Assembly (NCBI GenBank): GCA_003599145.1
Contig: QZIT01000005.1
Span: forward strand, 127,961-191,960
Length of the DNA: 64,000 nucleotides
Direction: 5' to 3'
DNA from: Candidatus Woesearchaeota archaeon
Lineage (GTDB): Archaea > Nanobdellota > Nanobdellia > Woesearchaeales > UBA9642
Shown: positions 1-64,000 of the stretch, one piece after another
How positions within the stretch are numbered: the first letter of the stretch is position 1
Layout of the letters: each line of letters begins with the position of its first letter
Made by a program: the position numbers and the translations under genes
The notes under the pieces: generated by a model
What the model saw: the letters and a program-made list of their open reading frames with translations, nothing else
What the model was told of the DNA's origin: nothing
The model's database searches: none

Positions 1-522
1 CGCTCCAATAGAACTTGCATGCAATTCCTCTTCATTTTCCCAGATACCATTGTCTGGGTCTTTCCAGTATTCAATGCTTTCCAAATAGAAAACCAATTTT
101 TGCACAATTCTTCTATCATTATCATCTCGGAATTCTAAGATGCTTTTACCAACAAGGTCTGCAAACTTAAACAGAAAAGCTCCTATCTGGTCGTTCTGTT
201 TATTGCCCCAGTCTTCCCAGAACTCGTTGAATGTTTTAGGGCAGTATCGTGGATGAATATACTGGTACTTATGCGTGGGCTTCTCCTTAATCGCCCAGTC
301 AATTTTGGTCTCGTGCTTCAAAAGGATGTCTAGAATAGCGTAAAAGGCCTTTTTAACCCTTGCGTACTGCTTGGTTTTTTCTAATCCTAAGGCTTCATAA
401 ACATTATCCCTAATCCATGCAGCCCTTCCATAGCCTGTTTCCGTAGCAGGAGCTGCTATAAACAAGCCTGATTTATGCTGCAATTTTTTCAATATTTCCA
501 CTGAATGTTTAACCTTATTCAT
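1..522 (-). CDS. Glycoside hydrolase family 15 (glucoamylase/glucodextranase-like), N-terminal part only; gene runs off the left edge
   Basis: Own reverse-complement translation starting ATG at 522: MNKVKHSVEILKKLQHKSGLFIAAPATETGYGRAAWIRDNVY...DPDNGIWENEEE. W-x-RD and GlWEE-type motifs typical of GH15. Not in the ORF track because the gene is truncated by the window edge. Confidence 0.65.
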   Translation of the reverse strand, partial: MNKVKHSVEILKKLQHKSGLFIAAPATETGYGRAAWIRDNVYEALGLEKTKQYARVKKAFYAILDILLKHETKIDWAIKEKPTHKYQYIHPRYCPKTFNEFWEDWGNKQNDQIGAFLFKFADLVGKSILEFRDDNDRRIVQKLVFYLESIEYWKDPDNGIWENEEELHASSIGA

Positions 523-728
523 AGATCCCCCAATAAGGTTTATGAGCTAAACTAGTATTTAAATCTTTCGTTTTTTCATTACTTAACAGTAGTTACTTTA
601 TAAACAGGCTTTTCAAAAGGTATTTATAAATAAAGGTATTCCTGAAGACCTTGAAAAAAAGCTTCAGGCATTAGAGAAAGCTGCAAATCTTTGAATAACT
701 TTAAAAAAAACCAAGTATTTCTGCAATC

Positions 729-1106
729 ATGTACCAAGGACCATTGGAAGCAAGGGTAGCAACCTACACAGGAGATTTAGCAGAGTTATGCAAGCAGTAT
801 TCTGAGGGTTTTACCCCTGTGCAGACAGCGTTGAATTTGGAAATCTTAGGGCTTGATATACAAAGAAATGAATATACCTATGAACTGAAAATTTCCCGCA
901 GCCCTGCGCACGTAGATGATAACCTCATCATCACCGTTTATCCTCTATCAGATACCTATCAGCCATCTGCGCCAAGGCATATTATGAATGAGTTTGTTCA
1001 AAAAACAGGTTTAAAGGTGAAACCTGCTACTGAAAAAATCATCAATCTTCAAAGGCAATGCCTTGATGATAACGCACCATTAAAATTGCCCATTTCTTCA
1101 AATTAA
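729..1106 (+). CDS. hypothetical protein
   Basis: 125-aa ORF with coding-like composition, no recognisable motif. Confidence 0.4.
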   Translation: MYQGPLEARVATYTGDLAELCKQYSEGFTPVQTALNLEILGLDIQRNEYTYELKISRSPAHVDDNLIITVYPLSDTYQPSAPRHIMNEFVQKTGLKVKPATEKIINLQRQCLDDNAPLKLPISSN

Positions 1107-1309
1107 AAAAACATATAAACAAAATAAACTCTCTTTTTTCTGTGAAGATTTATGAAAAACACCACATTCTGCATTGGCTAGTGTGAGCTTATTCTAGTTC
1201 ATCTTCCTCATACTCATCCTCGACGTAAGCTCTAGAAGAATCACGCTCACGATATAACGAGTCTTTATCAGGCATTATCACAGTAAAGACAATCAAGTAT
1301 TTAAAGATA

Positions 1310-3100
1310 ATGAATCACAAATCAACTATGGCAAAACAAGAGAACAACAAGAAAAACCTTCAACTCTATTGGGGGTTGCTGAGAAACTACAAGCTTTTGA
1401 TAGTTGCACTGCTCTTGGTTATTCTCCTTGTTCAAGTGTCGTATGTTGCAGAGCGATTCTTGTTTAAAGTAATCATAGACAAAGGCACAGCATTTGCTGA
1501 GCAAACAATCACCAAAGAAATCCTGATAGCCAGCCTTATCTTGGTAGGCATACTTTTTGGAGCAATGGTTCTTGTCAGGGCAATTATGAAATGGTTTCAT
1601 ATTCATTTCATCAATATTCTCGATGCCAAAGTGATTTTTGACCTGAAACAAAAATTTTTCAGTCATGTGCTTCATTTGTCCTATAATTTTCACACAACGC
1701 ATAGAACAGGAAGTTTAATCTCAAGGTTAGTAAGAGGAGGAAGTGCTGTAGAACGAATTAACGGCGTTTTTGTGTTTAATGCAGTTCCCTTGATATTCCA
1801 GTTAATAGCAGTTTCCTTATCCATTGTATTTTTTGACTGGGGTGCAGCGCTGGTTGTTTTTATCACCGTTGTTTTATTCATAGCGTACAGTTATTACATT
1901 CAAATAAAACAGCACCCTGCAAGAATAGCATTTAATGATGCAGAGGACTTTGAAAAAGCTAACATTTCAGACATATTTACCAATATTGAATCCATAAAGT
2001 ACTTTGGAAAGGAGAACATCATCAAAAGCAAGTATCATGCATTAAGCAGCAAAACAAAGGAAACTATGCTTGAAAAGTGGAAATACTACAGACAGCTTGA
2101 TGCTGTGCAAACACTTATTTTAGGATTGGGAGTTTTTTTCCTTATCTATTTTCCCTTGATAAACTTTCTCAATAATCAAATGACCATAGGAACCTTGGTG
2201 TTCATTTATACTGTTTACGGAACGCTGACAGGCCCTCTTTACGGATTTGTCCACGGCATGAGAGAATACTTCATTGCCATGACTGATTTTGAAAGTTTAT
2301 TTCAATATGGCAGAATAGAGAATGAAGTAAAGGATGAGAAAGATGCCAAACCCCTTAAAATAAAGAATGGCAAGATAGAATTCAAGAAAGTAACATTCAA
2401 GTACCATGAAAGAAAGCTGTTTGATAATTTCAGCCTTGTGATTGAAAAGAACAGCAAAGTTGCCCTCGTAGGCCATTCCGGCTCTGGAAAAACGACATTT
2501 GTTAAATTGCTTTATAGAATGTACGATTTGCATGAAGGAAGAATCCTTATTGACGGCATAAACATTGCCAAGGTAACGCAGGAATCCCTAAGAAACGAGC
2601 TTAGCATTGTTCCTCAGGAATGCATTTTATTTGATGATACCATTTACAATAACATCGCCTTTTCAAATCCAGATGCAACCTACGAACAGGTCATGCAGGC
2701 AATGAAATTTGCACAGCTGGACAGCATTGTGCAAACCTTTCCTCAGAAAGAAAAAACCATTGTTGGAGAGAGAGGAATAAAACTTTCAGGAGGAGAAAAG
2801 CAGAGAGTTTCCATAGCAAGAGCAATACTTGCCGATAAAAAAATTTTAGTGCTTGATGAAGCAACATCTTCTTTAGACAGCAAAACAGAGCATGGAATTC
2901 AATCAGACTTGAAAAAGCTTATGGAGAACAGAACTTCTATTATTATTGCGCATAGATTATCAACAATCATGCACGCAAATAAAATTGTTGTTTTTGACAG
3001 TGGAAGGATAGTGCAGATGGGAACGCATGAAGAACTGATAAAGCAAAAAGGAACCTATAAGCAATTATGGAACCTGCAGAAAGGAGGGTATATAGAATAG
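1310..3100 (+). CDS. ABC transporter, fused permease/ATP-binding exporter (MsbA/ABCB-like)
   Basis: N-terminal TM helices; Walker A GHSGSGKTT; ABC signature LSGGEKQRVSIARA; Walker B ILVLDEATSSLD. Confidence 0.9.
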   Translation: MNHKSTMAKQENNKKNLQLYWGLLRNYKLLIVALLLVILLVQVSYVAERFLFKVIIDKGTAFAEQTITKEILIASLILVGILFGAMVLVRAIMKWFHIHFINILDAKVIFDLKQKFFSHVLHLSYNFHTTHRTGSLISRLVRGGSAVERINGVFVFNAVPLIFQLIAVSLSIVFFDWGAALVVFITVVLFIAYSYYIQIKQHPARIAFNDAEDFEKANISDIFTNIESIKYFGKENIIKSKYHALSSKTKETMLEKWKYYRQLDAVQTLILGLGVFFLIYFPLINFLNNQMTIGTLVFIYTVYGTLTGPLYGFVHGMREYFIAMTDFESLFQYGRIENEVKDEKDAKPLKIKNGKIEFKKVTFKYHERKLFDNFSLVIEKNSKVALVGHSGSGKTTFVKLLYRMYDLHEGRILIDGINIAKVTQESLRNELSIVPQECILFDDTIYNNIAFSNPDATYEQVMQAMKFAQLDSIVQTFPQKEKTIVGERGIKLSGGEKQRVSIARAILADKKILVLDEATSSLDSKTEHGIQSDLKKLMENRTSIIIAHRLSTIMHANKIVVFDSGRIVQMGTHEELIKQKGTYKQLWNLQKGGYIE

Positions 3101-3880
3101 TTATGCAATAGTGATATTTTGTTTTTTTATCTCTATCAGGTTTTCTTTTTCCATCTTTTTTGCAATGGAAAGAATATTTTTCTCAGGAAAGCTTTTTTTT
3201 ATTTTGTTGATGCTGATTCTTTTTTCTTTAAGCAGTGTCTTAATAATGAAACCTCTTACCTCTCTGTCAGAACCCTTAAATGCAGATTGTTTTGATAAGG
3301 GAGCAATGCCTGTTTTCTTTGCCGTTAAAACCAAAGCGCCATAATCCATGAGTGCATTATGCCATAATCTTGATTTTCCTTTCAGTATGTAAGATTGCGC
3401 TATTTTTTTTAATTTTTTTATATCTATATGTTCAGGCAATGTTAACTCATGCATTAAAACTCTTCTGATATTGGTATCAAGAACAGGAACTTCTTTATTA
3501 AAGGCAAAAGCCAGAACTGCATTGGCAGTATACGCTCCTATGCCGGGAAGCTGTAAAAGCTCTTCTGCTGTTTGAGGAATGCTTTTTTTATTTTTTATCA
3601 AGATTTGCGTTAGTTGCTGAAGGCGCAAGACTCGGTTATTATAGCCTAATCCCGACCAGTGCTGTAAAACTAGTTTTTTATCTGCTTTTGCAAGTGTTTC
3701 TAAATCAGGAAATTTCTTTATAAACTTCAGATAATAAGGAATGACCCTATCAACTTGTGTCTGCTGGAGCATAATCTCGCTGACAAGGATACGATACGGA
3801 TTTGTTGTTTTTCTCCAGGGCAAATCTCTTTTATTTTTTTTATACCAGGAAAGGATTCTTCGTTGAAAAGGCTTCATCAT
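3101..3880 (-). CDS. HhH-GPD superfamily DNA glycosylase (MutY/EndoIII-like, apparently no Fe-S cluster Cys motif)
   Basis: N-terminus LPWRKTTNPYRILVSEIMLQQTQV and helix-hairpin-helix LPGIGAYTANAV typical of MutY/Nth family; C-terminal Cys cluster absent. Confidence 0.75.
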   Translation of the reverse strand: MMKPFQRRILSWYKKNKRDLPWRKTTNPYRILVSEIMLQQTQVDRVIPYYLKFIKKFPDLETLAKADKKLVLQHWSGLGYNNRVLRLQQLTQILIKNKKSIPQTAEELLQLPGIGAYTANAVLAFAFNKEVPVLDTNIRRVLMHELTLPEHIDIKKLKKIAQSYILKGKSRLWHNALMDYGALVLTAKKTGIAPLSKQSAFKGSDREVRGFIIKTLLKEKRISINKIKKSFPEKNILSIAKKMEKENLIEIKKQNITIA

Positions 3881-4015
3881 TATGCTGAAAAGACTTGATT
3901 TAAAAATATTTGCCAGAAAGCAAAAAAAACCAAAACAACAACAAAAAATGCAAAATAATCACTATAAAGTAATAAATATAGAAAAATTTATAAATAACTG
4001 CAGACAACAAAAACC

Positions 4016-4612
4016 ATGCAACTCGAAGAAAGTGTAGAGAAAGAAGCAGAGCGAATGAATCTTACAAGCAGTGTTGCAAACGTCCTTGCACTTCTTACCT
4101 TTCAGCACCAACACCCAGAAAGAAGAACTCCCTTCAGAAGAATGCTCCTCTATCCAGAAGACTGGAAGCTCTATGCAACCATCATGGGATGGTCAAATCT
4201 CAGGCCTGTTGATTTGCAAAAAAACACCGTTCCCAGAGGAAGCGCATTTTATGAAGCGTTGATGGATTATACAAAACAAGAAACCTCAGATCCATACGAC
4301 TGCAGAGCAATAAGACGTATGGTTTTACCAAAAAAAAGAAAAACAAACTCTGCAAAGAAAAAAAAGGAGTCAGACTATGCTTTCAGAACACTCTCTGAAT
4401 GGAGAACAGCTTACTTAGCACATCCTGAATGGCATCAAGAAACAGGTGTTGAAAGAAGAAAAAATCCAGAGTTTAGAGATTTTGATAGGCAGTTTTCTGC
4501 ATATGCGAAAACCCTGCAAGGAAGAGCTTCTCAGCATTATTTCAGAAGAGCTCGAAGATTAGTGTATGCTCCATCATCAACAATCATTATTGAAGAACGG
4601 CATCTTCACTAA
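4016..4612 (+). CDS. hypothetical basic protein
   Basis: 198-aa ORF, K/R-rich segment KKRKTNSAKKKKE, no recognised domain. Confidence 0.4.
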   Translation: MQLEESVEKEAERMNLTSSVANVLALLTFQHQHPERRTPFRRMLLYPEDWKLYATIMGWSNLRPVDLQKNTVPRGSAFYEALMDYTKQETSDPYDCRAIRRMVLPKKRKTNSAKKKKESDYAFRTLSEWRTAYLAHPEWHQETGVERRKNPEFRDFDRQFSAYAKTLQGRASQHYFRRARRLVYAPSSTIIIEERHLH

Positions 4613-4619
4613 AAACAAC

Positions 4620-6383
4620 TTAATCAAGTTGATAAATATCCCTATATCTTTGCAAAGCTTGCCTGGTATTTGTTGTTATGCTGTCTATGACTTCTTCTGT
4701 TTGAGAAATTGCATTGCCTAAAAGATGCTTTCTATGTTCAACATCTGCATTTCCTTTGTGCATTTTATGAATAACCGCATCAATGAAAGACGTGCCTTTT
4801 AAAAGATAGTCAAGATTTCCATCCATATCCATTACAGAAAAAAGCATGTCCTTAACAGAATCGCCTACGCGTCTATCAATTCTCTTGTCACGCACTAAAC
4901 CATCAACATAATCAATCACTTCACTAGGCTTTACCACTGGCTTCATAACAATATCTTTTAATCCATCATAAGCATCTTCAACTCCATGCGCTCTTAAATA
5001 GCTCTGCACAGCAGAAGAAGCAATTTTAGGTCCTTGCTGATAGATTGCAGTTTCTATTCCGATAATATCAGGCTCATAGCGCTCAAGCTCTTTCGTCAAT
5101 CGTTTCATTCCTATGATAGAAAGCATGACAGGATGGAATGCTTCTCTCAAGGTAAACGATCTTCTCAAATCCCCCTGCGTTCTGTAAGCAACCAGCATTC
5201 GCTTAATAGGAAGCGTCATGCCTTCTGCGATGGCAAGTGCTGCTTCAGCGCCTTCTGCAAAATAAGGATTGATTTTCTGGGGCATTGCAGAGCTTCCTGA
5301 AACCCCTTTGGGATTTGCTTTTGCCAACATTCCATTTGAGGCATATAACCAAACATCAGTTGCTGCTTTTTGCATTACTAATCCTACATTAGTCATGACA
5401 TCTAAAAATTGAGAGAATTTTGCATACGTTGAGCTTTGGTCCATGCCCAATTCATAATGGCCCAGGCCAAAAACATGAGTAATGATTTCATGATAAAGAT
5501 CAAAGGTTTTCAACTGCGGAAATGCGGCTTTCATATCGACGTCAGTTCCTGTAGCTCCCGCAATTTTTCCCTCAAGCATAAACAGGTGAGGGCTTACTAA
5601 AGGTTCAAGATGCTTCACGAGCTGCATGGCAAGATTTGCATAAATATGTTCTAAGGCATCTAATTGGGCAGGCTGTCCGTGGGTTTCTGCAATGCAAGTT
5701 ACATTCCTGTGTTTTTTTGCCTTGTCGATAAGTGCTCTTAACAAATCAGAAACCGTAGACGTCCATTCTGCAATCGCCTTCATGTACAGATTTCCCGTCA
5801 CATTAGCATTAACATCGTCAGATGTTCTTGCAAAATGAACAATTCTTCTCATCAGCGATTCATCAAAGCCTAATTGCTGCGCTCGTATGGTTGCCCATGT
5901 GTTTGCAGAGACAACATCGTGGTCTGTTTTCCTCTCAATGAGCTTTACTGCAAGATAATCCTGAACAGAAAAAGTTTTGTAAATAGAACGCAACGTCAAT
6001 TTTTCATCGTCGGTAAACTTTCTTCTTACCAATGCATTGACAGGAATTTGGTTCACCAATTCATCGGAAAGAGCAATGACATATTCAACAGCAAACTTCA
6101 TTCTCCCTTGTACCAAAGCCTGTTCAGAGCTAATATCGTGAAATCTTTCAACCAAGGAATGATATCTTCCCTCAGTAATTTCCAGGGCATCTCCTAATTC
6201 AATTTCTTTCTGAACCCAATTGGTTGTTCTTGATTCGCTGAAGGTCTGACGTCCGATTTGTAAAATTTCATTTAACCTTGCATATTCAGGCTCTTCAAAT
6301 CCTCTATCTTCTAGAAGTTTAATGCTTCCTGCCGAAAGTCCTCTTTCTGTTTGTAATTCCTGAACAATATCAGTCAGCGTCAT
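4620..6383 (-). CDS. purB: adenylosuccinate lyase (fumarate-lyase family, long form with C-terminal extension)
   Basis: Fumarate lyase signature GSSAMPQKINP; 587 aa; 4-nt overlap with purA upstream. Confidence 0.8.
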   Translation of the reverse strand: MTLTDIVQELQTERGLSAGSIKLLEDRGFEEPEYARLNEILQIGRQTFSESRTTNWVQKEIELGDALEITEGRYHSLVERFHDISSEQALVQGRMKFAVEYVIALSDELVNQIPVNALVRRKFTDDEKLTLRSIYKTFSVQDYLAVKLIERKTDHDVVSANTWATIRAQQLGFDESLMRRIVHFARTSDDVNANVTGNLYMKAIAEWTSTVSDLLRALIDKAKKHRNVTCIAETHGQPAQLDALEHIYANLAMQLVKHLEPLVSPHLFMLEGKIAGATGTDVDMKAAFPQLKTFDLYHEIITHVFGLGHYELGMDQSSTYAKFSQFLDVMTNVGLVMQKAATDVWLYASNGMLAKANPKGVSGSSAMPQKINPYFAEGAEAALAIAEGMTLPIKRMLVAYRTQGDLRRSFTLREAFHPVMLSIIGMKRLTKELERYEPDIIGIETAIYQQGPKIASSAVQSYLRAHGVEDAYDGLKDIVMKPVVKPSEVIDYVDGLVRDKRIDRRVGDSVKDMLFSVMDMDGNLDYLLKGTSFIDAVIHKMHKGNADVEHRKHLLGNAISQTEEVIDSITTNTRQALQRYRDIYQLD

Positions 6384-7918
6384 GCATCCTTCACCACATA
6401 CTGATCTCGTTTAGGGCCTGTTGATACAACCAGAATATTTCCTTTGGTGAATTGCTCAAACTCTCTGAAGCTTCTCAGCAGGTCTGGAGGGAAATCAGAA
6501 AAATCTTTTGCATCAGAAATATTCCCACATCCTTCATAGATGCTGAAAACTGGTTGCATCGATTCTAAAAATCCAGGAGAGCGATTAAAGTCTGTATGCA
6601 CTGTTCCTGATGCATCTTCATAGCCGTAATTTATTTTAAACTCATCAACACCGTCAAGACAGTCTGCTTTTGTTAAAATGAAATGAGGGCCGTTGATGGA
6701 AACAGCATAGCTTGCCATCACTGCATCTGTCCATCCTGTTCTTCTTGGACGTGATGTTGTTGCACCGTATTCATATGCTGCTAATCTGATTCCAATACCC
6801 TGAAAGAATGGGTCCGAGCTGTTTGCAAGCTCAAGAACTCTTGTTCTGTTTTCTTTAATAAATTTTACCGTGTCTGATTTATATTTTTCCAATGCTGCTT
6901 CAGCATCTATAGTTCTTGTTTTTTGCAACCTTCTTATTTCGTCCAAATCTATGCTCATGTCTAAAAAAGTTTTTGCTTCATAAAACATGTCATGCTCTGT
7001 TCCTCCGGCACAATAATTTTCAGACGCAACTCCTCCCAATTCTGAAGGAAATGGCCCTCCTCCAACTCTCGTCATGAAAGGATATTTTACAATACCAAAA
7101 GTAATGTCCACATCTTCAGGAGAAAGTCCTACTCCATAGGCTAAACCGCGAATAGAACAATCTGAAGAAGTAACATAAGGATAGGTTCCATATTCTATGC
7201 TCAATCCCAATCCCTGTGCTCCCTCAAGCAGTATTTTTTTCCCTTGGCTGATAAAGTTTTTTAATTCCTTGTCTGTATCCTTGATAAACGGGTTTATTCT
7301 ATCGAGATGAGGCTGCAAGTCCGTTAGAAGTTTGTCAAGGTATGCAGAGACATCAGGAATTGCACCAGGAAAAAGGTTTGCAACTCTTTTCACATTCTTA
7401 TCCAATTGTTTGAGGAGTTTATCCCTATCTCCCAAAAGCATTTCAATGGTTATTCCTCTTCTTGCAGTTTTATCTGCATAGCAAGGTCCTATTCCCCTGC
7501 CTGTAGAGCCAATGCCTCCGTTAGATAAAGATTGGTTTTCAAGTTTATCTTCAAGAATATGATAATCAAAAACAACATGAGCATCTTTGCTTATCATTAA
7601 ATTATTATACGTTACCCCCGCTCTGTCAAGCATGTCTAATTCTTTTGTTAATGCGGAAAGGTCGATGGCCATGCCATTGCCCAACATATTTACTTTTCCT
7701 TCTTTGTCATAAAGAATTCCTGCAGGAATAAGATGCGTGATGATGCTTAAATCTCCGACTTCAATCGTATGGCCTGCATTTGCTCCGCCTGTTCCTCTTA
7801 CAATAACATCTGCCCACTGCGCAAGCAAATCTACAAATTTGCCTTTGCCTGTATCTCCAAATTGATTGCACACTATTGCAGCAATCTGTTTATCTTTTAA
7901 AAGAACATCAAGCGTCAT
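6380..7918 (-). CDS. purA: adenylosuccinate synthetase (long form with insertions)
   Basis: N-terminal GDTGKGK P-loop-like motif and GGANAGHT motif characteristic of AdSS. Confidence 0.85.
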   Translation of the reverse strand: MTLDVLLKDKQIAAIVCNQFGDTGKGKFVDLLAQWADVIVRGTGGANAGHTIEVGDLSIITHLIPAGILYDKEGKVNMLGNGMAIDLSALTKELDMLDRAGVTYNNLMISKDAHVVFDYHILEDKLENQSLSNGGIGSTGRGIGPCYADKTARRGITIEMLLGDRDKLLKQLDKNVKRVANLFPGAIPDVSAYLDKLLTDLQPHLDRINPFIKDTDKELKNFISQGKKILLEGAQGLGLSIEYGTYPYVTSSDCSIRGLAYGVGLSPEDVDITFGIVKYPFMTRVGGGPFPSELGGVASENYCAGGTEHDMFYEAKTFLDMSIDLDEIRRLQKTRTIDAEAALEKYKSDTVKFIKENRTRVLELANSSDPFFQGIGIRLAAYEYGATTSRPRRTGWTDAVMASYAVSINGPHFILTKADCLDGVDEFKINYGYEDASGTVHTDFNRSPGFLESMQPVFSIYEGCGNISDAKDFSDFPPDLLRSFREFEQFTKGNILVVSTGPKRDQYVVKDA

Positions 7919-9363
7919 TTTACCAATCCGTGAGGGTTTCTGTTGATGTATCCTGCACCATCTGAATTCAATTCAATAACTGCCTTTTTCCTAAATTCTT
8001 GTAAATTCATTGCTCCTGCATTTGCCATGGCTGATTTTATTTTCAAAATATCTCTTTTCAGATTTGGCTTTAATCTTCCCGCATAGGGCACTCTTCCTTC
8101 TTCGCCCTCAGCAAAAAAAGTTACAAACCCTCCATGACCGTATCTTCCTAAATTTCTTGCACGTATAGACCCTTCTCCCCACGATGCCACATAAGCAATA
8201 TCATCATCATGCAGGGTAATTCCTCCTCTATCATTGATTTTCTCTCCTGCAGCCTCGAAAAACCTGTTAAAATAACCGCCTAGCATCAAAGCATCTGCAA
8301 CCGTCAAGGCAATAATCATTTCTGCAGAACCAGGAATTCCTCCGTCGGCAATAACAGGAACATAAAGCAAACTTGCATTTTTTTTCAAAAAATCATTTCT
8401 TGCCCTGTCAACTTCAAGCAAGGCAGTCATCGACCCTCTTCCTGTTGATTTTTCCCTGAAGGTTGTACAGGTAGAACCAGGAGACATGCCTACTTTAATC
8501 ATATCTGCGCCTTTTTCCATAAGATACATTGCACCATCGTAGGTTATGACATTGCCTGCACAAATAGGCACAGGAATTTTCATTTTTTTATATTCATCTA
8601 AGACATCTCCCTGAAACTCAGTAAATCCGTCGGAACTGTCAATAACAAACAAGTCAACTCCTGCTTGATGGCCTGCACGAACTCTATTCTGCCATCCTGC
8701 ATGGGTTGTTATGGCAAGCCCTACTTTTAATTTTTCTTTGTCTTTTTTAAAGGCAAGCTTTACTAATCGTCTATTTTCATCCAGAACAACGAGATGCGGT
8801 TGTTTTTCTTTTTCCAATAAAGCAACCGTTTCATCAACAGAAATAGCTGGATTTTGCACGCACAAAACAACAGGATCATACAACATTGCCGTTGTTATAT
8901 TTTCATTCACAGGAATACCCCGTGCAAGATATTCACTATGAATAAACATGCCTAGAAAAACATTATTTCTATCAACAACAGGAATGCTAGAATGGCCGTA
9001 TTTTTCAACAAGTCTCAATGCCTCATCGATAGTTGCGGTTTCTCTTACGGTAATAGGGTCTTCAACAAAGGTCATTTCAGTAGATTTTATTCTTTGGACA
9101 ATGTCAATTTGCTCTTCCAAACTCATGCGCGCAGGCAAGATAGGAAGTCCTCTTTCCTTTGCAAGCGCAAGAGCTAAGTCATATCCTGTTACTGAAGTCA
9201 TTGCTGCACTTAACAGGGGAACTCCCAAAGTAACTCCTGCAAGCGTTGTTTCCAAACTGATACTGCTCATCGTGCAGGTTCTCGGAGTTAAACCTGGAAG
9301 AAGAGAAAACTGCTGAAAAGCATATGCCTGTTTATCAATAACTTTTTTTACCATTAAATCCAC
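7915..9363 (-). CDS. guaB: IMP dehydrogenase with CBS pair
   Basis: Catalytic loop GMSPGSTCTT (IMPDH signature GxGPGSICTT), internal CBS domains, C-terminal GGI... Confidence 0.85.
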   Translation of the reverse strand: MDLMVKKVIDKQAYAFQQFSLLPGLTPRTCTMSSISLETTLAGVTLGVPLLSAAMTSVTGYDLALALAKERGLPILPARMSLEEQIDIVQRIKSTEMTFVEDPITVRETATIDEALRLVEKYGHSSIPVVDRNNVFLGMFIHSEYLARGIPVNENITTAMLYDPVVLCVQNPAISVDETVALLEKEKQPHLVVLDENRRLVKLAFKKDKEKLKVGLAITTHAGWQNRVRAGHQAGVDLFVIDSSDGFTEFQGDVLDEYKKMKIPVPICAGNVITYDGAMYLMEKGADMIKVGMSPGSTCTTFREKSTGRGSMTALLEVDRARNDFLKKNASLLYVPVIADGGIPGSAEMIIALTVADALMLGGYFNRFFEAAGEKINDRGGITLHDDDIAYVASWGEGSIRARNLGRYGHGGFVTFFAEGEEGRVPYAGRLKPNLKRDILKIKSAMANAGAMNLQEFRKKAVIELNSDGAGYINRNPHGLVK

Positions 9364-9445
9364 CCAATGACAAGAACCAAAATGCTCTTATATAGTTTTC
9401 TATTTTGTTATTTTAAGATAAAATTAAAAAATAAGTATAAAAAAA

Positions 9446-11074
9446 TCAGTACTCAGGCATTCCGCCCATTCCCTGAGGAGGACTATCATTGCCTCCTGAA
9501 GTTCCTGCAATGACATCATCAATTCTTAAAATCATGACAGCAACTTCTGAAGCAGAGCTGATGGCTTGGGTTTTTATTTTTAAAGGCTCAATAACTCCTT
9601 CTTTCCATGCGTCCATGGTTTTTCCTGTGAATACATTGATTCCCTGCCATTTAAGATTTTTATCATGCGCTGCTTTTAATTCTGTCATGACGTCTATCGG
9701 ATCTAAGCCTGCATTTTCAGCCAATGTTTTGGGAATGACTTCCATAGACTCAGCAAATGCGTTAACTGCCAATTGTTCCCTGCCTGAAAGAGATTCTGCA
9801 TATTTTTTCAATTGCTTTGCAAGTTCCACCTCAACAGAGCCTGCTCCTGCAACAACTTTATTATTTTTTAATGCTGCCGCAACATCTCCAAGAGCATCAT
9901 CCATTGCTCTTTTAATTTCGTCAACAACATGCTCTGTGCTTCCATGCACTAATATAGTGACTGCTTTTGGGTTTTTGCACTCTCGAACATAAGTCATGGC
10001 CTCTTCATCCTTATGCTTTACTTCTTCAACAATACCTGCGTTTCCCAAATCTTTTACCGTCAATTCATCCAAATTAGTAACAATGCTTGCACCTGTCGCC
10101 TTAGCCAAATTATCCATGTCGCTTTTCTTTACTCTCCTGCATGCATAGATTCCTTTTTTAGCCAAAAAATGTTGGGCCATATCATCAATACCCTTTTGGC
10201 AGAAAACAACATTTGCACCAGACTGCTCTATCTTGGAAACCATTTTTCTGAGCATGTTCTCTTCCATATCCAAAAATGCCTGCATTTTTTCAGGGTCGCT
10301 TATCTGGATTTTCGTTTCAATCTCCGTATTTTTTATTTCAAGCGCAGAATCTATCAAGACAATTTTTGCATCTTTAATTTTTTTTGGCATTGCACTATGA
10401 ACTTTTTCTTTGTCAACAACAACGCCTGATATTAATTCAGAGTCTTCAACGCTGCCACCAACTTTTTTCTCTATTTTGATGGAATCCATGTCAAAAGAAT
10501 GTCCAGTGTTGCTTTTTTCCATGACTGATTTTACTGCTTTAACCGTTAAATCCGCCAATTGCTCCTTTGCATTCTCAGCGCCTTTTCCGGTCATTGCAGT
10601 CATGGCAATTTTTTTTAAGACATCAGCATTATCTTCAGTAATCGTTTCTGCTATTCTGTTTAAAATTTCCTGCGCTTTTTCATTGGCCATTCGGTAGCCT
10701 TTTGCCAAAACAGTAGGATGAATGTTCTGATCTAAAAGAGCTTCTGCCTTTGCAAGCAGTTCTCCTGCAAGAACAACGGCTGTAGTTGTTCCATCGCCAA
10801 CTTCATCTTCCTGCGTTTTTGCTATTTCAACAATCATTTTCGCAGAAGGATGCTCTATCTTAATTTCCTGCAAGATGGTAACGCCATCATTAGTTACGGT
10901 AATATCTCCTAAAGAATCAACAATCATTTTGTCCATGCCTTTTGGGCCTAGTGTTGTTCGTACTGTTTCTGCAACCATTTTAGCAGCCATAATGTTTGTT
11001 TTTTGCGCGTTCTTTCCTGTAGTTCTTTGCGTACTTTCAGGCAAGATAAATATAGGTTGTATTTGATTTGTCAT
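9446..11074 (-). CDS. ths: thermosome subunit (group II chaperonin)
   Basis: [27 protein letters not shown]-terminal GGMGGMPEY tail. Confidence 0.95.
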
Positions 11075-11145
11075 TATTCCACCCCGATAATTATTAGATT
11101 ATGATGAGAGAAAAGGGGGGTCTTTATATAATTTATGAAAAAAAA

Positions 11146-11850
11146 CTAAATGAGCACAAAATACAGTCTTCTTCTGTCTTTACCCTTGTTTTCCAGCTGG
11201 ATTATTTTTATCTGCCCTATTTCCTTCAAGTTTTTAACATGCGTTCCCCCACATGCCTGTATGTCTACGCCCTGAATGTCCAATACTCTGATGGTTTGTA
11301 TGGACGCATCAAAGGCTTTTCTTAATTTTACCAAAGAAGGAATTTGAAATGCCTCTTCTCTCGGCAGAAATTTTGAAATAACAGGAATATCTTTTCTTAA
11401 AATCTCGTTGGTTTTTTCCTCAAATCCCATCATTATATCTCTGTCAAAGCTTTCCAGAGAGAAATCAACTCTGCTTTTTTCTGTGTCTAATTGGTTTCCT
11501 GTAATTTCTGCTCCTGTTTCTTTATGAATTAAAGAGCTTAAGACATGGCTTGCCGTATGATATCTCATCAAAATATATCTTCTCTCCCAAGCTATGCTGC
11601 CTTTTACGGTTTGGCCTGCTTGTAATCCTTCTTTATCCACTTCATGGCTTATTTCACCGTTAAATTTGCCTACAAAAACAACCTGATAGGTATTGCCCTC
11701 TTCATCAGTCAATGTTCCTGTATCAAAAGGCTGGCCTCCTGAATTTGGATAGAATAATGTTTGTTCAAGAACAATAAATTTTCCATTGGCAGATTTTACG
11801 TTTGAAGTGAACTCCTTTTCATAGGGTTTTTCTAAATAAAGGGCTTGCAT
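11146..11850 (-). CDS. alaX: alanyl-tRNA editing protein AlaX-M
   Basis: HxxxH zinc motif HTASHVL and CGGTHV motif of AlaX/AlaRS editing domain; 234 aa. Confidence 0.8.
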   Translation of the reverse strand: MQALYLEKPYEKEFTSNVKSANGKFIVLEQTLFYPNSGGQPFDTGTLTDEEGNTYQVVFVGKFNGEISHEVDKEGLQAGQTVKGSIAWERRYILMRYHTASHVLSSLIHKETGAEITGNQLDTEKSRVDFSLESFDRDIMMGFEEKTNEILRKDIPVISKFLPREEAFQIPSLVKLRKAFDASIQTIRVLDIQGVDIQACGGTHVKNLKEIGQIKIIQLENKGKDRRRLYFVLI

Positions 11851-11886
11851 AAAAAAAGTATGCTGAAGAAATATAAAATGGTTTCG

Positions 11887-12459
11887 CTAGCGACTTTGTT
11901 TAAGTGAATCCAGCGCTGCTTTAGCTTGGCCTGTACATAACGTAAACAAGCTATCTTGAGCAGAAGTAATGCTTGAAGAATGCGTTACGCTTGTTTTTGT
12001 ATATATGGGCAAATCAGATGCATCGTAAACAAATTCTGCGCCATAATCAGGTTTTAAATCAACATCTGCATCAATAATCCAATCCATATATACTAAGGAA
12101 TCAACCTGCTTATATCCTATCACGCTTAAGAAGGGTTTTGGAGCTTCTGTAACAATATCAATATGTACACCGTCATATTTTAAAATTCCTCTCGTGTCAA
12201 TTTTAAAAGCATAAGGCCCTGTGCGCTCTAAAAGAGCAACCATGTCCACGCTATACTCATTAAAAATTTTCTGAGAAAGACTGTCTATTGTTGGATTTGC
12301 AACAAAAAGCGTTTCTGCCTGCGGCTGGATTTTTTGCACTGTTGCAGCAAGATCATAATAGTTTACATTGCCATCTTTAGGCGTTGAAGAATTTCCTTGA
12401 GAAACATTTGCTGCTAAACCAACCAATGCAGCTATACCAAACCATGTTGCGGTTTTCAT
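11887..12459 (-). CDS. hypothetical secreted protein
   Basis: N-terminal signal peptide MKTATWFGIAALVGLAANV; no domain recognised. Confidence 0.5.
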   Translation of the reverse strand: MKTATWFGIAALVGLAANVSQGNSSTPKDGNVNYYDLAATVQKIQPQAETLFVANPTIDSLSQKIFNEYSVDMVALLERTGPYAFKIDTRGILKYDGVHIDIVTEAPKPFLSVIGYKQVDSLVYMDWIIDADVDLKPDYGAEFVYDASDLPIYTKTSVTHSSSITSAQDSLFTLCTGQAKAALDSLKQSR

Positions 12460-12530
12460 AAAAACGCATAATAAGAACAGCTATTTAAATGTTGCTATTT
12501 TATTGTCTCTCAAGAGTGATAATTATACTG

Positions 12531-12887
12531 TTATGACTGCATTGCACGAGAAGGAAGAGTTGCAACATAGTCTTTTATTTTATTGCTCCCATACATAACG
12601 GTCGCATGATGCCAATTGCCTTGTGCAGCAATGCTTGTCCACGTCATTTTTAAGCCAGTTCTGCAAACATAATAGAACCCCTGTCTCCAAGTAACTAAAG
12701 GCTCATATCTTCTATGGCCTAATAATTCCTCTTTTGAAATATTTCCTGCATTGCAAAGTTGTTCAACGGCAGTATCAAGAGTTAAACCTGATTGATGAAC
12801 AAGCACATTAACCGTTCCTGCAATATGGTTCATCTCTTTATCAGTCATGCGCGGCTTAACAGATGTGCGATGCTTGGATGGCGCCAT
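12531..12887 (-). CDS. hypothetical protein
   Basis: 118-aa ORF, no motif recognised. Confidence 0.4.
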   Translation of the reverse strand: MAPSKHRTSVKPRMTDKEMNHIAGTVNVLVHQSGLTLDTAVEQLCNAGNISKEELLGHRRYEPLVTWRQGFYYVCRTGLKMTWTSIAAQGNWHHATVMYGSNKIKDYVATLPSRAMQS

Positions 12888-13139
12888 AGTGAGAGAACTG
12901 TTTAAACTTATTTAAAGTTTCTTAATACTACCTCAAACTCATAACAAATTACAGCAAGGTTTATATACCTCCTGAACTTAAAGAGCTTATGGGTGATGTC
13001 ATGGGTTATTTTCAAACCCTGTCCAAGGATAAATTAATGGCGTGGATTGCCGTTGTCATTGGATTTTTGCTGATAATTATTGCCCTCTTGATTTGGTAAA
13101 AAACCAAAGGTTTATATAGGAAAACAGGTAAAGATTACT

Positions 13140-13337
13140 ATGGGCCAACAAGAAGTGTATGATTTTTTGTGCAAGCACAAAGGCAAGTGGTATACGAGCA
13201 GGGAAATTTCTGAAAAACTCGGCGTTTCTATCGGTAGCGTTACTATGTCCTTAAAAAAATTAAGAAAAACCAATATTATCAAATACAAAAACACTGGTAA
13301 GAGAAACACCTTTAAGTATAAAGTGGATAGGCGTTAA
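13140..13337 (+). CDS. small winged-helix DNA-binding protein
   Basis: 65 aa; YTSREISEKLGVSIGSVTMSLKKL resembles HTH recognition helix region of small archaeal wHTH regulators. Confidence 0.5.
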   Translation: MGQQEVYDFLCKHKGKWYTSREISEKLGVSIGSVTMSLKKLRKTNIIKYKNTGKRNTFKYKVDRR

Positions 13338-13531
13338 ATTTCTTCTTCCTCTTCTTCCTTCACTTTCTTGACACTTTTACGACGAGTGTTTTCTGAGTCT
13401 TCATCGTAGCCTTTCAAAAAGGCATCTTCTCGGTCATCTATTTCGTCATCTTCTCTTAAGTCATCAACATCTTCACTGTCGTAATAGTCTTCTTCTTTTT
13501 CCGCCATGGTGCTGTTAGTTTTCAAAATCAT
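13334..13531 (-). CDS. small highly acidic protein ending in a poly-Glu tail (KEEEEEEI)
   Basis: 57-65 aa (alternative start MAEKEE); about 50% D/E, no Cys, predicted disordered; lies 37 nt downstream of the ATP-grasp-like gene on the same strand. Confidence 0.45.
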   Translation of the reverse strand: MILKTNSTMAEKEEDYYDSEDVDDLREDDEIDDREDAFLKGYDEDSENTRRKSVKKVKEEEEEEI

Positions 13532-13568
13532 TTATATAGTTTTCGCATTGATAATATATACTGAGAAT

Positions 13569-14927
13569 CTACAACGTGCTTTTTGCTTCTTTGATTTTTT
13601 GCTCTAGTTTTTCTGGAGTAAGGGAAGATAGAGTAATCATTCTTTTTCTTGGAATGCACCCTTCTTGCCATGAAAGGACCCAAGGATGCAATCTTGCTCC
13701 GTAATGAAGCGTTGACATTCCCTCCATAGCATCATAAACATAGATAGGAAGTCTTTTGCTGATAATTGCAATTTCAGGTTGTTGCAGCAAAATCATTTTT
13801 TTATAGGTTTTCAAACTTATATCTCCTAAAAAATCATAGTGAGACATACGGAGAATACCCATACCATCGTCAAATCCCCACCATTGTGGCTCGTACATTG
13901 CCCATCCATCAAATTCTCTATCTAAAACAGCATTTCTTTCGTCTGTTTGATCAGGAGATCCGCCCTGCCCGCCTCTGACGTTTGATAAATTAAAAACGTA
14001 AGGCTTTTGCAAAAGATCAGACATAGCAAATGTTCCCTTTGCTCTCCCAACGATTTCAGAAAATAATTTTTTAGAGTGTGCTTCTAAAACATCAGCCATT
14101 GCATCTGACACTGGTTTTTGAACAGCAGGATTTCTTGTTGAAGCAACATTCACTTTGAGCGTAGTGTCTGGGTCGTCTCTATTAATAGGAAATGATGAAA
14201 CTCTCGCGTAGGTTGCTAAAGGAACTAACGTTGGAATACCATTTTTCATACCTACAAAGAATACAGACCTATAAATGCCTGCGTATTCTTGGCCATTGCA
14301 TCTAAACGGCTCGGGTTCAATAAATGCTTCATAAAAATAGTTATTCCTTGGCTGGCCCTTAACAGATCTATTTTTTGGATTTTCTAAATGCTCTTTTGCT
14401 GAAAGAATATGCACTGTTGTTCCTGCAGCGCCATATGATTTTTTTCCGACAACAAGTGTATCAGAAGGGAGCGTTTCTGGGTTCACAAGTTGTGGCATGT
14501 AATCAGAAAACAAATCGTGAGTCAATCGTTTTTCATCTGCAATAACCGTTAAGTGATGTGCAAAAGGTACAGGCACATTGTCAAAGGAAGACCATGTTTG
14601 CATCAAAGTATCAAGGCTGACAAAATTATTAAATCCTCCTGAAACGGTTCCAAAATCAAATCCAGCATCCCGTATCGCAATATGTTTTAGGATGCTTCCA
14701 GGATAAGACTCCAGTTCAAGCAACACAGGTTTCCGTGTTTCTTTTTGCACGATATAATCAAAACTGATGACCATAGGAGAAGGCGTTGCTCCATATGCTT
14801 CATCTTTTGGCAATCCAAATGTTTTTAGAAATCTATTCACGGTTAAACCATCAAATCCTCTAAAACCGTTGGTGACGTAATCTTCGCTTAAAACAGCATC
14901 AGCTAGTGATTGATAAGCAGGATCCAT
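13569..14927 (-). CDS. hypothetical protein with possible ATP-grasp-like ligase core
   Basis: Segments VVGKKSYGAAGTTVHIL (Gly-rich loop after Lys), FYEAFIEPE (compare QEYI), RSVFFVG and FNLSNVRGG resemble the RimK-type ATP-grasp motif order. Alignment is by eye only. Confidence 0.4.
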   Translation of the reverse strand: MDPAYQSLADAVLSEDYVTNGFRGFDGLTVNRFLKTFGLPKDEAYGATPSPMVISFDYIVQKETRKPVLLELESYPGSILKHIAIRDAGFDFGTVSGGFNNFVSLDTLMQTWSSFDNVPVPFAHHLTVIADEKRLTHDLFSDYMPQLVNPETLPSDTLVVGKKSYGAAGTTVHILSAKEHLENPKNRSVKGQPRNNYFYEAFIEPEPFRCNGQEYAGIYRSVFFVGMKNGIPTLVPLATYARVSSFPINRDDPDTTLKVNVASTRNPAVQKPVSDAMADVLEAHSKKLFSEIVGRAKGTFAMSDLLQKPYVFNLSNVRGGQGGSPDQTDERNAVLDREFDGWAMYEPQWWGFDDGMGILRMSHYDFLGDISLKTYKKMILLQQPEIAIISKRLPIYVYDAMEGMSTLHYGARLHPWVLSWQEGCIPRKRMITLSSLTPEKLEQKIKEAKSTL

Positions 14928-15215
14928 ACTTTAGAAAAAAATCTTGCCTTTATAAATTTTTCTATTTTTATTACTTTAAAGTTACAACAATTTTTAATCT
15001 TCCACAGCAGTCAAATTTTTCAGATGAACCTCTGCATGGGCAAGTTGCTTCCTTGTCGTACGTTATTTTCATTTAATTTTTTTATGTATTATTTTATTTT
15101 TAAATTTTTGGTTTATATTCTTTGAAACAGGTATCGATAACATCAAAATAAGTTAAAATCACAATATTTATAAATAAGTTATCTTTACCTGTAGTATTCT
15201 TCTCAGTGATGAAAA

Positions 15216-15848
15216 ATGGGAAAGTTAGAAACATTGAATACGGGAACAACAACCCTGGGTATTGTCTGTAAAGACGCTATTTTATTTGCAGCAGACAGAA
15301 GGGCAACAGCAGGGAATTTTATTGCCAACAAAAATATTTCTAAAATCATGCAGATTAACGAGCATATGGCATTGACTGTTGCAGGAACCGTAAGCGATGT
15401 ACAGTTAATGGTTAAATACCTTAAAGCTGAATTAAAATTAAAAAGTGTCAGAACAGGCAGAAATAATACCGTAAAAGAAGCTGCAAATTTGCTTGCTGGC
15501 ATGGTCTATAATAACATCAGAAAATTCTCAGCAATACCAGGAATCAGCCACTTTTTATTTGGCGGCTATGATAATACCGGCTGCCAGTTGTATGAAATTT
15601 ATCCTGACGGCTCAATAACGAAAATAGAAGACTTCGTGAGCAGCGGAAGCGGAAGTGTCATGGTGTATGGAGTTTTGGAAACATCATATAAGCCAGACAT
15701 GAACGGAAAGGAAGCCGAGGAACTAGCCCTGAGGAGCATGAAAGGCGCATTGTTAAGAGACAGCGCTTCAGGAAACGGCGTTGACATTATCACGATAAGC
15801 AAAGCAGGCGTTAAGCAAACGTATGAAAAAACTATTCCAGGATTTTAG
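15216..15848 (+). CDS. psmB: proteasome subunit beta
   Basis: Propeptide followed by TTTLGIVCKDAILFAADRRAT (Thr1 active site region). Confidence 0.95.
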   Translation: MGKLETLNTGTTTLGIVCKDAILFAADRRATAGNFIANKNISKIMQINEHMALTVAGTVSDVQLMVKYLKAELKLKSVRTGRNNTVKEAANLLAGMVYNNIRKFSAIPGISHFLFGGYDNTGCQLYEIYPDGSITKIEDFVSSGSGSVMVYGVLETSYKPDMNGKEAEELALRSMKGALLRDSASGNGVDIITISKAGVKQTYEKTIPGF

Positions 15849-15879
15849 TTCTCTTACCAAAAAACATTAAGGTGCAACA

Positions 15880-17766
15880 TTGCCAAGTGAAATCATTAAA
15901 GAAATACTGAAGGACTTACCGACAAATTCCATCAGCGATGCTGTCTTTGAAGGAGCCAACATAGTGCTCTACACCAAAGACAAGGAATTTTTTCTCGATA
16001 ATAAAGGCATTATTAAACAGATTGTTGACAAAATAAAGAAAAGAATCGAATTGCGCCCTGATCCCAGCATTTCTTTGGAGCAGGAAAAAGCAGAAAAAAT
16101 TATAAAAAAAATCATTCCTGAAGATGCAAAAGTTGACAAAATTATTTTTGACCCTCAACGGTCCATGGTTGTTATAGAAGCAGAAAAACCCGGCGTTGCC
16201 ATCGGCAAAAACGGAGAAATCCTTCAGGAAATAAGGGAAAAAACGCTTATGGTTCCTTTGATAAGAAGAACACCTCCTATCAGGTCTCAAATCATTGAAA
16301 ATATCCGAGAAGTTTTGTATCAGAATAACGATTACAGAAGAAAATTTCTTCATAAAACAGGAGAAAGAATTTACAACGGATGGTTAAGGCAGAAAAAGGA
16401 AGAATGGGTTAGATTAACCTATTTAGGAAGTGCAAGAGAAGTCGGCAGAAGCTGCTTGTTTTTGCAAACTCCTGAATCTCGAATTTTGCTTGACTGCGGG
16501 ATTAATGTTGCCGATGCTGACCAGATGTATCCTTATCTTGAAGCTCCTGAATTTGACATTAAAGAGTTAGATGCAGTCATTGTTTCTCATGCACATATAG
16601 ACCACTGTGGTTTAGTTCCATATTTATTTAAGTTTGGTTATCGCGGTCCTGTATACTGTACTGCACCAACAAGGGACATGATGTCCTTAATTCAATTGGA
16701 TTTTGTAAAGATTCAAAGAGATGATGGAAAAGAACCTATCTACAACAGCGATGAAGTCAAAGAAATGGTCAAGCACACCATTGTTCTAGACTTTGAAGAA
16801 GTTTCGGATATTACGCCAGACGTCAGAATAACGTTTTACGATGCAGGACACATTTTAGGAGCTGCCATGGTGCATATTCATGTTGGCAATGGCTTGCATA
16901 ATCTGCTTTACACTGCAGATATCAGATATGCAAAAACAAACATGTTAAGCCCTACGGTCACTAATTTTCCAAGGCTGGAAACCCTTGCCATTGAAGCTAC
17001 GTATGGAGGAAAAGACAATATCAACCCTAATCCGGGACAGGAAGATGAAGAGTTATCTGAAATCATCATCAATACAGTCAACAGAAACGGAAAAGTGCTT
17101 ATGCCTGTTTTGGGAAGCGGAAAGGCACAGGAGATTATTGTGCTGATTGAAAGGCTTATCAGGCAAAAAAAAATGCCAGAAATTCCTGTTTATATTGATG
17201 GCATGGTATGGGATATTACTGCCATTCACACAGCGTATCCTGAATATTTAAATAGCTCGGTAAGACAGCAAATTTTCAATAAAGACAACAATCCATTCCT
17301 TGCAGACAATATAAAAAGAGTAGGCAGTGGAAAGGAAAGGCAGCAGATTATTGATGAAACAGGAGCATGCATCATCCTTGCAACATCCGGCATGTTAGTG
17401 GGAGGTCCAAGTGTTGAATATTTAAGGCATTTAGGCGACAACCCTCATAACAGCCTTGTTTTAACCTCATACCAGGGTCCTGGTTCTATGGGAAGAAGAA
17501 TCCAGAACGGAGAAAAAGAGTTTAATTTTAACGGCGGTAAAGAAGTTTTGCAGCTAAAAATGGAAGTTTCAAAAATAGTCATTTCTGGCCATAGCGATAG
17601 AAAAGAGCTGATGAATTTTGTCAGCAACTGCAACCCACGCCCTAAAAAAGTCCTGGTGAACCACGGAGAAAACATTCGCTGTCTCGATCTGGCAAGCTCT
17701 ATCCACAAAGCATTGCATATAGAAACAGCCGCTCCAAGAAATTTAGACACTATTAGATTAAAGTAA
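15880..17766 (+). CDS. aCPSF1 / FttA (KH domains + metallo-beta-lactamase + beta-CASP RNase)
   Basis: N-terminal KH region, HAHIDHCG metallo-beta-lactamase motif, about 630 aa; conserved neighbour of psmB in archaea. Confidence 0.9.
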   Translation: MPSEIIKEILKDLPTNSISDAVFEGANIVLYTKDKEFFLDNKGIIKQIVDKIKKRIELRPDPSISLEQEKAEKIIKKIIPEDAKVDKIIFDPQRSMVVIEAEKPGVAIGKNGEILQEIREKTLMVPLIRRTPPIRSQIIENIREVLYQNNDYRRKFLHKTGERIYNGWLRQKKEEWVRLTYLGSAREVGRSCLFLQTPESRILLDCGINVADADQMYPYLEAPEFDIKELDAVIVSHAHIDHCGLVPYLFKFGYRGPVYCTAPTRDMMSLIQLDFVKIQRDDGKEPIYNSDEVKEMVKHTIVLDFEEVSDITPDVRITFYDAGHILGAAMVHIHVGNGLHNLLYTADIRYAKTNMLSPTVTNFPRLETLAIEATYGGKDNINPNPGQEDEELSEIIINTVNRNGKVLMPVLGSGKAQEIIVLIERLIRQKKMPEIPVYIDGMVWDITAIHTAYPEYLNSSVRQQIFNKDNNPFLADNIKRVGSGKERQQIIDETGACIILATSGMLVGGPSVEYLRHLGDNPHNSLVLTSYQGPGSMGRRIQNGEKEFNFNGGKEVLQLKMEVSKIVISGHSDRKELMNFVSNCNPRPKKVLVNHGENIRCLDLASSIHKALHIETAAPRNLDTIRLK

Positions 17767-17830
17767 GTTAAAATAGAAAATTATATAAAGCCCCAGCTCT
17801 CTCATACTACTAGCAAAAAGAGGTGTTACT

Positions 17831-18589
17831 ATGGGTGATGATCAGAAGAATTCTAAAGATTTACTCACAGCCATCACTGAGCTGAATACGTCCATCAATA
17901 AAATGATTAAGATTTTTGAGGATGCCAATCAGGAAATGATCGAAGATTACCAGAACACAAGATTGCAGATCAAAGACAAGCTCGATGAGGTAAGCGATCA
18001 GAATGAAAAGATTGCAGAAGGTATTGTAAGCTTGGCGGATATGCTTAAAAAGCCAGAAGAGCATCTTGATGAAATTCATGAACAATATCCTGTCGATACT
18101 ACCAAGCTTCAGGAAGTTTCTTTTAATAACAGAACGGGAATAATGCCTCAGCAGGAACTGCCTGAGCCTCAACAGTACGATTTCAACAGCGACGATCCCT
18201 TTGCAGGAGACCCCTTTGCACAGCAGAATGCGCCTGATAATTTTTCACAGCCTACTCAGCAAAATTACCCTCCTGCTTCGCAAAGCTACAGCGATCCCTT
18301 TGCACAGCCGCGACAATCAGCAAAAAATACACCTGATCCTTTTAGCCAACCAAAGCCTTCCCAACAGCAATATGCTCAGGATCCGTTCGCTCAGCAGGAT
18401 CCCTATGCGCAAAAAGACCCTTTTGCACAGCAGGATTTTTCTGATGGGCAATTCATGCCTCCTCGAAGGCAGGATCCGTTTGCAGAGCAAGACCCTTTCG
18501 CAAAAGGAAATCTTGACATGCCTCCTCTGCCTGATGCTCCCCAAGCACCGGAAAAAAGAGGCTTGTTTTCAAAGCTGATGAAAAAATGA
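17831..18589 (+). CDS. coiled-coil N-terminus + about 9 degenerate DPFAQQ repeats (low-complexity P/Q/F-rich protein)
   Basis: Repeats DPFAGDPFAQQ, DPFAQP, DPFSQP, DPFAQQDPYAQKDPFAQQ, DPFAEQDPFAKG; underlying roughly 18-nt DNA tandem repeats at about 18194-18505. Confidence 0.6.
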   Translation: MGDDQKNSKDLLTAITELNTSINKMIKIFEDANQEMIEDYQNTRLQIKDKLDEVSDQNEKIAEGIVSLADMLKKPEEHLDEIHEQYPVDTTKLQEVSFNNRTGIMPQQELPEPQQYDFNSDDPFAGDPFAQQNAPDNFSQPTQQNYPPASQSYSDPFAQPRQSAKNTPDPFSQPKPSQQQYAQDPFAQQDPYAQKDPFAQQDFSDGQFMPPRRQDPFAEQDPFAKGNLDMPPLPDAPQAPEKRGLFSKLMKK

Positions 18590-18957
18590 CGTCTGAAGCA
18601 GCAAAGGAGTATTTTGTTTCTTTAGTAAAGGCAGCGCAGAAATACAAATCAGCGCCAGCCGTTGAGATTATTCCAAAAGACGACGCTGTTATGATAGGAA
18701 GTGAACCTGCAGAAAAGACTGCCGTAACACAAAAAACAGGAAAGACTTCTTCAGAAGCGTCTTTGCAAAAAAAGAAAAAAAGTTTGTCAAAGAAAAAAAG
18801 AATACATAAGAAAAGCAAAAAAATAGAAAAAAAACATGGCGTACTAAAAAAGAAAACAGCCAAACTGCATCATAAAAAAACTATAAAAAAAACACAGCAT
18901 CACCATAAAACTCAAAAACATAAACTGGCAAAAAAATCACGCAAAAAAAGAGTATAA
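18586..18957 (+). CDS. lysine/histidine-rich basic protein (histone H1/Hc1-like tail)
   Basis: C-terminal about 70 aa is almost all K/H/T (KKKKSLSKKKRIHKKSKKIEKKHG...HHKTQKHKLAKKSRKKRV); ATGA start/stop overlap with the DPFAQQ protein. Confidence 0.55.
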   Translation: MTSEAAKEYFVSLVKAAQKYKSAPAVEIIPKDDAVMIGSEPAEKTAVTQKTGKTSSEASLQKKKKSLSKKKRIHKKSKKIEKKHGVLKKKTAKLHHKKTIKKTQHHHKTQKHKLAKKSRKKRV

Positions 18958-18963
18958 AAAAAA

Positions 18964-19134
18964 TTATAAGTCTTTTGCCATAACAGTTTTTCTTCCGTTT
19001 GCTTCTGCTCTCTTGATAGCATCCTTGATTAACTGCTTTGCTTTCTCATCAAGAGCGTCTGCAAAATCGCCTGCAACATTATAACCCTGAGCAAGCTCTT
19101 TTATTTTTGCCTTGACAATAACTGCATCTGCCAT
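18964..19134 (-). CDS. small histone-fold-like / DUF1931-like protein (not in ORF track)
   Basis: Own translation: MADAVIVKAKIKELAQGYNVAGDFADALDEKAKQLIKDAIKRAEANGRKTVMAKDL (56 aa). C-terminal ...ANGRKTVMAKDL mirrors the archaeal histone end ...HAGRKTIKAEDI. Confidence 0.5.
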   Translation of the reverse strand: MADAVIVKAKIKELAQGYNVAGDFADALDEKAKQLIKDAIKRAEANGRKTVMAKDL

Positions 19135-19190
19135 ACAACCACCTCCAAAAATTCTTAATGTACAAAGGAATAAGAACTTTAAAAAACTTG

Positions 19191-19550
19191 TTATTTTTTC
19201 TTGGGAAGATACTCTTCAACTATTTTCATGATTTTTTTTATGTTTTCGCTGGTAATCGTCAAGGGATATGCAGATAACAGCAATTTCAACTCCTCATCAT
19301 TTCTTGGAAGAATGTCAACAATCTTATCAACGTATTCTTTTTTAAATCGTGGAATTTTTAACTTGTCTATTGCCTCAGCCAATTCTTCTGCTTCCTTTAC
19401 TTTAAGAATGTGAAAATTATCAAGATATTCTTCTGTCTTGGTTGCCCTGAAGCTTAACTCTTCATCTCTTTTCTTAATGGCTTTCAATGCTTCTTTCAAT
19501 TCTGCCATGGAAATGGATTGTTCTTCAAGTACTTCAGGTTTCATAGTCAC
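19191..19550 (-). CDS. rpoF: RNA polymerase subunit Rpo4/RpoF
   Basis: About 119 aa alpha-helical protein directly downstream of, and 4-nt overlapping with, L21e, the conserved archaeal L21e-rpoF arrangement; Rpb4-like composition. Confidence 0.65.
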   Translation of the reverse strand: MTMKPEVLEEQSISMAELKEALKAIKKRDEELSFRATKTEEYLDNFHILKVKEAEELAEAIDKLKIPRFKKEYVDKIVDILPRNDEELKLLLSAYPLTITSENIKKIMKIVEEYLPKKK

Positions 19551-19837
19551 GCCTTTTTTAAATGGACAGGATGCACAATGAATTTTCTTGTTGCATTCAT
19601 ATGCTTGATGGTAACTTCATAGCATCGTCCTTTTTTTCCTGTAATAATGCCGCTTGCGCCATAAAATCTCAAAGGATATTTTCCTTTTTGGACTCCTGGC
19701 TCCATGAGCATATAGACTTTTTCGTTGACTGTAAATTCCTGCAGAAATTTGGTCAAGCTGATTTTTCCCTTTTCAGTCAAGGGCTTGCTCATCTTGTGTC
19801 TGCTCTTTCTTCTGTATCCGCCTTTGCGATGAACCAT
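19547..19837 (-). CDS. rpl21e: 50S ribosomal protein L21e
   Basis: MVHRKGGYRRKSRHKMSK...GKKGRCYEVTI matches L21e. Confidence 0.9.
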   Translation of the reverse strand: MVHRKGGYRRKSRHKMSKPLTEKGKISLTKFLQEFTVNEKVYMLMEPGVQKGKYPLRFYGASGIITGKKGRCYEVTIKHMNATRKFIVHPVHLKKA

Positions 19838-19884
19838 AGGTTAAAGAAATTAGGAACTCTTTAAAAAGCTTTCGCCAAAGGAAA

Positions 19885-20418
19885 TTACGATTTGGCTTCT
19901 TGCAGAACAGTATCAACAGGCAGTTGCAAAAATTGTTCATAATCTGCAATCGCTTTATTGATCATTGCATAGGCAGCGGTTTCCGCACTTTTGAATTCAA
20001 GGGAAGTTAAAACAAAAGACTCTGTCACTTTGTGGTTCATAACTACAGGAACAGACTTAGGAACGTGAATAATAGCATGCAATCGTCGTTCATACACTTC
20101 CGGTTTGACAACCCGGCCATAGTCAATATGAATCCAATTTAAATTACCTTCTTTAACAGGACGATAAACAAAAACATCCTCTGTTTTATCTCTTGGGCTT
20201 TTTAACCCCCTTTCCTGATAAAATCTATCGCTCCTCTCAGAAGAAATACCCAGATCTCCCTGAACTGTTCCAATAGCAGGAACGTCTAGAGTCATAGTAT
20301 AGGACATATACGTCAGATACAAGGTAAGAGCTATCCTTTCTCCAAAATCTCCTGTTAATGGAAAACCTTCCAGTTTAATTTCCGGCTTTCTACTAACAAT
20401 AACTGCATCTAACGTCAT
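19885..20418 (-). CDS. hypothetical protein, paralog A (177 aa)
   Basis: Starts MTLDAVIVSR; shares length, N-terminus and C-terminal AYAMINKAIADYEQ motif with the neighbouring gene. Confidence 0.55.
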   Translation of the reverse strand: MTLDAVIVSRKPEIKLEGFPLTGDFGERIALTLYLTYMSYTMTLDVPAIGTVQGDLGISSERSDRFYQERGLKSPRDKTEDVFVYRPVKEGNLNWIHIDYGRVVKPEVYERRLHAIIHVPKSVPVVMNHKVTESFVLTSLEFKSAETAAYAMINKAIADYEQFLQLPVDTVLQEAKS

Positions 20419-20456
20419 AAATCTGCAGAACTGTTTTTGCGTTTAAAAAGGTTTAC

Positions 20457-20990
20457 TTAAAGCGGTTTAGGGATGCTGTCCTTTATGTCCTTAAAAGAAA
20501 CTTTGATTGCTCGTTTTTTGAGCCGCTCGTAATCAGATATCGCTTTATTAATCATGACGTAGGCAGCATCCTGAGCAAAAAGAAAGTTTTTATCTGTGTC
20601 ATCAAATTTCTCTATACCCTTTTTATTGTATGGAATTGCAACGATTACTGATAAATTGTCAATATATTCTGGATGGCGCATTTTTCCAGCATCTAAGGAA
20701 ATTCTTCCTTCCGGACGAGTGTCTTGTTGATGGTAGATTATATGTTCATCACGCTCAAAGGGCATATCCTTAAAATCGTCAGCGATTATCTCTATGTCTG
20801 CAGTAAGGGTGCCAAGAAAAGGAACTTGAACTTTCAGTCTATAATCAACCTTTGCGCGTGTGATAGTAAGTTTTAAGCCTTGATTGCTCGTAAGTACTCC
20901 CCCTTCATACTTGCAGTCATGAATATATCTGCCTCCTGTTGATAGCACAAGGCTGATTTCTCTAGATTCAATAACCGCATCCAAAGTCAT
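20457..20990 (-). CDS. hypothetical protein, paralog B (177 aa)
   Basis: Starts MTLDAVIESR; C-terminal AYVMINKAISDYER; tandem with paralog A, 38-nt spacer. Confidence 0.55.
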   Translation of the reverse strand: MTLDAVIESREISLVLSTGGRYIHDCKYEGGVLTSNQGLKLTITRAKVDYRLKVQVPFLGTLTADIEIIADDFKDMPFERDEHIIYHQQDTRPEGRISLDAGKMRHPEYIDNLSVIVAIPYNKKGIEKFDDTDKNFLFAQDAAYVMINKAISDYERLKKRAIKVSFKDIKDSIPKPL

Positions 20991-21030
20991 AAGCGGGAGA
21001 ATTGTTTATAGATTTATAAATGTTTAGAAA

Positions 21031-21576
21031 CTACTTTTTCAACTTTTCTTTTTTTGCCTTATCGCTGATAATGGCAGAATTTCCTGTCGGATCTTCAAGA
21101 ATCAATTTGGCTTTTTCCTGTCCCCACAGTATCTTTGTTATTTTTTTCGCCAGATTTTTTGCCTTTTTTCTTTCTTCTTCATCATCGCTATTGTCCCGTA
21201 TATTTTCAACCTGCTTCTGCATTCTGTTCAAAATGCCCTCGACATTGGTTACATAGCCATTTGATGAAGGGCCAGATTCAATGTCCCCTACAAAAGGAAT
21301 CTTGATGGTTGCATTGCTTGATTTTGCAACGCGTATTTTCATATCTGCTTCTGAAGTAATCTCAAGTGTATATTTGCATGGCTCCTTGTCTTCGTCGTTT
21401 TCAATGTCTGCTTTATGATAGCCGCATTTATTGCAGTCCATGGAAAAGAAATAGGTTTTGCCAAAGTAAGGAATATCTTTTTGATAGTCCATCAGCGTCA
21501 ATCCTTTTTGACTGCATACAGGACATATTTGCTCTTCAAGCACTTCCATTTCTTCAGCCATTTGCGCCATAGTCAT
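21031..21576 (-). CDS. ZPR1-type zinc-finger protein (archaeal)
   Basis: CPVCSQKG...IPYFG...MDCNKCGY zinc ribbon followed by beta-rich domain, about 180 aa. Confidence 0.7.
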   Translation of the reverse strand: MTMAQMAEEMEVLEEQICPVCSQKGLTLMDYQKDIPYFGKTYFFSMDCNKCGYHKADIENDEDKEPCKYTLEITSEADMKIRVAKSSNATIKIPFVGDIESGPSSNGYVTNVEGILNRMQKQVENIRDNSDDEEERKKAKNLAKKITKILWGQEKAKLILEDPTGNSAIISDKAKKEKLKK

Positions 21577-21669
21577 TTCTGTGATTGCGTGCTTTAAATA
21601 CTTTGTTGTCAGGCAATATATAAACTAAAACAAGTATAAAAAGAAAGTATATGATGTAATTGTTGAAAA

Positions 21670-22071
21670 TTATTCTTCAGACACTTCTTTTGTCTGGCCT
21701 TTTGTCTTGTAAATCTGGGCAAAATTAGGCACAGCAACAACCATGTCTTCACTGAATCCTGCAACATCGCCTTCAATGGCGTCACAGGTTTTCTTAAGCT
21801 TGTTAATGGCTCTTTTCAATTCAACAATGTCTTTTTCTTTTAATGGCCTGATGTTGATTAAGGCAATCGTGTTTCCTTCTCTCAAGGCATCGATAATGGT
21901 TTTAATGTCAGAGAAATCTTCCATAGTAAAAGGCCTTACGATGACCTTCGTTGGCATGTCTCCCTGTTCTGTATCCAGTTCAACATAATCCTCATTAGGC
22001 GTGCCTTCTTCATCATCTTCAAAATCAGTACGGGTAAATGTTTTTTTCAATCCTGCGAAAAACTTTTTCAT
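21670..22071 (-). CDS. sepF: SepF-like cell-division protein
   Basis: VIVRPFTMEDFSDIKTIIDALREGNTIALINIRPL resembles the SepF/DUF552 core. Confidence 0.6.
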   Translation of the reverse strand: MKKFFAGLKKTFTRTDFEDDEEGTPNEDYVELDTEQGDMPTKVIVRPFTMEDFSDIKTIIDALREGNTIALINIRPLKEKDIVELKRAINKLKKTCDAIEGDVAGFSEDMVVAVPNFAQIYKTKGQTKEVSEE

Positions 22072-22130
22072 GAGTAATCCCTCCGCGTATGGTATATAAA
22101 CTTCTTAGTTATATATAAAGTTTTCTTTTT

Positions 22131-23120
22131 TTATAAATAGGGACCCATTTCTTTCTTCAATTCCTCTATATAATCAACAGGCGACGGGTCTATCCTGTAG
22201 CGCAAGGCCAAAAAGTAGGTGGTTAAATCGCCTATATGGATAGCGGTAAAAAGCTGTGAAAGATAATTTTCCCCTTTGATGTTTAAGGAAGTCACGGTTG
22301 TTTTTCTCCTGATGAGCTTTTCCGTGATGTCCATTCTTTTTTGTATTCTTTTATGGTCAAGATCGCTTTTCAAAAAGATAACATGAAAATGCCCTATGAG
22401 ATGCTCAAAGCCCATGATGGCGTTATGATCTAATTCAGGAAATGCATGGGAGAAAGCCATGACCTTTGCATTTTCATTGAACTGTGTTTTCCATCTGTAC
22501 GCTATGCTGGAAAATTTATTTGAAGAGTAAATGATGGGAATTTTATTGTAGTTTTTTTCTAGTAAATCCTTTGCAATTTTTTCATAGCCTTCTTTTTTCA
22601 GCGCATTGATGGTTTGCCTTACGGCAGTATCCTGGCTTTTCAGGAGTTTTGCGTTTTCTAAAGCACTTAACATAGGGAAGAACATGTAAGCAACGGCGTT
22701 TCTTGGCTGCATGAATTTGGGTATTAACACAATCTGGGTCTTTTCATCCTGAGCAAGCTTTAGCAATCTGCCTCCTGAAGTGATAACCACAATGAGTGCT
22801 TTTTTCTTTCTTGCTTCCCTGTAGGCAGAAATGGTCTCTTCTGTATTTCCGCTGTAAGAACTGGCAAAAACCAACGTCTTTTCATCAATCCAGTCAGGAA
22901 TGTTATAATCTCTGATAACCGTAACAGGAACATTGGCAATATAGCTTTGCAGAATGTCTCCTGCAATGGCACTTCCGCCCATGCCAATAATGACGATTTT
23001 GTCTACAGGCTTATCAACCCTTATATAATCGCCCATTTTATAAGCTTCAGCAATTTGGGATGGCAATTGATCAATTGCCTTTTTCATATCCTGGCTGTCT
23101 AAATTAATCTCCTTTCCCAT
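22131..23120 (-). CDS. bifunctional phosphoglucose/phosphomannose isomerase (SIS domain)
   Basis: IIGMGGSAIAGD SIS motif, about 330 aa, archaeal PGI/PMI family. Confidence 0.75.
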   Translation of the reverse strand: MGKEINLDSQDMKKAIDQLPSQIAEAYKMGDYIRVDKPVDKIVIIGMGGSAIAGDILQSYIANVPVTVIRDYNIPDWIDEKTLVFASSYSGNTEETISAYREARKKKALIVVITSGGRLLKLAQDEKTQIVLIPKFMQPRNAVAYMFFPMLSALENAKLLKSQDTAVRQTINALKKEGYEKIAKDLLEKNYNKIPIIYSSNKFSSIAYRWKTQFNENAKVMAFSHAFPELDHNAIMGFEHLIGHFHVIFLKSDLDHKRIQKRMDITEKLIRRKTTVTSLNIKGENYLSQLFTAIHIGDLTTYFLALRYRIDPSPVDYIEELKKEMGPYL

Positions 23121-23199
23121 ACTTCTTTCAATAGCATAAGGAGTATTTAAAGTTTGTTGAAATGGTTAGCTATATAAGGAATTATGCAATTCTGAAGGC

Positions 23200-23640
23200 A
23201 TGAGTGATATTGCAATCACCGTAATTAAAGCAGAAGAAGACCTCATAGACCTAATTTCTTTAAAGCAGGCATGTGATGAACTGTATGTGGGTCCTATTTC
23301 TGAAGATTCGGCTTTGCATAAATTGCTGAATATGAACGCATATAGTGACTTTTATGTTGCCAGAAGAGGGCAACAACCGATTGGTTATGTGCAAGGAAAT
23401 GCTGTTGGAGAAGCATATTATTCAGAAGAAATGTACGTCATGCCTGAGTTCAGGCGTCAAGGCTGTGCAAGTGCGTTGATAAAAGCCCAAATTGAATTTG
23501 CAAGAAAGTCTGGATTAAAAACAGTACAGACAGTCCTCAGCAAGGAAAATAGTACAGGAATTAAACTTTATGAGCAATGCGGTTTTCAATGTGCAGCACA
23601 TTCTGACACCATGCTTACTTTAGCGTATGGTATTTCCTAA
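23200..23640 (+). CDS. GNAT family N-acetyltransferase
   Basis: VMPEFRRQGCASALIKAQIEFARKSGLKTV acetyl-CoA binding motif A. Confidence 0.8.
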   Translation: MSDIAITVIKAEEDLIDLISLKQACDELYVGPISEDSALHKLLNMNAYSDFYVARRGQQPIGYVQGNAVGEAYYSEEMYVMPEFRRQGCASALIKAQIEFARKSGLKTVQTVLSKENSTGIKLYEQCGFQCAAHSDTMLTLAYGIS

Positions 23641-23661
23641 TTTTCCATAATCTTTAAATAG
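23638..23661 (+). promoter_or_regulatory. 24-nt promoter repeat copy 1 (taattttccataatctttaaatag) with TATA-like ctttaaata
   Basis: Identical 24-mer occurs again at 24317-24340; each copy precedes a membrane-protein gene. Confidence 0.5.
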
Positions 23662-23735
23662 ACTGTCATCAAATGCCTGTTAAGATGCGTTTAGACACTT
23701 TTATAAAGAATAAATAGCCAATTTAGGTTGTTAAT

Positions 23736-24260
23736 ATGTTAAATGAAAAAATAATAAATTTGAAGTTTGGCTATCTTTTTTTATTTTCTAATCTTATCAT
23801 TTTTGCAGCATTTATTCTCGTAGCTTTAGCATTGTCTTCTCTAGAAAGAAGTATTTACCCTTCTTTCCTAGTACTTGGCATTTTATTGCTTATCTCCTGC
23901 AGATACTATCTAATAAAACTGGGAAAAACAGAAAAAAATAATAAATTGAACAAAATAGGAAAAATATTTTTCTGGATAGGGATATTCCTGGCAATACTAG
24001 CCTATATTGTAATCGTAACTATTGCAACAAATGCCTGTAAATATACTAGCCATGCTGAATGTGGTTTTGGATATGGAATTCTTCTGATACTTTTTGAAAT
24101 AATAAGTCTTTTAACAATACTCATAGGAACAATCTTATGGATAAAGTCAAATTATGGGGGCAAAAACACTTTTAAGTTATCTTTAATGTTCATAGCATCT
24201 TTAATTATGCAATGGATTCTCATGAAGATATTGGGATATGTCTATTTTAAAATTATCTAA
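23736..24260 (+). CDS. hypothetical integral membrane protein
   Basis: Multiple hydrophobic helices, 174 aa. Confidence 0.55.
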   Translation: MLNEKIINLKFGYLFLFSNLIIFAAFILVALALSSLERSIYPSFLVLGILLLISCRYYLIKLGKTEKNNKLNKIGKIFFWIGIFLAILAYIVIVTIATNACKYTSHAECGFGYGILLILFEIISLLTILIGTILWIKSNYGGKNTFKLSLMFIASLIMQWILMKILGYVYFKII

Positions 24261-24316
24261 ATTCAAAAGAGACACTATCTAACGCATATAAAAAGAGACT
24301 AAAATGTGCTCTCGAA

Positions 24317-24340
24317 TAATTTTCCATAATCTTTAAATAG
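24317..24340 (+). promoter_or_regulatory. 24-nt promoter repeat copy 2
   Basis: Exact copy of 23638-23661, 20 nt upstream of the ATG at 24361. Confidence 0.5.
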
Positions 24341-24360
24341 CCATCAATCTGCAAAAGAAT

Positions 24361-25104
24361 ATGAATCAGCATTTTAAGACCTTATTTAAATCATTCAGTC
24401 CAAAATCTTATCCAGAACTGACTGCAAGGCCGTTAAAAGATGCCTTCAGGTATTTTTTCTTTGTCATGCTTCTTGCAATCATTCTGCTTGCAGTATTATT
24501 CATTCCCGCAACGATAAGCTTTTCAAAGCATCTTGACTCTATGTTAAGCAGTTTTGACACGCTTGAATTAAAGTTTAATGCAGTGCAAAATGCACCGGTA
24601 ACTGTTTTTTCAAAGCCTTTAGTGGTTATAGACCTCAATAAAACCAACATGTCCAATGAACAGGTATTAATTACGCAAAAAGATTTTTTCTACAAAAAGT
24701 ATTTTGCCTTCGGCAAAGATGAAAAGTCATTGAAAACAATAGGCAACATCAAAAATTATGACAATCTCCTGCTTTACGCATTCATTTTTATGATTCCAGC
24801 GTTTCTTCTCTTGATATTTATTGCCTATACTTTAAAAAATTTGGCGCTCGCAGTGATACTTTCACTCATAGGATTCATTATTTTCAAAATCCTCAGCTAT
24901 GAAATTCGTTTTGGGCAGGTATTCAAAACAGCAATCTATTCGGCAACTATCATGATTCTTTTAGAAATTCTTTTGTTATTGTTTTTTCCGCTATTTTTAA
25001 TTCCTATGGTACTCTATATCCTTCTTTTTAGTATAGCCTGCTGGTTTGTTGGCCAGAAAAAATTCTCAGTCAAAGATGATTCTAACTCTAAGAGCAAACG
25101 TTGA
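24361..25104 (+). CDS. hypothetical integral membrane protein
   Basis: Several TM helices, 247 aa. Confidence 0.55.
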   Translation: MNQHFKTLFKSFSPKSYPELTARPLKDAFRYFFFVMLLAIILLAVLFIPATISFSKHLDSMLSSFDTLELKFNAVQNAPVTVFSKPLVVIDLNKTNMSNEQVLITQKDFFYKKYFAFGKDEKSLKTIGNIKNYDNLLLYAFIFMIPAFLLLIFIAYTLKNLALAVILSLIGFIIFKILSYEIRFGQVFKTAIYSATIMILLEILLLLFFPLFLIPMVLYILLFSIACWFVGQKKFSVKDDSNSKSKR

Positions 25105-25108
25105 AATC

Positions 25109-25420
25109 ATGGGCAGAAAAATGCTCAGGGAACACAGCATTGAAATAGATAAATATACAAAAGTATCAGAAATGCCTTTATTATATGGCATCAGCCTTCC
25201 CAAAAACAGCTTGGAATCGAAGTTAGTGCAGGGATCAAAAGTTTTTGCCCTTAACGTCGTGAAGCATGCAAAAAAAGAAACCCTAGAGTGCAAAAAAATT
25301 GACTGCTTTTGCTTTGCGTCAGCAGAAGTTATAGAGTGTGAAGTTGTTCAGGAAATAGAAGCGGGAGACCATCTGTTCTTTGTGGGAAAAGTTCTGCACG
25401 AAACCAAAAACTATAAATAG
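25109..25420 (+). CDS. short flavin-reductase-like domain protein (start trimmed to MGRKML)
   Basis: C-terminal GDHLFFVGKVLH resembles the FMN-binding split-barrel motif; track start 25046 would overlap the preceding gene. Confidence 0.35.
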   Translation: MGRKMLREHSIEIDKYTKVSEMPLLYGISLPKNSLESKLVQGSKVFALNVVKHAKKETLECKKIDCFCFASAEVIECEVVQEIEAGDHLFFVGKVLHETKNYK

Positions 25421-25440
25421 GGACCGCCTTTTATAGAACC

Positions 25441-25980
25441 ATGGAAACAATTTCTGAAAAAGAGAAAAAAATTGAAACACTGGCAAAAACCCTCAGATTA
25501 ACAGGCTTTGCAAGTTCTGATACTCAAGCAAAGAAAATGGCAGAAGAAATGTTAGGTATAGATGAAAAAATCCAGAAGCAATATGCAGACGCAGATAAGG
25601 CAGTGAAAAAGCCTCAAGTTATTCCTGAAAAAATGCCAGAAGCTATTAAAACAGCTGAAACATCTGATTTTCCTGAAGACACGCCTTTAGGAGAGTTAAT
25701 GCGGGCATCAGAAAACAAAAAAGAGGTTTCTGCAGAAGAAGAACAAACAGAAGAACCTCAAAGGCAAGAGCAGGCTGAAAAAATAAGCTTGGACGATGAA
25801 GCGCCTGAAGAAGTGACCGCTGAAACAGAAAGCTCTGAAGAGCCTGAAATGCAGAAAGAGAATACTGAAGAAGAAACAGAAAAAAAAGAAGAAACTGCTC
25901 CAGAACCAGCAAAAAAAGAACAGCCAAAAGAAGAAAACAAAGTAGATTTAAGCGAAATTTTTAATTTCGGGAAACGATAA
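25441..25980 (+). CDS. acidic low-complexity protein
   Basis: E/K/T-rich, 179 aa, no domain. Confidence 0.4.
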   Translation: METISEKEKKIETLAKTLRLTGFASSDTQAKKMAEEMLGIDEKIQKQYADADKAVKKPQVIPEKMPEAIKTAETSDFPEDTPLGELMRASENKKEVSAEEEQTEEPQRQEQAEKISLDDEAPEEVTAETESSEEPEMQKENTEEETEKKEETAPEPAKKEQPKEENKVDLSEIFNFGKR

Positions 25981-26099
25981 AATTCTCATTATTTTTTACG
26001 TATCTTTTTTTCTATTTATGTGCAAAGCCCCAAAAACCACAAACTTTATAAATAATAAATTACTGCTGAGTGATGACAATCGTATGGAGGGTTTAGAAA

Positions 26100-27704
26100 A
26101 TGAAAAACGTACTTATCTTTAGCGTTGTTTTACTATTATTGACAGGTTTTGTCATGGCTGTACCAAATGCAGTCATCAGCGCAAATCCAACCAATGGCGT
26201 TGCACCATTGACTGTTGCCTTTGACGGGACAGGAAGCACAGGCAACATAGTGAGTTATTCTTGGGATTTTGGAGACACAAGCACGGCAAATACTGCTGCA
26301 GTGAATCATCAGTTTGCCAATCCTGGAACGTACAACGTTGTATTAACCGTTACCGACAATGAAAGCGCTACGGATACGGCAACAGAAACAATAACCGTTA
26401 CACCTTCTGCAAGCTCAGGCATTGCCATTGAAGGAGATTTAGATTTCGGAGATGAAAACCAGGTTAGAGAAACAACTCTTACGAAAACAATCACTATCAA
26501 GAACACAGGTTCCAATACACTTACAGATATAGTACTCAGCTCAACAGCAGCAACCAAATACGGCGTAACCTTTAGCCCTGCAACGATTGCATCATTAAAC
26601 TCATTGCAAACTGCCCAGGTAGTTGTTTCCCTTACTGTTCCTGATGATCAGGATGCAGGACAGGCAAAAGCAGGCATTGTTGCTGCAACAGGAACTGCTT
26701 CTGGACAAACAGTTACCGCACAGAAAGATATTTTAGTCAGTGCAGAATCAAACTTGAGAATTGAAGATGTTGATTATGAAATTGATGGAGGAGATTCAGG
26801 GGATTTAGATAATGGAGAAGACTTTGACAGTGCTCCTGGAGACCAAATAACCTTAACCATCAAAGTTGAAAATACGTTTAGCGACGACATTGACATTGAA
26901 GATATAACCGTTACCGTTGAAGGAGAAGGCGATGTTGATGTTGATGAAGAAGAGAATATTGATACGTTAAGAGACGATGACTCAGATACCGTCACCATAA
27001 CCTTTGATGTTGACTCTGATGCAGACGAAGATGAATACGACATCGACATAACGGTTGAAGGAGAAGACGAGAATGGTGCAAGCCATGATGACCAATGGAC
27101 CATAACCGTCAATGTTGAAAAAAAGACGCACGACATTCAAATCATCAATCTCGAATTGAGCAAGACAACCGTTACCTGTGAAAACAGCATAACCCTTGAA
27201 GCAGAATTGAGCAACGAAGGAACCAAGGATGAAGGAAGCGTTGTTATTGAAGCAGAATCTGCATTGTTTGACTGGAAAGGAAGACTGGTCAATATAGACA
27301 TTGATGAAGGCGATGAATACACGGCAAGATTTACCATTGCACTTCCAAAAAACCTTGAAGAAGGCGAATACCCAATCGATGTTACTGCATTTTACAAGCC
27401 AGATGAAGAAACAGATACTCAGTCAGTAAGCTTTACTGCAAACGGATGCAACCCTGAACCTATAGTGCAAACGCACATGGTATGCAGAAGCAATGCATGT
27501 GTTGAAGTTTCAGGTTCTGGCAATGACGAATGCCTTTTGAACAGCGATTGCATTGTTGAAGAACCAGAATTCCCAGACGGAAATGTTGTCTATGGCAATT
27601 CAGGACAGGCAATTCCTAACTGGATGCTCCTTGCATTGTTGGGAGTTGGCGTTTTAATTGCAGTCGTCTTGATTATCGTCTTGCTTGTACGATTGGCAAG
27701 ATAA
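26100..27704 (+). CDS. cell-surface protein: signal peptide, PKD domain, D/E-rich region, C-terminal TM anchor
   Basis: PTNGVAPLTVAFDGTGS...YSWDFGDTS...HQFANPGTYNVVLTVTDN is a PKD domain; C-terminal WMLLALLGVGVLIAVVLIIVLLV TM helix. Confidence 0.8.
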   Translation: MKNVLIFSVVLLLLTGFVMAVPNAVISANPTNGVAPLTVAFDGTGSTGNIVSYSWDFGDTSTANTAAVNHQFANPGTYNVVLTVTDNESATDTATETITVTPSASSGIAIEGDLDFGDENQVRETTLTKTITIKNTGSNTLTDIVLSSTAATKYGVTFSPATIASLNSLQTAQVVVSLTVPDDQDAGQAKAGIVAATGTASGQTVTAQKDILVSAESNLRIEDVDYEIDGGDSGDLDNGEDFDSAPGDQITLTIKVENTFSDDIDIEDITVTVEGEGDVDVDEEENIDTLRDDDSDTVTITFDVDSDADEDEYDIDITVEGEDENGASHDDQWTITVNVEKKTHDIQIINLELSKTTVTCENSITLEAELSNEGTKDEGSVVIEAESALFDWKGRLVNIDIDEGDEYTARFTIALPKNLEEGEYPIDVTAFYKPDEETDTQSVSFTANGCNPEPIVQTHMVCRSNACVEVSGSGNDECLLNSDCIVEEPEFPDGNVVYGNSGQAIPNWMLLALLGVGVLIAVVLIIVLLVRLAR

Positions 27705-27772
27705 TTTTTTATTTTTTTATTTGTTTTTTCTTGATTAATAAGTTATTTTCTTTATGTTGCTATTTTTTAAAA

Positions 27773-28348
27773 TCATAAAACAATGAGCGCTTTTTTCAAT
27801 GCAGAAAGCCTTTTGCTATTTGCTCTAAACTTCACATTGGCAACAGCAACAAGGTATTTGACATACGTATCATCAACGAGAAGCTTTCCTTTTTCAGAAA
27901 GGGGAATTTCCATTCGTTCGCTCCCCATAATTTCCACCATAATTTTATTGCTTGTTGCAAAAATGCCTGTTCGTTTAAATCCCACAGTTCTCGCCAGCAT
28001 AACGAGCTTTTCAGCATGCTGCAACGTTCTGCAGGCAACGTGAAGTATTAAACCTTCTTGCCTTAGCCAGACGGTTTGACTAGGCATATTTTTTAAGGCG
28101 CGTTGTATTTTTTGAAACGTTACTGCTTCATGGCTCATAAACAGCCATTGAGGTTCATACTTTTTCATGTTTTCCTCTGCAGCCATCACATAAATTCTTC
28201 CTGAACAGCTGCTCGTAGTAACATAGTCTTTCTTCTTATTAAGGATGTTCAGTAAAGGAAGTATTGGCTTATCCAGAGACCCTTTTCTGCTTTTGTCTAT
28301 GGTCTGTAATTTATGGAGAATGTCTTTCTTATTTTTGTCAAAGTCCAT
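27773..28348 (-). CDS. tRNA wybutosine-synthesis protein Taw3/TYW3-like methyltransferase
   Basis: DKSRKGSLDKPILPLLNILNKKKDYVTTSSCSGRI matches the TYW3 N-terminal signature. Confidence 0.75.
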   Translation of the reverse strand: MDFDKNKKDILHKLQTIDKSRKGSLDKPILPLLNILNKKKDYVTTSSCSGRIYVMAAEENMKKYEPQWLFMSHEAVTFQKIQRALKNMPSQTVWLRQEGLILHVACRTLQHAEKLVMLARTVGFKRTGIFATSNKIMVEIMGSERMEIPLSEKGKLLVDDTYVKYLVAVANVKFRANSKRLSALKKALIVL

Positions 28349-28380
28349 ACATCAATGAAGCATAACGTATTTTTATTATT

Positions 28381-28722
28381 TTGTATTTTAAGAAACTATT
28401 TATACCTTTAACCTTTTCTGCAAGCATGGTCACCACCTATACGCTAAACATTCCTCAGGAGGTTATGCCACAGAATAAAGCGCACATAGCTCAGCATATT
28501 GCAGCATACTTAGCCTCTCAGTTCGAAAGAAGTAACATAATTTATGCAAATAAGCAGTATGAAGTTATAGATTCTGATGACAACTTGCTTGCAGCAATAC
28601 AAGCAGTGCAGGAAACCATGGTAACTATAAAAACCCAAACTCCTTGGCAGGGAGGGAAAAAAGATCTTGAAAAGCGCATTTTTGAATACCTAAAACAACC
28701 TGTAGCTTCTTTACAAGCCTAG
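28381..28722 (+). CDS. hypothetical protein
   Basis: 113 aa, no motif. Confidence 0.4.
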   Translation: MYFKKLFIPLTFSASMVTTYTLNIPQEVMPQNKAHIAQHIAAYLASQFERSNIIYANKQYEVIDSDDNLLAAIQAVQETMVTIKTQTPWQGGKKDLEKRIFEYLKQPVASLQA

Positions 28723-28804
28723 CAAAGTTTTTATGCATTCTTACAGACATCATAGAAAACCATTCTCAGTAAAGTATATAAATAAAAGGGCGTTCATCAA
28801 AAAC

Positions 28805-29767
28805 ATGTTTGACTTGAAAATTATTTCAGGAAATTCTCATAAATCGTTGACAGAGAGCATTGCAAAATATTTGAATATTCCGGTAACGCAGATTGTTTCA
28901 AAACAGTTCAAGAACGGAGAGATTTATGTGAAGATTCTTGAAAGCATCCGAGGCGATGATGTTTTTGTCGTACAAACATGCTGCAATCCTGTCAATGATA
29001 ACCTGATGGAATTGTTATTGTTGATTGATGCACTGAAAAGGGCAAGCGCAGGAAGAATTACTGCTGTTATCCCAAATTATTTTTATGCCCGACAGGATAG
29101 AAAAGCAGAGGCAAGAGAGCCTATCAGCGCAAAGTTAATTGCAGATTTATTGACTGCTGCAGGCGTCAATAGAATTTTAACCATTGATTTGCATGCTTCG
29201 CAAGTGCAGGGCTTTTTCAATGTTCCTGTTGATGAACTGACTGCAGTTTCGCTTTTTGTTGAAGATATCCTTGCAAGAAAAATTCCTGACTTGATGGTTG
29301 TTGCTCCTGATTTAGGCGGCGTGAAAAGAGCAAGAATACTGAGCAATATTTTAGAAGTGCCTTTGGCCATTATCGATAAGAAAAGAAGCAGACACCATGA
29401 AACGGAAATTCATCATGTTATAGGCGATGTCAAAGGGAAAAACTGCATTTTGATAGACGACATGATTGATACAGGCTCAACGATTATTCCTGCCTGCATT
29501 GCTTTAAAGGAGCATAGATGCAAGGATATTTACACGTGCATAACGCATCCTGTCTTTTCAGGAAACGCCATAGACAACATTGAGAAAAGTTTGGTAAAAG
29601 AAGTTATCTGCACAGACACCATACCTCCAAAGAAAAGCGAAAAAATAAAAGTTATTTCTGTTGCGTTTTTATTGGGAAGAGCCATTCAAAACATTCACAA
29701 CAATGAATCAACATCAACTTTGTTTGATAAAATGGTTCAGCAGACGTTGAAGAAGATTAATCACTGA
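28805..29767 (+). CDS. prs: ribose-phosphate pyrophosphokinase (PRPP synthetase)
   Basis: DLHASQVQGFF and PRPP-binding IIDDMIDTGST motifs; start set at MFDLKIISG (track start 28733 is an upstream in-frame extension). Confidence 0.85.
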   Translation: MFDLKIISGNSHKSLTESIAKYLNIPVTQIVSKQFKNGEIYVKILESIRGDDVFVVQTCCNPVNDNLMELLLLIDALKRASAGRITAVIPNYFYARQDRKAEAREPISAKLIADLLTAAGVNRILTIDLHASQVQGFFNVPVDELTAVSLFVEDILARKIPDLMVVAPDLGGVKRARILSNILEVPLAIIDKKRSRHHETEIHHVIGDVKGKNCILIDDMIDTGSTIIPACIALKEHRCKDIYTCITHPVFSGNAIDNIEKSLVKEVICTDTIPPKKSEKIKVISVAFLLGRAIQNIHNNESTSTLFDKMVQQTLKKINH

Positions 29768-30015
29768 ATCTTTACTTTCTGTCCTATAGCCTGTCCCGGC
29801 AATCCAGTCTCAAAAACAGCCCTGACAGCGCCTTTATTGCCGTGGAAGTTAGAAATAGTTCCTATCATGTCTTTTTTTCCCGTATTCCAGACAACTTTCT
29901 TGCCTATTAACTTTGCAGCTTCTTCTTTTTTAGAAAGTCCTTCTACCTTGACCACAATCTGGTTGGGAGTCTGATGATGCCTTCCCATTCGGTAATTGAC
30001 AATAACGCCATTCAT
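29761..30015 (-). CDS. rpl35ae: 50S ribosomal protein L35Ae
   Basis: 84 aa; GKKVVW...GTISNFHGNKGAVRAVF pattern of L35Ae. Confidence 0.8.
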   Translation of the reverse strand: MNGVIVNYRMGRHHQTPNQIVVKVEGLSKKEEAAKLIGKKVVWNTGKKDMIGTISNFHGNKGAVRAVFETGLPGQAIGQKVKIQ

Positions 30016-30046
30016 GGTAAAAGGAAAAAGCAGGGGTATATAAAGA

Positions 30047-30376
30047 TTATGCTTTAGTGAAGATAGTACAGAGTGCGCCTTCTACTTTTTTTATTGTTTT
30101 TTCCTTTATATGCCCTATTTTATAGGAAATAATAGCTGTATCCGCTGTGAACAATCTTGCAGGTTTAATAAAACTATCAAGAGGAAGTTTTCCGTGTTGA
30201 AAATCAGTTTGCTTTAAAGCAATAAGGCCTTCATCCTCTTGACTGGTAATAAGCGAAAGAATAACATCATTTCCCTGCAGGACTGCAACAACTAGGCTTG
30301 GCCTTTTTTTAGTCGCTGTCAAGTCTGAAAATGGAAAAGGCAAAACAACAACGTCTCCTTTCATAAGTCTTTCCAT
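30047..30376 (-). CDS. PemK/MazF-like toxin
   Basis: GDVVVLPFPFSDLTATKKRPSLVVAV typical MazF/PemK N-terminus. Confidence 0.7.
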   Translation of the reverse strand: MERLMKGDVVVLPFPFSDLTATKKRPSLVVAVLQGNDVILSLITSQEDEGLIALKQTDFQHGKLPLDSFIKPARLFTADTAIISYKIGHIKEKTIKKVEGALCTIFTKA

Positions 30377-30612
30377 GCTTCATCTTCCTTTTTTGTATTC
30401 CAATCCTTAGCAAGTACTTTTTCGCTTGCAAGTGCAGTTTCCAATGATTCACTTATCTGTTTCATGGGCCTAAGTTCAATGTGGTCATGAAAAACCAAAA
30501 TGCTTACTTTTGAACCGTTTTTGAATCCCTGAGGCCTAAAGGAAGAGGGTATGCAAATTTGACCTTTTTCTGTCAGCGTTGCAGTCTTTATTTCCAGAAG
30601 TTCTTTTTTCAT
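30361..30612 (-). CDS. AbrB/MazE-type antitoxin
   Basis: KGQICIPSSFR swapped-hairpin (SpoVT/AbrB) motif; 16-nt overlap with the downstream toxin gene. Confidence 0.65.
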   Translation of the reverse strand: MKKELLEIKTATLTEKGQICIPSSFRPQGFKNGSKVSILVFHDHIELRPMKQISESLETALASEKVLAKDWNTKKEDEAWKDL

Positions 30613-30647
30613 CTTACTTATAAGAATAGTAAGAAATATATAAACTT

Positions 30648-31115
30648 TTGCATTATAATGCTTATAGCGAGCACATATTTTTTAAAGCCGAAAGAGATTT
30701 TGAAACAATGCAAGGCCAATTTACTTTTGAAAACAACGACCCTGATTTAGAAAGAATAATCAAAGCGCTTCCTATCAAAGCACACTTGAATGCAGATGAT
30801 GTTGAAGCAGACATTAAAGCAACAGTTATGCAATACCGTATAGAGCAAGATTCCAATGATCCAACAGAATACGCAATCATTCCTGTCAGAACAGCCAATG
30901 TTCCTGGAATTATCAGATACAGCTATATGCCTGCGTTAGATGCACAGAACGAGTTTCAGTATGTTGAATCATCGCCTGGGGAAGTGTACGTTTCATTTCG
31001 CGGCATGAAATTCGTATTAATTTATAATATCTATGTTGACATTGACTCCCTGACAGATAATTCTAGATCAGACTTTGATACTGATGACTCTGATTTAGGC
31101 GATGACGACATATAA
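30648..31115 (+). CDS. hypothetical protein with poly-Asp C-terminus
   Basis: 155 aa (possible start at MQGQFTF); ends DFDTDDSDLGDDDI. Confidence 0.4.
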   Translation: MHYNAYSEHIFFKAERDFETMQGQFTFENNDPDLERIIKALPIKAHLNADDVEADIKATVMQYRIEQDSNDPTEYAIIPVRTANVPGIIRYSYMPALDAQNEFQYVESSPGEVYVSFRGMKFVLIYNIYVDIDSLTDNSRSDFDTDDSDLGDDDI

Positions 31116-31194
31116 GCACAATCAACCATAAACTATATAAATAAGCCATATTTCTCTTAAAAATAATAATAAAAGACAAAAACACTGATGAAAA

Positions 31195-31602
31195 ATGATT
31201 GGAAAGACAAAATCAAGCGAATTGATTCAAAAAGCGGCAATTGAACTTAAAAAAACAATAAAAAAGCCAGAATGGGCTTCTTTTGTAAAAACAGGGACAT
31301 CTAGAGAGAGACCTCCTGTCGATGAAGACTGGTGGTATATGAGAGCAGCATCCATCTTAAGAAGAATTTACATTAAAGGACCAATAGGCGTTTCAAAATT
31401 AAAAACACTCTACGGCGGTAAAAAAAACAGAGGCTATAAGCCTGAAAAGTTTTTCACAGGCTCAGGAAAAATCATCAGAGTCATATTGCAGCAATTGGAA
31501 AAAGCAGAACTCATCAAGCAGGGAAGCAAGGGCGTTCATAAAGGAAGAATGGTTACTCCAAAAGGAAAAAAATTTTTGGATGCCTTAGTCAAAAATGGAT
31601 GA
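31195..31602 (+). CDS. rps19e: 30S ribosomal protein S19e
   Basis: PEWASFVKTGTSRERPPVDEDWWYMRAASILRRIY matches S19e. Confidence 0.9.
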   Translation: MIGKTKSSELIQKAAIELKKTIKKPEWASFVKTGTSRERPPVDEDWWYMRAASILRRIYIKGPIGVSKLKTLYGGKKNRGYKPEKFFTGSGKIIRVILQQLEKAELIKQGSKGVHKGRMVTPKGKKFLDALVKNG

Positions 31603-31912
31603 GCTTGAACAGTTAAGAAAAAAAAAGCTTGAGCAGCTTCAGAATCAACTGCAACAACAGCACATGCAGGAACAGGCAGTTTATGACGAAATAGAAAAAA
31701 TCGAGACTGCCGTTAAACAGCGATTAACCAAAGAAGCACTGGCACGATATGCAAACATCAAGCTTGCACATCCAGAACTTGCGATGCAGGTGCTGGGCAT
31801 TTTAGTTCAATTGATGGAAAGAACAAAGGAAAAAATAGATGACCAGCAGTTAAAAAGAATGCTGGAGTTATTGCACAAACAAAGAAAAGACATCACGGTT
31901 AAACGAAAATGA
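31595..31912 (+). CDS. PDCD5/TFAR19-like DNA-binding protein
   Basis: Conserved archaeal S19e-PDCD5-L39e-L31e synteny; coiled N-terminus and LAHPELAMQV motif. Confidence 0.7.
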   Translation: MDELEQLRKKKLEQLQNQLQQQHMQEQAVYDEIEKIETAVKQRLTKEALARYANIKLAHPELAMQVLGILVQLMERTKEKIDDQQLKRMLELLHKQRKDITVKRK

Positions 31913-32082
31913 GCAAATACAAACACTTAAGCAAAAAATTGCGATTAATCCATAAACGAAAGCAAACCAGATGGGCTCCCTTCTGGACAGTTTTGAAAAT
32001 TTATGGAAAGAATAGAAAAATCCATCCAGGAAGACATACGGTCATTAAACGATCTTGGAGAAGAACAAAATTAAAGGTGTAA
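31909..32082 (+). CDS. rpl39e: 50S ribosomal protein L39e (57 aa; below ORF-track size cut-off)
   Basis: Own translation MSKYKHLSKKLRLIHKRKQTRWAPFWTVLKIYGKNRKIHPGRHTVIKRSWRRTKLKV; ATGA overlap with the preceding gene; expected position in the cluster. Confidence 0.75.
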   Translation: MSKYKHLSKKLRLIHKRKQTRWAPFWTVLKIYGKNRKIHPGRHTVIKRSWRRTKLKV

Positions 32083-32084
32083 AC

Positions 32085-32504
32085 ATGTTAGAAAGAAGCT
32101 ATACTGTTCCATTAAGACGAGGATTTGTCAAAGTTCCAAAATACAAAAGAGCGCAAAAGGCAATGGCAACGCTCAGGGAATTTATGGCAAAGCATATGAA
32201 AAGCGATGACATCAAGATAGGCCCTGAATTAAACAAAAAAGTTTGGGATAATGGCATGCGCAATCCTCCTCATCATGTTAAAGTAACTGCAAAAAAGGAC
32301 GACGAAGGCATTGTCAGAGTAGAGCTTGCAGGCTTTGAGTATGTAGAGAAGAAAAAAGAAAAGAAAGAGAAAAAAGACGACTCTCCTATGATGGAAAAAA
32401 TCAAGAAGATGACTGGTGTTGGAAAAGAAAATAAAAAAGAAGACATCAAGGAAGAAAAAGCCAAAAAAGAAAAAGAAGTCGAAGAAGAGTTAAAGGGAGA
32501 GTAA
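32085..32504 (+). CDS. rpl31e: 50S ribosomal protein L31e with K/E-rich C-terminal extension
   Basis: MLERSYTVPLRRGF...NKKVWDNGMRNPPHHVKV matches L31e; start re-set to the ATG right after the L39e stop. Confidence 0.85.
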   Translation: MLERSYTVPLRRGFVKVPKYKRAQKAMATLREFMAKHMKSDDIKIGPELNKKVWDNGMRNPPHHVKVTAKKDDEGIVRVELAGFEYVEKKKEKKEKKDDSPMMEKIKKMTGVGKENKKEDIKEEKAKKEKEVEEELKGE

Positions 32505-33509
32505 TTATTCAGGATATTTGACGTCATATAAATAAGAAGAAATTTTTTCTAATTTTTGTTTATCCATTCCTAAGGCAAGCAATGCATCAGGAGATGTGCG
32601 AATGCCCTTTTTTAACAAATCACCAAAAGTTCTAAAAGCATAGTCTAATGTTCTCGTTCTGATAAGCTCAGAAGCAACAACAAAGCCATCGATATGAGGC
32701 GTATCTCCCTCTTCAAGAAACTGCCTGAATTTTAGTTCGGCAGTAATAGCAAGAGTATCGTTTCTCTGGGCATATCTTGCAAAATAATAGGATTTTGCAC
32801 TATCAACACCCTGTGTTGCCATATAGTAAACCATCGTTGCAACTTCATGAATGAGCAGTTTACGCATTTCTAAAAGAGATTTCTCTATTTTTTTGCTATA
32901 AGGCTTTTTTTCCTCAAGAAATAATGTTCTCAAGTCAAATGGCACATGGTGAAAGAGTGCAAAAAGGTCAAGGGTTTCCTGCAAGCCAGAGTGAACTCTT
33001 TGTTGTCCGTAAACTTTATGAGCAACCACATGAGCAGTTTCACTTGCCAGCCCTCTGATTTCTGCATAGTCTCCATAGCAGTTTGCTACTTGATCAAGAT
33101 CTATCAGCCCGTGCCTCACGTAAGAAAGGTACGCTAAAGACTCTTCTGTCAGAGTCGTTAGAGGAACATACATGTGGCTTTCTGTCGTGCTTTCGGATGC
33201 GAATTCTGTTATGTCATCCATAGCTATGAGTGTTGCAATATTGCGCTCAACGATAGCTTTTAAAGATTCATCAGTGATTTTTGCAGCAGCGTGAGACTCC
33301 CTGTCTAAAAATGCCTTTTTTTCCTCCGGAGTTATCATCACTTCATCAGGAGTGATAGAGACTTTCGCATCTATTCCTAATCTATCAAGAAAGCTTGCAG
33401 CAAAATCAGTAGCACGAACAGCGACATCTGCTTTTGTCAGGGTATCCGCCAAGGATGCAGGAATAATCATAGCAAGGAGAACAAAATGAACATTTATAAG
33501 TTTAATCAT
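32505..33509 (-). CDS. hypothetical secreted protein
   Basis: Signal peptide MIKLINVHFVLLAMIIPASLA; no clear catalytic motif. Confidence 0.5.
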   Translation of the reverse strand: MIKLINVHFVLLAMIIPASLADTLTKADVAVRATDFAASFLDRLGIDAKVSITPDEVMITPEEKKAFLDRESHAAAKITDESLKAIVERNIATLIAMDDITEFASESTTESHMYVPLTTLTEESLAYLSYVRHGLIDLDQVANCYGDYAEIRGLASETAHVVAHKVYGQQRVHSGLQETLDLFALFHHVPFDLRTLFLEEKKPYSKKIEKSLLEMRKLLIHEVATMVYYMATQGVDSAKSYYFARYAQRNDTLAITAELKFRQFLEEGDTPHIDGFVVASELIRTRTLDYAFRTFGDLLKKGIRTSPDALLALGMDKQKLEKISSYLYDVKYPE

Positions 33510-33545
33510 AAAACTTAATAAACAACCGACGTTTCTTTAGATTGC

Positions 33546-33629
33546 GCCGTGGTCGCATAACCTGGTATTGCGCGAGTTTCGAAAACTCGTTTCCGCAAGG
33601 AGTTCTCGGTTCAAATCCGAGCCACGGCG
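33546..33629 (+). tRNA. tRNA-Ser (anticodon CGA), class II with long variable arm
   Basis: Hand-folded: acceptor GCCGTGG/CCACGGC, D-stem GCA/TGC with GG in the loop, anticodon stem CGAGT/ACTCG, loop TTCGAAA, variable arm about 15 nt, T-stem CTCGG/CCGAG, T-loop TTCAAAT, discriminator G, CCA not encoded. Confidence 0.85.
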
Positions 33630-33687
33630 TTTTTTTCAATTACATCGCATCTTCTTCAAGGAAAAGAAAAAAAAAATTTAATATTGA

Positions 33688-34236
33688 TCAGTGTCTTTCC
33701 CATATAAATTTCTGTATTTGTTCTTCTAGTTTAAGAGCTGAATCTGCTTTTGCTTGTAATGCAACTGGAATCGGAGAATACACGGGCATTTCTTCTCTCA
33801 TTCTTGGCCAAGATATTTCGTCTGCATATCCATCGTTATTAGTATCTTTGACAGAACACAGCCAATAGAATTCTTGATGGGCGCCTGCATATGCTGAAAA
33901 CTCGTTTTTGAGTTCCCGAACTTGGCAAGCTGCAGCAAATGCACTATCTCCTTCTAGTGATCCTTTTGCTCGTGGATCATAAATGATATGACGAGGAGCA
34001 TCCAATCGATCTCGCGTTCCATCTCCGTCAGAGTCCACAACGTACCATGACACTCTGTATCTGGTGTTGATAGTTTCTACCGGAATGTAATCCTCACGTT
34101 GTTTAGGCTCTCTTAATACTGAAAGGCCAATAGCGCCTAAAGTTAGTGCATATATCGCCAATCCTGTCAATGCTACTTTGCGTTTTTTGACTTCATCACT
34201 CCCTATTTCCTTTTTTTGTGTTTCCATCGGCATCAC
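33688..34236 (-). CDS. membrane-anchored protein with Asp-rich calcium-binding-like repeats
   Basis: TM helix LAIYALTLGAIGLSVL; DSDGDGTRD and DTNNDGYAD motifs. Confidence 0.5.
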   Translation of the reverse strand: MMPMETQKKEIGSDEVKKRKVALTGLAIYALTLGAIGLSVLREPKQREDYIPVETINTRYRVSWYVVDSDGDGTRDRLDAPRHIIYDPRAKGSLEGDSAFAAACQVRELKNEFSAYAGAHQEFYWLCSVKDTNNDGYADEISWPRMREEMPVYSPIPVALQAKADSALKLEEQIQKFIWERH

Positions 34237-34333
34237 CTAACTACTTATTAGTTGCTACACTTTATTAATTTTTGTTGCTACCTACTATGACAGCAAACAT
34301 AAGATTTTTAAACAAGCTTGCCATAATAGGAAT

Positions 34334-35074
34334 ATGGAGTTACAAGATCTTCAGAATATAGGGTTTGCAAAAAATGAAGCATTAGTTTATTTAACCCTTC
34401 TCCAAACAGGCAGTGTTCCAGCTGCAGTGCTTGTTAAGCGCTTAGGAATCCATAGAAACATTATTTATGATAATCTTGAAAAGCTCATAGAAAAAGGACT
34501 TGCATCATTTATAGTTGAGGGAACCCGGCGCATATTTACAGCAACTACTCCTGATAATATTCTTGAGTACTTAGAGCAAAAAAAAGATGCACTCAACAAA
34601 GAAATCCTTCTTGCAAATAAAATAATACCTCAAATAAAACTATTACGAGAAGGAAATAGAGAGCAAGAAGCACAGATATTTAGAGGCATCAAGGGTATAA
34701 AAAAAGTCCTCGCTGAAGTCCTTAAAGCTAAAGAAAACTGGGTATTAGGCATGACAAATCGATCAACAGAACTTTTGGGGGAAACTTACTGGAAAAATTA
34801 CAATGTTAAAGTTGAAGCTAACAAAATTAAAGAAAGATTTCTGATAAATCATGACTTCAAAGATGTTTATAATTTTAAGCATATGAGAAATGTAACCGCA
34901 AGAATTCTTCCTCAAGAACTTAATCAAATTACAGAAATCATACTTTTCAATGGTTACGTTGCCATTTTCATTTATTCACAACAGCCCATCGTATTTCTTA
35001 TCAAAGATACCAACCTCTTTGAAACATATCAAGGACAATTTGAATTTCTTTGGAGACTTTCAAAACCTAAATAA
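34334..35074 (+). CDS. TrmB-family transcriptional regulator
   Basis: N-terminal wHTH LTLLQTGSVPAAVLVKRLGIHRNIIYDNLEKLIEKGL, about 246 aa with C-terminal effector-domain length. Confidence 0.7.
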   Translation: MELQDLQNIGFAKNEALVYLTLLQTGSVPAAVLVKRLGIHRNIIYDNLEKLIEKGLASFIVEGTRRIFTATTPDNILEYLEQKKDALNKEILLANKIIPQIKLLREGNREQEAQIFRGIKGIKKVLAEVLKAKENWVLGMTNRSTELLGETYWKNYNVKVEANKIKERFLINHDFKDVYNFKHMRNVTARILPQELNQITEIILFNGYVAIFIYSQQPIVFLIKDTNLFETYQGQFEFLWRLSKPK

Positions 35075-35163
35075 ATAACACAGTTGCATGTGCTCCTCTT
35101 GTAACTGAGCCACGGCGTATTCTAAATACGCATCTTTATATTACAGACCGTTCTCTCAACAGT

Positions 35164-35922
35164 ATGGCAAGTTATTGGAAAATTATTCATGAAGTTTTGC
35201 GTAAAGCAGACATTCTGCTTATGGTGCTAGATGCACGCATGGTTTCAGAGACCAGAAACCTAGAGATTGAAGAAAAAGTACAGCAAACAGGCAAGCCTTA
35301 TCTGTATGTAATCAACAAAGCAGATCTTATAGACATTCAGACAGCGAAGGCATACAAGCAAAGCATTCCTCATGCTGTTTTCATTTCTTCTAAAAATCAT
35401 CAGGGAGTATCTAAATTGCGAGAAAAAATTCAGGTGTATGCTGCACGTGCAAATCTTCATGAGCAGATTAAAGTCGGTGTTCTCGGATACCCTAATGTTG
35501 GAAAATCATCCATCATCAATGCCCTTTCAGGCAAACATGGCGCTTCTGTAAGCGCCTTAAGCGGGCATACCAGAAGCCTGAAAAAAATTCGCGCGACATC
35601 CAAAATAATGCTCTTAGATACTCCCGGAGTCATTCCCTACAAAGAAAACGATGAGATAAAACACGCAATGATCGGCAGCACAGACTACAGCAAAGAAAAA
35701 GAACCTGATGTTATTGTTATGTTTCTCATGGAAGAATTTCCCCGCATCATAGAAAAATATTATGGCGTGCCCTATCTGGATGATAAAAGCGACACCTTGG
35801 ATGCTATAGCAGCAAAAAGAAATATGAAAAGCAAGGGAGGGCTTGCAGACATTCAGCGTACAGCGACAATGATTTTGAAAGACTGGCAGACAGGAAAGAT
35901 AAAAGGCATTTCACATCGCTGA
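35164..35922 (+). CDS. circularly permuted GTPase (YlqF/RbgA/HSR1-like ribosome-biogenesis GTPase)
   Basis: G4 NKADL precedes G1 GYPNVGKSS and G3 DTPG, the permuted motif order. Confidence 0.8.
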   Translation: MASYWKIIHEVLRKADILLMVLDARMVSETRNLEIEEKVQQTGKPYLYVINKADLIDIQTAKAYKQSIPHAVFISSKNHQGVSKLREKIQVYAARANLHEQIKVGVLGYPNVGKSSIINALSGKHGASVSALSGHTRSLKKIRATSKIMLLDTPGVIPYKENDEIKHAMIGSTDYSKEKEPDVIVMFLMEEFPRIIEKYYGVPYLDDKSDTLDAIAAKRNMKSKGGLADIQRTATMILKDWQTGKIKGISHR

Positions 35923-35940
35923 TTTGAGAAAAAGTAAATG

Positions 35941-36231
35941 CTATCGTTCTTCTTCATAATTCAATCCAAACGAATCAACAAATTCCAGAATGAACTTATA
36001 TTTGCTTAAGTAATCAAATCCCTTTTGCGTCAAAGAATACGTCTTTCCTTTTTTTTCCTGATGCTCAACAATAAATTCTTTGGTAATCAAATCAGTAAGG
36101 TATTCGTTGAACATCTGACTCGAAAGATTTGCCTTATACAGAATATGCGTGGGCTTAATTCTGCCATTTTTTTCTTGAATAACTCGCAAGATATCATAGA
36201 TGACTTGTAGTCTTTCTCTTTTCAGATTCAT
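35941..36231 (-). CDS. winged-helix DNA-binding protein
   Basis: 96 aa, wHTH-like; start overlaps the upstream membrane-protein gene (operon). Confidence 0.5.
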   Translation of the reverse strand: MNLKRERLQVIYDILRVIQEKNGRIKPTHILYKANLSSQMFNEYLTDLITKEFIVEHQEKKGKTYSLTQKGFDYLSKYKFILEFVDSFGLNYEEER

Positions 36232-36904
36232 GGTTGACGCCTTTCTTCATGGCAATGAGTAGATTAAAAAGTATCAGCAAATACGCTATTAACTCGAGAA
36301 AATGCCCCAGCACATAAAACAAGGCGTTGTTAATAGAAAAAATAAAATGCACCCTTCCTAAAAAAAGAAAAAAGAACGCAACGAAAATAATCGTGTTGCT
36401 TGTGTGCCTGTTCACTCTGAAGCATTTGAAATAATACCAGACAATGAAAATAAGGATGAGCGAAGAAAAAATATAAAACAGGAAAAGCTTGTTTAAAATA
36501 AAGACCAGCGCAATCAAAAGAGGCAGCAACAGCAACCAGTAGATTCTTGTTTGGTAAACATTAAGGGTCATATATAAAATAGCGGTAAGGCCTGCTAAAA
36601 ACAGAACAATGTACAGGTAAACTCCTACATTATTGAGAATGATGAGCTTTTGAAGGGATTCCCAAAAAATAACAGGCGCCTTGACAACCGTAACCAGTGT
36701 TGCTATATTAGTAATAAACAACACAACATACGCTAAAGCCATGAGCAAAAAGCTTGTAGCCAAGAGTTTAATTCTTCTCTCAGAAGTCAATCTATACAGC
36801 TTAAACGCGATAATGCTCACGGCGATGGTGATAACTGCAAAAATAATCTCTAATGCAATATCAAATCCCTGAAACCACAATGGTTTAATAAAGAGCATGG
36901 CCAT
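36194..36904 (-). CDS. polytopic membrane protein (about 7 TM)
   Basis: Highly hydrophobic 236 aa. Confidence 0.55.
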   Translation of the reverse strand: MAMLFIKPLWFQGFDIALEIIFAVITIAVSIIAFKLYRLTSERRIKLLATSFLLMALAYVVLFITNIATLVTVVKAPVIFWESLQKLIILNNVGVYLYIVLFLAGLTAILYMTLNVYQTRIYWLLLLPLLIALVFILNKLFLFYIFSSLILIFIVWYYFKCFRVNRHTSNTIIFVAFFFLFLGRVHFIFSINNALFYVLGHFLELIAYLLILFNLLIAMKKGVNHESEKRKTTSHL

Positions 36905-37125
36905 GCTGCCGTAAAGAAACTGCTCTTTTTAAAACTTACGCATGTGGCATCAGATTGTATCTCTTAAGTTGCCTTTAACAAGGCATATAGGCAAACTGCT
37001 CTTTTCATTTCTTGAGGTGATCGCATGACCGATATTGAAAAAGATGCTGAAGAAGCATTGCTTTGGAAAGAGTTACGAGTGCACCATTGGGAAACTCATG
37101 GCAAAATATTGACGCTGAAAGAGCT

Positions 37126-37437
37126 TTAGCGCCGTTTTGTGAAATCATCCTGCATATCGCAGAACATAGCAACAAACTTTTTCGTTGCAACAACGAGCTC
37201 TTTTTTTCCTTTTTGGGTCAGCGCATATTTTTTTTCCTTTCCGCCGTCAGAAATCTCTCTGATGAACTCAGATTCATGTAACCCCTTGAGGACAGGATAG
37301 ACAGTGCCGGGACTTGGCTTGGTGCCTTTGCGCCTTTCAATTTCCTGCCTGATATCCTCTCCAGACATGGGCTTTTTGCTAATGAGGCGTAAAACAAGAA
37401 ACGTAAGATAGCCTCTCATGTCGCAGCAGGTTTTCAT
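37126..37437 (-). CDS. PadR-family transcriptional regulator
   Basis: GYLTFLVLRLISKKPMSGEDIRQEIERRKGTKPSPGTVYPVLKGLHESEFI is the canonical PadR wHTH. Confidence 0.85.
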   Translation of the reverse strand: MKTCCDMRGYLTFLVLRLISKKPMSGEDIRQEIERRKGTKPSPGTVYPVLKGLHESEFIREISDGGKEKKYALTQKGKKELVVATKKFVAMFCDMQDDFTKRR

Positions 37438-37485
37438 AGTGCTTCAAAGCAGAGCATCTATTTATAGTTTGTCATTATCGCATAA

Positions 37486-37553
37486 CCGATACTATATATC
37501 GGAAAACCGATAAGCTTATATACTTGCACAGGTTTACTATCGGATACCCGATA
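37486..37553. promoter_or_regulatory. putative PadR operator: two inverted repeats with CCGATA half-sites (37486-37502 CCGATA-N5-TATCGG; 37538-37553 TATCGG-N4-CCGATA) plus a lone half-site at 37507-37512
   Basis: Seen directly in the divergent intergenic region between PadR and a small Cys-rich ORF. Confidence 0.5.
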
Positions 37554-37570
37554 CGGGTGGAGGTGCAAGC

Positions 37571-37717
37571 ATGCACGATTGTTGCGGAGGAAGCTGCAGC
37601 CCAAGAAGCTTTCTGACCAAAGAAGAAAAAATTGAAATGCTCAAGGAGTATAAAAAAAGCCTTGAACAGGAAGCAAAAGGCGTTGCAGAGCGCATTAAGG
37701 ATATGGAGAAAAATTAA
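37571..37717 (+). CDS. small Cys-rich/coiled-coil protein (48 aa; not in ORF track)
   Basis: Own translation MHDCCGGSCSPRSFLTKEEKIEMLKEYKKSLEQEAKGVAERIKDMEKN; divergent from PadR. Confidence 0.4.
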   Translation: MHDCCGGSCSPRSFLTKEEKIEMLKEYKKSLEQEAKGVAERIKDMEKN

Positions 37718-37776
37718 TTTTTTTTCTTTTTTTACTTCAGCCATAGCTTTATAAATCCTAAAAGAATCCTGCAGGC

Positions 37777-38601
37777 ATGAACCTCAATCAGGTTTTCATT
37801 GAAAACATCGTAAAGCCCTATTTTGAACAAGGATTTAATATGCCCTTCGATCAGTCAGTAGTTACCGCCATGCGAAAGGTAGACAGAAAAGACTTTCTGC
37901 CAAAAACGCCAATAGGCATCTACATTATTGATGCGGAGCTTCGCGATGAGGCAATGCGAGAAATAGCGCGCCTTGAGCAATCAGATGACGCTGAAAAAAC
38001 TGAAAAGGTAACAGAACTCTGGAAACAATACACGAAGGATGTCCATGAGCACATTTTCAGACAAACTGCGCCAGCATTAGTAACGGTAAGAGATGTAGCA
38101 TACATGAACAGTCCTATTTCCATTGGGCACGGCCAAACGTGCTCTCAGCCTTCGATGGTCGCTTATATGAGCCATTGCTTGAAGCTGTCAGAAGGAATGC
38201 ATGTTCTTGAAATAGGAACAGGCTGTGGCTATCATGCTGCAATAACAGCAGAATGCATAGGAGCAGCAGGGCATCTGACAAGCATAGAGATTATTCCTGA
38301 GCTTGCCGCGATGGCCAAAAAAAACTTACAGCATCATTTTCATGCATCCTTTGAATCTCGCATAACACTGGTAGAGGGAAACGGCAGGGCAGGCTTTCCT
38401 CAAAACGCTCCTTACGACTGCATCTACTTCACTGCAGGAGCAAACGGCGATGGCTTTATCGGAGGTTTAAGCGCACAATTGAAAGAGCATGGCAAAGTTC
38501 TTCTGCCTCCTGAACAAGGCAATATTGCAATCTATACGAAAACTGATGAAGGATTCTCGTTAGAGCAAGGAACAGACGTGATGTTCGTCCCTCTTCAGTA
38601 A
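37777..38601 (+). CDS. pcm: protein-L-isoaspartate O-methyltransferase (with an insertion)
   Basis: AMRKVDRKDFLP, GHGQTCSQPSMVA, VLEIGTGCGYHAA SAM-binding motif. Confidence 0.8.
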   Translation: MNLNQVFIENIVKPYFEQGFNMPFDQSVVTAMRKVDRKDFLPKTPIGIYIIDAELRDEAMREIARLEQSDDAEKTEKVTELWKQYTKDVHEHIFRQTAPALVTVRDVAYMNSPISIGHGQTCSQPSMVAYMSHCLKLSEGMHVLEIGTGCGYHAAITAECIGAAGHLTSIEIIPELAAMAKKNLQHHFHASFESRITLVEGNGRAGFPQNAPYDCIYFTAGANGDGFIGGLSAQLKEHGKVLLPPEQGNIAIYTKTDEGFSLEQGTDVMFVPLQ

Positions 38602-38670
38602 ACTTTATAAACAAGCCATTATGCCAAATTTCTATAAAAATATATAAACAAAAACGTCTTACCTAAAACC

Positions 38671-39672
38671 ATGGGGGATAACACTATTACGGAAAGAGCA
38701 AGAGCTGCTGTTGCAAAAAGCCTTGACTGGCTAGCGCAGCAAGACATTCAGCTAGATAGATTTCCAACAGTAAGATATATCCCTCACTATCATCCAGAAG
38801 ATAGCAATATCAAAGCGTCAGTCGACGTTGAATCGCCTATTTTAGGCAGGGAACTTACCATGCTTCCAAAACTCTATCTGCAGGTTTTAAATCAGCTAAC
38901 AGGCTTACAAGCTTCTCCTGAGCTTATAGAACAGATTTTCGCAGAAAACCGTACAAGATTCATGCAACATCAAGCAAAACAAAATGCAGACATTCAGCTC
39001 TATAAACCGCTCGATGGAGCTTCCCAAAGCGATTTGGAGGGAAAAATGACTCATGAAGTCTGGCATTTGGTTGATAAACAATATGGCTTGATTACTGATG
39101 GAAACAGGTTGCTGTATGAAGGCATGGCAAGTTTTGTGCAGTACCGCTACGGCAAAGAGCATTATAATGCTGATTGGACGTCCTTTGAAGGAAATCATAC
39201 TCTAGAAGCGTATGCAGATGTTGCAAAAATGATTGCACACATGCTCAAAGAGGATGTTCCTTTAACAACATTGCTTGATCCTGCTATACGAAGGAAAATT
39301 TCGTCTGCATCAGACAAAAAAAGCGTTGAGTTTTTACGAAGAAAGCTTCAACAGCCAATAGAAGATGAGCTGAAAAAACTTATCCCTGAGCATAAGGAGG
39401 GAGTCATCTATCAAGGAGCATGGCAGGGTTTTTCAGCAGAATTCAGGGCGCCATCATTTTTTGCAGTAGCAAAACAACAGCGGAACTTGCGTATTTATTT
39501 TGATAAAGACGAAGTAGAAGGCAAAGCAAATGCAACAGCCGTATCCTTTAACATTCCCTGTGATGCTGGAGAAGTAACCTTTCGCGGAAGAGCCTATAGC
39601 CAAGGTTATAGAGGACAAGTACAGATAGGCCCAGAACCTATAGGCATTTTTTCTATGAAGCAAGTTGCCTAG
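38671..39672 (+). CDS. hypothetical protein with HExxH motif (possible zinc metallopeptidase-like)
   Basis: MTHEVWHLVD contains HEVWH; otherwise unrecognised. Confidence 0.4.
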   Translation: MGDNTITERARAAVAKSLDWLAQQDIQLDRFPTVRYIPHYHPEDSNIKASVDVESPILGRELTMLPKLYLQVLNQLTGLQASPELIEQIFAENRTRFMQHQAKQNADIQLYKPLDGASQSDLEGKMTHEVWHLVDKQYGLITDGNRLLYEGMASFVQYRYGKEHYNADWTSFEGNHTLEAYADVAKMIAHMLKEDVPLTTLLDPAIRRKISSASDKKSVEFLRRKLQQPIEDELKKLIPEHKEGVIYQGAWQGFSAEFRAPSFFAVAKQQRNLRIYFDKDEVEGKANATAVSFNIPCDAGEVTFRGRAYSQGYRGQVQIGPEPIGIFSMKQVA

Positions 39673-40355
39673 TGCAGCATTTTCTTCTTGATAACGTTTC
39701 CTTTATAGTCTATATGATAAACAACAGGAACGCCTGTAGGCAATTCTAAAGACGGTATGGTTGCTTCAGGTATGCTTTCCAAGAACATAATAATAGAGCG
39801 CAGGCTGTTGCCATGGGCAGCAACCAAGACGTTTTGCCCTTTTTTGAGCTTTGTTAAAATTTCTTTCCTAAAATAAGGAATGGTTCTTTTTGCCGTGTCC
39901 TTCAAGCTTTCTCCTTCAGGAGGTCTTATCTCAAAACTTCTTCTCCAGATGCGGACTTTTTCTTTTCCATATTGCCTTGCAGTTTTTTGCTTGTTCAATC
40001 CCTGCAATGCACCATAATAGCGCTCATCCAACGCGTCGTGTTCAAAGACGGGAATTTCTTTTTTTACATCTCCTTTGTATGCTGCCCACGTGTGCAACTT
40101 TCCTTCTGTATGATGGATAATGGGAACTTTTTGCGTTTTTGATTCGTTAAAGATAAAGTAAAGCGTTTCTATGGCACGTATTAGCGTAGAAGTGTAAGCA
40201 ACATCAAAATCGTAATGCTTAAGCAATTTTCCTGCTTTCTTTGCTTCCTGAATTCCCTTTTTTGACAGGGGAACATCAACCCAGCCAGTAAACCTATTTT
40301 CTAAATTCCAGACAGACTGTCCGTGCCTTACCAGAACAAGAGTTCCTGTTTTCAT
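39669..40355 (-). CDS. gpmA: 2,3-bisphosphoglycerate-dependent phosphoglycerate mutase
   Basis: LVLVRHGQSVWNLENRFTGWVDVPLS histidine-phosphatase signature RHGxSxWN. Confidence 0.85.
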   Translation of the reverse strand: MKTGTLVLVRHGQSVWNLENRFTGWVDVPLSKKGIQEAKKAGKLLKHYDFDVAYTSTLIRAIETLYFIFNESKTQKVPIIHHTEGKLHTWAAYKGDVKKEIPVFEHDALDERYYGALQGLNKQKTARQYGKEKVRIWRRSFEIRPPEGESLKDTAKRTIPYFRKEILTKLKKGQNVLVAAHGNSLRSIIMFLESIPEATIPSLELPTGVPVVYHIDYKGNVIKKKMLH

Positions 40356-40390
40356 AAGCTCTTCTAGAATGAGGGCATTTATAAGTTTTT

Positions 40391-41539
40391 TTATTCGTGA
40401 ATCAGCGAAGTTAATTTTTCAAGCTCTTTTTTGAATACGAACCTTTTTTTGTCCAAGTCTGTGAATTTTTTTTCTAAATCACCAACGTAGCCTTTGATAT
40501 CTGCATTTTTGGAGATTAAGTCAAAAGCAGTTGCCTTTTTAAGCAGAAAATCCATTTCTGTTTTCAGGCCGTTTCTGTCAGCATCAATCTGCTGTATAAG
40601 CTTATCAACTTCTGCTTTGCGCTCAAAAAACTTTTTGAATTTCAGGGCTACTTCTCTTGCTGCAGCCTCGTCTTTTTCTATTTTAGTTTTGGTTTCCTCA
40701 ACTTTCTTCACTATCTTTTCCTGAATATCATTAATTTTCTGCTGCTGTTCGTTGCTGAGCTGCATCAATGGCGCAATTTTCCTGCTTTTTCTTTCTTCGA
40801 TGTCTTTCTCTATTTTTTGCGCATACTCTTCAAGCTCATCAAGCATTTTATTGCTTTCTTTCATTGCCGATTCTTCAACGTCGATTTTTTTTCTGATGGT
40901 TTCGATGATAGACGTGAGGGCATTGAATCGCTGTTTTAATACCTGCTCGTTTTCTTCAAGGCTTTGCATTTCTTTTTTCTGCAGTGCAATTTTCTGTTCC
41001 TCTGCTTTAATGCCTTTCAGCACTTCCCTGAACCTCTTTTCCTCAACATCAACCTGTTCATGGGAAGCGTCGATAATTTTTTTGTACTCCAGTTTCTGTC
41101 TTGCAATATCTTCATCGATTTTTGATTTTAAATCCTGAAATTTCTTCAACTCTTCAAGCTCTTTCTCTACTTTGTCCATATCTGCGCCAATACCTGTTTT
41201 CAACCCTGAAAATTCATTCTTAACATTGTCAAACCATTCTGATTCTTTCTCAAGCGATTTCATGGACGTTTCAACTTTTCTGATAAAGGATTCTTTTTTG
41301 GTATCATATTCCTTTACTTTAGTCGCCACCTCTGTTTTCGTGAGTTTTTTTGGCTTGAGCCATACTTTAGAAAGGCTGTATTCAACAGTAATGACGCCTT
41401 GCTCTTCAAGAAAGTCTGCCCACTCCTGGACAACAATGGTGCTGACTCCTAATTCTTTTGCTGCTTCATCAAGAGAAACTTTGTCATATTTGTTTACGAG
41501 ACTTACTAATTTATCTACACCGGTCTCTATATCTTTCAT
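40391..41539 (-). CDS. N-terminal wHTH + long coiled-coil protein
   Basis: First about 60 aa wHTH-like (LDEAAKELGVSTIVVQEWADFLEEQGVI), remainder heptad-rich K/E coiled coil, 382 aa. Confidence 0.5.
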   Translation of the reverse strand: MKDIETGVDKLVSLVNKYDKVSLDEAAKELGVSTIVVQEWADFLEEQGVITVEYSLSKVWLKPKKLTKTEVATKVKEYDTKKESFIRKVETSMKSLEKESEWFDNVKNEFSGLKTGIGADMDKVEKELEELKKFQDLKSKIDEDIARQKLEYKKIIDASHEQVDVEEKRFREVLKGIKAEEQKIALQKKEMQSLEENEQVLKQRFNALTSIIETIRKKIDVEESAMKESNKMLDELEEYAQKIEKDIEERKSRKIAPLMQLSNEQQQKINDIQEKIVKKVEETKTKIEKDEAAAREVALKFKKFFERKAEVDKLIQQIDADRNGLKTEMDFLLKKATAFDLISKNADIKGYVGDLEKKFTDLDKKRFVFKKELEKLTSLIHE

Positions 41540-41579
41540 ATGCTTATTTTTAAAGGTCTGTATTTAAATATTTTCCCAA

Positions 41580-41915
41580 TTAGAATTTCCAAACATCTCC
41601 AATCTTTATTTTTTTGCGTTTGATTGTTCCAGAAGGCATTTCCAAAAGATACTGAAACTTATTTTGAGGAAGATAATTCCTAAAAGGCTTCAAATGCTCT
41701 TTAAGCTCAATGACCTTTTTTTTATCATCCAGAAAAATGAGGTCTAACGGATAAAAAACCATAAACATGGTTATCATTTCCCTTCTTGGAAAAGAAAAAG
41801 AAAAAAGAACAGGTTTGGGCTTTTGCAGCATCAAGCCAATGCCTTGTGCAAAAGGATTGGCGAGATTTTTGTAATGCTCTGTTATCACTGCGTTTGTTTT
41901 TTTGTTGACAATCAT
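41580..41915 (-). CDS. DUF192 (COG1430) family protein
   Basis: GLMLQKP...MFMVFYPLDLIFLDDKKKVIEL...YLLEMPSGT...IGDVW matches the DUF192 motif order. Confidence 0.7.
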   Translation of the reverse strand: MIVNKKTNAVITEHYKNLANPFAQGIGLMLQKPKPVLFSFSFPRREMITMFMVFYPLDLIFLDDKKKVIELKEHLKPFRNYLPQNKFQYLLEMPSGTIKRKKIKIGDVWKF

Positions 41916-42544
41916 ACGGTTGCTTCGAGCTGCTTAATCCTTTCCTTGATGAACTCAATGGTTCTCTTGTTGTCCTGTTCCTGCATGATTTCGCCGCATT
42001 CAGGGCATTTAAAGTTAAAATCAACTGCTTTATCAAAGTCCATTCTTACACAGGCGGATTTGCACATGTAAAAAATGCTGGTGTATTCTTTGCCTAATCT
42101 TTCCCTCAGGCTGACTATTTTATGGTCAGTCATTTTCGTTTTTAAATAGGGAAAAATCTGGTCGTTTAAGTCCCAGTAGCAGATATACCACCCCTTGATT
42201 TTATCTTTTTTTCTCTTGAAAAAGACAATGTTATGCTCCAAAAGCCTATAAAGGATGTTTCTTGTTCTGTGGATTTCTTCATTGACATCTTCTGCAATCT
42301 TGAATTCAGAGATGTTTTTCTTTCCTTTAAGATAATGCACAATAGGCAGTGCCTCATCGCCAACAAGCTCCGAAACAACTTCTTCCATTAATTTGATGGT
42401 TTTAGTCTGCCTTGGTTTTTCTTCTACTTTCGTTGGAATTGTTTTTGCTGCTTTGACTGGCTGTTTAGCAACTTTCGTTATTTTGGTTTTCAAAGGTTTT
42501 GTTTTAACAGGTTTTGTTTTCATAGGCTTTTTGGTTTTTTTCAT
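41912..42544 (-). CDS. tfe: transcription factor E (TFE-alpha) with lysine-rich N-terminal extension
   Basis: wHTH IVHYLKGKKNISEFKIAEDV...ILYRL and C-terminal zinc ribbon C...C...FKCPECG; N-terminal KTKP repeats. Confidence 0.7.
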   Translation of the reverse strand: MKKTKKPMKTKPVKTKPLKTKITKVAKQPVKAAKTIPTKVEEKPRQTKTIKLMEEVVSELVGDEALPIVHYLKGKKNISEFKIAEDVNEEIHRTRNILYRLLEHNIVFFKRKKDKIKGWYICYWDLNDQIFPYLKTKMTDHKIVSLRERLGKEYTSIFYMCKSACVRMDFDKAVDFNFKCPECGEIMQEQDNKRTIEFIKERIKQLEATV

Positions 42545-42744
42545 GTTAGATTGAGATCTCTCGGTAAAAAAGATCTTACCCCCGACATTTTATAATGATA
42601 AAATGCGACGTATATGTAATATATACCCCCACTCCATTTCTGAAATTACACCTATTTAAATCTTTCGCTTTTACCGACGAGGAATTTGATTATAAAAGAA
42701 CACCAATATACCTTTTAGTATTCCAGTATATTTAAATAAAAATA

Positions 42745-43194
42745 TTATCGCACAGTGGTAAGCAAAGCTCCCTGTGCAACATGGCTTGCTGTTCCGCCAA
42801 CCCGGGTATAGTTAATAAGAATATTTACAGTGCTTTTTGAGCTTTGAGTAAACGCAGGACTTGCAAAGGTGCAGGTAAAATTCGCATTTTGGCTTATGAA
42901 AATAACTTGAGGAGCATTGCAATTCACGGTAAAAATGCCTGTGTCATCATTCGAAACGCGTATAGAGTTCACCGTAATATCCCGCTCAAAGCCGTTTCTC
43001 AGCTGCAGCTTTACCTGAGTTTGATTTAAAGAGTATTCAGTACAGGGCAATTCTGGAATAGTGTCACAGTAATCTTTTTGCAGGGTATTGACATCTAAAA
43101 ATCCAAAGTAGACAATGGCGCCAATGGCAGTTATTACTACCAGCAATGCCCAGCCATAGGTTGTCATAAATTCCAAAGATGCCTGTGCTTTCAT
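42745..43194 (-). CDS. archaeal type IV pilin-like protein (class III signal peptide)
   Basis: MKAQASLEFMTTYGWALLVVITAIGAIVYFG: K-A|Q cleavage context, Glu at +5, hydrophobic helix. Confidence 0.7.
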   Translation of the reverse strand: MKAQASLEFMTTYGWALLVVITAIGAIVYFGFLDVNTLQKDYCDTIPELPCTEYSLNQTQVKLQLRNGFERDITVNSIRVSNDDTGIFTVNCNAPQVIFISQNANFTCTFASPAFTQSSKSTVNILINYTRVGGTASHVAQGALLTTVR

Positions 43195-43260
43195 AAGAAC
43201 CTCTTTTTCTTCAATACACGAGTAGAATACTTAAATGTTTCCATTGAAAAGAAAAAAAAA

Positions 43261-43788
43261 TTATGGAACGTTGATATACACTTCCCCTTTTTGCTGTTTA
43301 GGATAGTTCACGTCAGTGTAATAGTTGATGGTGAACTCGAATTTTGTTTTTCGTCCAGCTTCAAGAAACGATCCAGTTGTACAGTCAATTTCCACTTCTG
43401 TTTCTGCGTTAATAGCAAACGTTGCAGTACCTGCTCCTGCCAAATTCGTAGCTCCAAAGAAGGTAGTACATGTTCCCAATCCACCTGCGCCTGTTGGAGG
43501 ATCATTAATGACAACATCGTCAATAGTTACCTGTTTTCCCAGCTTGTTTTTAAGCAAAAATTTCACATTATAGCTTCCGCCATCTGCAGGTGCTACTATA
43601 TTAACACTCGTAGCAAGCATCTTGTCCTTATCGCACAAGAATTCAATACCGAAATTGCATCGTTCAGAAACAAATGCATCGGGCCTTAATACTCCAAAAT
43701 ATGCCAATGCTCCAATCATGACCAGAATAACTAAAAACGCCCAACCATAGGTTGTCAAAAATTCCAAAGCTGCCTGCGCTCTTTTCAT
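43261..43788 (-). CDS. archaeal type IV pilin-like protein (class III signal peptide)
   Basis: MKRAQAALEFLTTYGWAFLVILVMIGALAYFG (start re-set from the track's 43923 to this Met); paralog of the adjacent pilin. Confidence 0.7.
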   Translation of the reverse strand: MKRAQAALEFLTTYGWAFLVILVMIGALAYFGVLRPDAFVSERCNFGIEFLCDKDKMLATSVNIVAPADGGSYNVKFLLKNKLGKQVTIDDVVINDPPTGAGGLGTCTTFFGATNLAGAGTATFAINAETEVEIDCTTGSFLEAGRKTKFEFTINYYTDVNYPKQQKGEVYINVP

Positions 43789-43926
43789 TACAACACCTCT
43801 TTTAAAATAATACAGTGATTTCTGAATATCTGTATATATAAAGTTTTTGCTTTTGGAAAAGTTTTTATAATAAAGAACGAAACTCAATTTATGACATTTC
43901 CGCAATTCAAGAACAAACACCAATTC

Positions 43927-44619
43927 ATGCCTTTGTTTTCTGCAGAGGAGTTTATCAGCTATAGCAAAGCAAATTTAAAAATAAAGAAATGCATCATTAT
44001 TTTCCAGAACAGCACCTTGAACTATTTTATTAAAAAATACCACGCTCAAAAAATCCCTCTTAAAGGATTATTCAAAATATACAGGCATAAACATATCTGC
44101 CTTGTGCGGGTAAAAGGCATTGGAGCTCCAAACGCAGTTGCTGTTTTTGAAGAGATGATTGCGCTAGGAGGAAAAGAATTTATTGTTGTAGGAACTGCAG
44201 GCGGTTTGCAGGATTTTGGCACGTTTTTATGCACAAAAGCCATACGAGATGAAGGAACAAGCCATCATTATGTGAAGCATGGAACTTTTTCTTATCCTGA
44301 CAATCTGCTGACTGAACGGCTGGGAAAAAACCTAAAGAAAAATAAAATAGCATTTGAAAGAGGAGCATCCTGGACTATTGATGCTCCGTATAGAGAAACA
44401 AAAAAGGAAATAGAGCATTATCGAAAACAGGGCATTGCAACAGTAGAAATGGAAGCTTCTGCGTTGTTTGCTGTTGCAAAAATAAGAAAAGTAAACATAG
44501 CTGCTGTATTCGTTGTTTCAGACGTTCTGGGAAAAAAATGGAACCCGCAATTTCATTCTGGAAATCTTAAAAAAAAGCTTAACAAAGTCTTTGACGCCTC
44601 TTTTAAGTGCTTACAGTAA
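43927..44619 (+). CDS. nucleoside phosphorylase, PNP/UDP family 1 (purine/uridine/MTA phosphorylase-like)
   Basis: GIGAPNAVAVFEEMIALGGKEFIVVGTAGGL and VEMEASALFAVA motifs; start ambiguous (43891 or 43927). Confidence 0.75.
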   Translation: MPLFSAEEFISYSKANLKIKKCIIIFQNSTLNYFIKKYHAQKIPLKGLFKIYRHKHICLVRVKGIGAPNAVAVFEEMIALGGKEFIVVGTAGGLQDFGTFLCTKAIRDEGTSHHYVKHGTFSYPDNLLTERLGKNLKKNKIAFERGASWTIDAPYRETKKEIEHYRKQGIATVEMEASALFAVAKIRKVNIAAVFVVSDVLGKKWNPQFHSGNLKKKLNKVFDASFKCLQ

Positions 44620-44657
44620 AACGAAAGATTTTTATACTTTACAGCTAAAAAATCACT

Positions 44658-45050
44658 ATGGCAGAATTCATGATACTTCCTCCTTTGGTAATAGGAGTTA
44701 TTCTTGGTATTGTTGAATTATCCTTTGTTCATGCAGATGAACGAGGCATGAGCTGGCTAACCCATGGACTGCACGCCATTCCCGTCATGTTTATCTTTAT
44801 TTTTATCAGCATGAATATTACTTGGGCATTAAGCCTTGCAAATTTGCATAATACCTTATGGATTTCCATTGGAGTAAGAGCATTAATAGGCATCATCGCC
44901 ATGGTAAAAATAGGCTCTGCTGCTGCAATTGCAGGAAGAGTTGGCGAGAAAAAATTTCACGTGTTGATTATTGGCCTGCTGGTTATTGCAGCTCCGTATA
45001 TCTGGGATTACCTGTTAAAAGGTCTTGTGGGCAAATATTTGCCATTCTAA
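44658..45050 (+). CDS. hypothetical membrane protein (4 TM)
   Basis: Hydrophobic 130 aa. Confidence 0.5.
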   Translation: MAEFMILPPLVIGVILGIVELSFVHADERGMSWLTHGLHAIPVMFIFIFISMNITWALSLANLHNTLWISIGVRALIGIIAMVKIGSAAAIAGRVGEKKFHVLIIGLLVIAAPYIWDYLLKGLVGKYLPF

Positions 45051-45092
45051 AATAGAAAAGTTTAAATATATTCTTCAGCAGAGATAGGTTTA

Positions 45093-46871
45093 ATGAGATA
45101 TACCTCTACAGTGAAAGCTGCAACTATCGCATTCATGCTTCTTTTATTCATTCCAGGAGTGCTTGCAAACATGTTTGATGACATGTTACGGCCATTTCAG
45201 GGAGTTGATTTTGGAGCAACCTATCAAACCTATGCGCCTTTTATTGATGGATTGCTGTTCTTTTTCATTTTCTATGGATTATCGAAATTTGTTTTCCATA
45301 AAAAATTTGGCGCTCAAGCAAACATGATCGGGATAGGCATTTCTCTTGCACTGGCATTTTCAGCAGCAGTGTTTGAATTGCGCACTGGCTTCAGAATGGG
45401 AGATTTAGGACCTATTGCTATTTTGCTGTTTTTTGGATTTATTTTTTATACGGTATACACCTTAACAAAAGGCTTAGGCAGCGGAAAGTGGATAGCTTTT
45501 GGCGTTACCTTTCTGTTATTATTTGGCATACTGCAAAACATTTTAGGAAGCTTTTTCCAGCAGAATGGGTGGATTCAAGCGTTAATGGGCATCATGCTCA
45601 TTGCAAGCGTTATAGGAATTATTGTTGGATTAGTTGGATTATTCAAAGGAAAAGGCAGTTCATCAAACAATGTAAATACAGAAGTAAGGCAGGAAAGAGA
45701 ACAGATAAGGAATGCAGATAAAGAACAGAAAAGACAGGTGCAGCAGTTTATGCAAGATGAAAATAAACTACAGCAATTAAACCAGCACCTTGCAAATTTA
45801 GAAGCAGCAGATACGCAATTAGCCCAGCAAATACAGGTAGATACCAGCGATGAATATAGAGAATATGAAGATATAAGAAAAATAGTGCGAGATATGGGCT
45901 GGATGCTGCAAAATCACGTTTTGCCTGCCTATAAATATGCTGAACAAAAACAAAGAGAACTGCAAAAAGGCAATATTCTTGACCCAAATCAAATGCAGCA
46001 GTATCAAACAGGCATTCAAAATGCATTTACCTACATTAGAAATATCCTTACGAGAATCAACCAATCTTTGGGAACCTACAACGCACGATTGATACAACTG
46101 CAGGAATCTCTTTATAAAAAAGACAAGGAAGTTGAACAGCGCAGAATTGCCTTTAGAGAAGAGCAGAGAGATGAATTAGGACAGATGGGTGTTGATGTCC
46201 AATTAACCGAATTAGGAAAAGATGCCCAGAAGTTGTTTAAAGAATATATGAATATTAAGAACAAGATTAAAAAAATTGCAGGAATTTTAGCAGTAGTCCT
46301 GAGAAGCAAAAAGTACGGGCCAGAAGATGATGCATCTGCATTCAGAAAAGCAGAACAATATTCTATTGATGCCAACAGATTAATACAAACCATCAATGCA
46401 GAACAGCAGAATGTCATTGAAGGAGAAAGAAGCATTAAAAAAGATGTTGACATGATGTGGAAATTGATGAATGCAGAAGGTGAAAATGTAAGGCAGCAGG
46501 AAGCACTTTTAAAATCTGCATTTGATGTTTCGCAGGATTTAGCAGCTGCATTAAACCAGCCTATTAGCCAGAAAATGGTTGACCAAGTGAAAAATAAACT
46601 GATGGAACTGTACCAAAAAACAGAAATTGCAGGAACAAAATTAATGGAAGAAGTAGACATCGTAAAAAGAGTGCAGGAAATCAAGCAGGATAAGGAAAGC
46701 ATGGAGCAAAGAATTAAAATTCTTGAAGACAAATACAAGAATTATCTCGCAAGATTGTTTAAAGACTTTGAAAGATATGAAGATATTCTTAAGGGTGTCC
46801 AGAATGCTGCAGGTGCAAACGCTCAACAGGTACAACAAAACAACATGATAGGCCAACCGCCTGTTTCTTAA
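45093..46871 (+). CDS. membrane-anchor module (about 190 aa, 4-5 TM) + about 400-aa coiled-coil domain
   Basis: N-terminal module homologous to that of 47724..48851 (shared FIDG-containing block); rest Q/E/K-rich heptads. Confidence 0.6.
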   Translation: MRYTSTVKAATIAFMLLLFIPGVLANMFDDMLRPFQGVDFGATYQTYAPFIDGLLFFFIFYGLSKFVFHKKFGAQANMIGIGISLALAFSAAVFELRTGFRMGDLGPIAILLFFGFIFYTVYTLTKGLGSGKWIAFGVTFLLLFGILQNILGSFFQQNGWIQALMGIMLIASVIGIIVGLVGLFKGKGSSSNNVNTEVRQEREQIRNADKEQKRQVQQFMQDENKLQQLNQHLANLEAADTQLAQQIQVDTSDEYREYEDIRKIVRDMGWMLQNHVLPAYKYAEQKQRELQKGNILDPNQMQQYQTGIQNAFTYIRNILTRINQSLGTYNARLIQLQESLYKKDKEVEQRRIAFREEQRDELGQMGVDVQLTELGKDAQKLFKEYMNIKNKIKKIAGILAVVLRSKKYGPEDDASAFRKAEQYSIDANRLIQTINAEQQNVIEGERSIKKDVDMMWKLMNAEGENVRQQEALLKSAFDVSQDLAAALNQPISQKMVDQVKNKLMELYQKTEIAGTKLMEEVDIVKRVQEIKQDKESMEQRIKILEDKYKNYLARLFKDFERYEDILKGVQNAAGANAQQVQQNNMIGQPPVS

Positions 46872-46910
46872 GCGAAACATTTATAAATAAATTAACTACT
46901 ATTAAGTAGT

Positions 46911-47525
46911 ATGTCCTTAGATTACACGCTAGAACATGTAGAAAGGCCGTTTAGACCTACGCCTAGCTATAGAAGCGGCAGAGGCCTCGGAGATTTGGTT
47001 GCAAATGCCTATACAGGACTTAGCCATGCAAGACAGAGTTTTAGCGACGGTTTCTATATAGCTACCGATAAAATTCCCTACTTATTAAAACCAGTAAACT
47101 ATGCTGCTAAATTTTTTAGGGATGCTGTATTATTTGGTGTTTTGCCTGGTGCAGTCCAGATAAATCTTGCCCATAAAAGAAGAGATCCTATCAATAAGTA
47201 TTTCTACAGGTCATGGACAAAAGGATTTGCAGAAAATATGTTCGATATTTACTGGTCGAGCAAATTAGCCACTGCTCCTGCAGCTGGAATTTTTGGGTCT
47301 TTGTTGCACGGCTTTGGCGCAGGATATTTACTGTATACATACTGGGGCATGGCAGAATTAGGGGCAAGAATGGCCATTCATTTAGCAACAGGAAAGCCTG
47401 TTGGCTTATTAGTTCCTAATCTTTTGTACAGAGGGTATAAAGGCATTAAAAAAACCTACAACAGCATTTTTAACAAGCATCATTCAACGTATGCTCCTTC
47501 TTGGCGAACAATGCAGTTTGCATAA
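46911..47525 (+). CDS. hypothetical protein
   Basis: 204 aa, G/Y/A-rich, no motif. Confidence 0.4.
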   Translation: MSLDYTLEHVERPFRPTPSYRSGRGLGDLVANAYTGLSHARQSFSDGFYIATDKIPYLLKPVNYAAKFFRDAVLFGVLPGAVQINLAHKRRDPINKYFYRSWTKGFAENMFDIYWSSKLATAPAAGIFGSLLHGFGAGYLLYTYWGMAELGARMAIHLATGKPVGLLVPNLLYRGYKGIKKTYNSIFNKHHSTYAPSWRTMQFA

Positions 47526-47582
47526 CAAAAACCGTGCAATCTTCGCAGTGCGCAGTTTTTAATCATGTGGTTTTTGGAACAA

Positions 47583-47627
47583 AGAAACCCTAAAGGGTTT
47601 CTGGTTCAAGAAATGCTATGCATTTCT
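47583..47627 (+). terminator. two consecutive perfect hairpins (GAAACCCT-AA-AGGGTTTC and AGAAATGC-TAT-GCATTTCT)
   Basis: Seen directly, about 60 nt after the stop of 46911..47525. Confidence 0.3.
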
Positions 47628-47723
47628 TTGAATTGAAAATTGCTTGAGAGTCTAAAACCTCTAATATGCAATTTTCAATAATTACCAAAAAGCTTATAAA
47701 TAAATCATCCAATAAATAGGTGA

Positions 47724-48851
47724 ATGAAGAAGATATCAGTATATTTAGCAGTACTGCTCCTTTTTTCGTCTTTAGCATTGGCGTTTGACCCTTTAACAAC
47801 CATTATAGATCCTTTTAGGGAAATAGATTTTGCATCGTTCTATTTAGGAGCGTATTATTTCATTGACGGCATTATCTACTTGATGATTTTTTTAGGGTTG
47901 GGAATGTTTGTTTTCAAGAAATATTACCAGCAAAATGCCAAGCCTATTGTCATAGGTGTTGGTTTAGCTTTAACTTTCGCAGCGACATATTTTGAATACC
48001 TAACAGGATTTAATTTAGGCCAATTGTATCCTATAGCTGCCATCATCATCTTATTTATCATGATTTTCTTGATTTATGAATTCATGCATTCGTTCATCAA
48101 TGACGTTGGAGCATCTGCTTCCATCGCAATGCTTTTGGGAGCAGCAATGCTGATGAGCATCTTCACAGGCATTTATGATTGGTTAGTCCAGAATTCTCCT
48201 TTAGGCGCTGCGTTAGTGCATTTGGCAGTTGTCTTTGCGTTTGTTTTATTGATTATCAGGTTATTCAGATTATTTGGAAATGGACAGAATGCTGGAACAC
48301 CTGGACAACAAGGACCTGCAGGTCCCCAAGGACCACCTGGAAATCAAGGAATACCAGGACAAGGAGGCGGACCAGGAATGCCTGGACAGCCAGGACCTAT
48401 TGGACCGCCAGGGCAAGGAGGAGGAAACCCGCCAAATCCACCAGGACAACCATTAACAGTGCAAATTGCAGTGCCTGGAAGAAACGGACAGCAATTCCAG
48501 CAAGGGCAATTGCCTCATCTTGAAGCAGTTATTCGAGGAGGAACATCTCCTTATTATTTTAGATGGACAATCAATGGTCAGCAGGCAGGACAAGGGCAAA
48601 CTAACGGACATGCACGCACTCAAATCAATCCATTGCCCCCTGGAAGATATCACGCGATTATTGAAGTGACTGATACAGCAAACCATATTGCTGCAGACCA
48701 AAGAGATTTTGTTATTACAGGAGGTAATCCTTTGCAAGTACAAGTGCAACCTATCACACATCCCGTAGCACCAAACGGAAACGTTACGGTTAACCTTAAT
48801 ATTCAAGGAGGACAGCCTCCTTATACTATACAACCAATCATCAATCCATAA
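47724..48851 (+). CDS. membrane-anchor module + collagen-like Gly-X-Y repeats + Ig-like (GxPPY) repeats; probably the N-terminal part of a split gene
   Basis: 17 uninterrupted G-X-Y triplets ([57 protein letters not shown]); [10 protein letters not shown] and [10 protein letters not shown] Ig-like repeat motifs. Confidence 0.6.
48282..48451 (+). repeat. collagen-like G-X-Y coding repeat (DNA level)
   Basis: gga/ggc-cca/cct triplet periodicity across about 170 nt. Confidence 0.6.
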
Positions 48852-48852
48852 C

Positions 48853-51657
48853 ATGGCATACAAAATAAAAGACGACGGAAAACTTCCCAAAGAGGGAAAC
48901 GCAGAGGTAGATATTAATTTAAGTAAATTTAACAATATCCGTGCGGATAAACCAAATGCTTTGGTATTTAGAGTTACTGACAGCGCAGGGAATGTTGCCG
49001 TAAGCGATCCTGTTTATTTTACTATTAGACAGCAGTTTTCTGTAAAAATAGTCCATCCAAAAGGAGAATATCCTGAAGGAGAGCTTGTTCCTTTAAGAGC
49101 AGAGATAAATCAGGGAATGTCTCCGTATACTTATGAATTCTTTATTGATGGAAATGCTTTAGGACCAAGAAGACAGACTAATGATGCAATCATTCAAAGT
49201 CAACTGCCTCCTCAATTATTTGCTCCAAATAACTTAGGACCTGGAAAACATGAACTGACCATAACCGTTGAAGACCATCAGGGAGCAAAAACAGCAGACA
49301 GAGCAGAATTTGAAATAAAAACAGGAACGGCAATGGACTTTGATATTATTTCTCCGACTAAAAAAGAGTGGAATGAAGGCGAAGAAATTCCCTTTGCAAT
49401 TCAGATTAAAAATGGAAAGGAACCGTATGCAATATTTGCCTATGTCAATAGCGAGACAAGAACTAGTGAGAACGCCATTTTTGCCAAAATTGATATTCAA
49501 GGGCTTACGGACAATACATTCGCTTTAGAGCATGCGTATGCAAAAATCCTTGACATGCTGAAGAGAGGAGTTCTTAAAAGAGGAAAGGAATTTGTCGTTT
49601 ACATCGAAGTGAATGACGGCGTCAATAGCCAAGAAAATAAAGCAAGATTCCAGAGAATAAAGCCTATTACCTTAACGATTGCTCCTTCTGGCAAACTCAT
49701 GATTAATGTAGTGGCTCCTGCAGAAAATCAGCTCATACCTCAAAACGAACCTATATCTTTTGACTTCACCATTGTCAATGGACAGCCTCCTTATCAATAT
49801 GTTATCAGGGCAAGAAACCAAAGAAGAAGCATTGACTTCAGCAAAGAAGGAGAAAACATAACAAATCCTCATTTCGATTTCGCCATAGCGCACAGCTTTC
49901 CTGAAGGTGATGAACGATTGACTATTGCCGTCATTGACAGCTTAAAAAGAACTGTGCAGGTTGACCGAAACATCAAGATTGTTTCTCCTGTTGATATTCT
50001 TACCGTGAATATTGCGTCTCCAACAGAGGAACAGGTAGTGCAAAAAGAATTGCCTGTTGACCTAGAATTCACTGTTCTAGAGGGCAAAGAACCGTATACC
50101 TGCGAACTTTTGATTGTTGGTGAGGGCAGAAGAGAAGTGTATAAGAAAAGCTGGAAAGCAAACAATGCTCTAGTCCACGAGCAAGTATTATTGACAACCT
50201 ATGAAGGAAAAGCAGAAATTCTTTTAAGAATTACCGATGCAAATCAGAGAAAAGGCATTGCGCGCAGAAAGTTTGTTGTTTTCAGCATGTATAAGCCAAC
50301 ACCACCCTTATTGCCTCCTCCTCCAGGAACAGACGATACTATTCCCCAGGACCCTGATCAAAAAAGTCCTTTCAGAATTACCGATGTAAAAAGCGGAGCA
50401 GCAATACAAAAGCTGCTCAAAGACTATCAGGCAACAGAAGAACGATTGCGAAAACATAGAGCATATCTAGATTCATTCAGCAGCGACGAAGAACTCATGC
50501 AAGACCCTGCGCTGCAGGTTTATTTGAAAAGAATAATCGAAGCAGAGCAAAGAGTGCAGCAGGGTTATGAACTCATAAGGGGAAAAAGATATGCTGAAGC
50601 AGAAAATCAGCTTAAAATCATCCAAAGAATACTTGGTTTTCTTGACGACAGTTTAGAAAAAGTAAAGAGCATCGTGAAAGCGTTCAGAGAAACCAAAGGA
50701 CCGGAAGAGTTAGTCAGGGCATTGCAGCAGATTGAAGAAAAATTGAATTATCATCAAAAATTAGTAACAGAAGTTGAAACGCACGAAGACATAAAAAAGA
50801 GCCATGTAGTCATACAATACGCACTAAATTTAAGGGATGCATTTACCAAATTAAGAGAGTGCAAAGAACTGGTGCGAGGCAAGAATTACCAGTATGCCCA
50901 AAGAAGGTTCAGGCTTTTACTGCATCGCGTTCAATATCTCGACAGGGCTGAGCAAAAAATAAGAGTAATACTGCAGGCCAAGCTGACACAACAAATTGAA
51001 GAACTGACAAATGTAAAGCTCACTCAAAGAGATCTATCAAAAGCAGTGAATAAAATCATACAACAACTTACGTTTTATGGGACGCTTTTCTCTGAATTGA
51101 CCAGAGAGCATCCTGAAGTAACAAGCAATGAGCTTTATGCAAGTTTAAGAACAAACATCGACCAAGGATTGAGATTGGCACAGGAAACAAGAGAACTTAT
51201 TGCACAAAATAATTTTGAAAAAGCAAAAGACAACATAGGACAATTCAGGGGAAGACTCCAGTATATTCAAGAACTGTATGACCGGATTCTCAATGGCATT
51301 GCCTTACCAGAAGCATGGAACGGGAATGTTGCAGATTTAGAGGAAGAATTAAGAATTAATTGGCAAGGCTTGGGATCAGTAAAAAGATTAATCACTGATT
51401 TACGCAATAAATACAGAGACATTGATAGCAATCCTTCATTTAAAACGTTCACCAGATTATTTGATGACGAAGCAGAGCCAAAAGTAAGAAGAGCGAGAGA
51501 TTTACTTGCTGAAAAAAGATATGCTGAAGTACGAAAATACCTCGATGACTTGGTTCCTCTCTTTGACCAGCTGAATACATTCTATGAGATGTTCATGAAG
51601 CAGATTAATCCTCGACATACACCGAGCAACAGGCCTCCGTTCGTCAAGAAAAAATAA
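48853..51657 (+). CDS. large protein: 5 or more Ig-like (SPYTY/EPYA/PPYQY) repeats + about 450-aa alpha-helical C-terminal region; no signal peptide of its own
   Basis: Starts 1 nt after the stop of the collagen-like ORF in the +1 frame; shares the GxPPY-type repeat with it. Confidence 0.55.
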   Translation: MAYKIKDDGKLPKEGNAEVDINLSKFNNIRADKPNALVFRVTDSAGNVAVSDPVYFTIRQQFSVKIVHPKGEYPEGELVPLRAEINQGMSPYTYEFFIDGNALGPRRQTNDAIIQSQLPPQLFAPNNLGPGKHELTITVEDHQGAKTADRAEFEIKTGTAMDFDIISPTKKEWNEGEEIPFAIQIKNGKEPYAIFAYVNSETRTSENAIFAKIDIQGLTDNTFALEHAYAKILDMLKRGVLKRGKEFVVYIEVNDGVNSQENKARFQRIKPITLTIAPSGKLMINVVAPAENQLIPQNEPISFDFTIVNGQPPYQYVIRARNQRRSIDFSKEGENITNPHFDFAIAHSFPEGDERLTIAVIDSLKRTVQVDRNIKIVSPVDILTVNIASPTEEQVVQKELPVDLEFTVLEGKEPYTCELLIVGEGRREVYKKSWKANNALVHEQVLLTTYEGKAEILLRITDANQRKGIARRKFVVFSMYKPTPPLLPPPPGTDDTIPQDPDQKSPFRITDVKSGAAIQKLLKDYQATEERLRKHRAYLDSFSSDEELMQDPALQVYLKRIIEAEQRVQQGYELIRGKRYAEAENQLKIIQRILGFLDDSLEKVKSIVKAFRETKGPEELVRALQQIEEKLNYHQKLVTEVETHEDIKKSHVVIQYALNLRDAFTKLRECKELVRGKNYQYAQRRFRLLLHRVQYLDRAEQKIRVILQAKLTQQIEELTNVKLTQRDLSKAVNKIIQQLTFYGTLFSELTREHPEVTSNELYASLRTNIDQGLRLAQETRELIAQNNFEKAKDNIGQFRGRLQYIQELYDRILNGIALPEAWNGNVADLEEELRINWQGLGSVKRLITDLRNKYRDIDSNPSFKTFTRLFDDEAEPKVRRARDLLAEKRYAEVRKYLDDLVPLFDQLNTFYEMFMKQINPRHTPSNRPPFVKKK

Positions 51658-51777
51658 GCGTTGATGGATATTCTTTTGCGTTTTTTCATAATTTTTCCTT
51701 GTTTTTTCCATAGTTTTCTCTTTATAAAACTTTTCAGCAATACTTAAATAGTATAGAAACTATGTCTATTAAAAACT

Positions 51778-51849
51778 TTAAGCACTGCTTATATATTTTA
51801 AAGCATTATTTTTATATAAGTTTTAAGCTTTACTTATATATTTTAGATG
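51778..51849. repeat. AT-rich imperfect direct/inverted repeats (TTTAAGC-N3-CTTATATATTTTA twice; CTTATATA/TATATAAG arms) in the convergent spacer next to xer
   Basis: Seen directly in the 254-nt intergenic region. Confidence 0.4.
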
Positions 51850-51911
51850 ATTATTTTTTAGAAAAAAAATTAAAAAAAAGTAATAAAAAAATAAAACTAA
51901 TAAAAGAATAA

Positions 51912-52712
51912 CTACAAATCATCCAGAGGAGATTTAATCTTTTTCTTCTGGTCGTTGCTGATTTGCGTGTACAATTGCGTCGTCTGCAAATTGCTATGGC
52001 CTAATAATTCCTGAATCATCCTAATATCGGTTCCTTTTTCCAGCAAATGCGTAGCAAAACTGTGCCTCAAGGTATGGGGAGAAACCTTTTTTTGTATGCC
52101 TGCTTTCCGTGCAGATTTCTGGATGATTTTTTGCACGTTTCTTGGGCTGAGCGTGCCTGTTTTTCCAGGAAAAACATAATCCGTTATCTTCGATAAGTAA
52201 GGCCTTAAATCAGTAATGACCGCATCTGATAAGATAGCCATCCTGTCTTTTCCGCCTTTTCCTCGTCTTACCCAGGCAAGCTTATTGTCCATTTCTACAT
52301 CTTTCTTTTTCAATTGCAAGAGTTCAGAAACCCTCAATCCTGAAGAATACAGCAGCTTAATCATCAATTTGCTTTTTAAGGTTGGCGTAGATTCAATAAG
52401 CTGTTTTACCTCTTCTTTGCTCAAGATAGAGGGCAATTTTCGCGCTATTTTAGGAGTTTTGACATTGACAATGTTCTTTTTTAACACATCCCCGTAATAG
52501 AATTTCAAGGCAGACCTTGCCAGTGCCACCGTCGATGCATTGAGCTTTTTATCGGCAATAAGATACGCCAAATATTTCTTAATATCCTCTTCCAAAACAA
52601 CATCAGGCGTTTTTTTTGCAAAATGCAGGAACAATTGATTGTGAAACACATACGTTTTGATAGTTGTTGGACTGCAGCCTCTTAATTTTAATTCTGTTTC
52701 AAGATTTTCCAT
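51912..52712 (-). CDS. tyrosine recombinase, XerA/XerC-like (phage integrase family)
   Basis: Core-binding SPTTIKTY...; catalytic region LRHSFATHLLEKGTDIRMIQELLGHSNLQTTQLYTQI (R, HxxR, Y). Confidence 0.85.
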   Translation of the reverse strand: MENLETELKLRGCSPTTIKTYVFHNQLFLHFAKKTPDVVLEEDIKKYLAYLIADKKLNASTVALARSALKFYYGDVLKKNIVNVKTPKIARKLPSILSKEEVKQLIESTPTLKSKLMIKLLYSSGLRVSELLQLKKKDVEMDNKLAWVRRGKGGKDRMAILSDAVITDLRPYLSKITDYVFPGKTGTLSPRNVQKIIQKSARKAGIQKKVSPHTLRHSFATHLLEKGTDIRMIQELLGHSNLQTTQLYTQISNDQKKKIKSPLDDL

Positions 52713-52989
52713 GCTTTTGCAAGGTGTTGCTTATATATAAAGGTTCGTAAAACGTGAAAAGCGTATAAAAACAGAAAGAAAAGAAGAGTAGACATTCAGC
52801 GTTAACTTTATATATAAGCTTTCTCAGAAATCAGTTAATGGAAAAAGAGGATTTTCAATTGGCAGTTGTTGCCTTATTTTCTATTTTAGCTATTTTTTTA
52901 ATCACAGTATTTGTTGTTCGATATCAACTATTTTGAGGTGAAAAATGGAAGAAAAAAATACGTTTTGAATTGTTGCGATTATTGCAGTC

Positions 52990-53538
52990 GTGGCAATGGT
53001 TTCTTTGGTTGTCGTTGCCTTTTTTGGAGTAACCGAAGGAGCAGCAATAAGAAGAATAAGTGTTCCTTCACAGCCAGTGCAAGAAACTACAGCACCAGTT
53101 TGCTCTCTTTGCGGAGATGTCAATGGAGATAGGACTGCGTTTAATATTCAGGATAAAATGATTTTTGATAGTTATGCAAAGAATAATGGACCAGCACCTT
53201 CCTGCATGGCCCAAGCAGACTTGGACGGAGATGGCGTTGTCGGCAGTCTTGTAGACATAAGAATGTGGGAAGATGCCTATGCAGGCCGCATTACTCCTAC
53301 CTGTCAGCAAACTCCATTAACAGCAATAAACTGCCAAAAATGCGGAGATCTCAATGGAGACAGTATCGTCAATATCGTAGATGAAATGCTGATGGATGAC
53401 TTTGTTTGGAGAGGCGGAGCAGCGCCTGCATGCTTAAGCAAGGCTGATTTAAATCAGGATGGCATTATCAGCGACACTTCAGATGCGCTTTTATTGAAAA
53501 GCTATCTTTGGAAAGCAGGGCCTGAACCTGTTTGCTGA
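52990..53538 (+). CDS. secreted protein with four dockerin/EF-hand-like calcium-binding repeats (GTG start)
   Basis: GDVNGDRTAFNIQD, ADLDGDGVVGSLVD, GDLNGDSIVNIVD, ADLNQDGIISDTSD...LLKSYLWKAG; N-terminal hydrophobic segment. Confidence 0.55.
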   Translation: MAMVSLVVVAFFGVTEGAAIRRISVPSQPVQETTAPVCSLCGDVNGDRTAFNIQDKMIFDSYAKNNGPAPSCMAQADLDGDGVVGSLVDIRMWEDAYAGRITPTCQQTPLTAINCQKCGDLNGDSIVNIVDEMLMDDFVWRGGAAPACLSKADLNQDGIISDTSDALLLKSYLWKAGPEPVC

Positions 53539-53547
53539 GGTGCAACA

Positions 53548-53853
53548 ATGGAACAAAAAATGATGTACTATAGTTTAATAGCAGTAGTAGGCATGGTTGC
53601 CGTGGTCAGTTTAGTAGTCATACTTGTTGGAGCGAAGCAAAACTCATTAGCGGCAAATGCTGTCGCTCCATTAACCTATGAACAAATAGATCCTGATGGA
53701 GATGGGCCACTTCCGGTTTCCCGATGTGCCAGAGCATATGCGAGATATTATGACTCAACAACAGATGAAAACTGTGTTGACACGTACCTTATCTGCGGTG
53801 ATGTTGGCATGTTTAGGTTTTCACACGATTGTTACTCTGCAAAAGACTATTAG
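53548..53853 (+). CDS. small secreted/membrane Cys-containing protein
   Basis: TM/signal MMYYSLIAVVGMVAVVSLVVILVGA; DPDGDGP motif; 5 Cys. Confidence 0.4.
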   Translation: MEQKMMYYSLIAVVGMVAVVSLVVILVGAKQNSLAANAVAPLTYEQIDPDGDGPLPVSRCARAYARYYDSTTDENCVDTYLICGDVGMFRFSHDCYSAKDY

Positions 53854-53989
53854 TTATTACGTATAATATGCATTTTACGTACTAGTCATGCGTAAGTACG
53901 GCTAGAACGCCTTATTTTTGCTAAAAAGTAGGGGTTTTTTGATAAAACACTTCTAAATCTTTATAAACCTGAAAACAGTTCTGCAAAAC

Positions 53990-54511
53990 ATGGCATTAAG
54001 CAAGTACTTACGATTTGCAGCTGCGTATGATTCTTTAGCAGATATTTGTGGAAACGAACCTCCAACAAAGCAACTGGTAATAGCCCATATGGCGAGAAGA
54101 TTTGCGGAAGAAGAATTTAAAATGCGTTCTGGAACCACTACGGATAGAAAGGCTACCGAAGAAGCATATGTAAGCGCCATGCTCCAAAGAGAAGGCCTTG
54201 TAACAACAGGCGTTGGTTATGGCGTAGCTTTGCCTCATGGAGTAGTTGAAGTGCAGAGTGGTGTTTTACAGCCCCAGCTTGATTTGGGAGTGTATATCAT
54301 TCCAGAATTAGATTGGGAATCTTCTGACAAAAAACCTGCTCAGCTCATCTTTGCCACGTTATGCCCCAGAGATATCATTGGGGGTCATTTAAACGTTCTG
54401 GCAAGGTTAAGCTACACTTTAAAAACTGAAAAAATGAGAACCTTAATAAGGGATTCGGTAATTTCAGGAAATGAACTAGAATTAAAAAAGCTTTTAGACT
54501 ATCAACCTTAG
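53990..54511 (+). CDS. PTS EIIA type-2 (PtsN/fructose-IIA-like) domain protein, standalone
   Basis: LQREGLVTTGVGYGVALPHG (compare REKMGSTGIGNGIAIPHG with phosphorylatable His) and PAQLIFATLCPRD...HLNVLARLS match the EIIA-2 fold signature. Confidence 0.65.
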   Translation: MALSKYLRFAAAYDSLADICGNEPPTKQLVIAHMARRFAEEEFKMRSGTTTDRKATEEAYVSAMLQREGLVTTGVGYGVALPHGVVEVQSGVLQPQLDLGVYIIPELDWESSDKKPAQLIFATLCPRDIIGGHLNVLARLSYTLKTEKMRTLIRDSVISGNELELKKLLDYQP

Positions 54512-54548
54512 CAAAACATTCTTATAGACTAGATTATTAACTTTTTCA

Positions 54549-55106
54549 ATGAAAGAAGACGATATTCACAGAGAAATCTTAAAAGAAGCCCTTGCTGAGA
54601 AAGAGGAAAAGCCATCAAAAGTATGGCCTTATATTTGGGTAGGCATAGGCTTATTGATTATTATTTTGCTTATTTTAGCCTATACAGGAGGCATCTCAGG
54701 CATTTATTTCATCAAAGGAAGAACTGCAAGCGGAGAAATTCAAAATTTTCAAGTGGATTTTGAAGAGGGCAAGGTCATTTTTGAGCCTTCTGTCTATGAA
54801 GCGTTAAAAAACCAGTTTTTGGCAAATTACACAGCGGAATTTAAAGTCTGCCTATTGGGAGAAAAGCAGGGAAAGAACTATATTATAACAAGTTTTTACA
54901 CACCAATCATTTTCTCGCAGGATTTTACCAGTGTACACAGCGTACAGTGCAACAGCTCAACCATCATTCCCTTGCACAGCCATCCTGTAGATAGTTGTTT
55001 ATTTTCAGATCAGGATAAGGCATCATTTAAAGCATTTAAAGAGGTAAATCCTGATGCGATCTATGGATTGATGTGCTCGGCAAATCGATTTTCATTCATA
55101 AAATGA
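54549..55106 (+). CDS. membrane-anchored JAB/MPN (JAMM) metalloprotease-like protein
   Basis: N-terminal TM helix; LHSHPVDSCLFSDQD fits the JAMM motif H-x-H-x7-S-x2-D. Confidence 0.55.
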   Translation: MKEDDIHREILKEALAEKEEKPSKVWPYIWVGIGLLIIILLILAYTGGISGIYFIKGRTASGEIQNFQVDFEEGKVIFEPSVYEALKNQFLANYTAEFKVCLLGEKQGKNYIITSFYTPIIFSQDFTSVHSVQCNSSTIIPLHSHPVDSCLFSDQDKASFKAFKEVNPDAIYGLMCSANRFSFIK

Positions 55107-55152
55107 ACCTGTTAAAACATTCTATTTTTGCTTAAAGGTTTTAGAATATTCT

Positions 55153-55452
55153 TTAGAAATAGCCTTTCATGCCTTTGAAATATGTTTTGATTTGGACATA
55201 GCATGATTTCAACTCTTTTTTTCCTAAAGCAGTAAGGCTATAGTGCTTTTTTCTGCCGTCCTTTTTCCACGTTACTAGTTTTTGTTTTCTGAGCCTTTTG
55301 AGCGTAGGATAAATCGTTCCTGGCGTTAAAACCTCTCCTTTGCGCATGCCAATGCTTCTGGCAAGTTCATCACCGGAAAACGGTTTTTTTGACAATTCGT
55401 GCAGAATGAAAAAAGACAAAAAACCCTTGATTTCTATTTTTGCTTTAGGCAT
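55153..55452 (-). CDS. PadR-family transcriptional regulator
   Basis: GFLSFFILHELSKKPFSGDELARSIGMRKGEVLTPGTIYPTLKRLRKQKLV. Confidence 0.85.
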   Translation of the reverse strand: MPKAKIEIKGFLSFFILHELSKKPFSGDELARSIGMRKGEVLTPGTIYPTLKRLRKQKLVTWKKDGRKKHYSLTALGKKELKSCYVQIKTYFKGMKGYF

Positions 55453-55502
55453 TTTGCTTTTAAGTGCTTCTGCTATATAAATATTGCGCTTTATTAGAAG
55501 AA

Positions 55503-55624
55503 CTAAATAATATAGCTTTTGCTTAAATTATTTAGCATATTTTTTATTAAAAGCGGTTATATTTACTTATTGATTAAACTATATATTGTTTATTCTATAT
55601 ATCTATTGTTCAATATATTGAACA
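55503..55624. promoter_or_regulatory. inverted repeat CTAAATAAT-N15-ATTATTTAG (55503-55535) and perfect 18-bp palindrome TGTTCAATATATTGAACA (55607-55624) upstream of PadR
   Basis: Seen directly. Confidence 0.45.
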
Positions 55625-55629
55625 CACTA

Positions 55630-55985
55630 TAAATGAAAAGAAAAAAAACAATCAAAAGATCTATGAAAAAAGAAAAAAAGAGCTGTAAAAAAAACAATAA
55701 AAAAAGAAAGAAAAAAGAAGAGAAAAACAGGTGAAAAATCATCAAAAAAAGAATGGAAAATGCAATACTCCTGTATAAGACAGGGCAAAAGTGAGGGTTT
55801 TATACTGAAGAGAAAGAAAAAAAAGCTATAAAAAAAGACAGAAAAATACGTTAAAAAGAAAGATAAGCAAAAGAGCGTTAAAAAAGGAGTAAGGAAAGAT
55901 ACTAAAATAGAGAAATGAAAAGGCAATAAAACAAAAGAGTAAGCAAAACTAAACGGAAATACACTCTATAAAGCGAAAAAAAAGA
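55630..55985 (+). repeat. about 360-nt purine-only (A/G, mostly A) low-complexity tract, non-coding
   Basis: Top strand almost devoid of C/T runs; only stop-riddled K-rich micro-ORFs; the 99-aa antisense F/L/S-rich ORF in the track is a compositional artefact. Confidence 0.6.
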
Positions 55986-55996
55986 AAAAGTGAGAC

Positions 55997-56482
55997 TTAC
56001 AACACTGCCTGTGCATACGCAGGATTGCTGTTTAATACATTCTGCTTTGCCTGAACACGCTTAAAATTGCTGTCGAGTGTGTAATAAACAATGCTTTTCA
56101 AAGATTGCTGCTTTAAGACAGGTATGCCTTTATTGATTAAGTCCTCAATATACGTTATAACCAATGCTTCTGAAAGGTTCAGCTTGTGGGCAACATCAGA
56201 TGCAGACAGCAAAAAGTCAGATGCATACAATAACATGAGAATTTTCTTTTCTAATACGCTTAAAGGCACGTTTAAATGGAAAAAGTGAGAGTTCCCAAGC
56301 ACCATGGATAATTCTTCCTGATGCTCCTGAAATTTATCCATCATAGCATAGAGTTCTTTTAATTCTTCATCATGCTGGTTTAAGAGTTCACGGTAATCAT
56401 CAAGCTCCCGAAGCACGTCGCTGTTGGTAATCGTGTGCTTTTTAATGAGCTTCTGCAGTGCTAAGCGTAGTTTCAATAGCAT
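55997..56482 (-). CDS. putative transcriptional regulator with C-terminal wHTH
   Basis: LSVLEKKILMLLYASDFLLSASDVAHKLNLSEALVITYIEDLINKGI. Confidence 0.5.
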   Translation of the reverse strand: MLLKLRLALQKLIKKHTITNSDVLRELDDYRELLNQHDEELKELYAMMDKFQEHQEELSMVLGNSHFFHLNVPLSVLEKKILMLLYASDFLLSASDVAHKLNLSEALVITYIEDLINKGIPVLKQQSLKSIVYYTLDSNFKRVQAKQNVLNSNPAYAQAVL

Positions 56483-56587
56483 GTAAACACCCCCAAACTA
56501 ATAACTAATCATGCCTTTAAAAAGTTTTTTATCTTGCAAACTATATTTCGAAACCTTTTTATAGCTGTAAAACGCAAAAGTGAGAGT

Positions 56588-57211
56588 ATGGCAAAGGTAG
56601 AAAAAGTGCTTGAAAAAATTGAAAAGAGGCTTTCTGCTATTGAAAAGAATCAAAAAAAGTTGCTTGCTGTAGAAAACACTATAGAAAAAGAAGAAGAACA
56701 GGAATTAACAGGTGAAAGTGAAGAATTAAGTACGCAAAAAAAAGAAATGGATGAGCTTAAAGAGCTTGAAAAAATAGAGCACAACATTGAAAAAAGCGTT
56801 AAAATCAACCCTTTAACCAGAGTTACCTTAAAGGACTTTTCAAAGGCAATCATTGGAGCGTTTATAGGCATTATAGGACATTTTTCATTTTTTTACGGCA
56901 TAGAAATCGCAGAGCACATCTCCGTAGTGAGAGCCATTGTACTGTATATTGCTTCTTTTCTTATAGGCATGATTTATCTCTACTTTGCAGGATTCAGGAA
57001 AGTAGTTGATATGGACATTGCAAAATTTGTTCCTGTCCGTCTAGCTGTTATTTATATTACGGCAATAGCAGTCATTGTCATCGTACTGTATCTATTTGGC
57101 TTTATCACCACTCATACAACATTTTTAGAGATATTCAAATCAGTCTCTACCATCAGCATATTGGCAGTGTTAGGAGCAACAACGGCTGATTTAATAGGAG
57201 GCAAAGAATGA
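56588..57211 (+). CDS. coiled-coil N-terminus + 4-TM membrane protein
   Basis: Start set at MAKVEKVLEKIEKRL; C-terminal TM helices. Confidence 0.5.
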   Translation: MAKVEKVLEKIEKRLSAIEKNQKKLLAVENTIEKEEEQELTGESEELSTQKKEMDELKELEKIEHNIEKSVKINPLTRVTLKDFSKAIIGAFIGIIGHFSFFYGIEIAEHISVVRAIVLYIASFLIGMIYLYFAGFRKVVDMDIAKFVPVRLAVIYITAIAVIVIVLYLFGFITTHTTFLEIFKSVSTISILAVLGATTADLIGGKE

Positions 57212-57594
57212 CCTTTGACAGAAAAAAATGCATTGCAATTTTGGAAAAAATCAACAGTGTTTTTAAAAATGTAGAGCAGATGGTTAAAAACTATGAACAG
57301 TTTGTACTGCAAAACATGGACGATGATGAGGTTCTTGAGCTCAGAAAAACAATCATAGACACGCTTAAAAAACTCAGAGATGTTGAATTATCCGTAAGGA
57401 AGGATGATTTGGAAGGAAAAGTCATTCCTTTGGTCAAATTTCAAGACGAGGAAATTGCTATTTTAACAGCTATTGCCGCTTTTCTTACGCAGCTTAAGGA
57501 AAATCCCGAAAGAAAGAAAGACATAGAAGTGCTTATGCGGCGTTTTGACAAGGAAATTATCGAGGAAATCACTGCACTGTCAAAGGCAGCTTAG
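57208..57594 (+). CDS. hypothetical alpha-helical protein
   Basis: ATGA overlap with the upstream gene; no motif. Confidence 0.45.
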   Translation: MTFDRKKCIAILEKINSVFKNVEQMVKNYEQFVLQNMDDDEVLELRKTIIDTLKKLRDVELSVRKDDLEGKVIPLVKFQDEEIAILTAIAAFLTQLKENPERKKDIEVLMRRFDKEIIEEITALSKAA

Positions 57595-57759
57595 CGTTTC
57601 ATGCAGGTTTCGCAGTAGTACTTATTGCCGTTTTCTGGAAAGAATCTGATCTTGCAGGCAACACATTTTCTGACGATACGATAGCATTTAACCATTTTAA
57701 AGTGGTTAACCCTATGTCCTATATAAATATTTCGTTTTTTAACTATTAGCAAGTGGTGA

Positions 57760-58665
57760 CTAATAGAGATTATAGACTATGTTACTCATACAGCGTATGC
57801 CTCCTGCAAGACCTCTTTTGCCATAGTTAGGGAAATCTGAACCGCAAGTCAGAATACGCTCTTTGGGTAGATGTTTTTGCAGAAAGCTCCTGGTTTCTCT
57901 GCATACTTCAGGCAACAGCACTTTTCCGTCAGGCAAAACAAGCATATTGACTGCTAAAAGCTCATAATCAGGACTAGGCATAGGAACAATAAATGATTCT
58001 GAGTGCAAACGATAGACAAGATCAATCATAGCCTCAACGTGTTCAAAAGCATAGTCAGGATCTATCAACAATAATGGTTTTTCAGCAGGAATGAATGAAA
58101 TTGCCGTATCTATATGGCGATGGTCAAATTGCGTAGGCGTAGGCAAAACATGAATATCATAACGAGCAGAAAGAACTTGTAAAATCTTTGCATTCTGTAC
58201 TCCTTCAGAAATAAAAAGAGCGTTGCCTGCAGATATTGCCATCCCGCCTTCTCCCAAAGAAGATCTCACCGTATGCTCAGGCAGCGGAATCCCAAGAGCA
58301 TCAAAGATCTTTTTTGTAATTTTTTTTCCTCTTGGCGCAATACACAGAACATCACCATAGAACTGAAAAGTATCTCTTGGCCATCTGATTTCTGCAAGTT
58401 CAAAGCAATGATCTAAAGGTAAACGCAAAACAGAACCTGATCGCGCAGTTTCCAAAGCAGAGATATATCTCCACATTTTTCTTGAAAGGACATTTTCTTC
58501 TTCAGGTCCAAGAATTTTTACAGTATAGCCGTTTTCAGAGAGCATATCGTACGTTCTTAAGCAATCATCAAACGCATCTTTAAAAAAGCTGGGAGTTGCA
58601 TCTGGCAATTCCAACGGTGCAAAGAGCACAACGCTTTTTTTAACGACATCATCGAGCATGCTCAA
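57760..58665 (-). CDS. amidinotransferase-superfamily enzyme (agmatine/arginine deiminase or DDAH-like)
   Basis: C-terminal GLAGGIRCMSN matches the GGGxxHC(M/I)T catalytic-Cys motif of the superfamily. Confidence 0.5.
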   Translation of the reverse strand: MSMLDDVVKKSVVLFAPLELPDATPSFFKDAFDDCLRTYDMLSENGYTVKILGPEEENVLSRKMWRYISALETARSGSVLRLPLDHCFELAEIRWPRDTFQFYGDVLCIAPRGKKITKKIFDALGIPLPEHTVRSSLGEGGMAISAGNALFISEGVQNAKILQVLSARYDIHVLPTPTQFDHRHIDTAISFIPAEKPLLLIDPDYAFEHVEAMIDLVYRLHSESFIVPMPSPDYELLAVNMLVLPDGKVLLPEVCRETRSFLQKHLPKERILTCGSDFPNYGKRGLAGGIRCMSNIVYNLY

Positions 58666-58772
58666 GGATTTTTCCAGCAGTATTTAAATATTTTCTTTAC
58701 TTATAAGTAATAAAATAAATCAGTCAATAAAAACACCATAACCTTTATAAACACCCTCTTGTTCCTTAAACC

Positions 58773-59051
58773 ATGGAAATAGAGGTTATTGAGCAATCAA
58801 AAAAGAAGCTTATTTTCAAGTTAAAAGGCGCTGACCATACGTTTTGCAATGCCCTGAAAAGAGAATTGTACAGTGATGAATCAGTAAAAATTTCTTCCTA
58901 CACCATAGAACATCCATTAATCAATATTCCAAAATTTATTGTCGAAACAGACACCAGCAAGACGCCTGAAAAGGCGTTAAGCGCCGCTGTGAAAAGGCTA
59001 CAGGGAACCAATGCAAAAGTCCTTGAAGCGTTTAAAAAAGCAAAGCTCTAA
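58773..59051 (+). CDS. rpoL: RNA polymerase subunit Rpo11/RpoL
   Basis: GADHTFCNALKREL...EHPLINIPKFIVETD (compare GEDHTLGNLL...HPL). Confidence 0.8.
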   Translation: MEIEVIEQSKKKLIFKLKGADHTFCNALKRELYSDESVKISSYTIEHPLINIPKFIVETDTSKTPEKALSAAVKRLQGTNAKVLEAFKKAKL

Positions 59052-59052
59052 T

Positions 59053-59595
59053 ATGGATAATTACAAGAGAACAAAACTTCTTACCCTGGCAAGAGAAGCC
59101 ATTGCTTTAGCATTTGAAAACAAAAAGCCAGATTTAGAATTCTACAAAGATGTTGATGAAAGCAAGGGCTGTTTTGTAACGCTCCACAGAAAAAAACAAT
59201 TACGAGGCTGTATAGGCTATATCCAAGCAGAACCTTTGTATGAGCTTGTACCGCGCGCAGCAGTTGCAGCCGCATTGTATGACGATAGATTCAAACCAGT
59301 AACCAAAGATGAATTGGAATTAATCACGATTGAAATTTCATTGTTAACAGAACCAAAACAGATAACAGGAGATTCTGAAGACTTTCCAAAAAACATCATT
59401 ATTGGAGAAGACGGGTTGATCATTCAATCACGAGAAGGTTCTGGATTATTATTGCCTCAGGTGGCAGCTGAAAACTTTTGGGACGCTCATCAATTCTTAA
59501 ATGCATTATGCCAAAAAGCAGGAGTTTCTTTTCAGGCATGGAAAGAAAAGCACACGAAAATTTTCAAATTTCAAACAGAAATATTTCGCGAATAG
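59053..59595 (+). CDS. AMMECR1-domain protein
   Basis: GCFVTLH...LRGCIGYI AMMECR1 signature; start re-set to the ATG just after the rpoL stop. Confidence 0.8.
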   Translation: MDNYKRTKLLTLAREAIALAFENKKPDLEFYKDVDESKGCFVTLHRKKQLRGCIGYIQAEPLYELVPRAAVAAALYDDRFKPVTKDELELITIEISLLTEPKQITGDSEDFPKNIIIGEDGLIIQSREGSGLLLPQVAAENFWDAHQFLNALCQKAGVSFQAWKEKHTKIFKFQTEIFRE

Positions 59596-59642
59596 TTTCT
59601 TCAACCGTAAAACTTTTAAATAATGCCTTTCATAAATAGAGC

Positions 59643-60263
59643 ATGTTCGGATTTAACGACGAAGAATTAAAAATTTTGAAATCACTAAATACACCAAGAA
59701 AAATTCAGGATTTTCTCAACGGGTTGAAAATTAATTTTGAGGAAGAGGGAGATACCTGCATGAGCCCGAGAATGGTTTTGAAAACAGGAAAGGCTCACTG
59801 CATGGAAGGCGCCATGCTTGCAGCTGTTGCATTGCGCTTGCAGGGACATCCTCCTTTAGTTGTCGATTTAGTATCAACTCCCAACGACGATGACCATGTC
59901 CTTACGGTTTTTAAGCAGCATGGCCATTGGGGTGCAATAACCAAAACAAATCACGCAGTATTGCGCTATCGAGAGCCCATTTACAAAACCATCAGGGAAT
60001 TAGTCATGTCTTATTTTCATGAATATACCTTGGATGATGGAAGAAAAACTTTGCGCTCTTACTCGATGCCCTTGAATCTTGCGAAATTTGACAGCAAAAA
60101 CTGGATGACTTCAGAAGAAAATGTTTGGTACATTCCTGAGTATTTAGACAACATCCCTCATAAAAAAATTCTCAACAGGGCGCAGATTATCACCTTACGA
60201 AGGGCAGATATCATTGAACGAGAAGTAGGAAAAATTGTCGAGTGGAAAAAACTCATGCACTAA
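59643..60263 (+). CDS. transglutaminase-like (Cys-His-Asp) domain protein
   Basis: GKAHCMEGAMLAAVALRLQGHPPLVVDL...DDDHVLTVF resembles the transglutaminase-core Cys and His regions. Confidence 0.45.
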   Translation: MFGFNDEELKILKSLNTPRKIQDFLNGLKINFEEEGDTCMSPRMVLKTGKAHCMEGAMLAAVALRLQGHPPLVVDLVSTPNDDDHVLTVFKQHGHWGAITKTNHAVLRYREPIYKTIRELVMSYFHEYTLDDGRKTLRSYSMPLNLAKFDSKNWMTSEENVWYIPEYLDNIPHKKILNRAQIITLRRADIIEREVGKIVEWKKLMH

Positions 60264-60973
60264 TGTCCAAATCGCCTTACTCTTGCCTTGTAATCATTGA
60301 TGCATTTAAGAAAATCTTCTTTTTCAAATTCAGGCCATAGCTTTTCAACATAAAAAATATACTCGCTGTAGCTTGACTGCCATAGCAAAAAGTTTGAAAT
60401 TCTCTGCTCTCCGCCTGTTCTGATAACCAAGTCAGGCTCTCCTTGCATGTACAAATAGCCTGCAAATTTCGTTTCATCAATATCTTTAGGATTCAGTTTG
60501 CCATCTTTCACATCTAAAGAAAGCTGGTGAACAGCATCAAGAATTTCCTCTCTGCCTCCATAACCGAAAGCAATATTGACACTAAAGTTTTCATTGTCTC
60601 TTGTCTTCTCCATCAGTTTTTGCATTGCTTCCTGTATATCGTTGGGAAACAGCATAAGCCTGCCTATAAAACGAATTTTTATGCCGTTTTTCATAATCTG
60701 ATCATCGTTCAACAAGCGATTGGCTTCTTCTTTCAATAAGTTCATCAAGTAGGCAAATTCATCTTTTGGACGGTTAAAATTCTGAATAGAAAAGGCATAC
60801 AACGTCAGTTCTTTTATATCATACTCGACGCACCATTCCAACAGCTTCTGCAGCTTTTTTGCGCCAAATTCATGGCCCTGCCATGGCTTCATCATCAAGC
60901 GTTTGGCAAACCGCCTATTTCCATCAAGGATGATGGCAATGTGCTTTGGAACAGGACTCTTTGTTGGTTCCAT
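60260..60973 (-). CDS. uppS: cis-prenyltransferase (undecaprenyl/dehydrodolichyl diphosphate synthase)
   Basis: HIAIILDGNRRFAK, ELTLYAFSIQNFNRPKDE, RTGGEQRISNFLLWQSSYSE. Confidence 0.9.
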   Translation of the reverse strand: MEPTKSPVPKHIAIILDGNRRFAKRLMMKPWQGHEFGAKKLQKLLEWCVEYDIKELTLYAFSIQNFNRPKDEFAYLMNLLKEEANRLLNDDQIMKNGIKIRFIGRLMLFPNDIQEAMQKLMEKTRDNENFSVNIAFGYGGREEILDAVHQLSLDVKDGKLNPKDIDETKFAGYLYMQGEPDLVIRTGGEQRISNFLLWQSSYSEYIFYVEKLWPEFEKEDFLKCINDYKARVRRFGH

Positions 60974-61012
60974 AACTATAAGGTAAAAAGCGAGATTTAT
61001 AAAGCTTATGAA

Positions 61013-61477
61013 TCAAATAAGCTCGGAGCGAACTTGCTTTTTTACTTTGATGAAGCTATTGCGCATGGCATATTTATCCGATAAAATATCAAACAACTCT
61101 GGCTGAATTTTCAGAATATCCTTCATAGTAATAAACCCGTACAACTTTCCTTGCTCAACCACAGGCAAGTGCCTAATGTCATTATCCCTCATAATAATCA
61201 TGGCTTCATAGAGATCTTTTTTTCGCTGGGTCGTTACCATATTCTTTTCCATGATTTGCTCTGCAGTAACCGTCTCAGGATTTAAACCAAGTGCAACAAG
61301 CTTTCGCACAATGTCTTCATCAGTAATGATTCCTAAAAGATTTTGGCCGTCGGCAATGATGACGCTATTCACGTCGTGCTTTTTCATGACATTGCTCGTT
61401 TCCTTAAGAGAAGTGTCTTTCGTTACGGTAACGGGTTTATTGGTCATGAAATCTTCAACAACATATCCTGTTCTCAT
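61013..61477 (-). CDS. CBS-domain pair protein
   Basis: Two CBS repeats (VTVTKDTSLKET...IIAD; MVTTQRKKDLYEA...LPVVEQGKLYGFITMKDIL). Confidence 0.75.
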   Translation of the reverse strand: MRTGYVVEDFMTNKPVTVTKDTSLKETSNVMKKHDVNSVIIADGQNLLGIITDEDIVRKLVALGLNPETVTAEQIMEKNMVTTQRKKDLYEAMIIMRDNDIRHLPVVEQGKLYGFITMKDILKIQPELFDILSDKYAMRNSFIKVKKQVRSELI

Positions 61478-61532
61478 CTTCCACCAATAACAGTAATGGC
61501 TTTCCTATATAAAAAGGTTGCGTATTTAAGAA

Positions 61533-63416
61533 TTAATAATTGACCAATATCTCAACGTCTTTTCCAAAAATGCTCTTTAAATCTTCAAAGGTTTTTTCCT
61601 TGATGAACGTTCGAGAAGGTATTTCTACTTTAACAAGGTGCTTTTCCATTTCTTCAATGCTGCTTTCCTGCACATGATGCAATCTTCCATCTTCAGAAAT
61701 TTCAGACTTGGTTATTTCCTTTTGCTCATTGTCTATATCATGAATAATAAATGCAATCTTATCCAGCAAAATCACTTCTCCAAATTTATTTCCATGCTTG
61801 ACTCTTAGTTTTGCCCTTTCTAATTCTCTGCCTCGTTTTCTCTGCAAGTGCTCAACCAAAAACTTAATCAGGTCATTGCTCTTTTTCAAAACATTCTGGA
61901 CTTCTAGTTTATTGAGCTTATTTGCATCATAATCTTCTTTTGCCTTTGAAATATCTTTTAATAATCGAAGGTATTTCTCAGGTATTCTTCCCTGATGGAT
62001 AAGCTCTTTTTCAAAAACACCTATCATTTCCTTGTCAGAAACCTTTTCAACGCCTTCCAGCTTTAAAACATCCCTGACAATAGTAACTACATTTTCATAG
62101 ACGTGAACAACAGACTCTTCTTCTTTTAATTTCTGAATTTCCTTAAACAACTGCTCTAATCGTTTGATATAATCCTGCGCATTTTTGAAAAACTCATCAA
62201 CTTCTTTTCCCGTAAGCACTTTTTTCGTTCCGTGCTCCAGTTCTTTCCTTACAGTTATTGCTTTTTCAAGAATGCCTACTTGAGCTTCTGTAAGCAGCTT
62301 TTCCTTCTTGACGAACAAGTCCCTCATCACAATAGGCGTTTCTTTTGGTGTCGGAGGAGGAACCCCATAGAGCATGATTGCTGCCTGCGAAGGCGTTAGT
62401 AATGCATAAAATAAGTCTTCCATGACAATTTCCTTCAATTTCCAGTTCACTCTTTCCATGATTTGAGAGCCAGAGTGCATGAACATATCAATAGCTTCTG
62501 GCGATGGCTTAATTCTTCCCATCTGAAGTAATTGTTTCCAGGGCATGAAAATTCCCCTGTCATAAAAAGGAACGCCATCTCTTAAGAAAGTAAAGATAAT
62601 AGGATTGGCTTCTTTAATGAATTCCCAGAAATCAGTTAAAATATACACTTGAATGTTGATTTTGTTTTCTATACCAGTCATTTTTCCTGCATCAATGCCC
62701 ATGCCTATGATAATAGCCCTTAATTTGTCTTTTAACTCTGCTCTGGTCATTCTTTTGACATCAGTATCATCAATGACAATGAACACATCAATATCTGATT
62801 GAGGTGTTGCTAATCCCTGCACTAAAGAACCAGCAAGTACATAGCTTACAATGTATTTTTCAAACTTTTTCAGCACCATACTTTTATGTAGTTCTGAAAT
62901 TTTTATGGCTGCCAACATTCCTTTATCATAGACAGGAGCAGCCATGGCGATAGTCTGCAATAATTCATACTTTGCATCATAGCAGCTCTGCCACACTTCT
63001 GTTAAGATAACAGTCTCAGGAGCTAAATCCTTGTCAATTTCCTGAGCATAACCAGAGATAATATCTGCAAGTTTTTGCCTTAACTCCTCTTTGGTCATCT
63101 TTTTGCTATCTCGGTCATCAATAAGAATAAGCACATTAATCTGATTTTTCAGGTTTTCTTCCTCTTCCTTGGTTAAATCTCTGTTTTCAGTTTTTTTTAC
63201 TGCAGAACGCTCCTCCTCGATGTTTTTGGGAGGCAATAAAGCAATACCTAAGACGTAATCTTCAAACTTCGCAAGAATTTTTTTCTTGAGCTTTTCAAGC
63301 TTGTCTTTAATCTGCTCAAGTTTTTTTTTGGCATCATCAGGAATATTGGCAAGTAAATGGTCAAAAGGGTCTTTTGCTTTTGGCTGTTCTTTAATTTTGT
63401 CTTTCACATATGCCAT
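61533..63416 (-). CDS. large protein with internally duplicated minimal nucleotidyltransferase (pol-beta-like) domains and helical regions
   Basis: GSLVQGLATPQSDIDVFIVIDDTDVKRMTRAELKDKL (GS-x9-SDIDxxxV NTase motif) and a degenerate earlier copy NVLILIDDRDSKKMTKEELRQKL. Confidence 0.5.
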   Translation of the reverse strand: MAYVKDKIKEQPKAKDPFDHLLANIPDDAKKKLEQIKDKLEKLKKKILAKFEDYVLGIALLPPKNIEEERSAVKKTENRDLTKEEEENLKNQINVLILIDDRDSKKMTKEELRQKLADIISGYAQEIDKDLAPETVILTEVWQSCYDAKYELLQTIAMAAPVYDKGMLAAIKISELHKSMVLKKFEKYIVSYVLAGSLVQGLATPQSDIDVFIVIDDTDVKRMTRAELKDKLRAIIIGMGIDAGKMTGIENKINIQVYILTDFWEFIKEANPIIFTFLRDGVPFYDRGIFMPWKQLLQMGRIKPSPEAIDMFMHSGSQIMERVNWKLKEIVMEDLFYALLTPSQAAIMLYGVPPPTPKETPIVMRDLFVKKEKLLTEAQVGILEKAITVRKELEHGTKKVLTGKEVDEFFKNAQDYIKRLEQLFKEIQKLKEEESVVHVYENVVTIVRDVLKLEGVEKVSDKEMIGVFEKELIHQGRIPEKYLRLLKDISKAKEDYDANKLNKLEVQNVLKKSNDLIKFLVEHLQRKRGRELERAKLRVKHGNKFGEVILLDKIAFIIHDIDNEQKEITKSEISEDGRLHHVQESSIEEMEKHLVKVEIPSRTFIKEKTFEDLKSIFGKDVEILVNY

Positions 63417-63506
63417 GATAACGCCTCTTTTATAAAGGTGTCAGGGCAGTTTTATAAATGTTGCGATACTGAAAAAGAGAATAGAGTAAAAAAAAGTAAG
63501 AAAGAA

Positions 63507-64000
63507 CTATTTTTTTTGCTTTTTTTCCTTTACATACTGGCTCTTAGAAAGGTAGTCTCTCGTAAACTTTCCACCAAGACTTGCATACTGTCTATAAATA
63601 GAGGTTGCAGCCCTGACATTTGTTGCCTTAGACAGCTCATACCCTGCTTTTTCAAGTTCACCGCCCACATGCTTAAGGAAAGACTCGTGATGACCTATAT
63701 CAGATTCTAATTCAGCAGTAACATGCTGTTCTTCAATAACATCATCGATAGTTGACTGCGCCAATGCCTCTTTAAACTTTTGAAATGCTTCTGATTTTCG
63801 CACATTGCGTCTATTCTGGATTAAATCATTTCTCAGCTTATAGAAATCAAGCTCCTCTCCTGTTTGAGCAGCCTTAAGACTAATATACTGTTTTAATTGA
63901 TGGGGATTTTTTTTATAGACTTTTACAGCATCTTCACCCAATTCCTGCTTTATGCCTTCAAGTGCTACTCTGTACAACAATTCTGTTGCTTCTTCCTTTG
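63507..64000 (-). CDS. hypothetical protein, probably 5'-partial (continues beyond the right edge)
   Basis: Track start corresponds to a TTG, and the reading frame stays open to the window end (..ATELLYRVALEG); ends with a K-rich tail. Confidence 0.4.
   Translation of the reverse strand, partial: KEEATELLYRVALEGIKQELGEDAVKVYKKNPHQLKQYISLKAAQTGEELDFYKLRNDLIQNRRNVRKSEAFQKFKEALAQSTIDDVIEEQHVTAELESDIGHHESFLKHVGGELEKAGYELSKATNVRAATSIYRQYASLGGKFTRDYLSKSQYVKEKKQKK

Follow-up and report, generated by a model that had tools for sequence, protein, structure and literature searches.

A conserved N-terminal membrane module with unrelated tails defines a protein family of DPANN archaea

A multi-pass root module of ~190 residues, placed at the N-terminus and followed by unrelated tails, defines an undescribed archaeal family, yet one of a familiar kind, in the DPANN lineages Woesearchaeota and Nanoarchaeota. 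Two ancient paralogues of this family, O1 and O2+O3, are encoded in the window, by which we mean the whole stretch of 64,000 nucleotides that was analysed; the source names in the records (Candidatus Woesearchaeota, of the DPANN archaea) agree with the small-genome archaeon of the original prediction. The modular family that had been proposed from two copies is far larger: a threshold of E ≤ 1e-3 gives 675 clusters, and one of E ≤ 1e-10 still gives 305. The three reading frames O1, O2 and O3 lie exactly where they had been placed; the last two are halves of one gene. From the architecture alone we infer that the proteins are membrane-rooted surface fibres, a function to which we give roughly even confidence. 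The features of the region are as follows.

42745..43194 and 43261..43788, both minus strand: two paralogous pilin-like genes
44658..45050, plus strand: small membrane protein of 130 aa with four hydrophobic segments and a VHADERG motif
45093..46871, plus strand: O1, 592 aa
45093..45167, plus strand: O1 signal peptide, aa 1-25, with K/R tip, 12-residue hydrophobic core and P-x-V-x-A cleavage-type site
45093..45662, plus strand: O1 root module, aa 1-190, with signal peptide, acidic outer segment PF.G.DFG..Y and five hydrophobic helices
45663..46871, plus strand: O1 tail, a short Gly/Ser linker, then a Q/E/K-rich amphipathic helix (coiled coil) of ~390 aa, ending in GQPPVS
46911..47525, plus strand: middle cassette gene, 204 aa, of a poorly conserved positional orthologue group
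47724..48851, plus strand: O2, 375 aa
47724..48293, plus strand: O2 root module, aa 1-190, paralogous to the O1 module
48294..48428, plus strand: collagen-like segment, O2 aa 191-235 (regular-expression search of the translation)
48450..50286, plus strand: six Ig-like (β-sandwich) repeats with a G-x-(P)PY motif, from the motif register and alignment of four uninterrupted orthologues
48849..48853, plus strand: break point, with a TAA stop (48849..48851), an extra C (48852) and then the O3 ATG in the +1 frame
48853..51657, plus strand: O3, 934 aa
O3 aa ~479-510, plus strand: Pro-rich linker preceding the helical repeats
50383..51642, plus strand: four tandem helical repeats of ~100 aa (O3 aa 511-620, 610-719, 719-828 and 821-930)

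The proposed homology of the N-terminal ~190 residues of O1 and O2 is borne out by pairwise alignment: in BLASTP, with statistics corrected for composition, 77 aa align at 44% identity (E 6e-16), and the full ~193-aa modules are 32% identical. Both regions are very hydrophobic, and generic hydrophobic words swamped word-indexed searches, as would fit a mere hydrophobic or compositional bias among unrelated membrane segments. The Smith-Waterman score of 219, however, lies far above those of whole-sequence shuffles (44 ± 8), of shuffles inside 6-residue windows that keep the hydropathy profile (69 ± 14, maximum 118; z = 10.8 for the real score) and of two unrelated TM-rich proteins from the same window (39-45), so that an explanation by TM composition only fails. 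Hundreds of proteins, moreover, have conserved non-hydrophobic motifs in common. The bias reading was thus tested and rejected, and we consider its remaining probability negligible.

The signal and TM helices reported earlier are indeed present, and can be refined to a signal peptide plus five hydrophobic helices (in O1, H2 50-68, H3 78-95, H4 108-125, H5 134-151 and H6 160-184). A profile of 99 family sequences has K/R frequencies of 0.5-0.8 at positions 2-5 and, at the cleavage-type site, V at position -3 (77%) and A at position -1 (76%). Across the family D52, at the outer end of H2, is invariant, Y44 is conserved in 99% and F100 in 95%, and the loop E..TGF.LG.LGP is kept; the predicted outer face is where the most conserved residues (Asp52, Tyr44, the PF.G.DFG..Y segment and this loop) are concentrated. 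AF2 models the O1 module as all helical, with a mean pLDDT of 85.6. The module is N-terminal in all 150 listed members (protein lengths 120-1416 aa) except P0068, a false positive with ankyrin/NACHT hits that matches just profile positions 157-194. Some members are nearly tailless at 168-198 aa (for example P0015, P0033, P0044, P0067, P0090, P0092, P0099 and P0143), some of which may be truncated, and one related locus, L007, carries three tandem paralogues. The O2 module groups with those of P0004, P0007, P0008 and P0009, all of which head single long proteins.

O2 and O3 had been taken as separate genes, as they are in the GenBank annotation (two hypothetical proteins, RJQ16959.1 and RJQ16960.1). 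They are a single gene, whose ~1310-aa protein is broken inside a domain by a stop and a 1-nt frame change. The sequence at the break reads CCA TAA C ATG GCA and, on our own reading, removal of one A restores the frame (...IINPYMAYKIK...). Four orthologues, P0004 (973 aa), P0007 (1071), P0008 (989) and P0009 (768), read GG.PPY....LNG... across this point without interruption. The AF2 model of the corresponding P0009 segment contains three separate β-sandwiches, and the window's stop maps past the strand after the GGKPPY motif in the second of them, with more strands downstream. The interruption reflects either a mistake in the assembly or recent inactivation of the gene. The Ig-like repeats that had been seen to continue into the next ORF are real and number six, but the boundary they span, which cuts repeat 2, is not one between genes. 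They are of a divergent type: all Pfam scores are under the gathering thresholds (PKD 15.0 vs 23.5, SprB 16.9 vs 28, Big_13 20.8 vs 27), and the Foldseek matches of the P0009 repeat model are generic arrays of tandem Ig, fn3 or MG domains, among them the MG domains of complement, the adhesin repeats of MpIBP, and SbsB. Ahead of them, directly past the last membrane helix, the collagen-like run that had been noted comprises 15 uninterrupted G-X-Y triplets (Pfam Collagen E 0.015, under its cut-off). The 450-aa tail of O3 is helical, as described, and resolves into four tandem repeats at aa 511-930 (pairwise BLAST: r1-r2 E 7e-13, r2-r3 E 1.6e-7, r1-r4 E 7e-5), for which PDB sequences and the other family tails gave no match.

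The predicted coiled coil of O1 has 3.5-residue hydrophobic periodicity in 30 of 50 windows (z > 2). P0005 (E 6e-9), P0011 and P0006 have orthologous tails, and the matches of the O1 tail to known families are sub-threshold and of a generic TM-plus-coiled-coil kind (ZapG-like, Rz-like spanin, PdsO). No significant match links it to the O3 tail, in keeping with the claim that the downstream domains are unrelated. Family-wide, 46 of 110 long tails are coiled coils (>50% K/E/L/R/Q/A). Other tails have Gly-rich or G-X-Y linkers, P/T linkers, β-sandwich arrays and helical end domains; G-X-Y runs are placed as in O2 in P0004, P0007, P0016, P0019, P0020-22, P0027 and P0047. Pfam domains found in tails are CarboxypepD_reg (5 members), fn3, SpaA-like, SdrD_B, bMG3, Ig-like and papain C1, and among the 31 long non-coiled-coil members scanned there were no ATPase, HTH or metabolic-enzyme tails.

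The two pilin genes mentioned earlier are present, on the other strand from the module genes and with an unrelated gene in between. Pilin-like ORFs also lie a few kb upstream in L002, and an unsystematic look at the corresponding place in related loci showed no pilin genes. With neighbours that are mostly housekeeping (TFIIE, phosphorylase, a XerA-like recombinase, thermosome, purine enzymes and aCPSF1), the dedicated cell-envelope or attachment locus that had been envisaged is not upheld. What is kept in three genomes (the window, L002 and L011) is the gene order 130-aa protein, O1-type gene, ~205-250-aa gene, O2O3-type gene. The 130-aa protein has 93 homologues, the named ones all hypothetical proteins of Woesearchaeota or Nanoarchaeota, and no Pfam, NCBIfam or PDB match; in the window, L002, L011 and L012 its gene immediately precedes the O1-type gene, and it does not adjoin module genes in the more distant genomes L008-L010. 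The 204-aa middle gene has no family match; in L002 its place in the cassette is taken by a gene for 208 aa (24% identity, E 5e-4), and in L011 by one for 248 aa (phmmer E 7e-6).

In the explanation that we prefer, the root module, a Sec-type signal peptide plus five membrane helices, would hold the protein in the cytoplasmic membrane. The module probably forms oligomers, since what comes right past its last helix is a coiled coil or a G-X-Y run; collagen-type runs form trimers. An exchangeable rod-and-head tail would project from this root. In O1 this tail is the ~390-aa coiled coil; in O2+O3 it consists of a collagen-like stalk followed by the six Ig-like β-sandwiches, a Pro-rich hinge and the four helical repeats. 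We infer that the tails lie outside the cell in an adhesive or structural role, perhaps as fibres or struts touching the S-layer, substrate or host cell. In this genome a one-base change splits the long paralogue into O2, a stub that keeps the anchor, and O3, a remainder that lacks a leader.

The "surface" part of the original prediction is where the evidence divides, since the types of domain in the tails argue for an outside location, whereas the module itself predicts cytoplasmic tails. A cleaved signal peptide leaves the N-terminus out, and with five well-separated, strongly hydrophobic helices the tail should therefore be inside; helix parity does not automatically place it outside. The charge pattern fits a tail-in orientation at every loop, and alternates perfectly across the 99 sequences and in O1, O2 and P0001 individually: K/R residues number ~3.3 per sequence in loop 69-77 and ~1.7 in residues 179-188, K/R residues follow the last helix (I-[KR]-L-F-x-L-F-[KG]), position 126 is 75% K/R, and acidic character is found in segments 26-49 and 152-157 as well as at position E95. 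Weak covariation of 34-49 with 84-94 and Pro/Gly loop insertions in P0021, P0022 and P0029 favour an H2/H3 hairpin and therefore five crossings. AF2 draws residues 48-98 as one helix, which we cannot reconcile with a membrane; even with that helix, an outside tail would require the positive-inside rule to be reversed. The same family and module could have cytoplasmic tails, the rods serving as a membrane-attached skeleton or tether in very small cells, functionally like spectrin or filamin, with the conserved outer face of the module binding S-layer, lipid or partner cell outside. The K/E-rich coiled coils that make up most tails, the four ~100-aa helical repeats of O3, the lack of enrichment of N-glycosylation sequons in tails (186 observed, 192 expected) and the intact 934-codon frame of O3, which has its own ATG and no export signal, would all suit this arrangement. 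We nevertheless find it rather doubtful. CarboxypepD_reg, fn3, SpaA-like, SdrD_B, papain C1, Gly-rich or G-X-Y, P/T-linker, bMG3 and Ig-like segments are typically extracytoplasmic in prokaryotes, the scanned tails contain no typical cytoplasmic domain, and to our knowledge hardly any prokaryotic protein of the collagen-like or tandem-Ig kind is cytoplasmic, except for phage fibres before release.

Conservation is strongest in the module rather than the tails (D52, Y44, F100 and the fixed loop motif), and this, together with the almost tailless members and the small conserved membrane protein co-located in close relatives, raises the question of whether "anchor" is the wrong word and the module is itself the functional part, a channel, transporter, sensor or enzyme using Asp52, with the tails as accessory scaffolds or regulators. 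This is improbable, as no transporter, channel or enzyme family resembles the module by sequence or fold, just one polar residue is invariant, and the short members are largely on short metagenome contigs and may be fragments. An origin as spike or tail-fibre-like genes of a virus or mobile element is very improbable. It would account for weak PHROG matches to tail fibre and Hoc-like decoration proteins (E ~1e-3) and for a tyrosine recombinase nearby in the window, L002 and L004, but the PHROG matches are confined to G-X-Y and Ig-like stretches, the recombinase resembles a chromosomal XerA in being syntenic between genomes, with 65% identity, and 2.9 million viral contigs contain no relative. 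GC content is also flat across the region, and the setting is that of an archaeal chromosome, with TFIIE, thermosome and aCPSF1 here and Orc1 beside the module-gene copy of L003.

Membrane-rooted surface fibres would have several counterparts among known systems. Only if the tails were inside would spectrin and filamin be the models, with ~100-aa helical and Ig-like rods tied to a membrane protein; these are eukaryotic, have no sequence or demonstrated fold relationship to O1 or O2+O3, and offer an architectural analogy only. As in Scl1/Scl2 of Streptococcus and BclA of Bacillus, an uninterrupted G-X-Y run would form a trimeric stalk that joins the site of cell attachment to distal domains, and it is to such bacterial collagen-like surface families that O2 has its weak NCBIfam and Pfam matches, far under the cut-offs (12.5 bits vs 325, and 15.5 vs 27.2). 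In those bacterial proteins attachment is through a C-terminal LPXTG motif or at the exosporium, whereas in O2 the stalk comes after a polytopic membrane module. The repeats of O2+O3 are like SprB and He_PIG-type repeats in their G-G-x-P-P-Y motif, although sub-threshold Pfam scores set them apart from PKD/SprB-type adhesin repeats, and the string of separate β-sandwiches modelled for P0009 has MpIBP adhesin repeats (as in region II), fn3/Ig arrays and an S-layer protein among its best Foldseek matches. Sulfolobales SlaB and Staphylothermus tetrabrachion are membrane-fixed envelope proteins with a Sec signal peptide, a long coiled-coil rod and β-sandwich domains. O1 and O2+O3, which have no detected sequence similarity to them and whose tails are placed on one side of the membrane by prediction only, likewise combine a membrane-fixing element, a rod and β-sandwiches, but are held by an N-terminal five-helix module, itself a conserved family, instead of a single C-terminal helix. 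Finally, the anchor of the YadA-type trimeric autotransporter adhesins is a C-terminal β-barrel in the bacterial outer membrane, in contrast to the α-helical module that sits here at the N-terminus and in the cytoplasmic membrane of archaea; by analogy only, both join a conserved anchor to stalk and head modules that are freely exchanged across a large family, with coiled-coil stalks that are oligomeric in YadA and probably so here.

The original prediction described a family of surface proteins in which one N-terminal membrane anchor is fused to unrelated downstream domains. All three open reading frames on which it was based are present, as O1 (45093..46871, 592 aa), O2 (47724..48851, 375 aa) and O3 (48853..51657, 934 aa), and the N-termini of the first two are indeed homologous: residues 31–107 of O1 and 27–103 of O2 share 44% identity (E 6e-16, BLASTP with composition-based statistics), and when aligned globally over their first ~193 residues the two are 32% identical. 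The local alignment score of the pair is 219, as against 44 ± 8 for full shuffles of O2 and 69 ± 14 (maximum 118) for shuffles inside 6-residue windows, which keep the hydropathy and from which O1/O2 is separated by a z of 10.8; as a control, two unrelated TM-rich proteins from the window score 39–45. The objection raised with the prediction, that the resemblance might be a compositional artefact of transmembrane segments, fails against these shuffles and can practically be dismissed. No third copy of the shared region, hereafter the root module (~190 aa, with a signal peptide and hydrophobic helices H2–H6), is found within the 64-kb window.

By hydropathy, O1, O2 and the family member P0001 each have six hydrophobic segments, and a 99-sequence family profile resolved the anatomy of the module. 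The first segment has the profile of a Sec-type secretory signal peptide, with a K/R frequency of 0.5–0.8 at positions 2–5 of the n-region, a core of ~12 hydrophobic residues, and V (77%) and A (76%) at positions -3 and -1; cleavage itself is predicted. A conserved acidic 24-residue segment (..LD..L.PF.G.D[FI]G..Y..Y..FID) comes after it, and the helices span residues 50–68 (H2), 78–95 (H3), 108–125 (H4), 134–151 (H5) and 160–184 (H6). D52 never varies across 150 sequences, Y44 (99%), F100 (95%) and L87 (92%) are also strongly conserved, and the motif E..TGF.LG.LGP sits in the H3–H4 loop. From a 49-sequence alignment, AlphaFold2 models the module as entirely helical (mean pLDDT 85.6, pTM 0.64) and merges residues 48–98, comprising H2, the loop and H3, into one 51-residue helix. 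As modelled, this helix cannot fit within a bilayer. Several members carry Pro/Gly insertions at the H2/H3 loop, for example ...KNAAPGVTSNRKESK... and ...KSTDGKPMRESK..., and mutual information over 137 sequences is noisy, with a few pairs (residues 34–49 with 84–94) that hint at a hairpin. For these three reasons we regard H2 and H3 as a hairpin.

An exhaustive run of a two-module profile against 1.84 billion cluster representatives found at least 675 sequence clusters; the limits E ≤ 1e-3, E ≤ 1e-10 and E ≤ 1e-30 are passed by 675, 305 and 17 proteins, respectively. The module is N-terminal (residues ~1–200) in 149 of the 150 matches listed, among which protein lengths range from 120 to 1416 aa; this range leaves out P0068 (2693 aa), a false positive with ankyrin/NACHT hits that matches profile positions 157–194 only. 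Word-indexed searches performed poorly, with a 2-sequence profile returning only P0001 and a 49-sequence profile nothing, because generic hydrophobic words swamped the candidates. A locus scan with eight close sequences gave five genome loci, one metagenome locus and no viral locus. Loci with an organism name belong to Nanoarchaeota, Nanoarchaeia or Woesearchaeota, a family copy binned as 'Zixibacteria' adjoins an archaeal Orc1/Cdc6 gene, and all members that carry a name are annotated 'hypothetical'. Residues 1–190 of O1 and O2 match nothing in Pfam-A, NCBIfam or PHROGs at the curated cut-offs; a ZapG-like match to the module region was rejected as a TM-plus-coil artefact (16.9 bits, cut-off 33.5). 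The 49-member module profile reaches a best E of 0.073 against PDB sequences, the module has no match in BFVD and no structural match to a known membrane-protein fold covering most of its length, and a literature search returned no description of the family.

The second family gene is longer than annotated. The G-x-(P)PY repeats stay in register across the O2/O3 boundary, with the second repeat beginning in O2 and ending in O3 as MAYKIKDDGK...ALVFRVTDSAGNVAVSDPVYFTI. The break point reads as follows:

48849..48853, forward strand, CCA TAA C ATG GCA: a stop, one extra base and an ATG in the +1 frame

Removing one A reopens the frame (...IINPYMAYKIK...). Four orthologues are uninterrupted (P0004, 973 aa; P0007, 1071 aa; P0008, 989 aa; P0009, 768 aa); in each of them the root module leads through a G-X-Y or Gly linker into Ig-like repeats and then a helical end, and all four read through the site equivalent to the break (GG.PPY....LNG...). 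AlphaFold2 resolves the repeat region of P0009 into three separate β-sandwiches (pLDDT 70–96), for which Foldseek returns generic tandem Ig/fn3/MG arrays with E-values down to 3e-11. On this model the window stop maps behind the strand following GGKPPY in the second β-sandwich, and several strands remain downstream. O2 and O3 are one gene, cut inside a β-sandwich domain, and RJQ16959.1 and RJQ16960.1 should be annotated as its two halves. The extra A may be a genuine lesion or have arisen as an error of assembly. The repaired O2+O3 product (~1310 aa) would comprise the root module (aa 1–190), 15 G-X-Y triplets, six Ig-like repeats, a Pro-rich hinge and four helical repeats.

Everything after the module, the tail, is of a few recurring kinds. 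Among the 110 members whose tails reach 150 aa or more, 46 have a tail that is more than 50% K/E/L/R/Q/A, as in a coiled coil; the other long tails usually open with a Gly-rich, collagen-like G-X-Y or P/T-rich linker, after which come β-sandwich domains and, in many cases, a helical domain at the end. A Pfam scan of the tails of 31 members found CarboxypepD_reg in five, as well as fn3, SpaA-like, SdrD_B, bMG3 and Ig-like domains, and no ATPase, HTH or metabolic-enzyme tail among these 31; Pfam also places a papain-type C1 peptidase in the tail of P0020. The O1 tail (Q13 E9 K9 L8 A8 in composition) has a 3.5-residue hydrophobic periodicity with z > 2 relative to shuffles in 30 of 50 42-residue windows, a heptad pattern that predicts a coiled coil, and it has orthologues in the tails of P0005, P0011 and P0006. 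Around a quarter of tails (31 of 119) end Pro-rich (...LPPQP, ...TPPRP, ...PPVPPAP), for example in P0005, P0010, P0013, P0014, P0018, P0029 and P0082, and O1 ends in ...GQPPVS. Such an end may be a C-terminal docking motif; with only this share of members carrying it, we rejected it as a family feature.

Residues 191–235 of O2 consist of 15 uninterrupted G-X-Y triplets with many Pro, the sequence pattern of PF01391; scored against the Pfam model, the segment reaches 15.5 (E 0.015), below the cut-off of 27.2. The O2/O3 repeats score below the Pfam gathering thresholds of PKD, SprB, Big_13 and DUF4625. The far end of O3 is again repetitive:

50383..51642, forward strand, four tandem helical repeats of ~100 aa each (O3 aa 511–930)

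These repeats are related to each other (r1–r2, E 7e-13; r2–r3, E 1.6e-7; r1–r4, E 7e-5), and have no homologue among other family tails or PDB sequences. Each has a conserved core, [ED]L[IVL][RA]..[RNK][YF], and their size recalls three-helix-bundle repeats.

The surroundings of the two family genes include:

26100..27704, forward strand, 534-aa protein with bona fide PKD domains (PKD_4, E 3e-18)
40391..41539, reverse strand, 382-aa protein, N-terminal winged-helix-like region then ~320 aa of coiled coil, with weak SMC-type hits
42745..43194 and 43261..43788, reverse strand, pilin-like gene pair with class III signals (33% identity, E 9e-18)
44658..45050, forward strand, 130-aa membrane protein just upstream of O1
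46911..47525, forward strand, 204-aa ORF between O1 and O2
52990..53538, forward strand, small, secreted-looking archaeal protein whose type I dockerin repeats reach Pfam E 1e-11
53548..53853, forward strand, 101-aa membrane-anchored protein directly after the dockerin-repeat gene
53990..54511, forward strand, DPANN archaeal protein with a PTS EIIA_2-like domain (E 1e-16)
54549..55106, forward strand, membrane-anchored protein with an HSHP...S..D (JAMM-like) motif
55153..55452, reverse strand, PadR regulator adjoining the JAMM-like protein; the pair is kept in L002 with 42% identity

The five genes from the 130-aa protein to O3 are C4573_02750 to C4573_02770, the last four being RJQ16957.1–RJQ16960.1, and all are annotated 'hypothetical protein'. 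The window belongs to a 576-kb contig from a Candidatus Woesearchaeota MAG; GC content is flat across the region (about 0.37–0.41), and the window contains no Rfam RNA. Further neighbours are TFIIE-alpha, nucleoside phosphorylase, histidine phosphatase, XerA-like recombinase, thermosome, aCPSF1/FttA, IMP dehydrogenase, adenylosuccinate synthetase and lyase, and PRPP synthetase; genes such as TFIIE-alpha, thermosome and aCPSF1/FttA confirm an archaeal chromosome. The cassette of 130-aa protein, O1-type gene, ~205–250-aa gene and O2O3-type gene is repeated in the same order in L002, a Nanoarchaeota MAG locus that is also syntenic for the XerA-like recombinase, the JAMM-motif membrane protein and PadR, and in L011, a 6.6-kb contig. 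O1-type modules are 43–46% identical among themselves and 28–32% identical to O2O3-type modules, so the duplication that separated the two types is older than these genomes.

Homologues of the 130-aa protein number 93, each either without a name or annotated as hypothetical, and belong to Woesearchaeota or Nanoarchaeota (78% identity for the L002 copy); the protein has no family or structure match. Its four hydrophobic segments are accompanied by the motif ...VHADERGM.WL.HGLHA.P..., which is strongly conserved. We rejected it as an obligate partner of the family, there being no module gene within 9 kb of it in three more distant genomes. At the locus L013, its homologue is followed by a 642-aa protein (9428..11356) with a signal peptide, five helices, a Gly linker and a coiled coil; hhalign aligns the signal peptide alone (probability 55%), so we did not count this protein as a member, and it has either diverged extremely or is an analogue that took a member's place. 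On a White Oak River sediment contig (L007), three module-plus-coiled-coil paralogues lie in direct tandem (3860..4984, 5100..6359 and 6439..6636). Tandem duplication appears to be common in the family. Elsewhere in the window, the N-terminus of the 382-aa protein is 50% identical to a 150-aa L002 protein (767..1219), no other PTS components were seen near the EIIA_2-like gene, and the PKD protein is a separate surface-type protein without root module.

Two pilin genes nearby had been taken as part of the same locus. The genes are real: their N-termini, MKAQASLEFMTTYGWALLVV... and MKRAQAALEFLTTYGWAFLVI..., carry the signal motifs KAQASLEF and RAQAALEF, class III signals that make both putative archaeal type IV pilins, and neither has a Pfam hit. 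Their proposed association is not supported, since they lie on the opposite strand behind the phosphorylase gene, outside the conserved cassette, and no link between them and the root-module family was found.

Which side of the membrane the tails face is where the evidence divides. On simple topology, a cleaved signal peptide places the mature N-terminus outside, and five crossings then bring the tail inside. Charges match this arrangement at every loop across the family (99-sequence profile): the inside-predicted loop 69–77 has ~3.3 K/R per sequence and residues 179–188 ~1.7, the inside-predicted position K126 is K/R in 75% of sequences, and the outside-predicted segments 26–49 and 152–157 and position E95 are acidic. 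A tail outside needs one strongly hydrophobic segment off the membrane, or a reversal of the positive-inside rule. The domain kinds seen in the tails, on the other hand, are extracytoplasmic types in prokaryotes and point outside. N-glycosylation sequons and Cys content of the tails gave no location signal, and the tails, searched for a C-terminal anchor or an additional TM, yielded no convincing example. The predicted modular family is confirmed and extended, while a 'surface' location stays tentative and an 'attachment locus' is not supported, most neighbours being housekeeping genes.

In the plan that recurs across the family, the root module is followed, within ~10 residues of the last helix, by a rod, either a coiled coil or a collagen-type run, that probably oligomerises, and beyond it lie distal β-sandwich or helical domains. 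This plan suggests a fibre rooted in the membrane and probably oligomeric, in which a collagen-type run would imply a trimer. Because the tail domain kinds are extracytoplasmic types, we prefer to see a surface fibre or strut with the tail outside, with a confidence that is about even. Cytoplasmic rods, with external contact left to the root's conserved outer face, are what the signal peptide, the five helices and the charge pattern predict; against the evidence of the tail domains we hold this to be possible but doubtful. The same tentative standing applies to its fuller form, a DPANN membrane-rooted skeleton that would combine collagen-like triple helices with filamin-like Ig rods and spectrin-like ~100-aa helical repeats and that the conserved outer face of the root would couple to the envelope or host. 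That the root module itself is the active part we consider improbable, and a viral or mobile-element origin of the genes highly so, with no relative in 2.9 million viral contigs (IMG/VR) and a neighbourhood that is housekeeping and syntenic.

DPANN archaea rely on physical contact with other cells, and their envelope proteins are, to our knowledge, almost entirely uncharacterised. A recognisable root with swappable rod and head parts offers a simple route to candidate attachment or envelope-strut proteins in metagenomes, and the root module could become a defined domain family. The topology conflict means that either archaeal orientation rules fail here or collagen- and Ig-like rods are used in the cytoplasm. 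In the latter case, a prokaryotic cell would be putting 'extracellular' building blocks to an internal use without precedent. The root module forms a previously undescribed family, joined to a familiar design of anchor, stalk and head.

Follow-up and report, generated by a model that had tools for sequence, protein, structure and literature searches.

A PtsN-like standalone EIIA protein in a reduced woesearchaeal genome and its relatives lacking the phosphorylatable histidine

The stretch of DNA under study, referred to as the window, represents 64 kb, or ~11%, of a 576-kb contig of a Candidatus Woesearchaeota archaeon, and it is this window that the searches for partner proteins of the phosphotransferase system (PTS) cover. 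The open reading frame at positions 53990-54511 of the forward strand starts with an ATG codon and encodes a protein of 173 amino acids with one PTS_EIIA_2 domain. The choice of start codon is backed by alignment, as relatives of the protein likewise open with M-x-L-S-K-x-L. The features of the locus are listed below, in order of position.

51912-52712 (1.3 kb upstream of the EIIA gene): tyrosine recombinase, Xer-like (Pfam scan)
53960..53967, + strand: TATA-box-like element TTTATAAA, read from the sequence, 22 nt 5' of the ATG
53990..54511, + strand: EIIA type-2 (EIIA-Ntr/PtsN-like) protein, 173 aa, single-domain (PF00359, AlphaFold2, Foldseek, NCBI name)
54182..54241, + strand: active-site loop LQREGLVTTGVGYGVALPHG, residues 65-84, including Glu68 and Arg67 (Arg67 codon at 54188-54190)
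54236..54238, + strand: CAT codon of His83, counterpart of the phospho-His73 of PtsN (alignments to 1a6j and E. coli PtsN)
54386..54388, + strand: CAT codon of His133, counterpart of His120, the second active-site His of PtsN (alignments)
54549..55106, + strand: membrane-anchored JAMM/MPN+ protein, 185 aa, with an N-terminal TM helix, 37-nt gap after the EIIA gene
55153..55452, - strand: PadR-family winged-helix regulator, convergent (PF03551, 46.7 bits versus 27)

On the upstream side of the EIIA gene, a dockerin-repeat protein and a small Cys-rich protein are encoded. The TATA-like element TTTATAAA suggests that the EIIA gene may be served by its own archaeal promoter and transcribed as a leaderless or short-leader mRNA, a reading that rests on the archaeal promoter consensus. 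A scan for sigma-70 promoters and terminators gave counts not above those of shuffled sequence, the sigma-70 model not being applicable to archaea.

The original prediction identified this protein as a PTS EIIA of type 2, and a Pfam scan confirms that identity: PF00359 (PTS_EIIA_2) is matched over residues 25-155 with 61.4 bits (E=1.3e-16), and since the gathering cutoff is 27, the objection that the protein might lack a PF00359 hit fails. Both sequence motifs on which the prediction drew are present, i.e., the loop at residues 65-84 and LIFATLCPRD..HLNVLARLS at residues 118-141. An identical protein is already held by NCBI, where it bears the name 'PTS sugar transporter subunit IIA [Candidatus Woesearchaeota archaeon]'.

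The AlphaFold2 model of the window protein, obtained with a 60-sequence alignment, has a pLDDT of 92.7 and a pTM of 0.88, with lower pLDDT confined to two lineage-specific loop insertions at residues ~44-58 and ~86-97. Foldseek assigns the model to the EIIA-Mtl/Ntr alpha/beta fold with a probability of 1.00 to each of 1a6j, 3urr, 2a0j, 4gqx and 1a3a; the top six PDB matches are all EIIA-Ntr chains (E from 1e-10 to 1e-8, target-normalised TM 0.70-0.77), and below them rank EIIA-Mtl (TM 0.52-0.64) and the cytoplasmic domains of band 3. Sequence matches to the PDB follow a similar order, being headed by Neisseria EIIA-Ntr/PtsN (2a0j, E=6e-9), E. coli 1a6j and Burkholderia 3urr and 4gqx, followed by EIIA-Mtl. 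The curated equivalog models of NCBIfam are, on the other hand, all missed: those for PtsN, TIGR01419 and NF008145, give 43.2 versus 138.7 bits and 37.8 versus 221 bits, respectively, and that for the FruA IIA domain, TIGR00848, which is the best NCBIfam match, gives 49.8 versus 103.5 bits. Because these scores are far under the PtsN and FruA-IIA cutoffs, 'PtsN-like' is used here in the sense of resemblance, not orthology; the window protein is PtsN-like in architecture and fold, and an orthologue of no curated equivalog. The proposal of a standalone, PtsN-like EIIA thus stands as regards sequence, fold and the full-length single domain, and does not extend to orthology, for which the scores fall below the PtsN cutoffs.

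The NCBI name suggests a role in sugar transport, with the window protein as EIIA subunit of a PTS of the fructose/mannitol family. Such a role finds some backing in the fact that the FruA IIA domain model ranks first among the NCBIfam matches and in the breadth of PF00359, which is the Fru/Mtl/Ntr EIIA family. It is nevertheless very improbable in our judgement, given that the TIGR00848 score is far under its cutoff, that the AlphaFold2 model is nearer to EIIA-Ntr than to EIIA-Mtl in the Foldseek comparison, and that no EIIB or EIIC gene is located within the 64 kb. Furthermore, the relatives of the window protein are all standalone proteins of 150-190 amino acids, the archaeal ones among them being without the catalytic His.

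These relatives are few. When 1.84 billion cluster representatives were scanned exhaustively with HMMER, only 16 proteins reached E<=1e-10, and nothing exceeded ~42% identity. Across 185,579 species genomes (GTDB), 240 relatives were found, the best 80 of which are nearly all labelled Zixibacteria or Ignavibacteria; only two of these best 80 of 240 loci are labelled archaeal (Nanoarchaeota JAHIWS01 and Woesearchaeota CAYQXU01), in line with the earlier remark that such proteins are uncommon in archaea. Two groups of relatives can be distinguished. The first, group (a), is represented by nine standalone proteins of 157-186 amino acids (P0003, P0004, P0005, P0008, P0010, P0017, P0042, P0155 and P0156), two of which come from MAGs with archaeal labels, 'Nanoarchaeota archaeon' in the case of P0005 and 'Candidatus Woesearchaeota archaeon' in that of P0156; the contigs that carry P0003, P0005, P0008 and P0156 have a GC content of 0.30-0.35. 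The second, group (b), is a large clade of standalone proteins of 150 amino acids, mostly labelled Zixibacteria and Ignavibacteria. A bacterial origin is also evident for the full-length match L079, which is labelled 'uncultured bacterium' and lies between accA and mreC-mreD-PBP2-rodA; the L001 gene likewise adjoins accA, and P0002 is found in a type IX secretion context.

When the window protein is left out of an HMM of the nine group (a) proteins, that HMM matches it over its whole length with 119.7 bits (HMM positions 1-155 of 164), as compared to 76.5 bits for a Zixibacteria-type HMM and 97.8 bits for a broad bacterial HMM, both of which align only with its C-terminal two-thirds. For the N-terminal 58 residues taken separately, the group (a) HMM gives 12.5 bits and the Zixibacteria-type HMM -1.6 bits, and both halves of the window protein score higher with the group (a) HMM than with the bacterial HMMs, a preference which is reversed in bacterial controls. 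By this leave-out HMM test the window protein is placed in the group (a) subfamily, although its margin falls short of that seen for eight of the nine and is close to the P0004 margin. In a Kimura-distance neighbour-joining tree the ten-member clade is recovered in the point estimate with 26% bootstrap support, and the nine other proteins form a clade without the window protein in 50% of bootstrap replicates. Membership by the HMM test, taken together with these weak bootstrap values, makes the window protein a long-branched and possibly basal member of the subfamily; given the poor support of the distance tree, its gene may alternatively have been acquired from bacteria independently.

A scan of metagenomes with W[QEA][SA]MDx[KR]PV, a motif specific to group (a), recovered one already-known archaeal contig and 12 bacterial His-bearing genes, and no new archaeal members of the subfamily, which indicates that this archaeal-type subfamily is real but very rare. 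No description of a His-less EIIA-like subfamily was found in the literature searched.

The attribution of 'His-less' derives from the active site. In alignments with 1a6j and with E. coli PtsN, residues Arg67, His83 and His133 of the window protein correspond to Arg57, His73 (the phosphorylation site) and His120 of PtsN; the E. coli PtsN sequence and residue numbering agree with the 1a6j alignment. Across all 60 aligned sequences, R67, E68, T73, G74, G76, A80, P82 and D113 are invariant. The phosphorylatable His, the conservation of which had been singled out for verification, is present in the window protein as His83, and the same column holds His in 50/50 bacterial relatives, as opposed to Asn (six proteins), Met, Gln or Thr (one protein each) in the nine subfamily proteins. 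The window protein is consequently the sole subfamily member that still has the phospho-His, and among the 134 nearest representatives of at most 260 amino acids those nine proteins are the only His-less sequences. The His133 column holds His in 8/9 subfamily members and in 41/50 bacterial relatives. The remainder of the loop (R-E...TTGVG.G.A.P) is conserved in the His-less proteins, which argues for a retained, phospho-independent function.

To our knowledge, the PTS is regarded as an essentially bacterial system and regulatory EIIA-Ntr as essentially proteobacterial. In agreement with the statement in the original prediction that the window encodes no other PTS component, neither EI (PEP-utiliser) nor HPr, EIIB or EIIC domains came up when practically all ORFs of 90 amino acids or more in the 64 kb were scanned with Pfam, in part as concatenated pseudo-proteins. 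Similarly, phmmer searches of all stop-to-stop ORFs of at least 40 amino acids in the window, in which approximate sequences of E. coli HPr, B. subtilis HPr and E. coli NPr served as queries, returned only matches with E>1. An association with rpoN, hpf, rapZ, npr, PtsP or NPr was likewise not apparent, as none of these domains occurs within the 64-kb window. According to a published account (PMC8100219), the PTS is almost exclusively bacterial and has been characterised in archaea only in haloarchaea; archaea go unmentioned in a 2026 review of PTS-Ntr, and the literature searched held nothing relevant on a PTS in Woesearchaeota, DPANN or Zixibacteria.

These data bear on an alternative in which a working regulatory phosphorelay, running from EI/PtsP through HPr/NPr to EIIA, ends at the window protein, the genes for its other components being located outside the window. 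His83 would then be phosphorylated, and its phosphorylation state would set a regulatory output, as in the proteobacterial PTS-Ntr. The main argument for a relay encoded elsewhere is the retention of Arg67, His83 and His133 in this protein while its nine closest relatives have lost the phospho-His, which could mean that phosphorylation is under purifying selection in this lineage. In bacteria, moreover, the genes of PTS-Ntr are often dispersed, and the window covers only ~11% of the contig. Set against this are the lack of any EI, HPr, NPr or PEP-utiliser domain anywhere in the window, the evident ability of all other subfamily members to work without the His, the lack of any DPANN or Woesearchaeota PTS in the literature searched, and the restriction of known archaeal PTSs essentially to haloarchaea (PMC8100219). 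On balance we consider such a relay unlikely.

With regard to the genomic neighbourhood, the gene immediately downstream encodes a JAMM protein that is, as had been predicted, co-directional with the EIIA gene and membrane-anchored, and that displays the exact HxHx7Sx2D motif (HSHPVDSCLFSDQD); the claim that the EIIA gene is flanked by PadR holds for the downstream side only. The JAMM protein scores below Pfam cutoffs (Prok-JAB, 15.5 bits versus 25), and its NCBI entry from the same organism reads 'hypothetical protein C4573_02795'. A word-indexed search of 5.8 billion proteins yielded a sole relative, which is 41% identical and conserves the motif, and the gene that precedes this relative has a C-terminus that is not EIIA-like. 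A tblastn comparison located none of ten window neighbours, the JAMM and PadR genes included, in the loci of the EIIA relatives. A conserved operon with JAMM or PadR was rejected on the basis of this empty tblastn result and of the gene preceding the JAMM relative. A defence island or mobile element was also considered and discarded: PADLOC reported only weak generic wHTH and JAB matches, the recombinase is Xer-like, and the composition of the gene is native. As the JAMM and PadR genes are not conserved neighbours and PADLOC made no defence-system assignment, the neighbourhood offers no reliable functional clue.

A different gene order prevails among the relatives. In the four that have usable flanks, the genes for P0003, P0005, P0008 and P0156 are arranged tail-to-tail with a gene for a ~394-aa GTPase with MMR_HSR1, YGR210-like_G4 and TGS domains, an adjacency present in loci L002, L005, L008 and L010. 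At the closest the two genes overlap by 8 bp, at the widest they are ~65 bp apart, and an ORF of 101 amino acids intervenes once. The adjacent GTPases are 67-80% identical to one another, and the EIIA-like proteins 38-49%; the simplest explanation of this synteny is common descent, the EIIA-like gene having changed much more rapidly than the GTPase gene beside it. The window has no GTPase of this domain composition, the best tblastn match having E=0.13.

The window itself is archaeal. Archaeal markers are encoded on both sides of the EIIA gene, and those in the window comprise a thermosome/group II chaperonin (614 bits), FttA/aCPSF1 with KH domains, a proteasome subunit, L21e, S19e, L31e, TFIIE-alpha, RNA polymerase subunit L and ZPR1. 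The composition of the gene is native: relative to the 31 other window genes, its GC content is 0.410 (versus 0.389 +/- 0.022), its GC3 0.322 (versus 0.356 +/- 0.049) and its codon-usage log-likelihood -3.93 (versus -3.85 +/- 0.06), all three being within ~1.4 standard deviations. The archaeal markers, the native GC, GC3 and codon usage and the TATA-like box together make both contamination and a very recent transfer unlikely.

The finding would be an artefact if the gene came from contaminating bacterial DNA or if the contig, which is metagenome-assembled, contained a chimeric join, and a suspicion of this kind could be fed by the bacterial nature of the nearest large clade and by the tyrosine recombinase gene 1.3 kb upstream. 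YGR210-like domain GTPases are of an archaeal/eukaryotic type. The position of the EIIA gene inside a 576-kb contig with archaeal genes on either side, a composition indistinguishable from that of the window genes, and the occurrence of the related subfamily beside the YGR210-like GTPase in independent Woesearchaeota and Nanoarchaeota MAGs and on metagenome contigs whose low GC (0.30-0.35) is usual for such MAGs leave the probability of an artefact next to negligible. Contamination was accordingly rejected on the archaeal flanking genes and the native composition.

The gene may also be a relic, that is, a captured bacterial gene that drifts without a specific function and in which the His is an ancestral state not yet mutated. 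Several properties fit such a history: the protein is an extreme singleton (none above 42% identity in 1.84e9 representatives), the subfamily evolves fast by comparison with the adjacent GTPase, no conserved operon partner accompanies the gene, and the lineage-specific loop insertions show lower pLDDT. Reduced DPANN genomes, however, tend to purge useless genes, and this ORF is intact and full-length, its predicted fold is very confident, and the eight invariant core residues (R67, E68, T73, G74, G76, A80, P82 and D113) are all kept. Its composition is moreover fully ameliorated, which implies long residence without decay. A relic is for these reasons rather doubtful.

We give moderate preference, somewhat beyond an even chance, to the view that the window protein is a laterally acquired PtsN-like protein which would act as a phosphorylation-independent binding regulator without a PTS relay. 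An ancestor of some Woesearchaeota and Nanoarchaeota (DPANN) probably took up the EIIA gene from FCB-group bacteria, a donor suggested by the nearest relatives, namely the standalone 150-aa EIIA proteins of Zixibacteria and Ignavibacteria. The gene has been resident in this genome for a long time, and its product, a small regulatory protein, most likely binds and modulates partner proteins without a PTS phosphorelay, by analogy with unphosphorylated proteobacterial PtsN. Four considerations underlie this preference, namely that the sister proteins have lost the phospho-His, that they retain the loop around it, that PTS genes are absent nearby, and what the PTS literature reports; from these we infer the direction of the lateral transfer, the phosphorylation-independent action and the binding mode. 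A number of observations count against a binding regulator. His83, His133 and Arg67 are kept, as expected if the protein is still phosphorylated; EI/HPr or PtsP/NPr may lie elsewhere, the window being 64 kb of a 576-kb contig; and the gene has no conserved neighbour and is without the GTPase synteny of its relatives.

A more far-reaching variant, which we hold to be improbable, is that Woesearchaeota-type DPANN archaea captured a bacterial PtsN-like regulator and rewired it into a PTS-independent module, in which the conserved Arg/Gly-rich pocket would sense a ligand or partner instead of accepting phosphate. The window protein would in that event be a surviving His-bearing 'intermediate', maybe phosphorylated by a non-PTS donor, for which a PEP-synthase/PPDK-type phosphohistidine domain or a host-derived protein would be candidates. 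Were this variant to be true, DPANN archaea would have, in the window protein, a first case of a PTS-derived protein at work in signalling.

In this reduced DPANN genome, then, a PtsN-like protein with an intact structure is encoded by a gene that is native to its surroundings. That the protein was deposited and automatically annotated was already known, and it is a highly divergent PF00359 member that displays every defining feature tested. New here is its membership of a tiny archaeal-type subfamily that is apparently derived from FCB-group bacteria; also new are the loss of the phospho-His in all other subfamily members and the lack of conservation of the JAMM and PadR neighbours. The window protein and its His-less sisters may be viewed as a small natural experiment in which a component of a phosphorelay, once transferred between domains, would have been put to new use as a regulator that does not depend on phosphorylation. 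Metabolic reconstruction is almost certainly misled by the product name 'PTS sugar transporter subunit', and for Woesearchaeota the annotation 'PTS sugar transporter subunit IIA' should not count as evidence for sugar PTS transport; the His-less subfamily merits a family model of its own. The practical value of the finding is modest.

Of the known systems, proteobacterial PtsN (1A6J, 2A0J, 3URR/4GQX) is comparable to the window protein in that both are standalone, single-domain proteins of ~150-170 amino acids with the same alpha/beta fold and the RE...TG.G.G.A.PH loop, and neither is associated with a sugar permease. The two differ in that identity is only ~20-26%, the host of the window protein is archaeal, and the window protein has the two loop insertions (~44-58 and ~86-97) in addition. 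Furthermore, the rpoN-hpf-ptsN-rapZ-npr neighbourhood of PtsN is absent around the window gene, with no PtsP or NPr in the 64 kb.

The EIIA of the haloarchaeal fructose PTS, PtfA of Haloferax volcanii (Pickl et al. 2012, cited by PMC8100219), is likewise an archaeal EIIA of the PF00359 type and of bacterial origin. PtfA forms part of a clustered and complete EI-HPr-EIIA-EIIB-EIIC sugar uptake system, whereas the window gene is without such a partner in the 64 kb.

The closest large clade, i.e., the 150-aa EIIA proteins of Zixibacteria and Ignavibacteria (FCB group; for example P0009, P0171 and L079), is 33-49% identical to the window protein over the C-terminal two-thirds, and its members carry the motifs LVTTGVGYGVAFPH and IGAHLNVMARLSY, which are nearly identical in the window protein. 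These proteins are bacterial, all possess the His, and their N-terminal third is unlike that of the window protein. In the His-less subfamily the hosts are of low GC, with two members labelled archaeal, the position of His83 is taken by N, Q, M or T in all nine members, and the 3-5-residue insertion that follows the motif in the window protein is not shared by them, yet the N-terminal third (M-x-L-S-K-F-L-x-F-x-x-x-Y...P-x-K), Trp109 and the overall length are common to both.

The gene for the PtsN-like EIIA protein is preceded directly by two genes, and stands beside a third:

52990-53853, +, genes for a 182-aa dockerin protein and a 101-aa Cys-rich protein
54549-55106, +, orphan membrane-anchored JAMM/MPN+ protein

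The 182-aa protein carries two dockerin type I/EF-hand-like repeats (PF00404, 45.2 bits), while the 101-aa protein has one TM helix, and both are likely surface proteins. The JAMM/MPN+ protein has a single TM helix at its N-terminus and matches the HxHx7Sx2D motif exactly (HSHPVDSCLFSDQD). Its Pfam scores fell below the cutoffs, and a word-indexed search of 5.8 billion proteins returned a single relative (41% identity), in which the motif is kept.

Elsewhere in the window, the following features were recorded:

12531-12887, -, 118-aa protein with a match to the C-terminal helix-turn-helix domain of bacterial DnaA
19885-20418 and 20457-20990, -, tandem pair of paralogues, 177 aa each
30047-30376, -, MazF/PemK-type toxin gene (PF02452, 34 bits)
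33545-33630, +, tRNA-Ser(CGA), called by ARAGORN
37126-37437, -, PadR-family regulator, the second in the window (53.6 bits)
42745-43194 and 43261-43923, -, neighbouring proteins with archaeal class-III signal-peptide/pilin-like N-termini
45093-46871, 47724-48851 and 48853-51657, +, three large genes in a row (592, 375 and 934 aa)

The DnaA-type match scored 35.9 bits (E=7.7e-9), above the PF08299 cutoff of 31.5, and the window surrounding it is archaeal. Despite the ARAGORN call, Rfam at the gathering threshold returned zero matches across the whole window, the tRNA family included. Pfam matched nothing for the 177-aa paralogues, both of which begin MTLDAVI, or for the three large genes, and the pilin-like pair, which shares the N-terminal pattern ..A(Q/A)A(S/A)LEF(M/L)TTYGWA.., had no Pfam match at E<=1e-4. 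Judged by eye, the 592- and 375-aa proteins appear to have a similar N-terminal multi-TM region in common; the latter also contains a Gly/Pro-rich collagen-like stretch, while the 592- and 934-aa proteins bear long charged regions that are apparently helical.

Among relatives, the EIIA-like gene lacking the phospho-His is convergent with a gene for a GTPase of ~394 aa (MMR_HSR1, YGR210-like_G4 and TGS domains) in all four loci, which come from MAGs of Woesearchaeota and Nanoarchaeota and from similar contigs of low GC:

L002, 10001-11654, GTPase and His-less EIIA-like pair
L005, 6291-8335, the same pair
L008, 564-2237, the same pair
L010, 3557-5301, the same pair

The two genes overlap by 8 bp at one extreme and are ~65 bp apart at the other, with a 101-aa ORF lying between them in L005. 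Across these relatives the GTPases are 67-80% identical, versus only 38-49% for the EIIA-like proteins.

The bacterial sister EIIA proteins (150-152 aa, His retained) are encoded just downstream of accA:

L079, 6846-12801, bacterial sister EIIA locus
L001, 3167-5597, bacterial sister EIIA locus

In L079, mreC-mreD-PBP2-rodA follows directly downstream, and the EIIA gene does not lie in an rpoN-ptsN-type cluster. Given this accA and mreC-mreD-PBP2-rodA context, the locus of the bacterial clade is likewise not a classical ptsN locus.

Follow-up and report, generated by a model that had tools for sequence, protein, structure and literature searches.

What would a JAMM-type metalloprotease be doing at the end of a membrane anchor, and on which side of the membrane would it work? 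The question is raised by a 185-aa protein with an ATG start, coded by the open reading frame 54549..55106 (+) in the frame list of the window, by which we mean the whole 64,000-nucleotide stretch of woesearchaeal DNA that was analysed. Its NCBI match, 100% identical and located on a 576-kb contig, is titled 'hypothetical protein C4573_02795 [Candidatus Woesearchaeota archaeon]'. The original prediction had described a membrane-anchored JAMM/JAB-like protein beside an EIIA-like regulator, and had placed JAMM proteins on ubiquitin-like (Ubl) conjugates or in Ubl systems of phage defence. The JAMM motif, the transmembrane helix and the adjacency to EIIA held up; the Ubl or defence role and a pairing with EIIA found no support in the gene neighbourhood. 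The reading that we favour, and regard as fairly probable, is that of a type-II-anchored, extracytoplasmic JAMM/MPN+ zinc (iso)peptidase that is specific to its lineage and encoded by a stand-alone gene. The parts of the gene and protein are as follows.

54549..55106, + strand: whole gene, stop codon included, for the 185-aa protein read as a membrane-anchored JAMM/MPN+ protein (frame list, NCBI identity, AlphaFold2 mean pLDDT 94.8)
54549..54623, + strand: charged N-terminal tail, residues 1-25, with a short helix at 4-16, predicted to be cytoplasmic (AlphaFold2 model, K/R counts)
54624..54689, + strand: single transmembrane helix, residues 26-47, a predicted type II signal anchor (hydrophobicity, AlphaFold2 model)
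54693..54728, + strand: juxtamembrane helix, residues 49-60, with semi-conserved G57 and S61 ('EGRLxS' region in relatives) (AlphaFold2 model, alignment)
54744..55103, + strand: predicted minimal JAMM/MPN+ catalytic domain, residues 66-185
54837..54839, + strand: codon of E97, the predicted general-base glutamate of the JAMM motif (invariant in 113 relatives; hhalign to AfJAMM E22)
54849..54851, + strand: codon of C101, invariant, putative disulfide partner of C134 (conservation)
54948..54950, + strand: codon of C134 (99% conserved), located after the Ins-1-like hairpin and before the HxH strand (conservation)
54972..55016, + strand: LHSHPVDSCLFSDQD, residues 142-156, with H143, H145 and D156 as predicted zinc ligands and S153 at the predicted oxyanion position (conservation, hhalign; roles from PMC300881)
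54996..54998, + strand: codon of C150, invariant, the counterpart of AfJAMM C74 (hhalign)
55074..55076, + strand: codon of C176, invariant, in the strand that follows helix alpha2, the putative equivalent of AfJAMM C95 (conservation, AlphaFold2 model)

Motif, fold and family

The complete H-x-H-x7-S-x2-D motif from which the protein was first recognized is real: E97, H143-x-H145, S153 and D156 are present and conserved in the family. In all six reading frames of the window H-x-H-x7-S-x2-D turns up a single time, and shuffled windows contain 0.26 copies on average, so that the motif alone is only weakly beyond chance and the case rests on family conservation and fold. Conservation was counted in an alignment of 113 relatives that are 22-43% identical to the window protein. 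E97, C101, H143, P146, C150, S153, D156 and C176 are invariant in this alignment, and L102, G104, P119, C134, H145 (97%) and M175 are conserved at 90% or more. The upstream catalytic glutamate, which had been left to be found, is E97, invariant in all 113 and aligned to E22 of AfJAMM.

The AlphaFold2 model built from the family alignment (mean pLDDT 94.8, pTM 0.80) contains, in order, a helix (residues 4-16), the transmembrane helix (26-47), another helix (49-60) and a minimal MPN core (66-185). Within the core, a small hairpin (121-131) takes the Ins-1 position of Rpn11 and AMSH, and a helix (154-164) is followed by a strand (172-177) that carries C176. The top Foldseek matches in the PDB were exclusively JAMM enzymes, the closest structures being Rpn11, the desampylase PfJAMM1 and Sst2/AMSH; model and structure search thus agree on an MPN fold, and the outcome named beforehand as fatal to the original prediction, a fold other than MPN, did not occur. 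In a viral fold search (BFVD) the matches were generic JAB proteins only. Alignment of the family to AfJAMM by hhalign (probability 88%, E 2.8e-6) paired E97, H143, H145, C150, S153 and D156 with AfJAMM E22, H67, H69, C74, S77 and D80. The residue numbering of the AfJAMM sequence in this alignment agrees with that of PMC300881.

At the level of single sequences the relationship is faint. Against Pfam, the window protein matched Prok-JAB at E 0.016 (15.5 bits, below the 25-bit gathering cut-off) and RadC at E 0.066; of the 113 relatives, 84 match Prok-JAB weakly (best E 9.4e-6) and 30 have weak RadC-like JAB matches. A single-sequence search of PDB sequences gave no match, and NCBIfam gave no match and holds no model for the protein. 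Searched with the family profile, the PDB sequences yielded Sst2 first (E 9e-6), then AMSH-LP, Rpn11, AfJAMM (E 0.015), CSN5 and RadC. Modelled fold and motif place the protein in the JAMM/MPN+ superfamily (Pfam clan JAB; MEROPS M67).

When 1.84 billion cluster representatives were searched exhaustively with HMMER, 324 relatives passed E<=1e-3 and 188 passed E<=1e-10; almost all are 170-200 aa long and matched over their full length. We also scanned contigs of one genome per GTDB species with a degenerate DNA pattern (C134...HxHP...C...S..D...MC), which matched the window once. At least 119 stretches of these contigs matched, with one match per genome record, and a full homologue is encoded at each of the 119 loci listed. 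The labels among the matches listed are Woesearchaeota, Nanoarchaeota, Nanoarchaeia, 'archaeon' and 'uncultured Methanosarcinales archaeon', and the matches listed include the complete 1.16-Mb genome GW2011_AR15 (CP010425). About 40 of the listed loci bear the title 'uncultured Methanosarcinales archaeon' and come from TPA 'binchicken' or co-assembly MAGs, among them OZ246410.1, a 774-kb 'chromosome'. These labels are probably wrong: size and gene content look DPANN-like, and 774 kb is too small for Methanosarcinales. A word-indexed protein search returned 16 'hypothetical' proteins, none annotated, and no database source names any member of the family or gives it a Pfam domain. Judged by these searches, the protein is no singleton and represents a lineage-specific, unnamed family in Woesearchaeota-type (DPANN) archaea.

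The family also stands apart from the characterized branches of the superfamily. Like the window protein, AfJAMM (Archaeoglobus fulgidus AF2198; PDB 1R5X, 1OI0) and PfJAMM1 (PDB 5LD9) consist of a minimal archaeal JAMM/MPN+ domain; they, however, are soluble and cytoplasmic and have no transmembrane helix, whereas the woesearchaeal family adds a tail of about 25 residues, a transmembrane anchor, a juxtamembrane helix and a second cysteine pair, C101/C134. Similarity to AfJAMM is seen at the profile level only (the E values of 0.015 by profile and 2.8e-6 by hhalign given above). The eukaryotic enzymes of MEROPS M67 (Rpn11/PSMD14, CSN5, AMSH/AMSH-LP/Sst2 and BRCC36) are cytosolic or nuclear, cleave ubiquitin or NEDD8 isopeptides, and act in complexes (proteasome lid, CSN, BRISC) or together with MIT and other domains. 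In contrast, the window protein has neither partner genes nor an Ins-2 zinc site, is membrane-anchored, and has a domain predicted to be extracytoplasmic. For HvJAMM1-type desampylases, CBASS Cap3, BilC, BubCD and the ThiS/MoaD-linked JABs (Iyer et al. 2006), the defining feature is an operon shared with Ubl, E1, E2 or CD-NTase genes (PMC1779556), whereas the woesearchaeal family has no conserved neighbour and carries a transmembrane anchor. RadC (Pfam PF04002), mostly bacterial, comes with an N-terminal HhH domain or in a DNA-repair context (PMC3239186), and the window protein has neither. The family thus fits none of the Rpn11/CSN5/AMSH group, the archaeal desampylases, the Ubl- or defence-linked JABs and RadC, and lies below curated sequence thresholds. 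In our literature search no membrane-anchored or extracytoplasmic JAMM was described, and none in DPANN archaea. What is new here is the transmembrane-anchored architecture, and probably the location; the enzyme class is ordinary.

Membrane topology and cysteines

The single N-terminal transmembrane helix was borne out: a hydrophobic helix spans residues 26-47 or so and is also helical in the model. The best 19-residue window has a mean Kyte-Doolittle hydrophobicity of 2.57 in the window protein, and the 113 homologues average 2.67, with a minimum of 1.63. Positively charged residues are distributed unevenly around the helix. In the 113 homologues the 15 residues before it contain 3.4 K/R on average, against 0.96 in the 15 residues after it, and the N-terminal side is the richer one in 103 members, equal in 6 and poorer in 4. 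By the positive-inside rule, this bias puts the tail in the cytoplasm and the JAMM domain outside the cell. We therefore predict a type II topology (N-in, C-out) with an extracytoplasmic JAMM domain, on the basis of the positive-inside rule and of the cysteine statistics described below. With an N-terminal region of about 25 residues and a hydrophobic stretch of about 22, an uncleaved signal anchor fits better than a cleaved signal peptide, and the helix would be such an anchor. N-glycosylation sequons are not enriched in the JAMM domain (0.85 observed, 0.95 expected) and lend no support to surface exposure. Just past the anchor, G57 and S61 are conserved in 69% and 87% of the 113 aligned relatives. 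The tail helix (residues 4-16, nt 54558-54596) contains an '(I/M)H(R/Q)xIL' motif, found in about a third of the closest relatives and not family-wide, and could serve for the docking of a partner in the cytoplasm.

Exactly four cysteines are present in 104 of the 113 members, and all four are essentially invariant. Their spacing is likewise kept: C134 lies 9 residues ahead of H143 in 102 of 109 members, and C176 comes 20 residues after D156 in 99 of 110. In the crystal structure of AfJAMM, a C74-C95 disulfide, with C95 on strand beta5 after helix alpha2, braces the zinc-site loop (PMC300881). Since C150 corresponds to AfJAMM C74, and C176 lies on the strand equivalent to that of C95, it is reasonable to expect a C150-C176 disulfide that matches C74-C95. 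C101 and C134 would be the second pair, which in the model would link the first core strand to the stretch that follows the Ins-1-like hairpin. Alternatively, the four invariant cysteines could make up a structural metal site.

The cysteine content of the protein agrees with that of exported proteins of the window. Among its 83 open reading frames, proteins with one N-terminal hydrophobic segment contain 2.5% cysteine after that segment, against 0.72% in proteins without transmembrane segments (about 3.5-fold), and in this small sample 7 of the 8 proteins of the former class have an even number of cysteines. This suggests, by composition, that exported proteins of the organism routinely use disulfides. 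With four cysteines (2.8%), the JAMM protein falls within the exported class. A point against placing the domain outside is that AfJAMM, a cytoplasmic protein, has the homologous disulfide.

The main rival to an extracytoplasmic enzyme is a membrane-tethered cytoplasmic Ubl protease, whose C-terminal JAMM domain would remove SAMP/Ubl tags from membrane or membrane-proximal proteins, comparable to AMSH at endosomes. This is possible, if unlikely. The closest structures (Rpn11, the desampylase PfJAMM1 and Sst2/AMSH) are in its favour, as is a proteasome beta subunit at 15216..15848 in the window, identified by eye from its translation. All characterized JAMM peptidases, moreover, act on Ubl C-termini (PMC3239186), and AfJAMM demonstrates that a disulfide of the C74-C95 type is possible in a cytoplasmic JAMM (PMC300881). 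The charge distribution, however, is opposite to what this topology calls for in 103 of 113 members, and the four invariant cysteines, together with the cysteine pattern of the organism's exported proteins, point outside. The predicted C-out orientation would set the JAMM domain apart from the cytoplasmic Ubl conjugation machinery.

Gene neighbourhood

A Ubl protease might also be expected to keep company with the genes of its conjugation system. A Pfam scan of the 64-kb window, with the remaining open reading frames read by eye, revealed no Ubl, E1, ThiS or MoaD gene. At the 119 loci listed, we scanned the immediate neighbours singly against Pfam (95 downstream and 93 upstream); ThiF/E1, ThiS, MoaD and ubiquitin families were absent from the families found in at least 2 of these 188 neighbours. 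The proposed role in a Ubl system thus finds no genomic linkage to Ubl or E1 in the window or among the 188 neighbours, which counts against the cytoplasmic Ubl protease.

The gene immediately upstream, 53990..54511 (+), encodes a PTS_EIIA_2 domain protein (Pfam E 1.3e-16) and ends 37 nt before the JAMM gene; the downstream neighbour, 55153..55452, is on the opposite strand and encodes a PadR regulator. The adjacency to an EIIA-like regulator, which had been singled out as unusual, is therefore genuine as regards the PTS_EIIA_2 domain, but a functional pair is not indicated: neither an EIIA (53990..54511) nor a PadR (55153..55452) homologue was found at the 119 related loci listed, and PTS_EIIA_2 is not among the families present in at least 2 immediate neighbours. 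The EIIA-like protein at 53990-54511 (+), here in a DPANN archaeon, resembles PtsN/EIIA(Ntr) and has NCBIfam fruA/PtsN-type domain matches. The histidine of its 'ALPHG' motif occupies what we take to be the phospho-acceptor position. The window proteins that were scanned or inspected by eye include no PTS component.

No family recurs beside the JAMM gene. Downstream, no family appears in more than 3 of 95 neighbours (the top one being S_layer_C, 3/95) and upstream in no more than 3 of 93 (MacB/FtsX, 3/93); the neighbours lie on the same strand as the JAMM gene in 48 of 95 cases downstream and 59 of 93 upstream, that is, in random orientation. Most are housekeeping genes, such as those for tRNA synthetases and ribosomal proteins. 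The only close homologue lay on a contig of 1 kb, which offered no useful surroundings for comparison. The JAMM gene is a stand-alone gene without conserved neighbours, and because it stands alone its context gives no clue to the substrate; neither the window nor the listed loci yielded a substrate candidate.

In a subset of loci, an S-layer-like protein of about 920 aa (N-terminus MKA…LSDYPAPFV) is encoded directly downstream on the same strand (L101:2294-5059 (-) and 5-7 similar loci). Such a gene would fit the predicted surface location of the JAMM domain, which is suggestive. A general link to S-layer genes was rejected, however: 6-8 loci have one downstream and S_layer_C is found in 3 of 95 neighbours, so the association is not family-wide.

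On the other side, 1.8 kb upstream of the JAMM gene, 51912-52712 (-) encodes a Xer-type tyrosine recombinase (Phage_integrase E 2.7e-46, with an N-terminal SAM-like domain). At 4 other loci the JAMM gene has a recombinase homologue no more than 8 kb away, so the arrangement is probably a weak residue of synteny rather than the boundary of an island.

Several other genes of the window were recorded. The product of 52990-53538 (+) is predicted to be exported and is rich in cysteine (8 Cys), with two dockerin type I/EF-hand-like repeats (Dockerin_1 E 1.1e-11); adjoining it, 53548-53853 (+) encodes a predicted exported protein of 101 aa with 4 Cys and no family match. The tandem genes 42745-43194 (-) and 43261-43923 (-) encode proteins whose N-termini (…EF(M/L)TTYGWA…) are, as judged by eye, of the archaeal class-III (type IV pilin-like) kind; each has 4 Cys and no Pfam match. 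Four further proteins, of 592, 375, 934 and 301 aa (45093-46871 (+), 47724-48851 (+), 48853-51657 (+) and 57760-58665 (-), respectively), had no Pfam match at E<=1e-3; the 934-aa protein, 48853-51657 (+), has a marginal Big_13 match. The overlapping small frames 30047-30376 (-) and 30361-30612 (-) look, by eye, like a MazF/PemK-type toxin and an AbrB/MazE-type antitoxin.

Proposed activity, alternatives and meaning

AfJAMM holds its zinc on two histidines and one aspartate, activates water with a glutamate and has a serine at the oxyanion (PMC300881). A conserved E/H/H/S/D set within a confidently modelled MPN fold speaks for an active zinc hydrolase that uses chemistry of the AfJAMM type; that the domain binds zinc and acts as a hydrolase, and on which class of substrate, is what we infer. 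In the mechanism that we propose, a minimal but catalytically complete JAMM domain of about 120 residues, at the C-terminus, would sit on the outside of the cytoplasmic membrane. Its zinc ligands would be H143, H145 and D156, with E97 to activate the zinc-bound water and S153 to stabilize the tetrahedral intermediate. Two disulfides, C150-C176 and C101-C134, would stiffen the exposed domain, the latter by fastening the first core strand to the Ins-1-like segment. Such an enzyme would cut an amide bond, peptide or isopeptide, in an extended segment of small residues in a membrane-proximal or cell-surface substrate.

The proposed kind of substrate follows from the narrow groove of the JAB fold, which probably admits nothing but an extended chain of small residues and would thereby restrict JAMM enzymes to Ubl tails (PMC3239186). 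With such a groove, and with the domain placed almost directly after the juxtamembrane helix, the likeliest task would be (iso)peptide cleavage in the membrane-proximal space or the envelope. The position of the domain also means that the active site should be near the membrane surface, which would also suit an enzyme that acts on something other than protein, either as a RadC-like or nucleotide-directed hydrolase or as an amidase whose substrate at the membrane is lipid-linked or a glycan. The weak RadC-like JAB matches of 30 of the 113 members are in line with this idea, and Iyer et al. argue that the ancestral JAB/deaminase-like fold bound nucleotides, and that some archaeal JABs work with nucleotides (PMC3239186). 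We consider a non-protein substrate improbable.

Less probable still is an inactive scaffold, that is, an MPN-minus domain like those of Rpn8 and CSN6 that would serve as a membrane-anchored binding module only. Its five catalytic residues are invariant or nearly so among relatives 22-43% identical to the query, and such retention at this level of divergence is the signature of selection on catalysis. The readings as a component of Ubl-type antivirus defence (CBASS Cap3-like, Bil or Bub-like) or as a gene of a mobile island beside the integrase at 51912..52712 were largely refuted by the neighbourhood survey and can be practically set aside, since there is no CD-NTase, E1, E2 or Ubl gene nearby in the window or at the 119 listed loci, the partial PADLOC match (residues 66-120, E 0.002) is not significant for a system call, and a single match per genome record, set among tRNA synthetase and ribosomal protein genes, is not island-like. 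The phage-defence role first suggested for the protein falls with them. Each of these three alternatives, the non-protein substrate included, is less likely than the cytoplasmic Ubl protease.

The extracytoplasmic (iso)peptidase thus remains our preferred explanation. JAMM/MPN+ enzymes are the textbook intracellular isopeptidases of ubiquitin and Ubl proteins. To our knowledge, all JAMM peptidases characterized so far work inside the cell and on Ubl tails, so that an extracytoplasmic JAMM would be without precedent. The location would surprise specialists, and is so far a prediction; if the topology is wrong, the family would still be an undescribed clade of membrane-tethered JAMM proteins. 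The idea is directly testable, given the small size of the protein (an ectodomain of about 120 residues) and the obvious catalytic and cysteine mutants.

A more far-reaching proposal, tentative and on balance unlikely in this full form, is that the protein is the first JAMM/MPN+ enzyme outside the cytoplasm and acts as a surface isopeptidase, either editing isopeptide or Gly-Gly conjugates of the cell's own envelope or cutting cross-links in the envelope of a host. The former would mean that a hitherto unrecognized chemistry of tagging or cross-linking operates outside the cell. In the latter case, the cross-links would be those of pseudomurein or of peptidoglycan stem peptides, cut during episymbiotic attachment. 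The surface biology of DPANN archaea and their interaction with hosts are poorly understood. If the JAMM domain indeed lies outside, the known working range of the JAMM fold would be widened, and the family would point to an unknown cell-surface substrate in these archaea.

Follow-up and report, generated by a model that had tools for sequence, protein, structure and literature searches.

A T-run-rich, probably regulatory spacer with a strand-specific box and a putative operator array between tandem wHTH and PadR genes of a Woesearchaeota genome

The 64-kb window analysed here (i.e. the whole stretch of DNA under examination) belongs to a Candidatus Woesearchaeota MAG, and the spacer under study occupies its positions 55453-55996. 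The two regulator genes that border this spacer had been described in the initial annotation as divergent, which is not so: the PadR gene and the HTH_11-type gene (hereafter wHTH) both lie on the minus strand, in tandem (Table 1). The gap between them measures 544 nt, whereas the window's ORFs of 100 aa or more are separated by a median of 64 nt; this bears out the claim of long non-coding DNA, and neither the ORF survey nor the family searches yielded a credible gene inside it. As the sole nominally larger gap of the window (12888-13568) is packed with small ORFs, the spacer is probably the window's longest truly non-coding stretch. Read along the gene strand, it leads from the wHTH stop codon through an E1 box with ~190 nt of T-runs, a further E1 box, a small hairpin and ~150 nt of T-runs into four 16-bp units (E3), an E2 box, a TATA box and the PadR start.

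Table 1. Features of the wHTH-PadR locus, in window coordinates (gene strand, minus; E1 copies numbered along the gene strand).
Feature	Positions	Strand	Basis or remark
PadR-family regulator, 99 aa, downstream gene of the pair	55153-55452	-	Pfam PF03551
Putative PadR TATA box TTTATATA	55474-55481	-	sequence reading; box ends 21 nt upstream of the ATG
Inverted repeat CTAAATAAT-N15-ATTATTTAG	55503-55511 / 55527-55535		sequence reading
E2 box GCTTAAATTATTTAGC, quasi-palindromic 16-mer of type GCTTAAAA-NN-TTTAGC	55521-55536		core search
E3 array, four 16-bp units, putative PadR operator array	55563-55624		TRF, period 16
Oligo-T module 2 (A-rich on the plus strand)	55630-55760	-	T-run phasing of about 11-13 nt
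Short inverted repeat able to form a hairpin, CCTGT-N5-ACAGG	55770-55784	-	sequence reading; immediately follows E1 copy 4 along the gene strand
E1 copy 4 (ACCCTCACTTTT on the gene strand), heads module 2	55787-55798	-	box search
Oligo-T module 1 (A-rich on the plus strand)	55811-55985	-	composition, T-run count
E1 copy 3 (AGTCTCACTTTT)	55986-55997	-	begins on the final base of the wHTH stop codon; leads into T5 and T8 runs
wHTH protein, 161 aa, upstream gene of the pair	55997-56482	-	Pfam HTH_11, E 1.2e-05
E1 copy 2, within the wHTH coding sequence (codons N-S-H-F)	56281-56292	-	box search
E1 copy 1, 94 nt upstream of the wHTH ATG	56576-56587	-	box search

The product of the downstream gene belongs to the PadR family by its match to PF03551 (E 3.3e-12; 46.7 bits, the cut-off being 27), and a profile of its homologues (n = 143, for the most part from Woesearchaeota) retrieved solved PadR structures (16 with E <= 1e-3; best 5dym, 1.5e-12). 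Unlike PadR, for which homologues are many, the wHTH protein has few detectable ones. Its AlphaFold model (pLDDT 68.8) displays a long helix (H20-63) followed by a wHTH, and the Foldseek matches of this model are regulators of the ArsR/SmtB/MarR/AbfR type; the protein is thus predicted to consist of an N-terminal coiled coil and a winged helix with an ArsR/MarR/AbfR-like fold.

Context look-ups, together with two collection scans, furnished 162 loci for comparison, and in 61 of these, all from Woesearchaeota and representing 56 distinct spacers, a wHTH homologue was found upstream of PadR on the same strand. The spacer has a median length of 338 nt in these 61 loci, reaching at least 250 nt in 45 and at least 500 nt in 12 of them. 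The overall range extends from 14 to about 800 nt, with three spacers of more than 1300 nt holding inserted genes, and the 14-27-nt spacers of a few loci are probably artefacts of choosing the farthest in-frame PadR ATG. The closest relative for which DNA was available (L083, PadR 71% identical) contains three E1 boxes within about 620 nt of spacer, and L069 (wHTH 49% identical) two within 612 nt. No relatives closer than 71% (PadR) or about 50% (wHTH) emerged from the genome and metagenome scans, identities too low for aligning the tract itself from one genome to another. The spacers align at short boxes only, their T-rich parts differing in length and in type of repeat. What the comparison reveals as conserved is the gene pair, the presence of a long spacer and the short boxes, and not the sequence or the length of the tract.

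At the PadR end of the spacer, the putative TATA box is probably that of PadR (in the relatives a TATA-like box precedes the PadR ATG by 25-33 nt), and from its distance to the start codon the PadR mRNA would be leaderless or would have a very short leader. Farther upstream, the E3 units have their cores at 55611-55620 (CAATATATTG), 55595-55604, 55579-55588 and 55563-55572, and TRF delimits the array as 3.4 copies of period 16 (55568-55621). The first and most symmetrical of these units is a perfect 18-bp palindrome (TGTTCAATATATTGAACA, 55607-55624, TGTT-N10-AACA), already pointed out in the initial annotation and confirmed here, the window containing 2 perfect palindromes of this size where 0.33 are expected from block shuffles. 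An array of the same 16-bp period (tATAaaCAATATATTG) precedes the PadR ATG by 25-150 nt in most of the related loci, extends into the TATA box in relatives with short spacers, and forms chains of at least three units in 13 of 50 spacers (0 in shuffles). Within their own promoters, small PadR proteins are known to bind inverted 4-nt half-sites separated by an AT-rich core of 8-12 nt, and they frequently occupy several neighbouring sites (PMC5050560); the PadR-s2 operators are exemplified by TACT-N11/12-AGTA for cdPadR1 and ATGT-N8/10-ACAT for LmrR/PadR (PMC5050560). The palindrome of the window, 155 nt upstream of the PadR ATG, shares this half-site layout: it lies upstream of the gene for the regulator itself, its inverted 4-nt half-sites flank an AT-rich core of 10 nt (TGTT-CAATATATTG-AACA), and, as in the cdPadR1 promoter, several sites are adjacent. 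It departs from the PadR-s2 operators in the sequence of the half-sites, in the strict 16-bp period of an array of 3-4 units, in the placement of this array about 80-150 nt upstream of the TATA box and not over it, and in its archaeal host with a TATA/BRE promoter. On this analysis, the E3 array with its 18-bp palindrome is probably the PadR operator array.

The core (GCTTAAA/TTTAAGC) of the E2 box, which in the window lies between the array and the TATA box, recurs in 24 of the 50 distinct spacers of the relatives, in either orientation, as against 3.1 in shuffles. The inverted repeat with 9-nt arms that had been noticed beforehand in this part of the spacer does exist, and its right arm falls within the E2 box; taken alone it is not significant, since the window holds 19 inverted repeats with 9-nt arms and spacers of up to 30 nt, compared with 12 +/- 3.7 in shuffles.

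The tract that follows (55630-55985) had been portrayed as almost exclusively A/G on the plus strand. It is composed of 61% A, 18% G, 13% T and 8% C, i.e. of 79% purines, and its longest unbroken purine run measures 29 nt (55699-55727), so that the strong bias stands while the near-exclusivity does not. It remains the most purine-rich 350-nt stretch of the window (0.789 against a mean of 0.50, SD 0.07; 4 SD above). Seen from the gene strand, which is the informative one, the same tract contains 16 runs of T5 or longer and not a single one of A5 or longer (44 per kb, compared with 5.5 per kb window-wide), and the T4+ runs number 26 over about 360 nt: the "purine tract" is the complement of gene-strand oligo-T runs downstream of the wHTH gene. 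An island without T-richness (55761-55810), which holds the E1 box ACCCTCACTTTT and a small stem (CCTGT-N5-ACAGG, the sole stable local stem in the RNA fold, with comparable short stems after E1 in the relatives L012 and L002), divides the tract in two. In module 2 the A-runs of the plus strand start at 55641, 55654, 55666, 55673, 55687, 55699, 55711, 55723, 55734, 55744 and 55757, and autocorrelation peaks at lags 11, 23 and 33. The two modules align locally with a score of 56 (35 +/- 5.5 in shuffles, z 3.8), whereas the remaining inter-E1 segments of the window have nothing in common except the box; the 360-nt tract thus consists of two diverged "E1 + T-run" modules. The earlier description as a degenerate repeat can be retained in this more specific form, namely as two diverged tandem modules, both headed by the same 12-13-nt box, together with the short repeats of 11-12 nt and 25 nt that TRF detects within the tract. 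Two other derivations were tried and rejected. The E1 spacing of 295, 295 and 199 nt does not stem from 295-nt units comprising the wHTH gene and duplicated in tandem, as only the E1 box is shared; and the tract is not an inverted copy of the Lys-rich N-terminal extension of PadR orthologues, which is only 10-40 aa long and, in the relatives, immediately precedes the PadR core along the gene strand.

The E1 box (AACTCTCACTTTT on the gene strand, AAAAGTGAGRGT on the plus strand, tTAACtCTCACTTTT as consensus over the relatives) occurs exactly four times in the 64-kb window, always on one strand and within 800 nt (55787-56587). In the 50 distinct spacers we recorded 36 sense and 0 antisense boxes (0.4 expected), and the density of E1 amounts to 1.9 per kb in spacers and 1.3 per kb in wHTH coding sequences, compared with 0.01 per kb in the flanks (sense, 169 kb). 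Its positions recur as well: a box at +3 to +13 past the wHTH stop codon is also found in L039, L085, L064, L037 and L083, and an E1-like box shortly before the wHTH gene in L037, L039 and L001. The length of the spacer scales with the number of boxes, with medians of 249, 337, 553 and 659 nt for spacers with 0, 1, 2 and 3 E1 copies, respectively (Spearman 0.52, p 5e-5). Furthermore, among 115 conserved-residue columns in 19 clade-A wHTH orthologues, only 3 have 100% identical codons, and these (TCT-CAC-TTT) are the E1 core; elsewhere in the clade-A wHTH genes His is encoded by CAT 38 times and by CAC 10 times, and the Ser-to-Thr or Ser-to-Ala replacements found at E1 in wHTH genes retain the "CT". 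This invariance of the core codons within a coding sequence (the columns being counted across related orthologues) argues for selection on the nucleotide sequence. A role of E1 as a Shine-Dalgarno or core-promoter element was considered and rejected. On the opposite strand, copy 1 adjoins the ATG (56588) of a divergent membrane-protein gene, and the complement of the box adjoins the start codon of a divergent gene in L037 and L039 too; the other copies have no start codon beside them, and where E1 sits with respect to nearby TATA-like boxes is inconsistent from clade to clade.

We hold, with moderate confidence, that the region is the regulatory and terminator spacer of a conserved Woesearchaeota wHTH-PadR pair, which has grown by duplication of E1 + T-run modules and which carries a PadR operator array. 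The T-runs would act as repeated archaeal U-tract terminators that end the wHTH transcripts and, by the same token, would shield the PadR promoter against read-through. The palindromic E3 array would serve as the autoregulatory operator of a PadR dimer, and E1 (perhaps E2 as well) may be bound by a regulator encoded at the locus, for which the adjacent wHTH protein is the simplest candidate. In this lineage, a duplicated "E1 + T-run" module and local slippage would account for the length of 360 nt. As regards termination, Term-seq in Methanococcus maripaludis identified U-tracts as archaeal terminators, with the highest termination efficiency, together with aCPSF1, at two or more U4 tracts (PMC8716108). 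Past the wHTH stop codon the minus strand reads TAA-GTCTCAC-TTTTT-C-TTTTTTTT, which would place at least two U4+ tracts within about 30 nt after the stop; from this succession of stop codon, CTCAC-T5-C-T8 and many further T-runs, the tract should terminate wHTH transcripts. It resembles the M. maripaludis U-tract terminators in that its T5 and T8 runs begin no more than 25 nt past the wHTH stop and in its multiple consecutive U4+ tracts. Unlike those terminators, whose motif spans about 23 nt (PMC8716108), it spreads its 26 T4+ runs over about 360 nt and two modules, and, unlike the known terminator signal, each of its modules is headed by a conserved CTCAC box. The spacer would thus be largely ordinary regulatory DNA of a known general kind; less ordinary in its sequence are the strictly periodic, operator-like array and the strongly conserved strand-specific box, which is constant within the coding sequence also.

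Unlikely in our view, though deserving more weight than the other alternatives, is the reading in which E1, E2, E3 and the promoter are functional and the A/T-rich bulk is low-complexity DNA left by slippage and duplication, with neither its length nor its composition having any function. The terminator motif is so short relative to the 360-nt tract that much of the latter may have no function of its own. Moreover, the tract varies in both sequence and length among the relatives, with spacers going down to 14 nt; the 11-12-nt and 25-nt repeats lie inside it, and the T-runs of L012 and L010 show clear simple-repeat expansions. On the other hand, the T bias of the gene strand is consistent in the E1-bearing lineages, for which slippage alone makes no such prediction: overall, the relatives contain 341 T5+ runs and 143 A5+ runs, with T5+ exceeding A5+ in 39 of 57 spacers. 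The T fraction is also higher past E1 (0.53) than ahead of it (0.44), and T-runs lie about 11-12.5 nt apart in unrelated spacers too (19 of 35 with p <= 0.05, under a mononucleotide shuffle that is a weak control).

That the plus strand gives rise to an A-rich non-coding or antisense RNA, running from the palindromic array (with its TATA-like ATATAT cores) into the 3' end of wHTH and acting as an antisense regulator, appears improbable. TATA-like sequences do occur in the array just upstream of 55634, as do TATA-like boxes ahead of the plus-strand E1 complements (55965-55972 and 56557-56565), and the fold z-score of the plus strand is -2.0 (minus strand, -0.2). The plus-strand value, however, is due to one small stem, the remainder being poly-A-like and unstructured, and the arrangement of TATA box and E1 varies by clade. 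The Rfam 15 covariance models returned no match in the window or in seven of the relatives' loci, at the gathering score or at a permissive E-value, a single sub-threshold hit (STnc240, E 4.1) being attributable to chance. With this outcome, with a fold that convinces on neither strand, and with a tract conserved in neither sequence nor length, a structured form of the purine-rich ncRNA envisaged in the initial annotation is not supported.

That the tract forms H-DNA or a triplex, as likewise suggested at the outset, or adopts some other non-B structure acting in regulation or as a recombinogenic element, is very improbable. H-DNA sites are defined by long uninterrupted mirror repeats. The tract shares with them the strong purine/pyrimidine asymmetry between strands and a single 17-nt perfect mirror repeat (55700-55716), contained in the 29-nt homopurine run. 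It differs from them in that its runs are short and interrupted (at least every 29 nt) and A-rich, with 2-5 G each, and its perfect mirror arms do not exceed 8 nt. In addition, purine runs of at least 15 nt number 20 in the window, the longest of them (33 nt) lying elsewhere, in a coding region, and the spacers of the relatives are T-rich without being homopyrimidine (Y 0.53-0.69).

A small or decayed protein is more improbable still. The candidates are a Lys-rich plus-strand ORF of 33 aa (55634-55735, MKRKKTIKRSMKKEKKSCKKNNKKRKKKEEKNR), which begins about 10 nt past the palindrome and could be leaderless, and F-rich minus-strand ORFs of 99 aa (55627-55926) and 51 aa. They are nonetheless rejected on cross-locus and family evidence: all three plus-strand frames of the tract are interrupted by many stops, the ORFs of the window spacer have no counterpart among the ORFs of at least 30 aa in other spacers, no more than 5 of 39 spacers hold Lys/Arg-rich antisense ORFs, and these at differing positions, and the 99-aa ORF, which owes its F-rich composition to the T-richness, has no NCBIfam match. 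No coding frame conserved across the tract was found in the relatives, in agreement with the earlier view of the region as non-coding and of its F/L/S-rich antisense ORF as an artefact. Equally remote is a replication origin with an AT-rich unwinding element and E1 as ORB-like initiator sites: the long AT-rich non-coding stretch (GC 18-28%), the repeated short boxes and the nearby winged-helix protein would suit it, and it is already refuted, if weakly, by the lack of an Orc1/Cdc6 gene among the neighbouring genes examined and in the relatives' loci, by E1 copies that are all co-oriented instead of being inverted around an unwinding element, by two of these copies residing in or upstream of the wHTH gene, and by the lack of a GC-skew turning point at the site.

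Returning to the regulatory and terminator spacer that we favour, a pure terminator reading does not explain E1 copy 1, upstream of the wHTH promoter region, or copy 2, inside the coding sequence. The strict strand specificity of the box and its copy within a gene would fit an RNA-level signal and a DNA site equally well. We therefore put forward, as a speculation that we judge rather doubtful (and slightly more so than the functionless bulk discussed above), that E1 and its phased oligo-T tail constitute an undescribed strand-specific cis-module of Woesearchaeota. A factor encoded at the locus would read it on DNA or on the wHTH mRNA and its U-rich 3' region and would thereby set the read-through from wHTH to PadR (e.g. 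by factor-controlled termination or as a roadblock); the module would multiply by tandem duplication and would fix synonymous codons in wHTH. To our knowledge, hardly any work exists on how DPANN archaea such as Woesearchaeota regulate their genes, since metagenomes are the main source of information on them. In this respect the locus offers a compact testable case, with two adjacent regulators, a putative PadR operator array of unusual strict 16-bp period, and a 13-nt box that stays conserved between very diverged genomes, synonymous sites within a coding sequence included. Should the T-run modules indeed tune read-through, they would provide an example of modular, expandable archaeal terminator or insulator DNA; should they not, the striking "purine tract" would be mostly compositional filler around a few real signals.

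Finally, the tract bears a likeness to the phased A-tract (curved) DNA found upstream of promoters, in that two stretches, each of about 120-170 nt, have A/T runs of 4-8 nt at intervals of 11-13 nt, so that curvature may conceivably contribute to its role. Its period of 11-12 nt sets it apart from such DNA (10.5 nt), and slippage of 11-12-nt units predicts the same pattern. Comparable phasing, judged against the mononucleotide shuffle control only, is present in several relatives.

The wHTH gene (lying upstream of PadR, in tandem) carries within its reading frame the short strand-specific box E1 (CTCACTTT; within 55787-56587 in the window, and in relatives' loci, e.g. L002 4437 and L008 1750). 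Among 115 conserved-residue columns of 19 wHTH orthologues, the only fully invariant codons were the TCT-CAC-TTT of E1, and the 'CT' was kept even in orthologues where the Ser of the box is replaced by Thr/Ala. Taken together, the invariant codons and the retained dinucleotide suggest that selection acts at the nucleotide level over the protein-coding frame.

Moreover, we observed three inverted repeats (arms AGAAACCCT/AGGGTTTCT, AGAAATGC/GCATTTCT and ATTGAAAATTGC/GCAATTTTCAAT) that are followed by CCAATAAATAG, a box resembling E3 (the 16-bp-period array, and probable PadR operator, in the PadR spacer). Since this is the sole E3-like box of the window beyond that spacer, the downstream ORF (without a Pfam match) may be a second target of PadR.

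Most Woesearchaeota orthologues of the window PadR (alignment A1; e.g. P0015, P0045 and P0076) carry a Lys-rich N-terminal extension of 10-40 aa (MKKNVKKSKKK...), which is absent from the window protein (99 aa) and from a few close relatives. The ORF convergent with PadR (neither Pfam nor NCBIfam match) has an N-terminal transmembrane segment ahead of a motif resembling the JAMM/MPN+ metalloprotease signature. Furthermore, in several genomes recombinase genes are found near the PadR end of the locus, those of two relatives being serine recombinases (Resolvase/Recombinase; L002 6368-7769 and the P0011 contig). Together with the gene content of the RpoL-to-wHTH interval, which varies between genomes, these recombinases suggest a neighbourhood prone to rearrangement.

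At gathering score, Rfam found no RNA family in the whole 64-kb window, and likewise did not report the tRNA-Ser(CGA). The only other long apparent gap of the window (12888-13568) is occupied by small ORFs.

Features of the window, with strand and context where available
Feature	Position	Strand	Context
Winged-helix-like protein, 65 aa	13140-13337	+	small ORF in gap
Highly acidic protein, 65 aa	13334-13531	-	small ORF in gap
Second perfect 18-bp palindrome, GGCAATTGATCAATTGCC	23062-23079		within or at end of ORF 22131-23120
tRNA-Ser(CGA)	33545-33630		ARAGORN
Three perfect hairpin-capable inverted repeats, back-to-back	47575-47719		upstream of ORF 47724-48851
XerC/D-type tyrosine recombinase	51912-52712		2.4 kb from PadR end of locus
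ORF convergent with PadR	54549-55106	+	H-S-H-P-x7-S-x2-D motif (IIPLHSHPVDSCLFSDQD)
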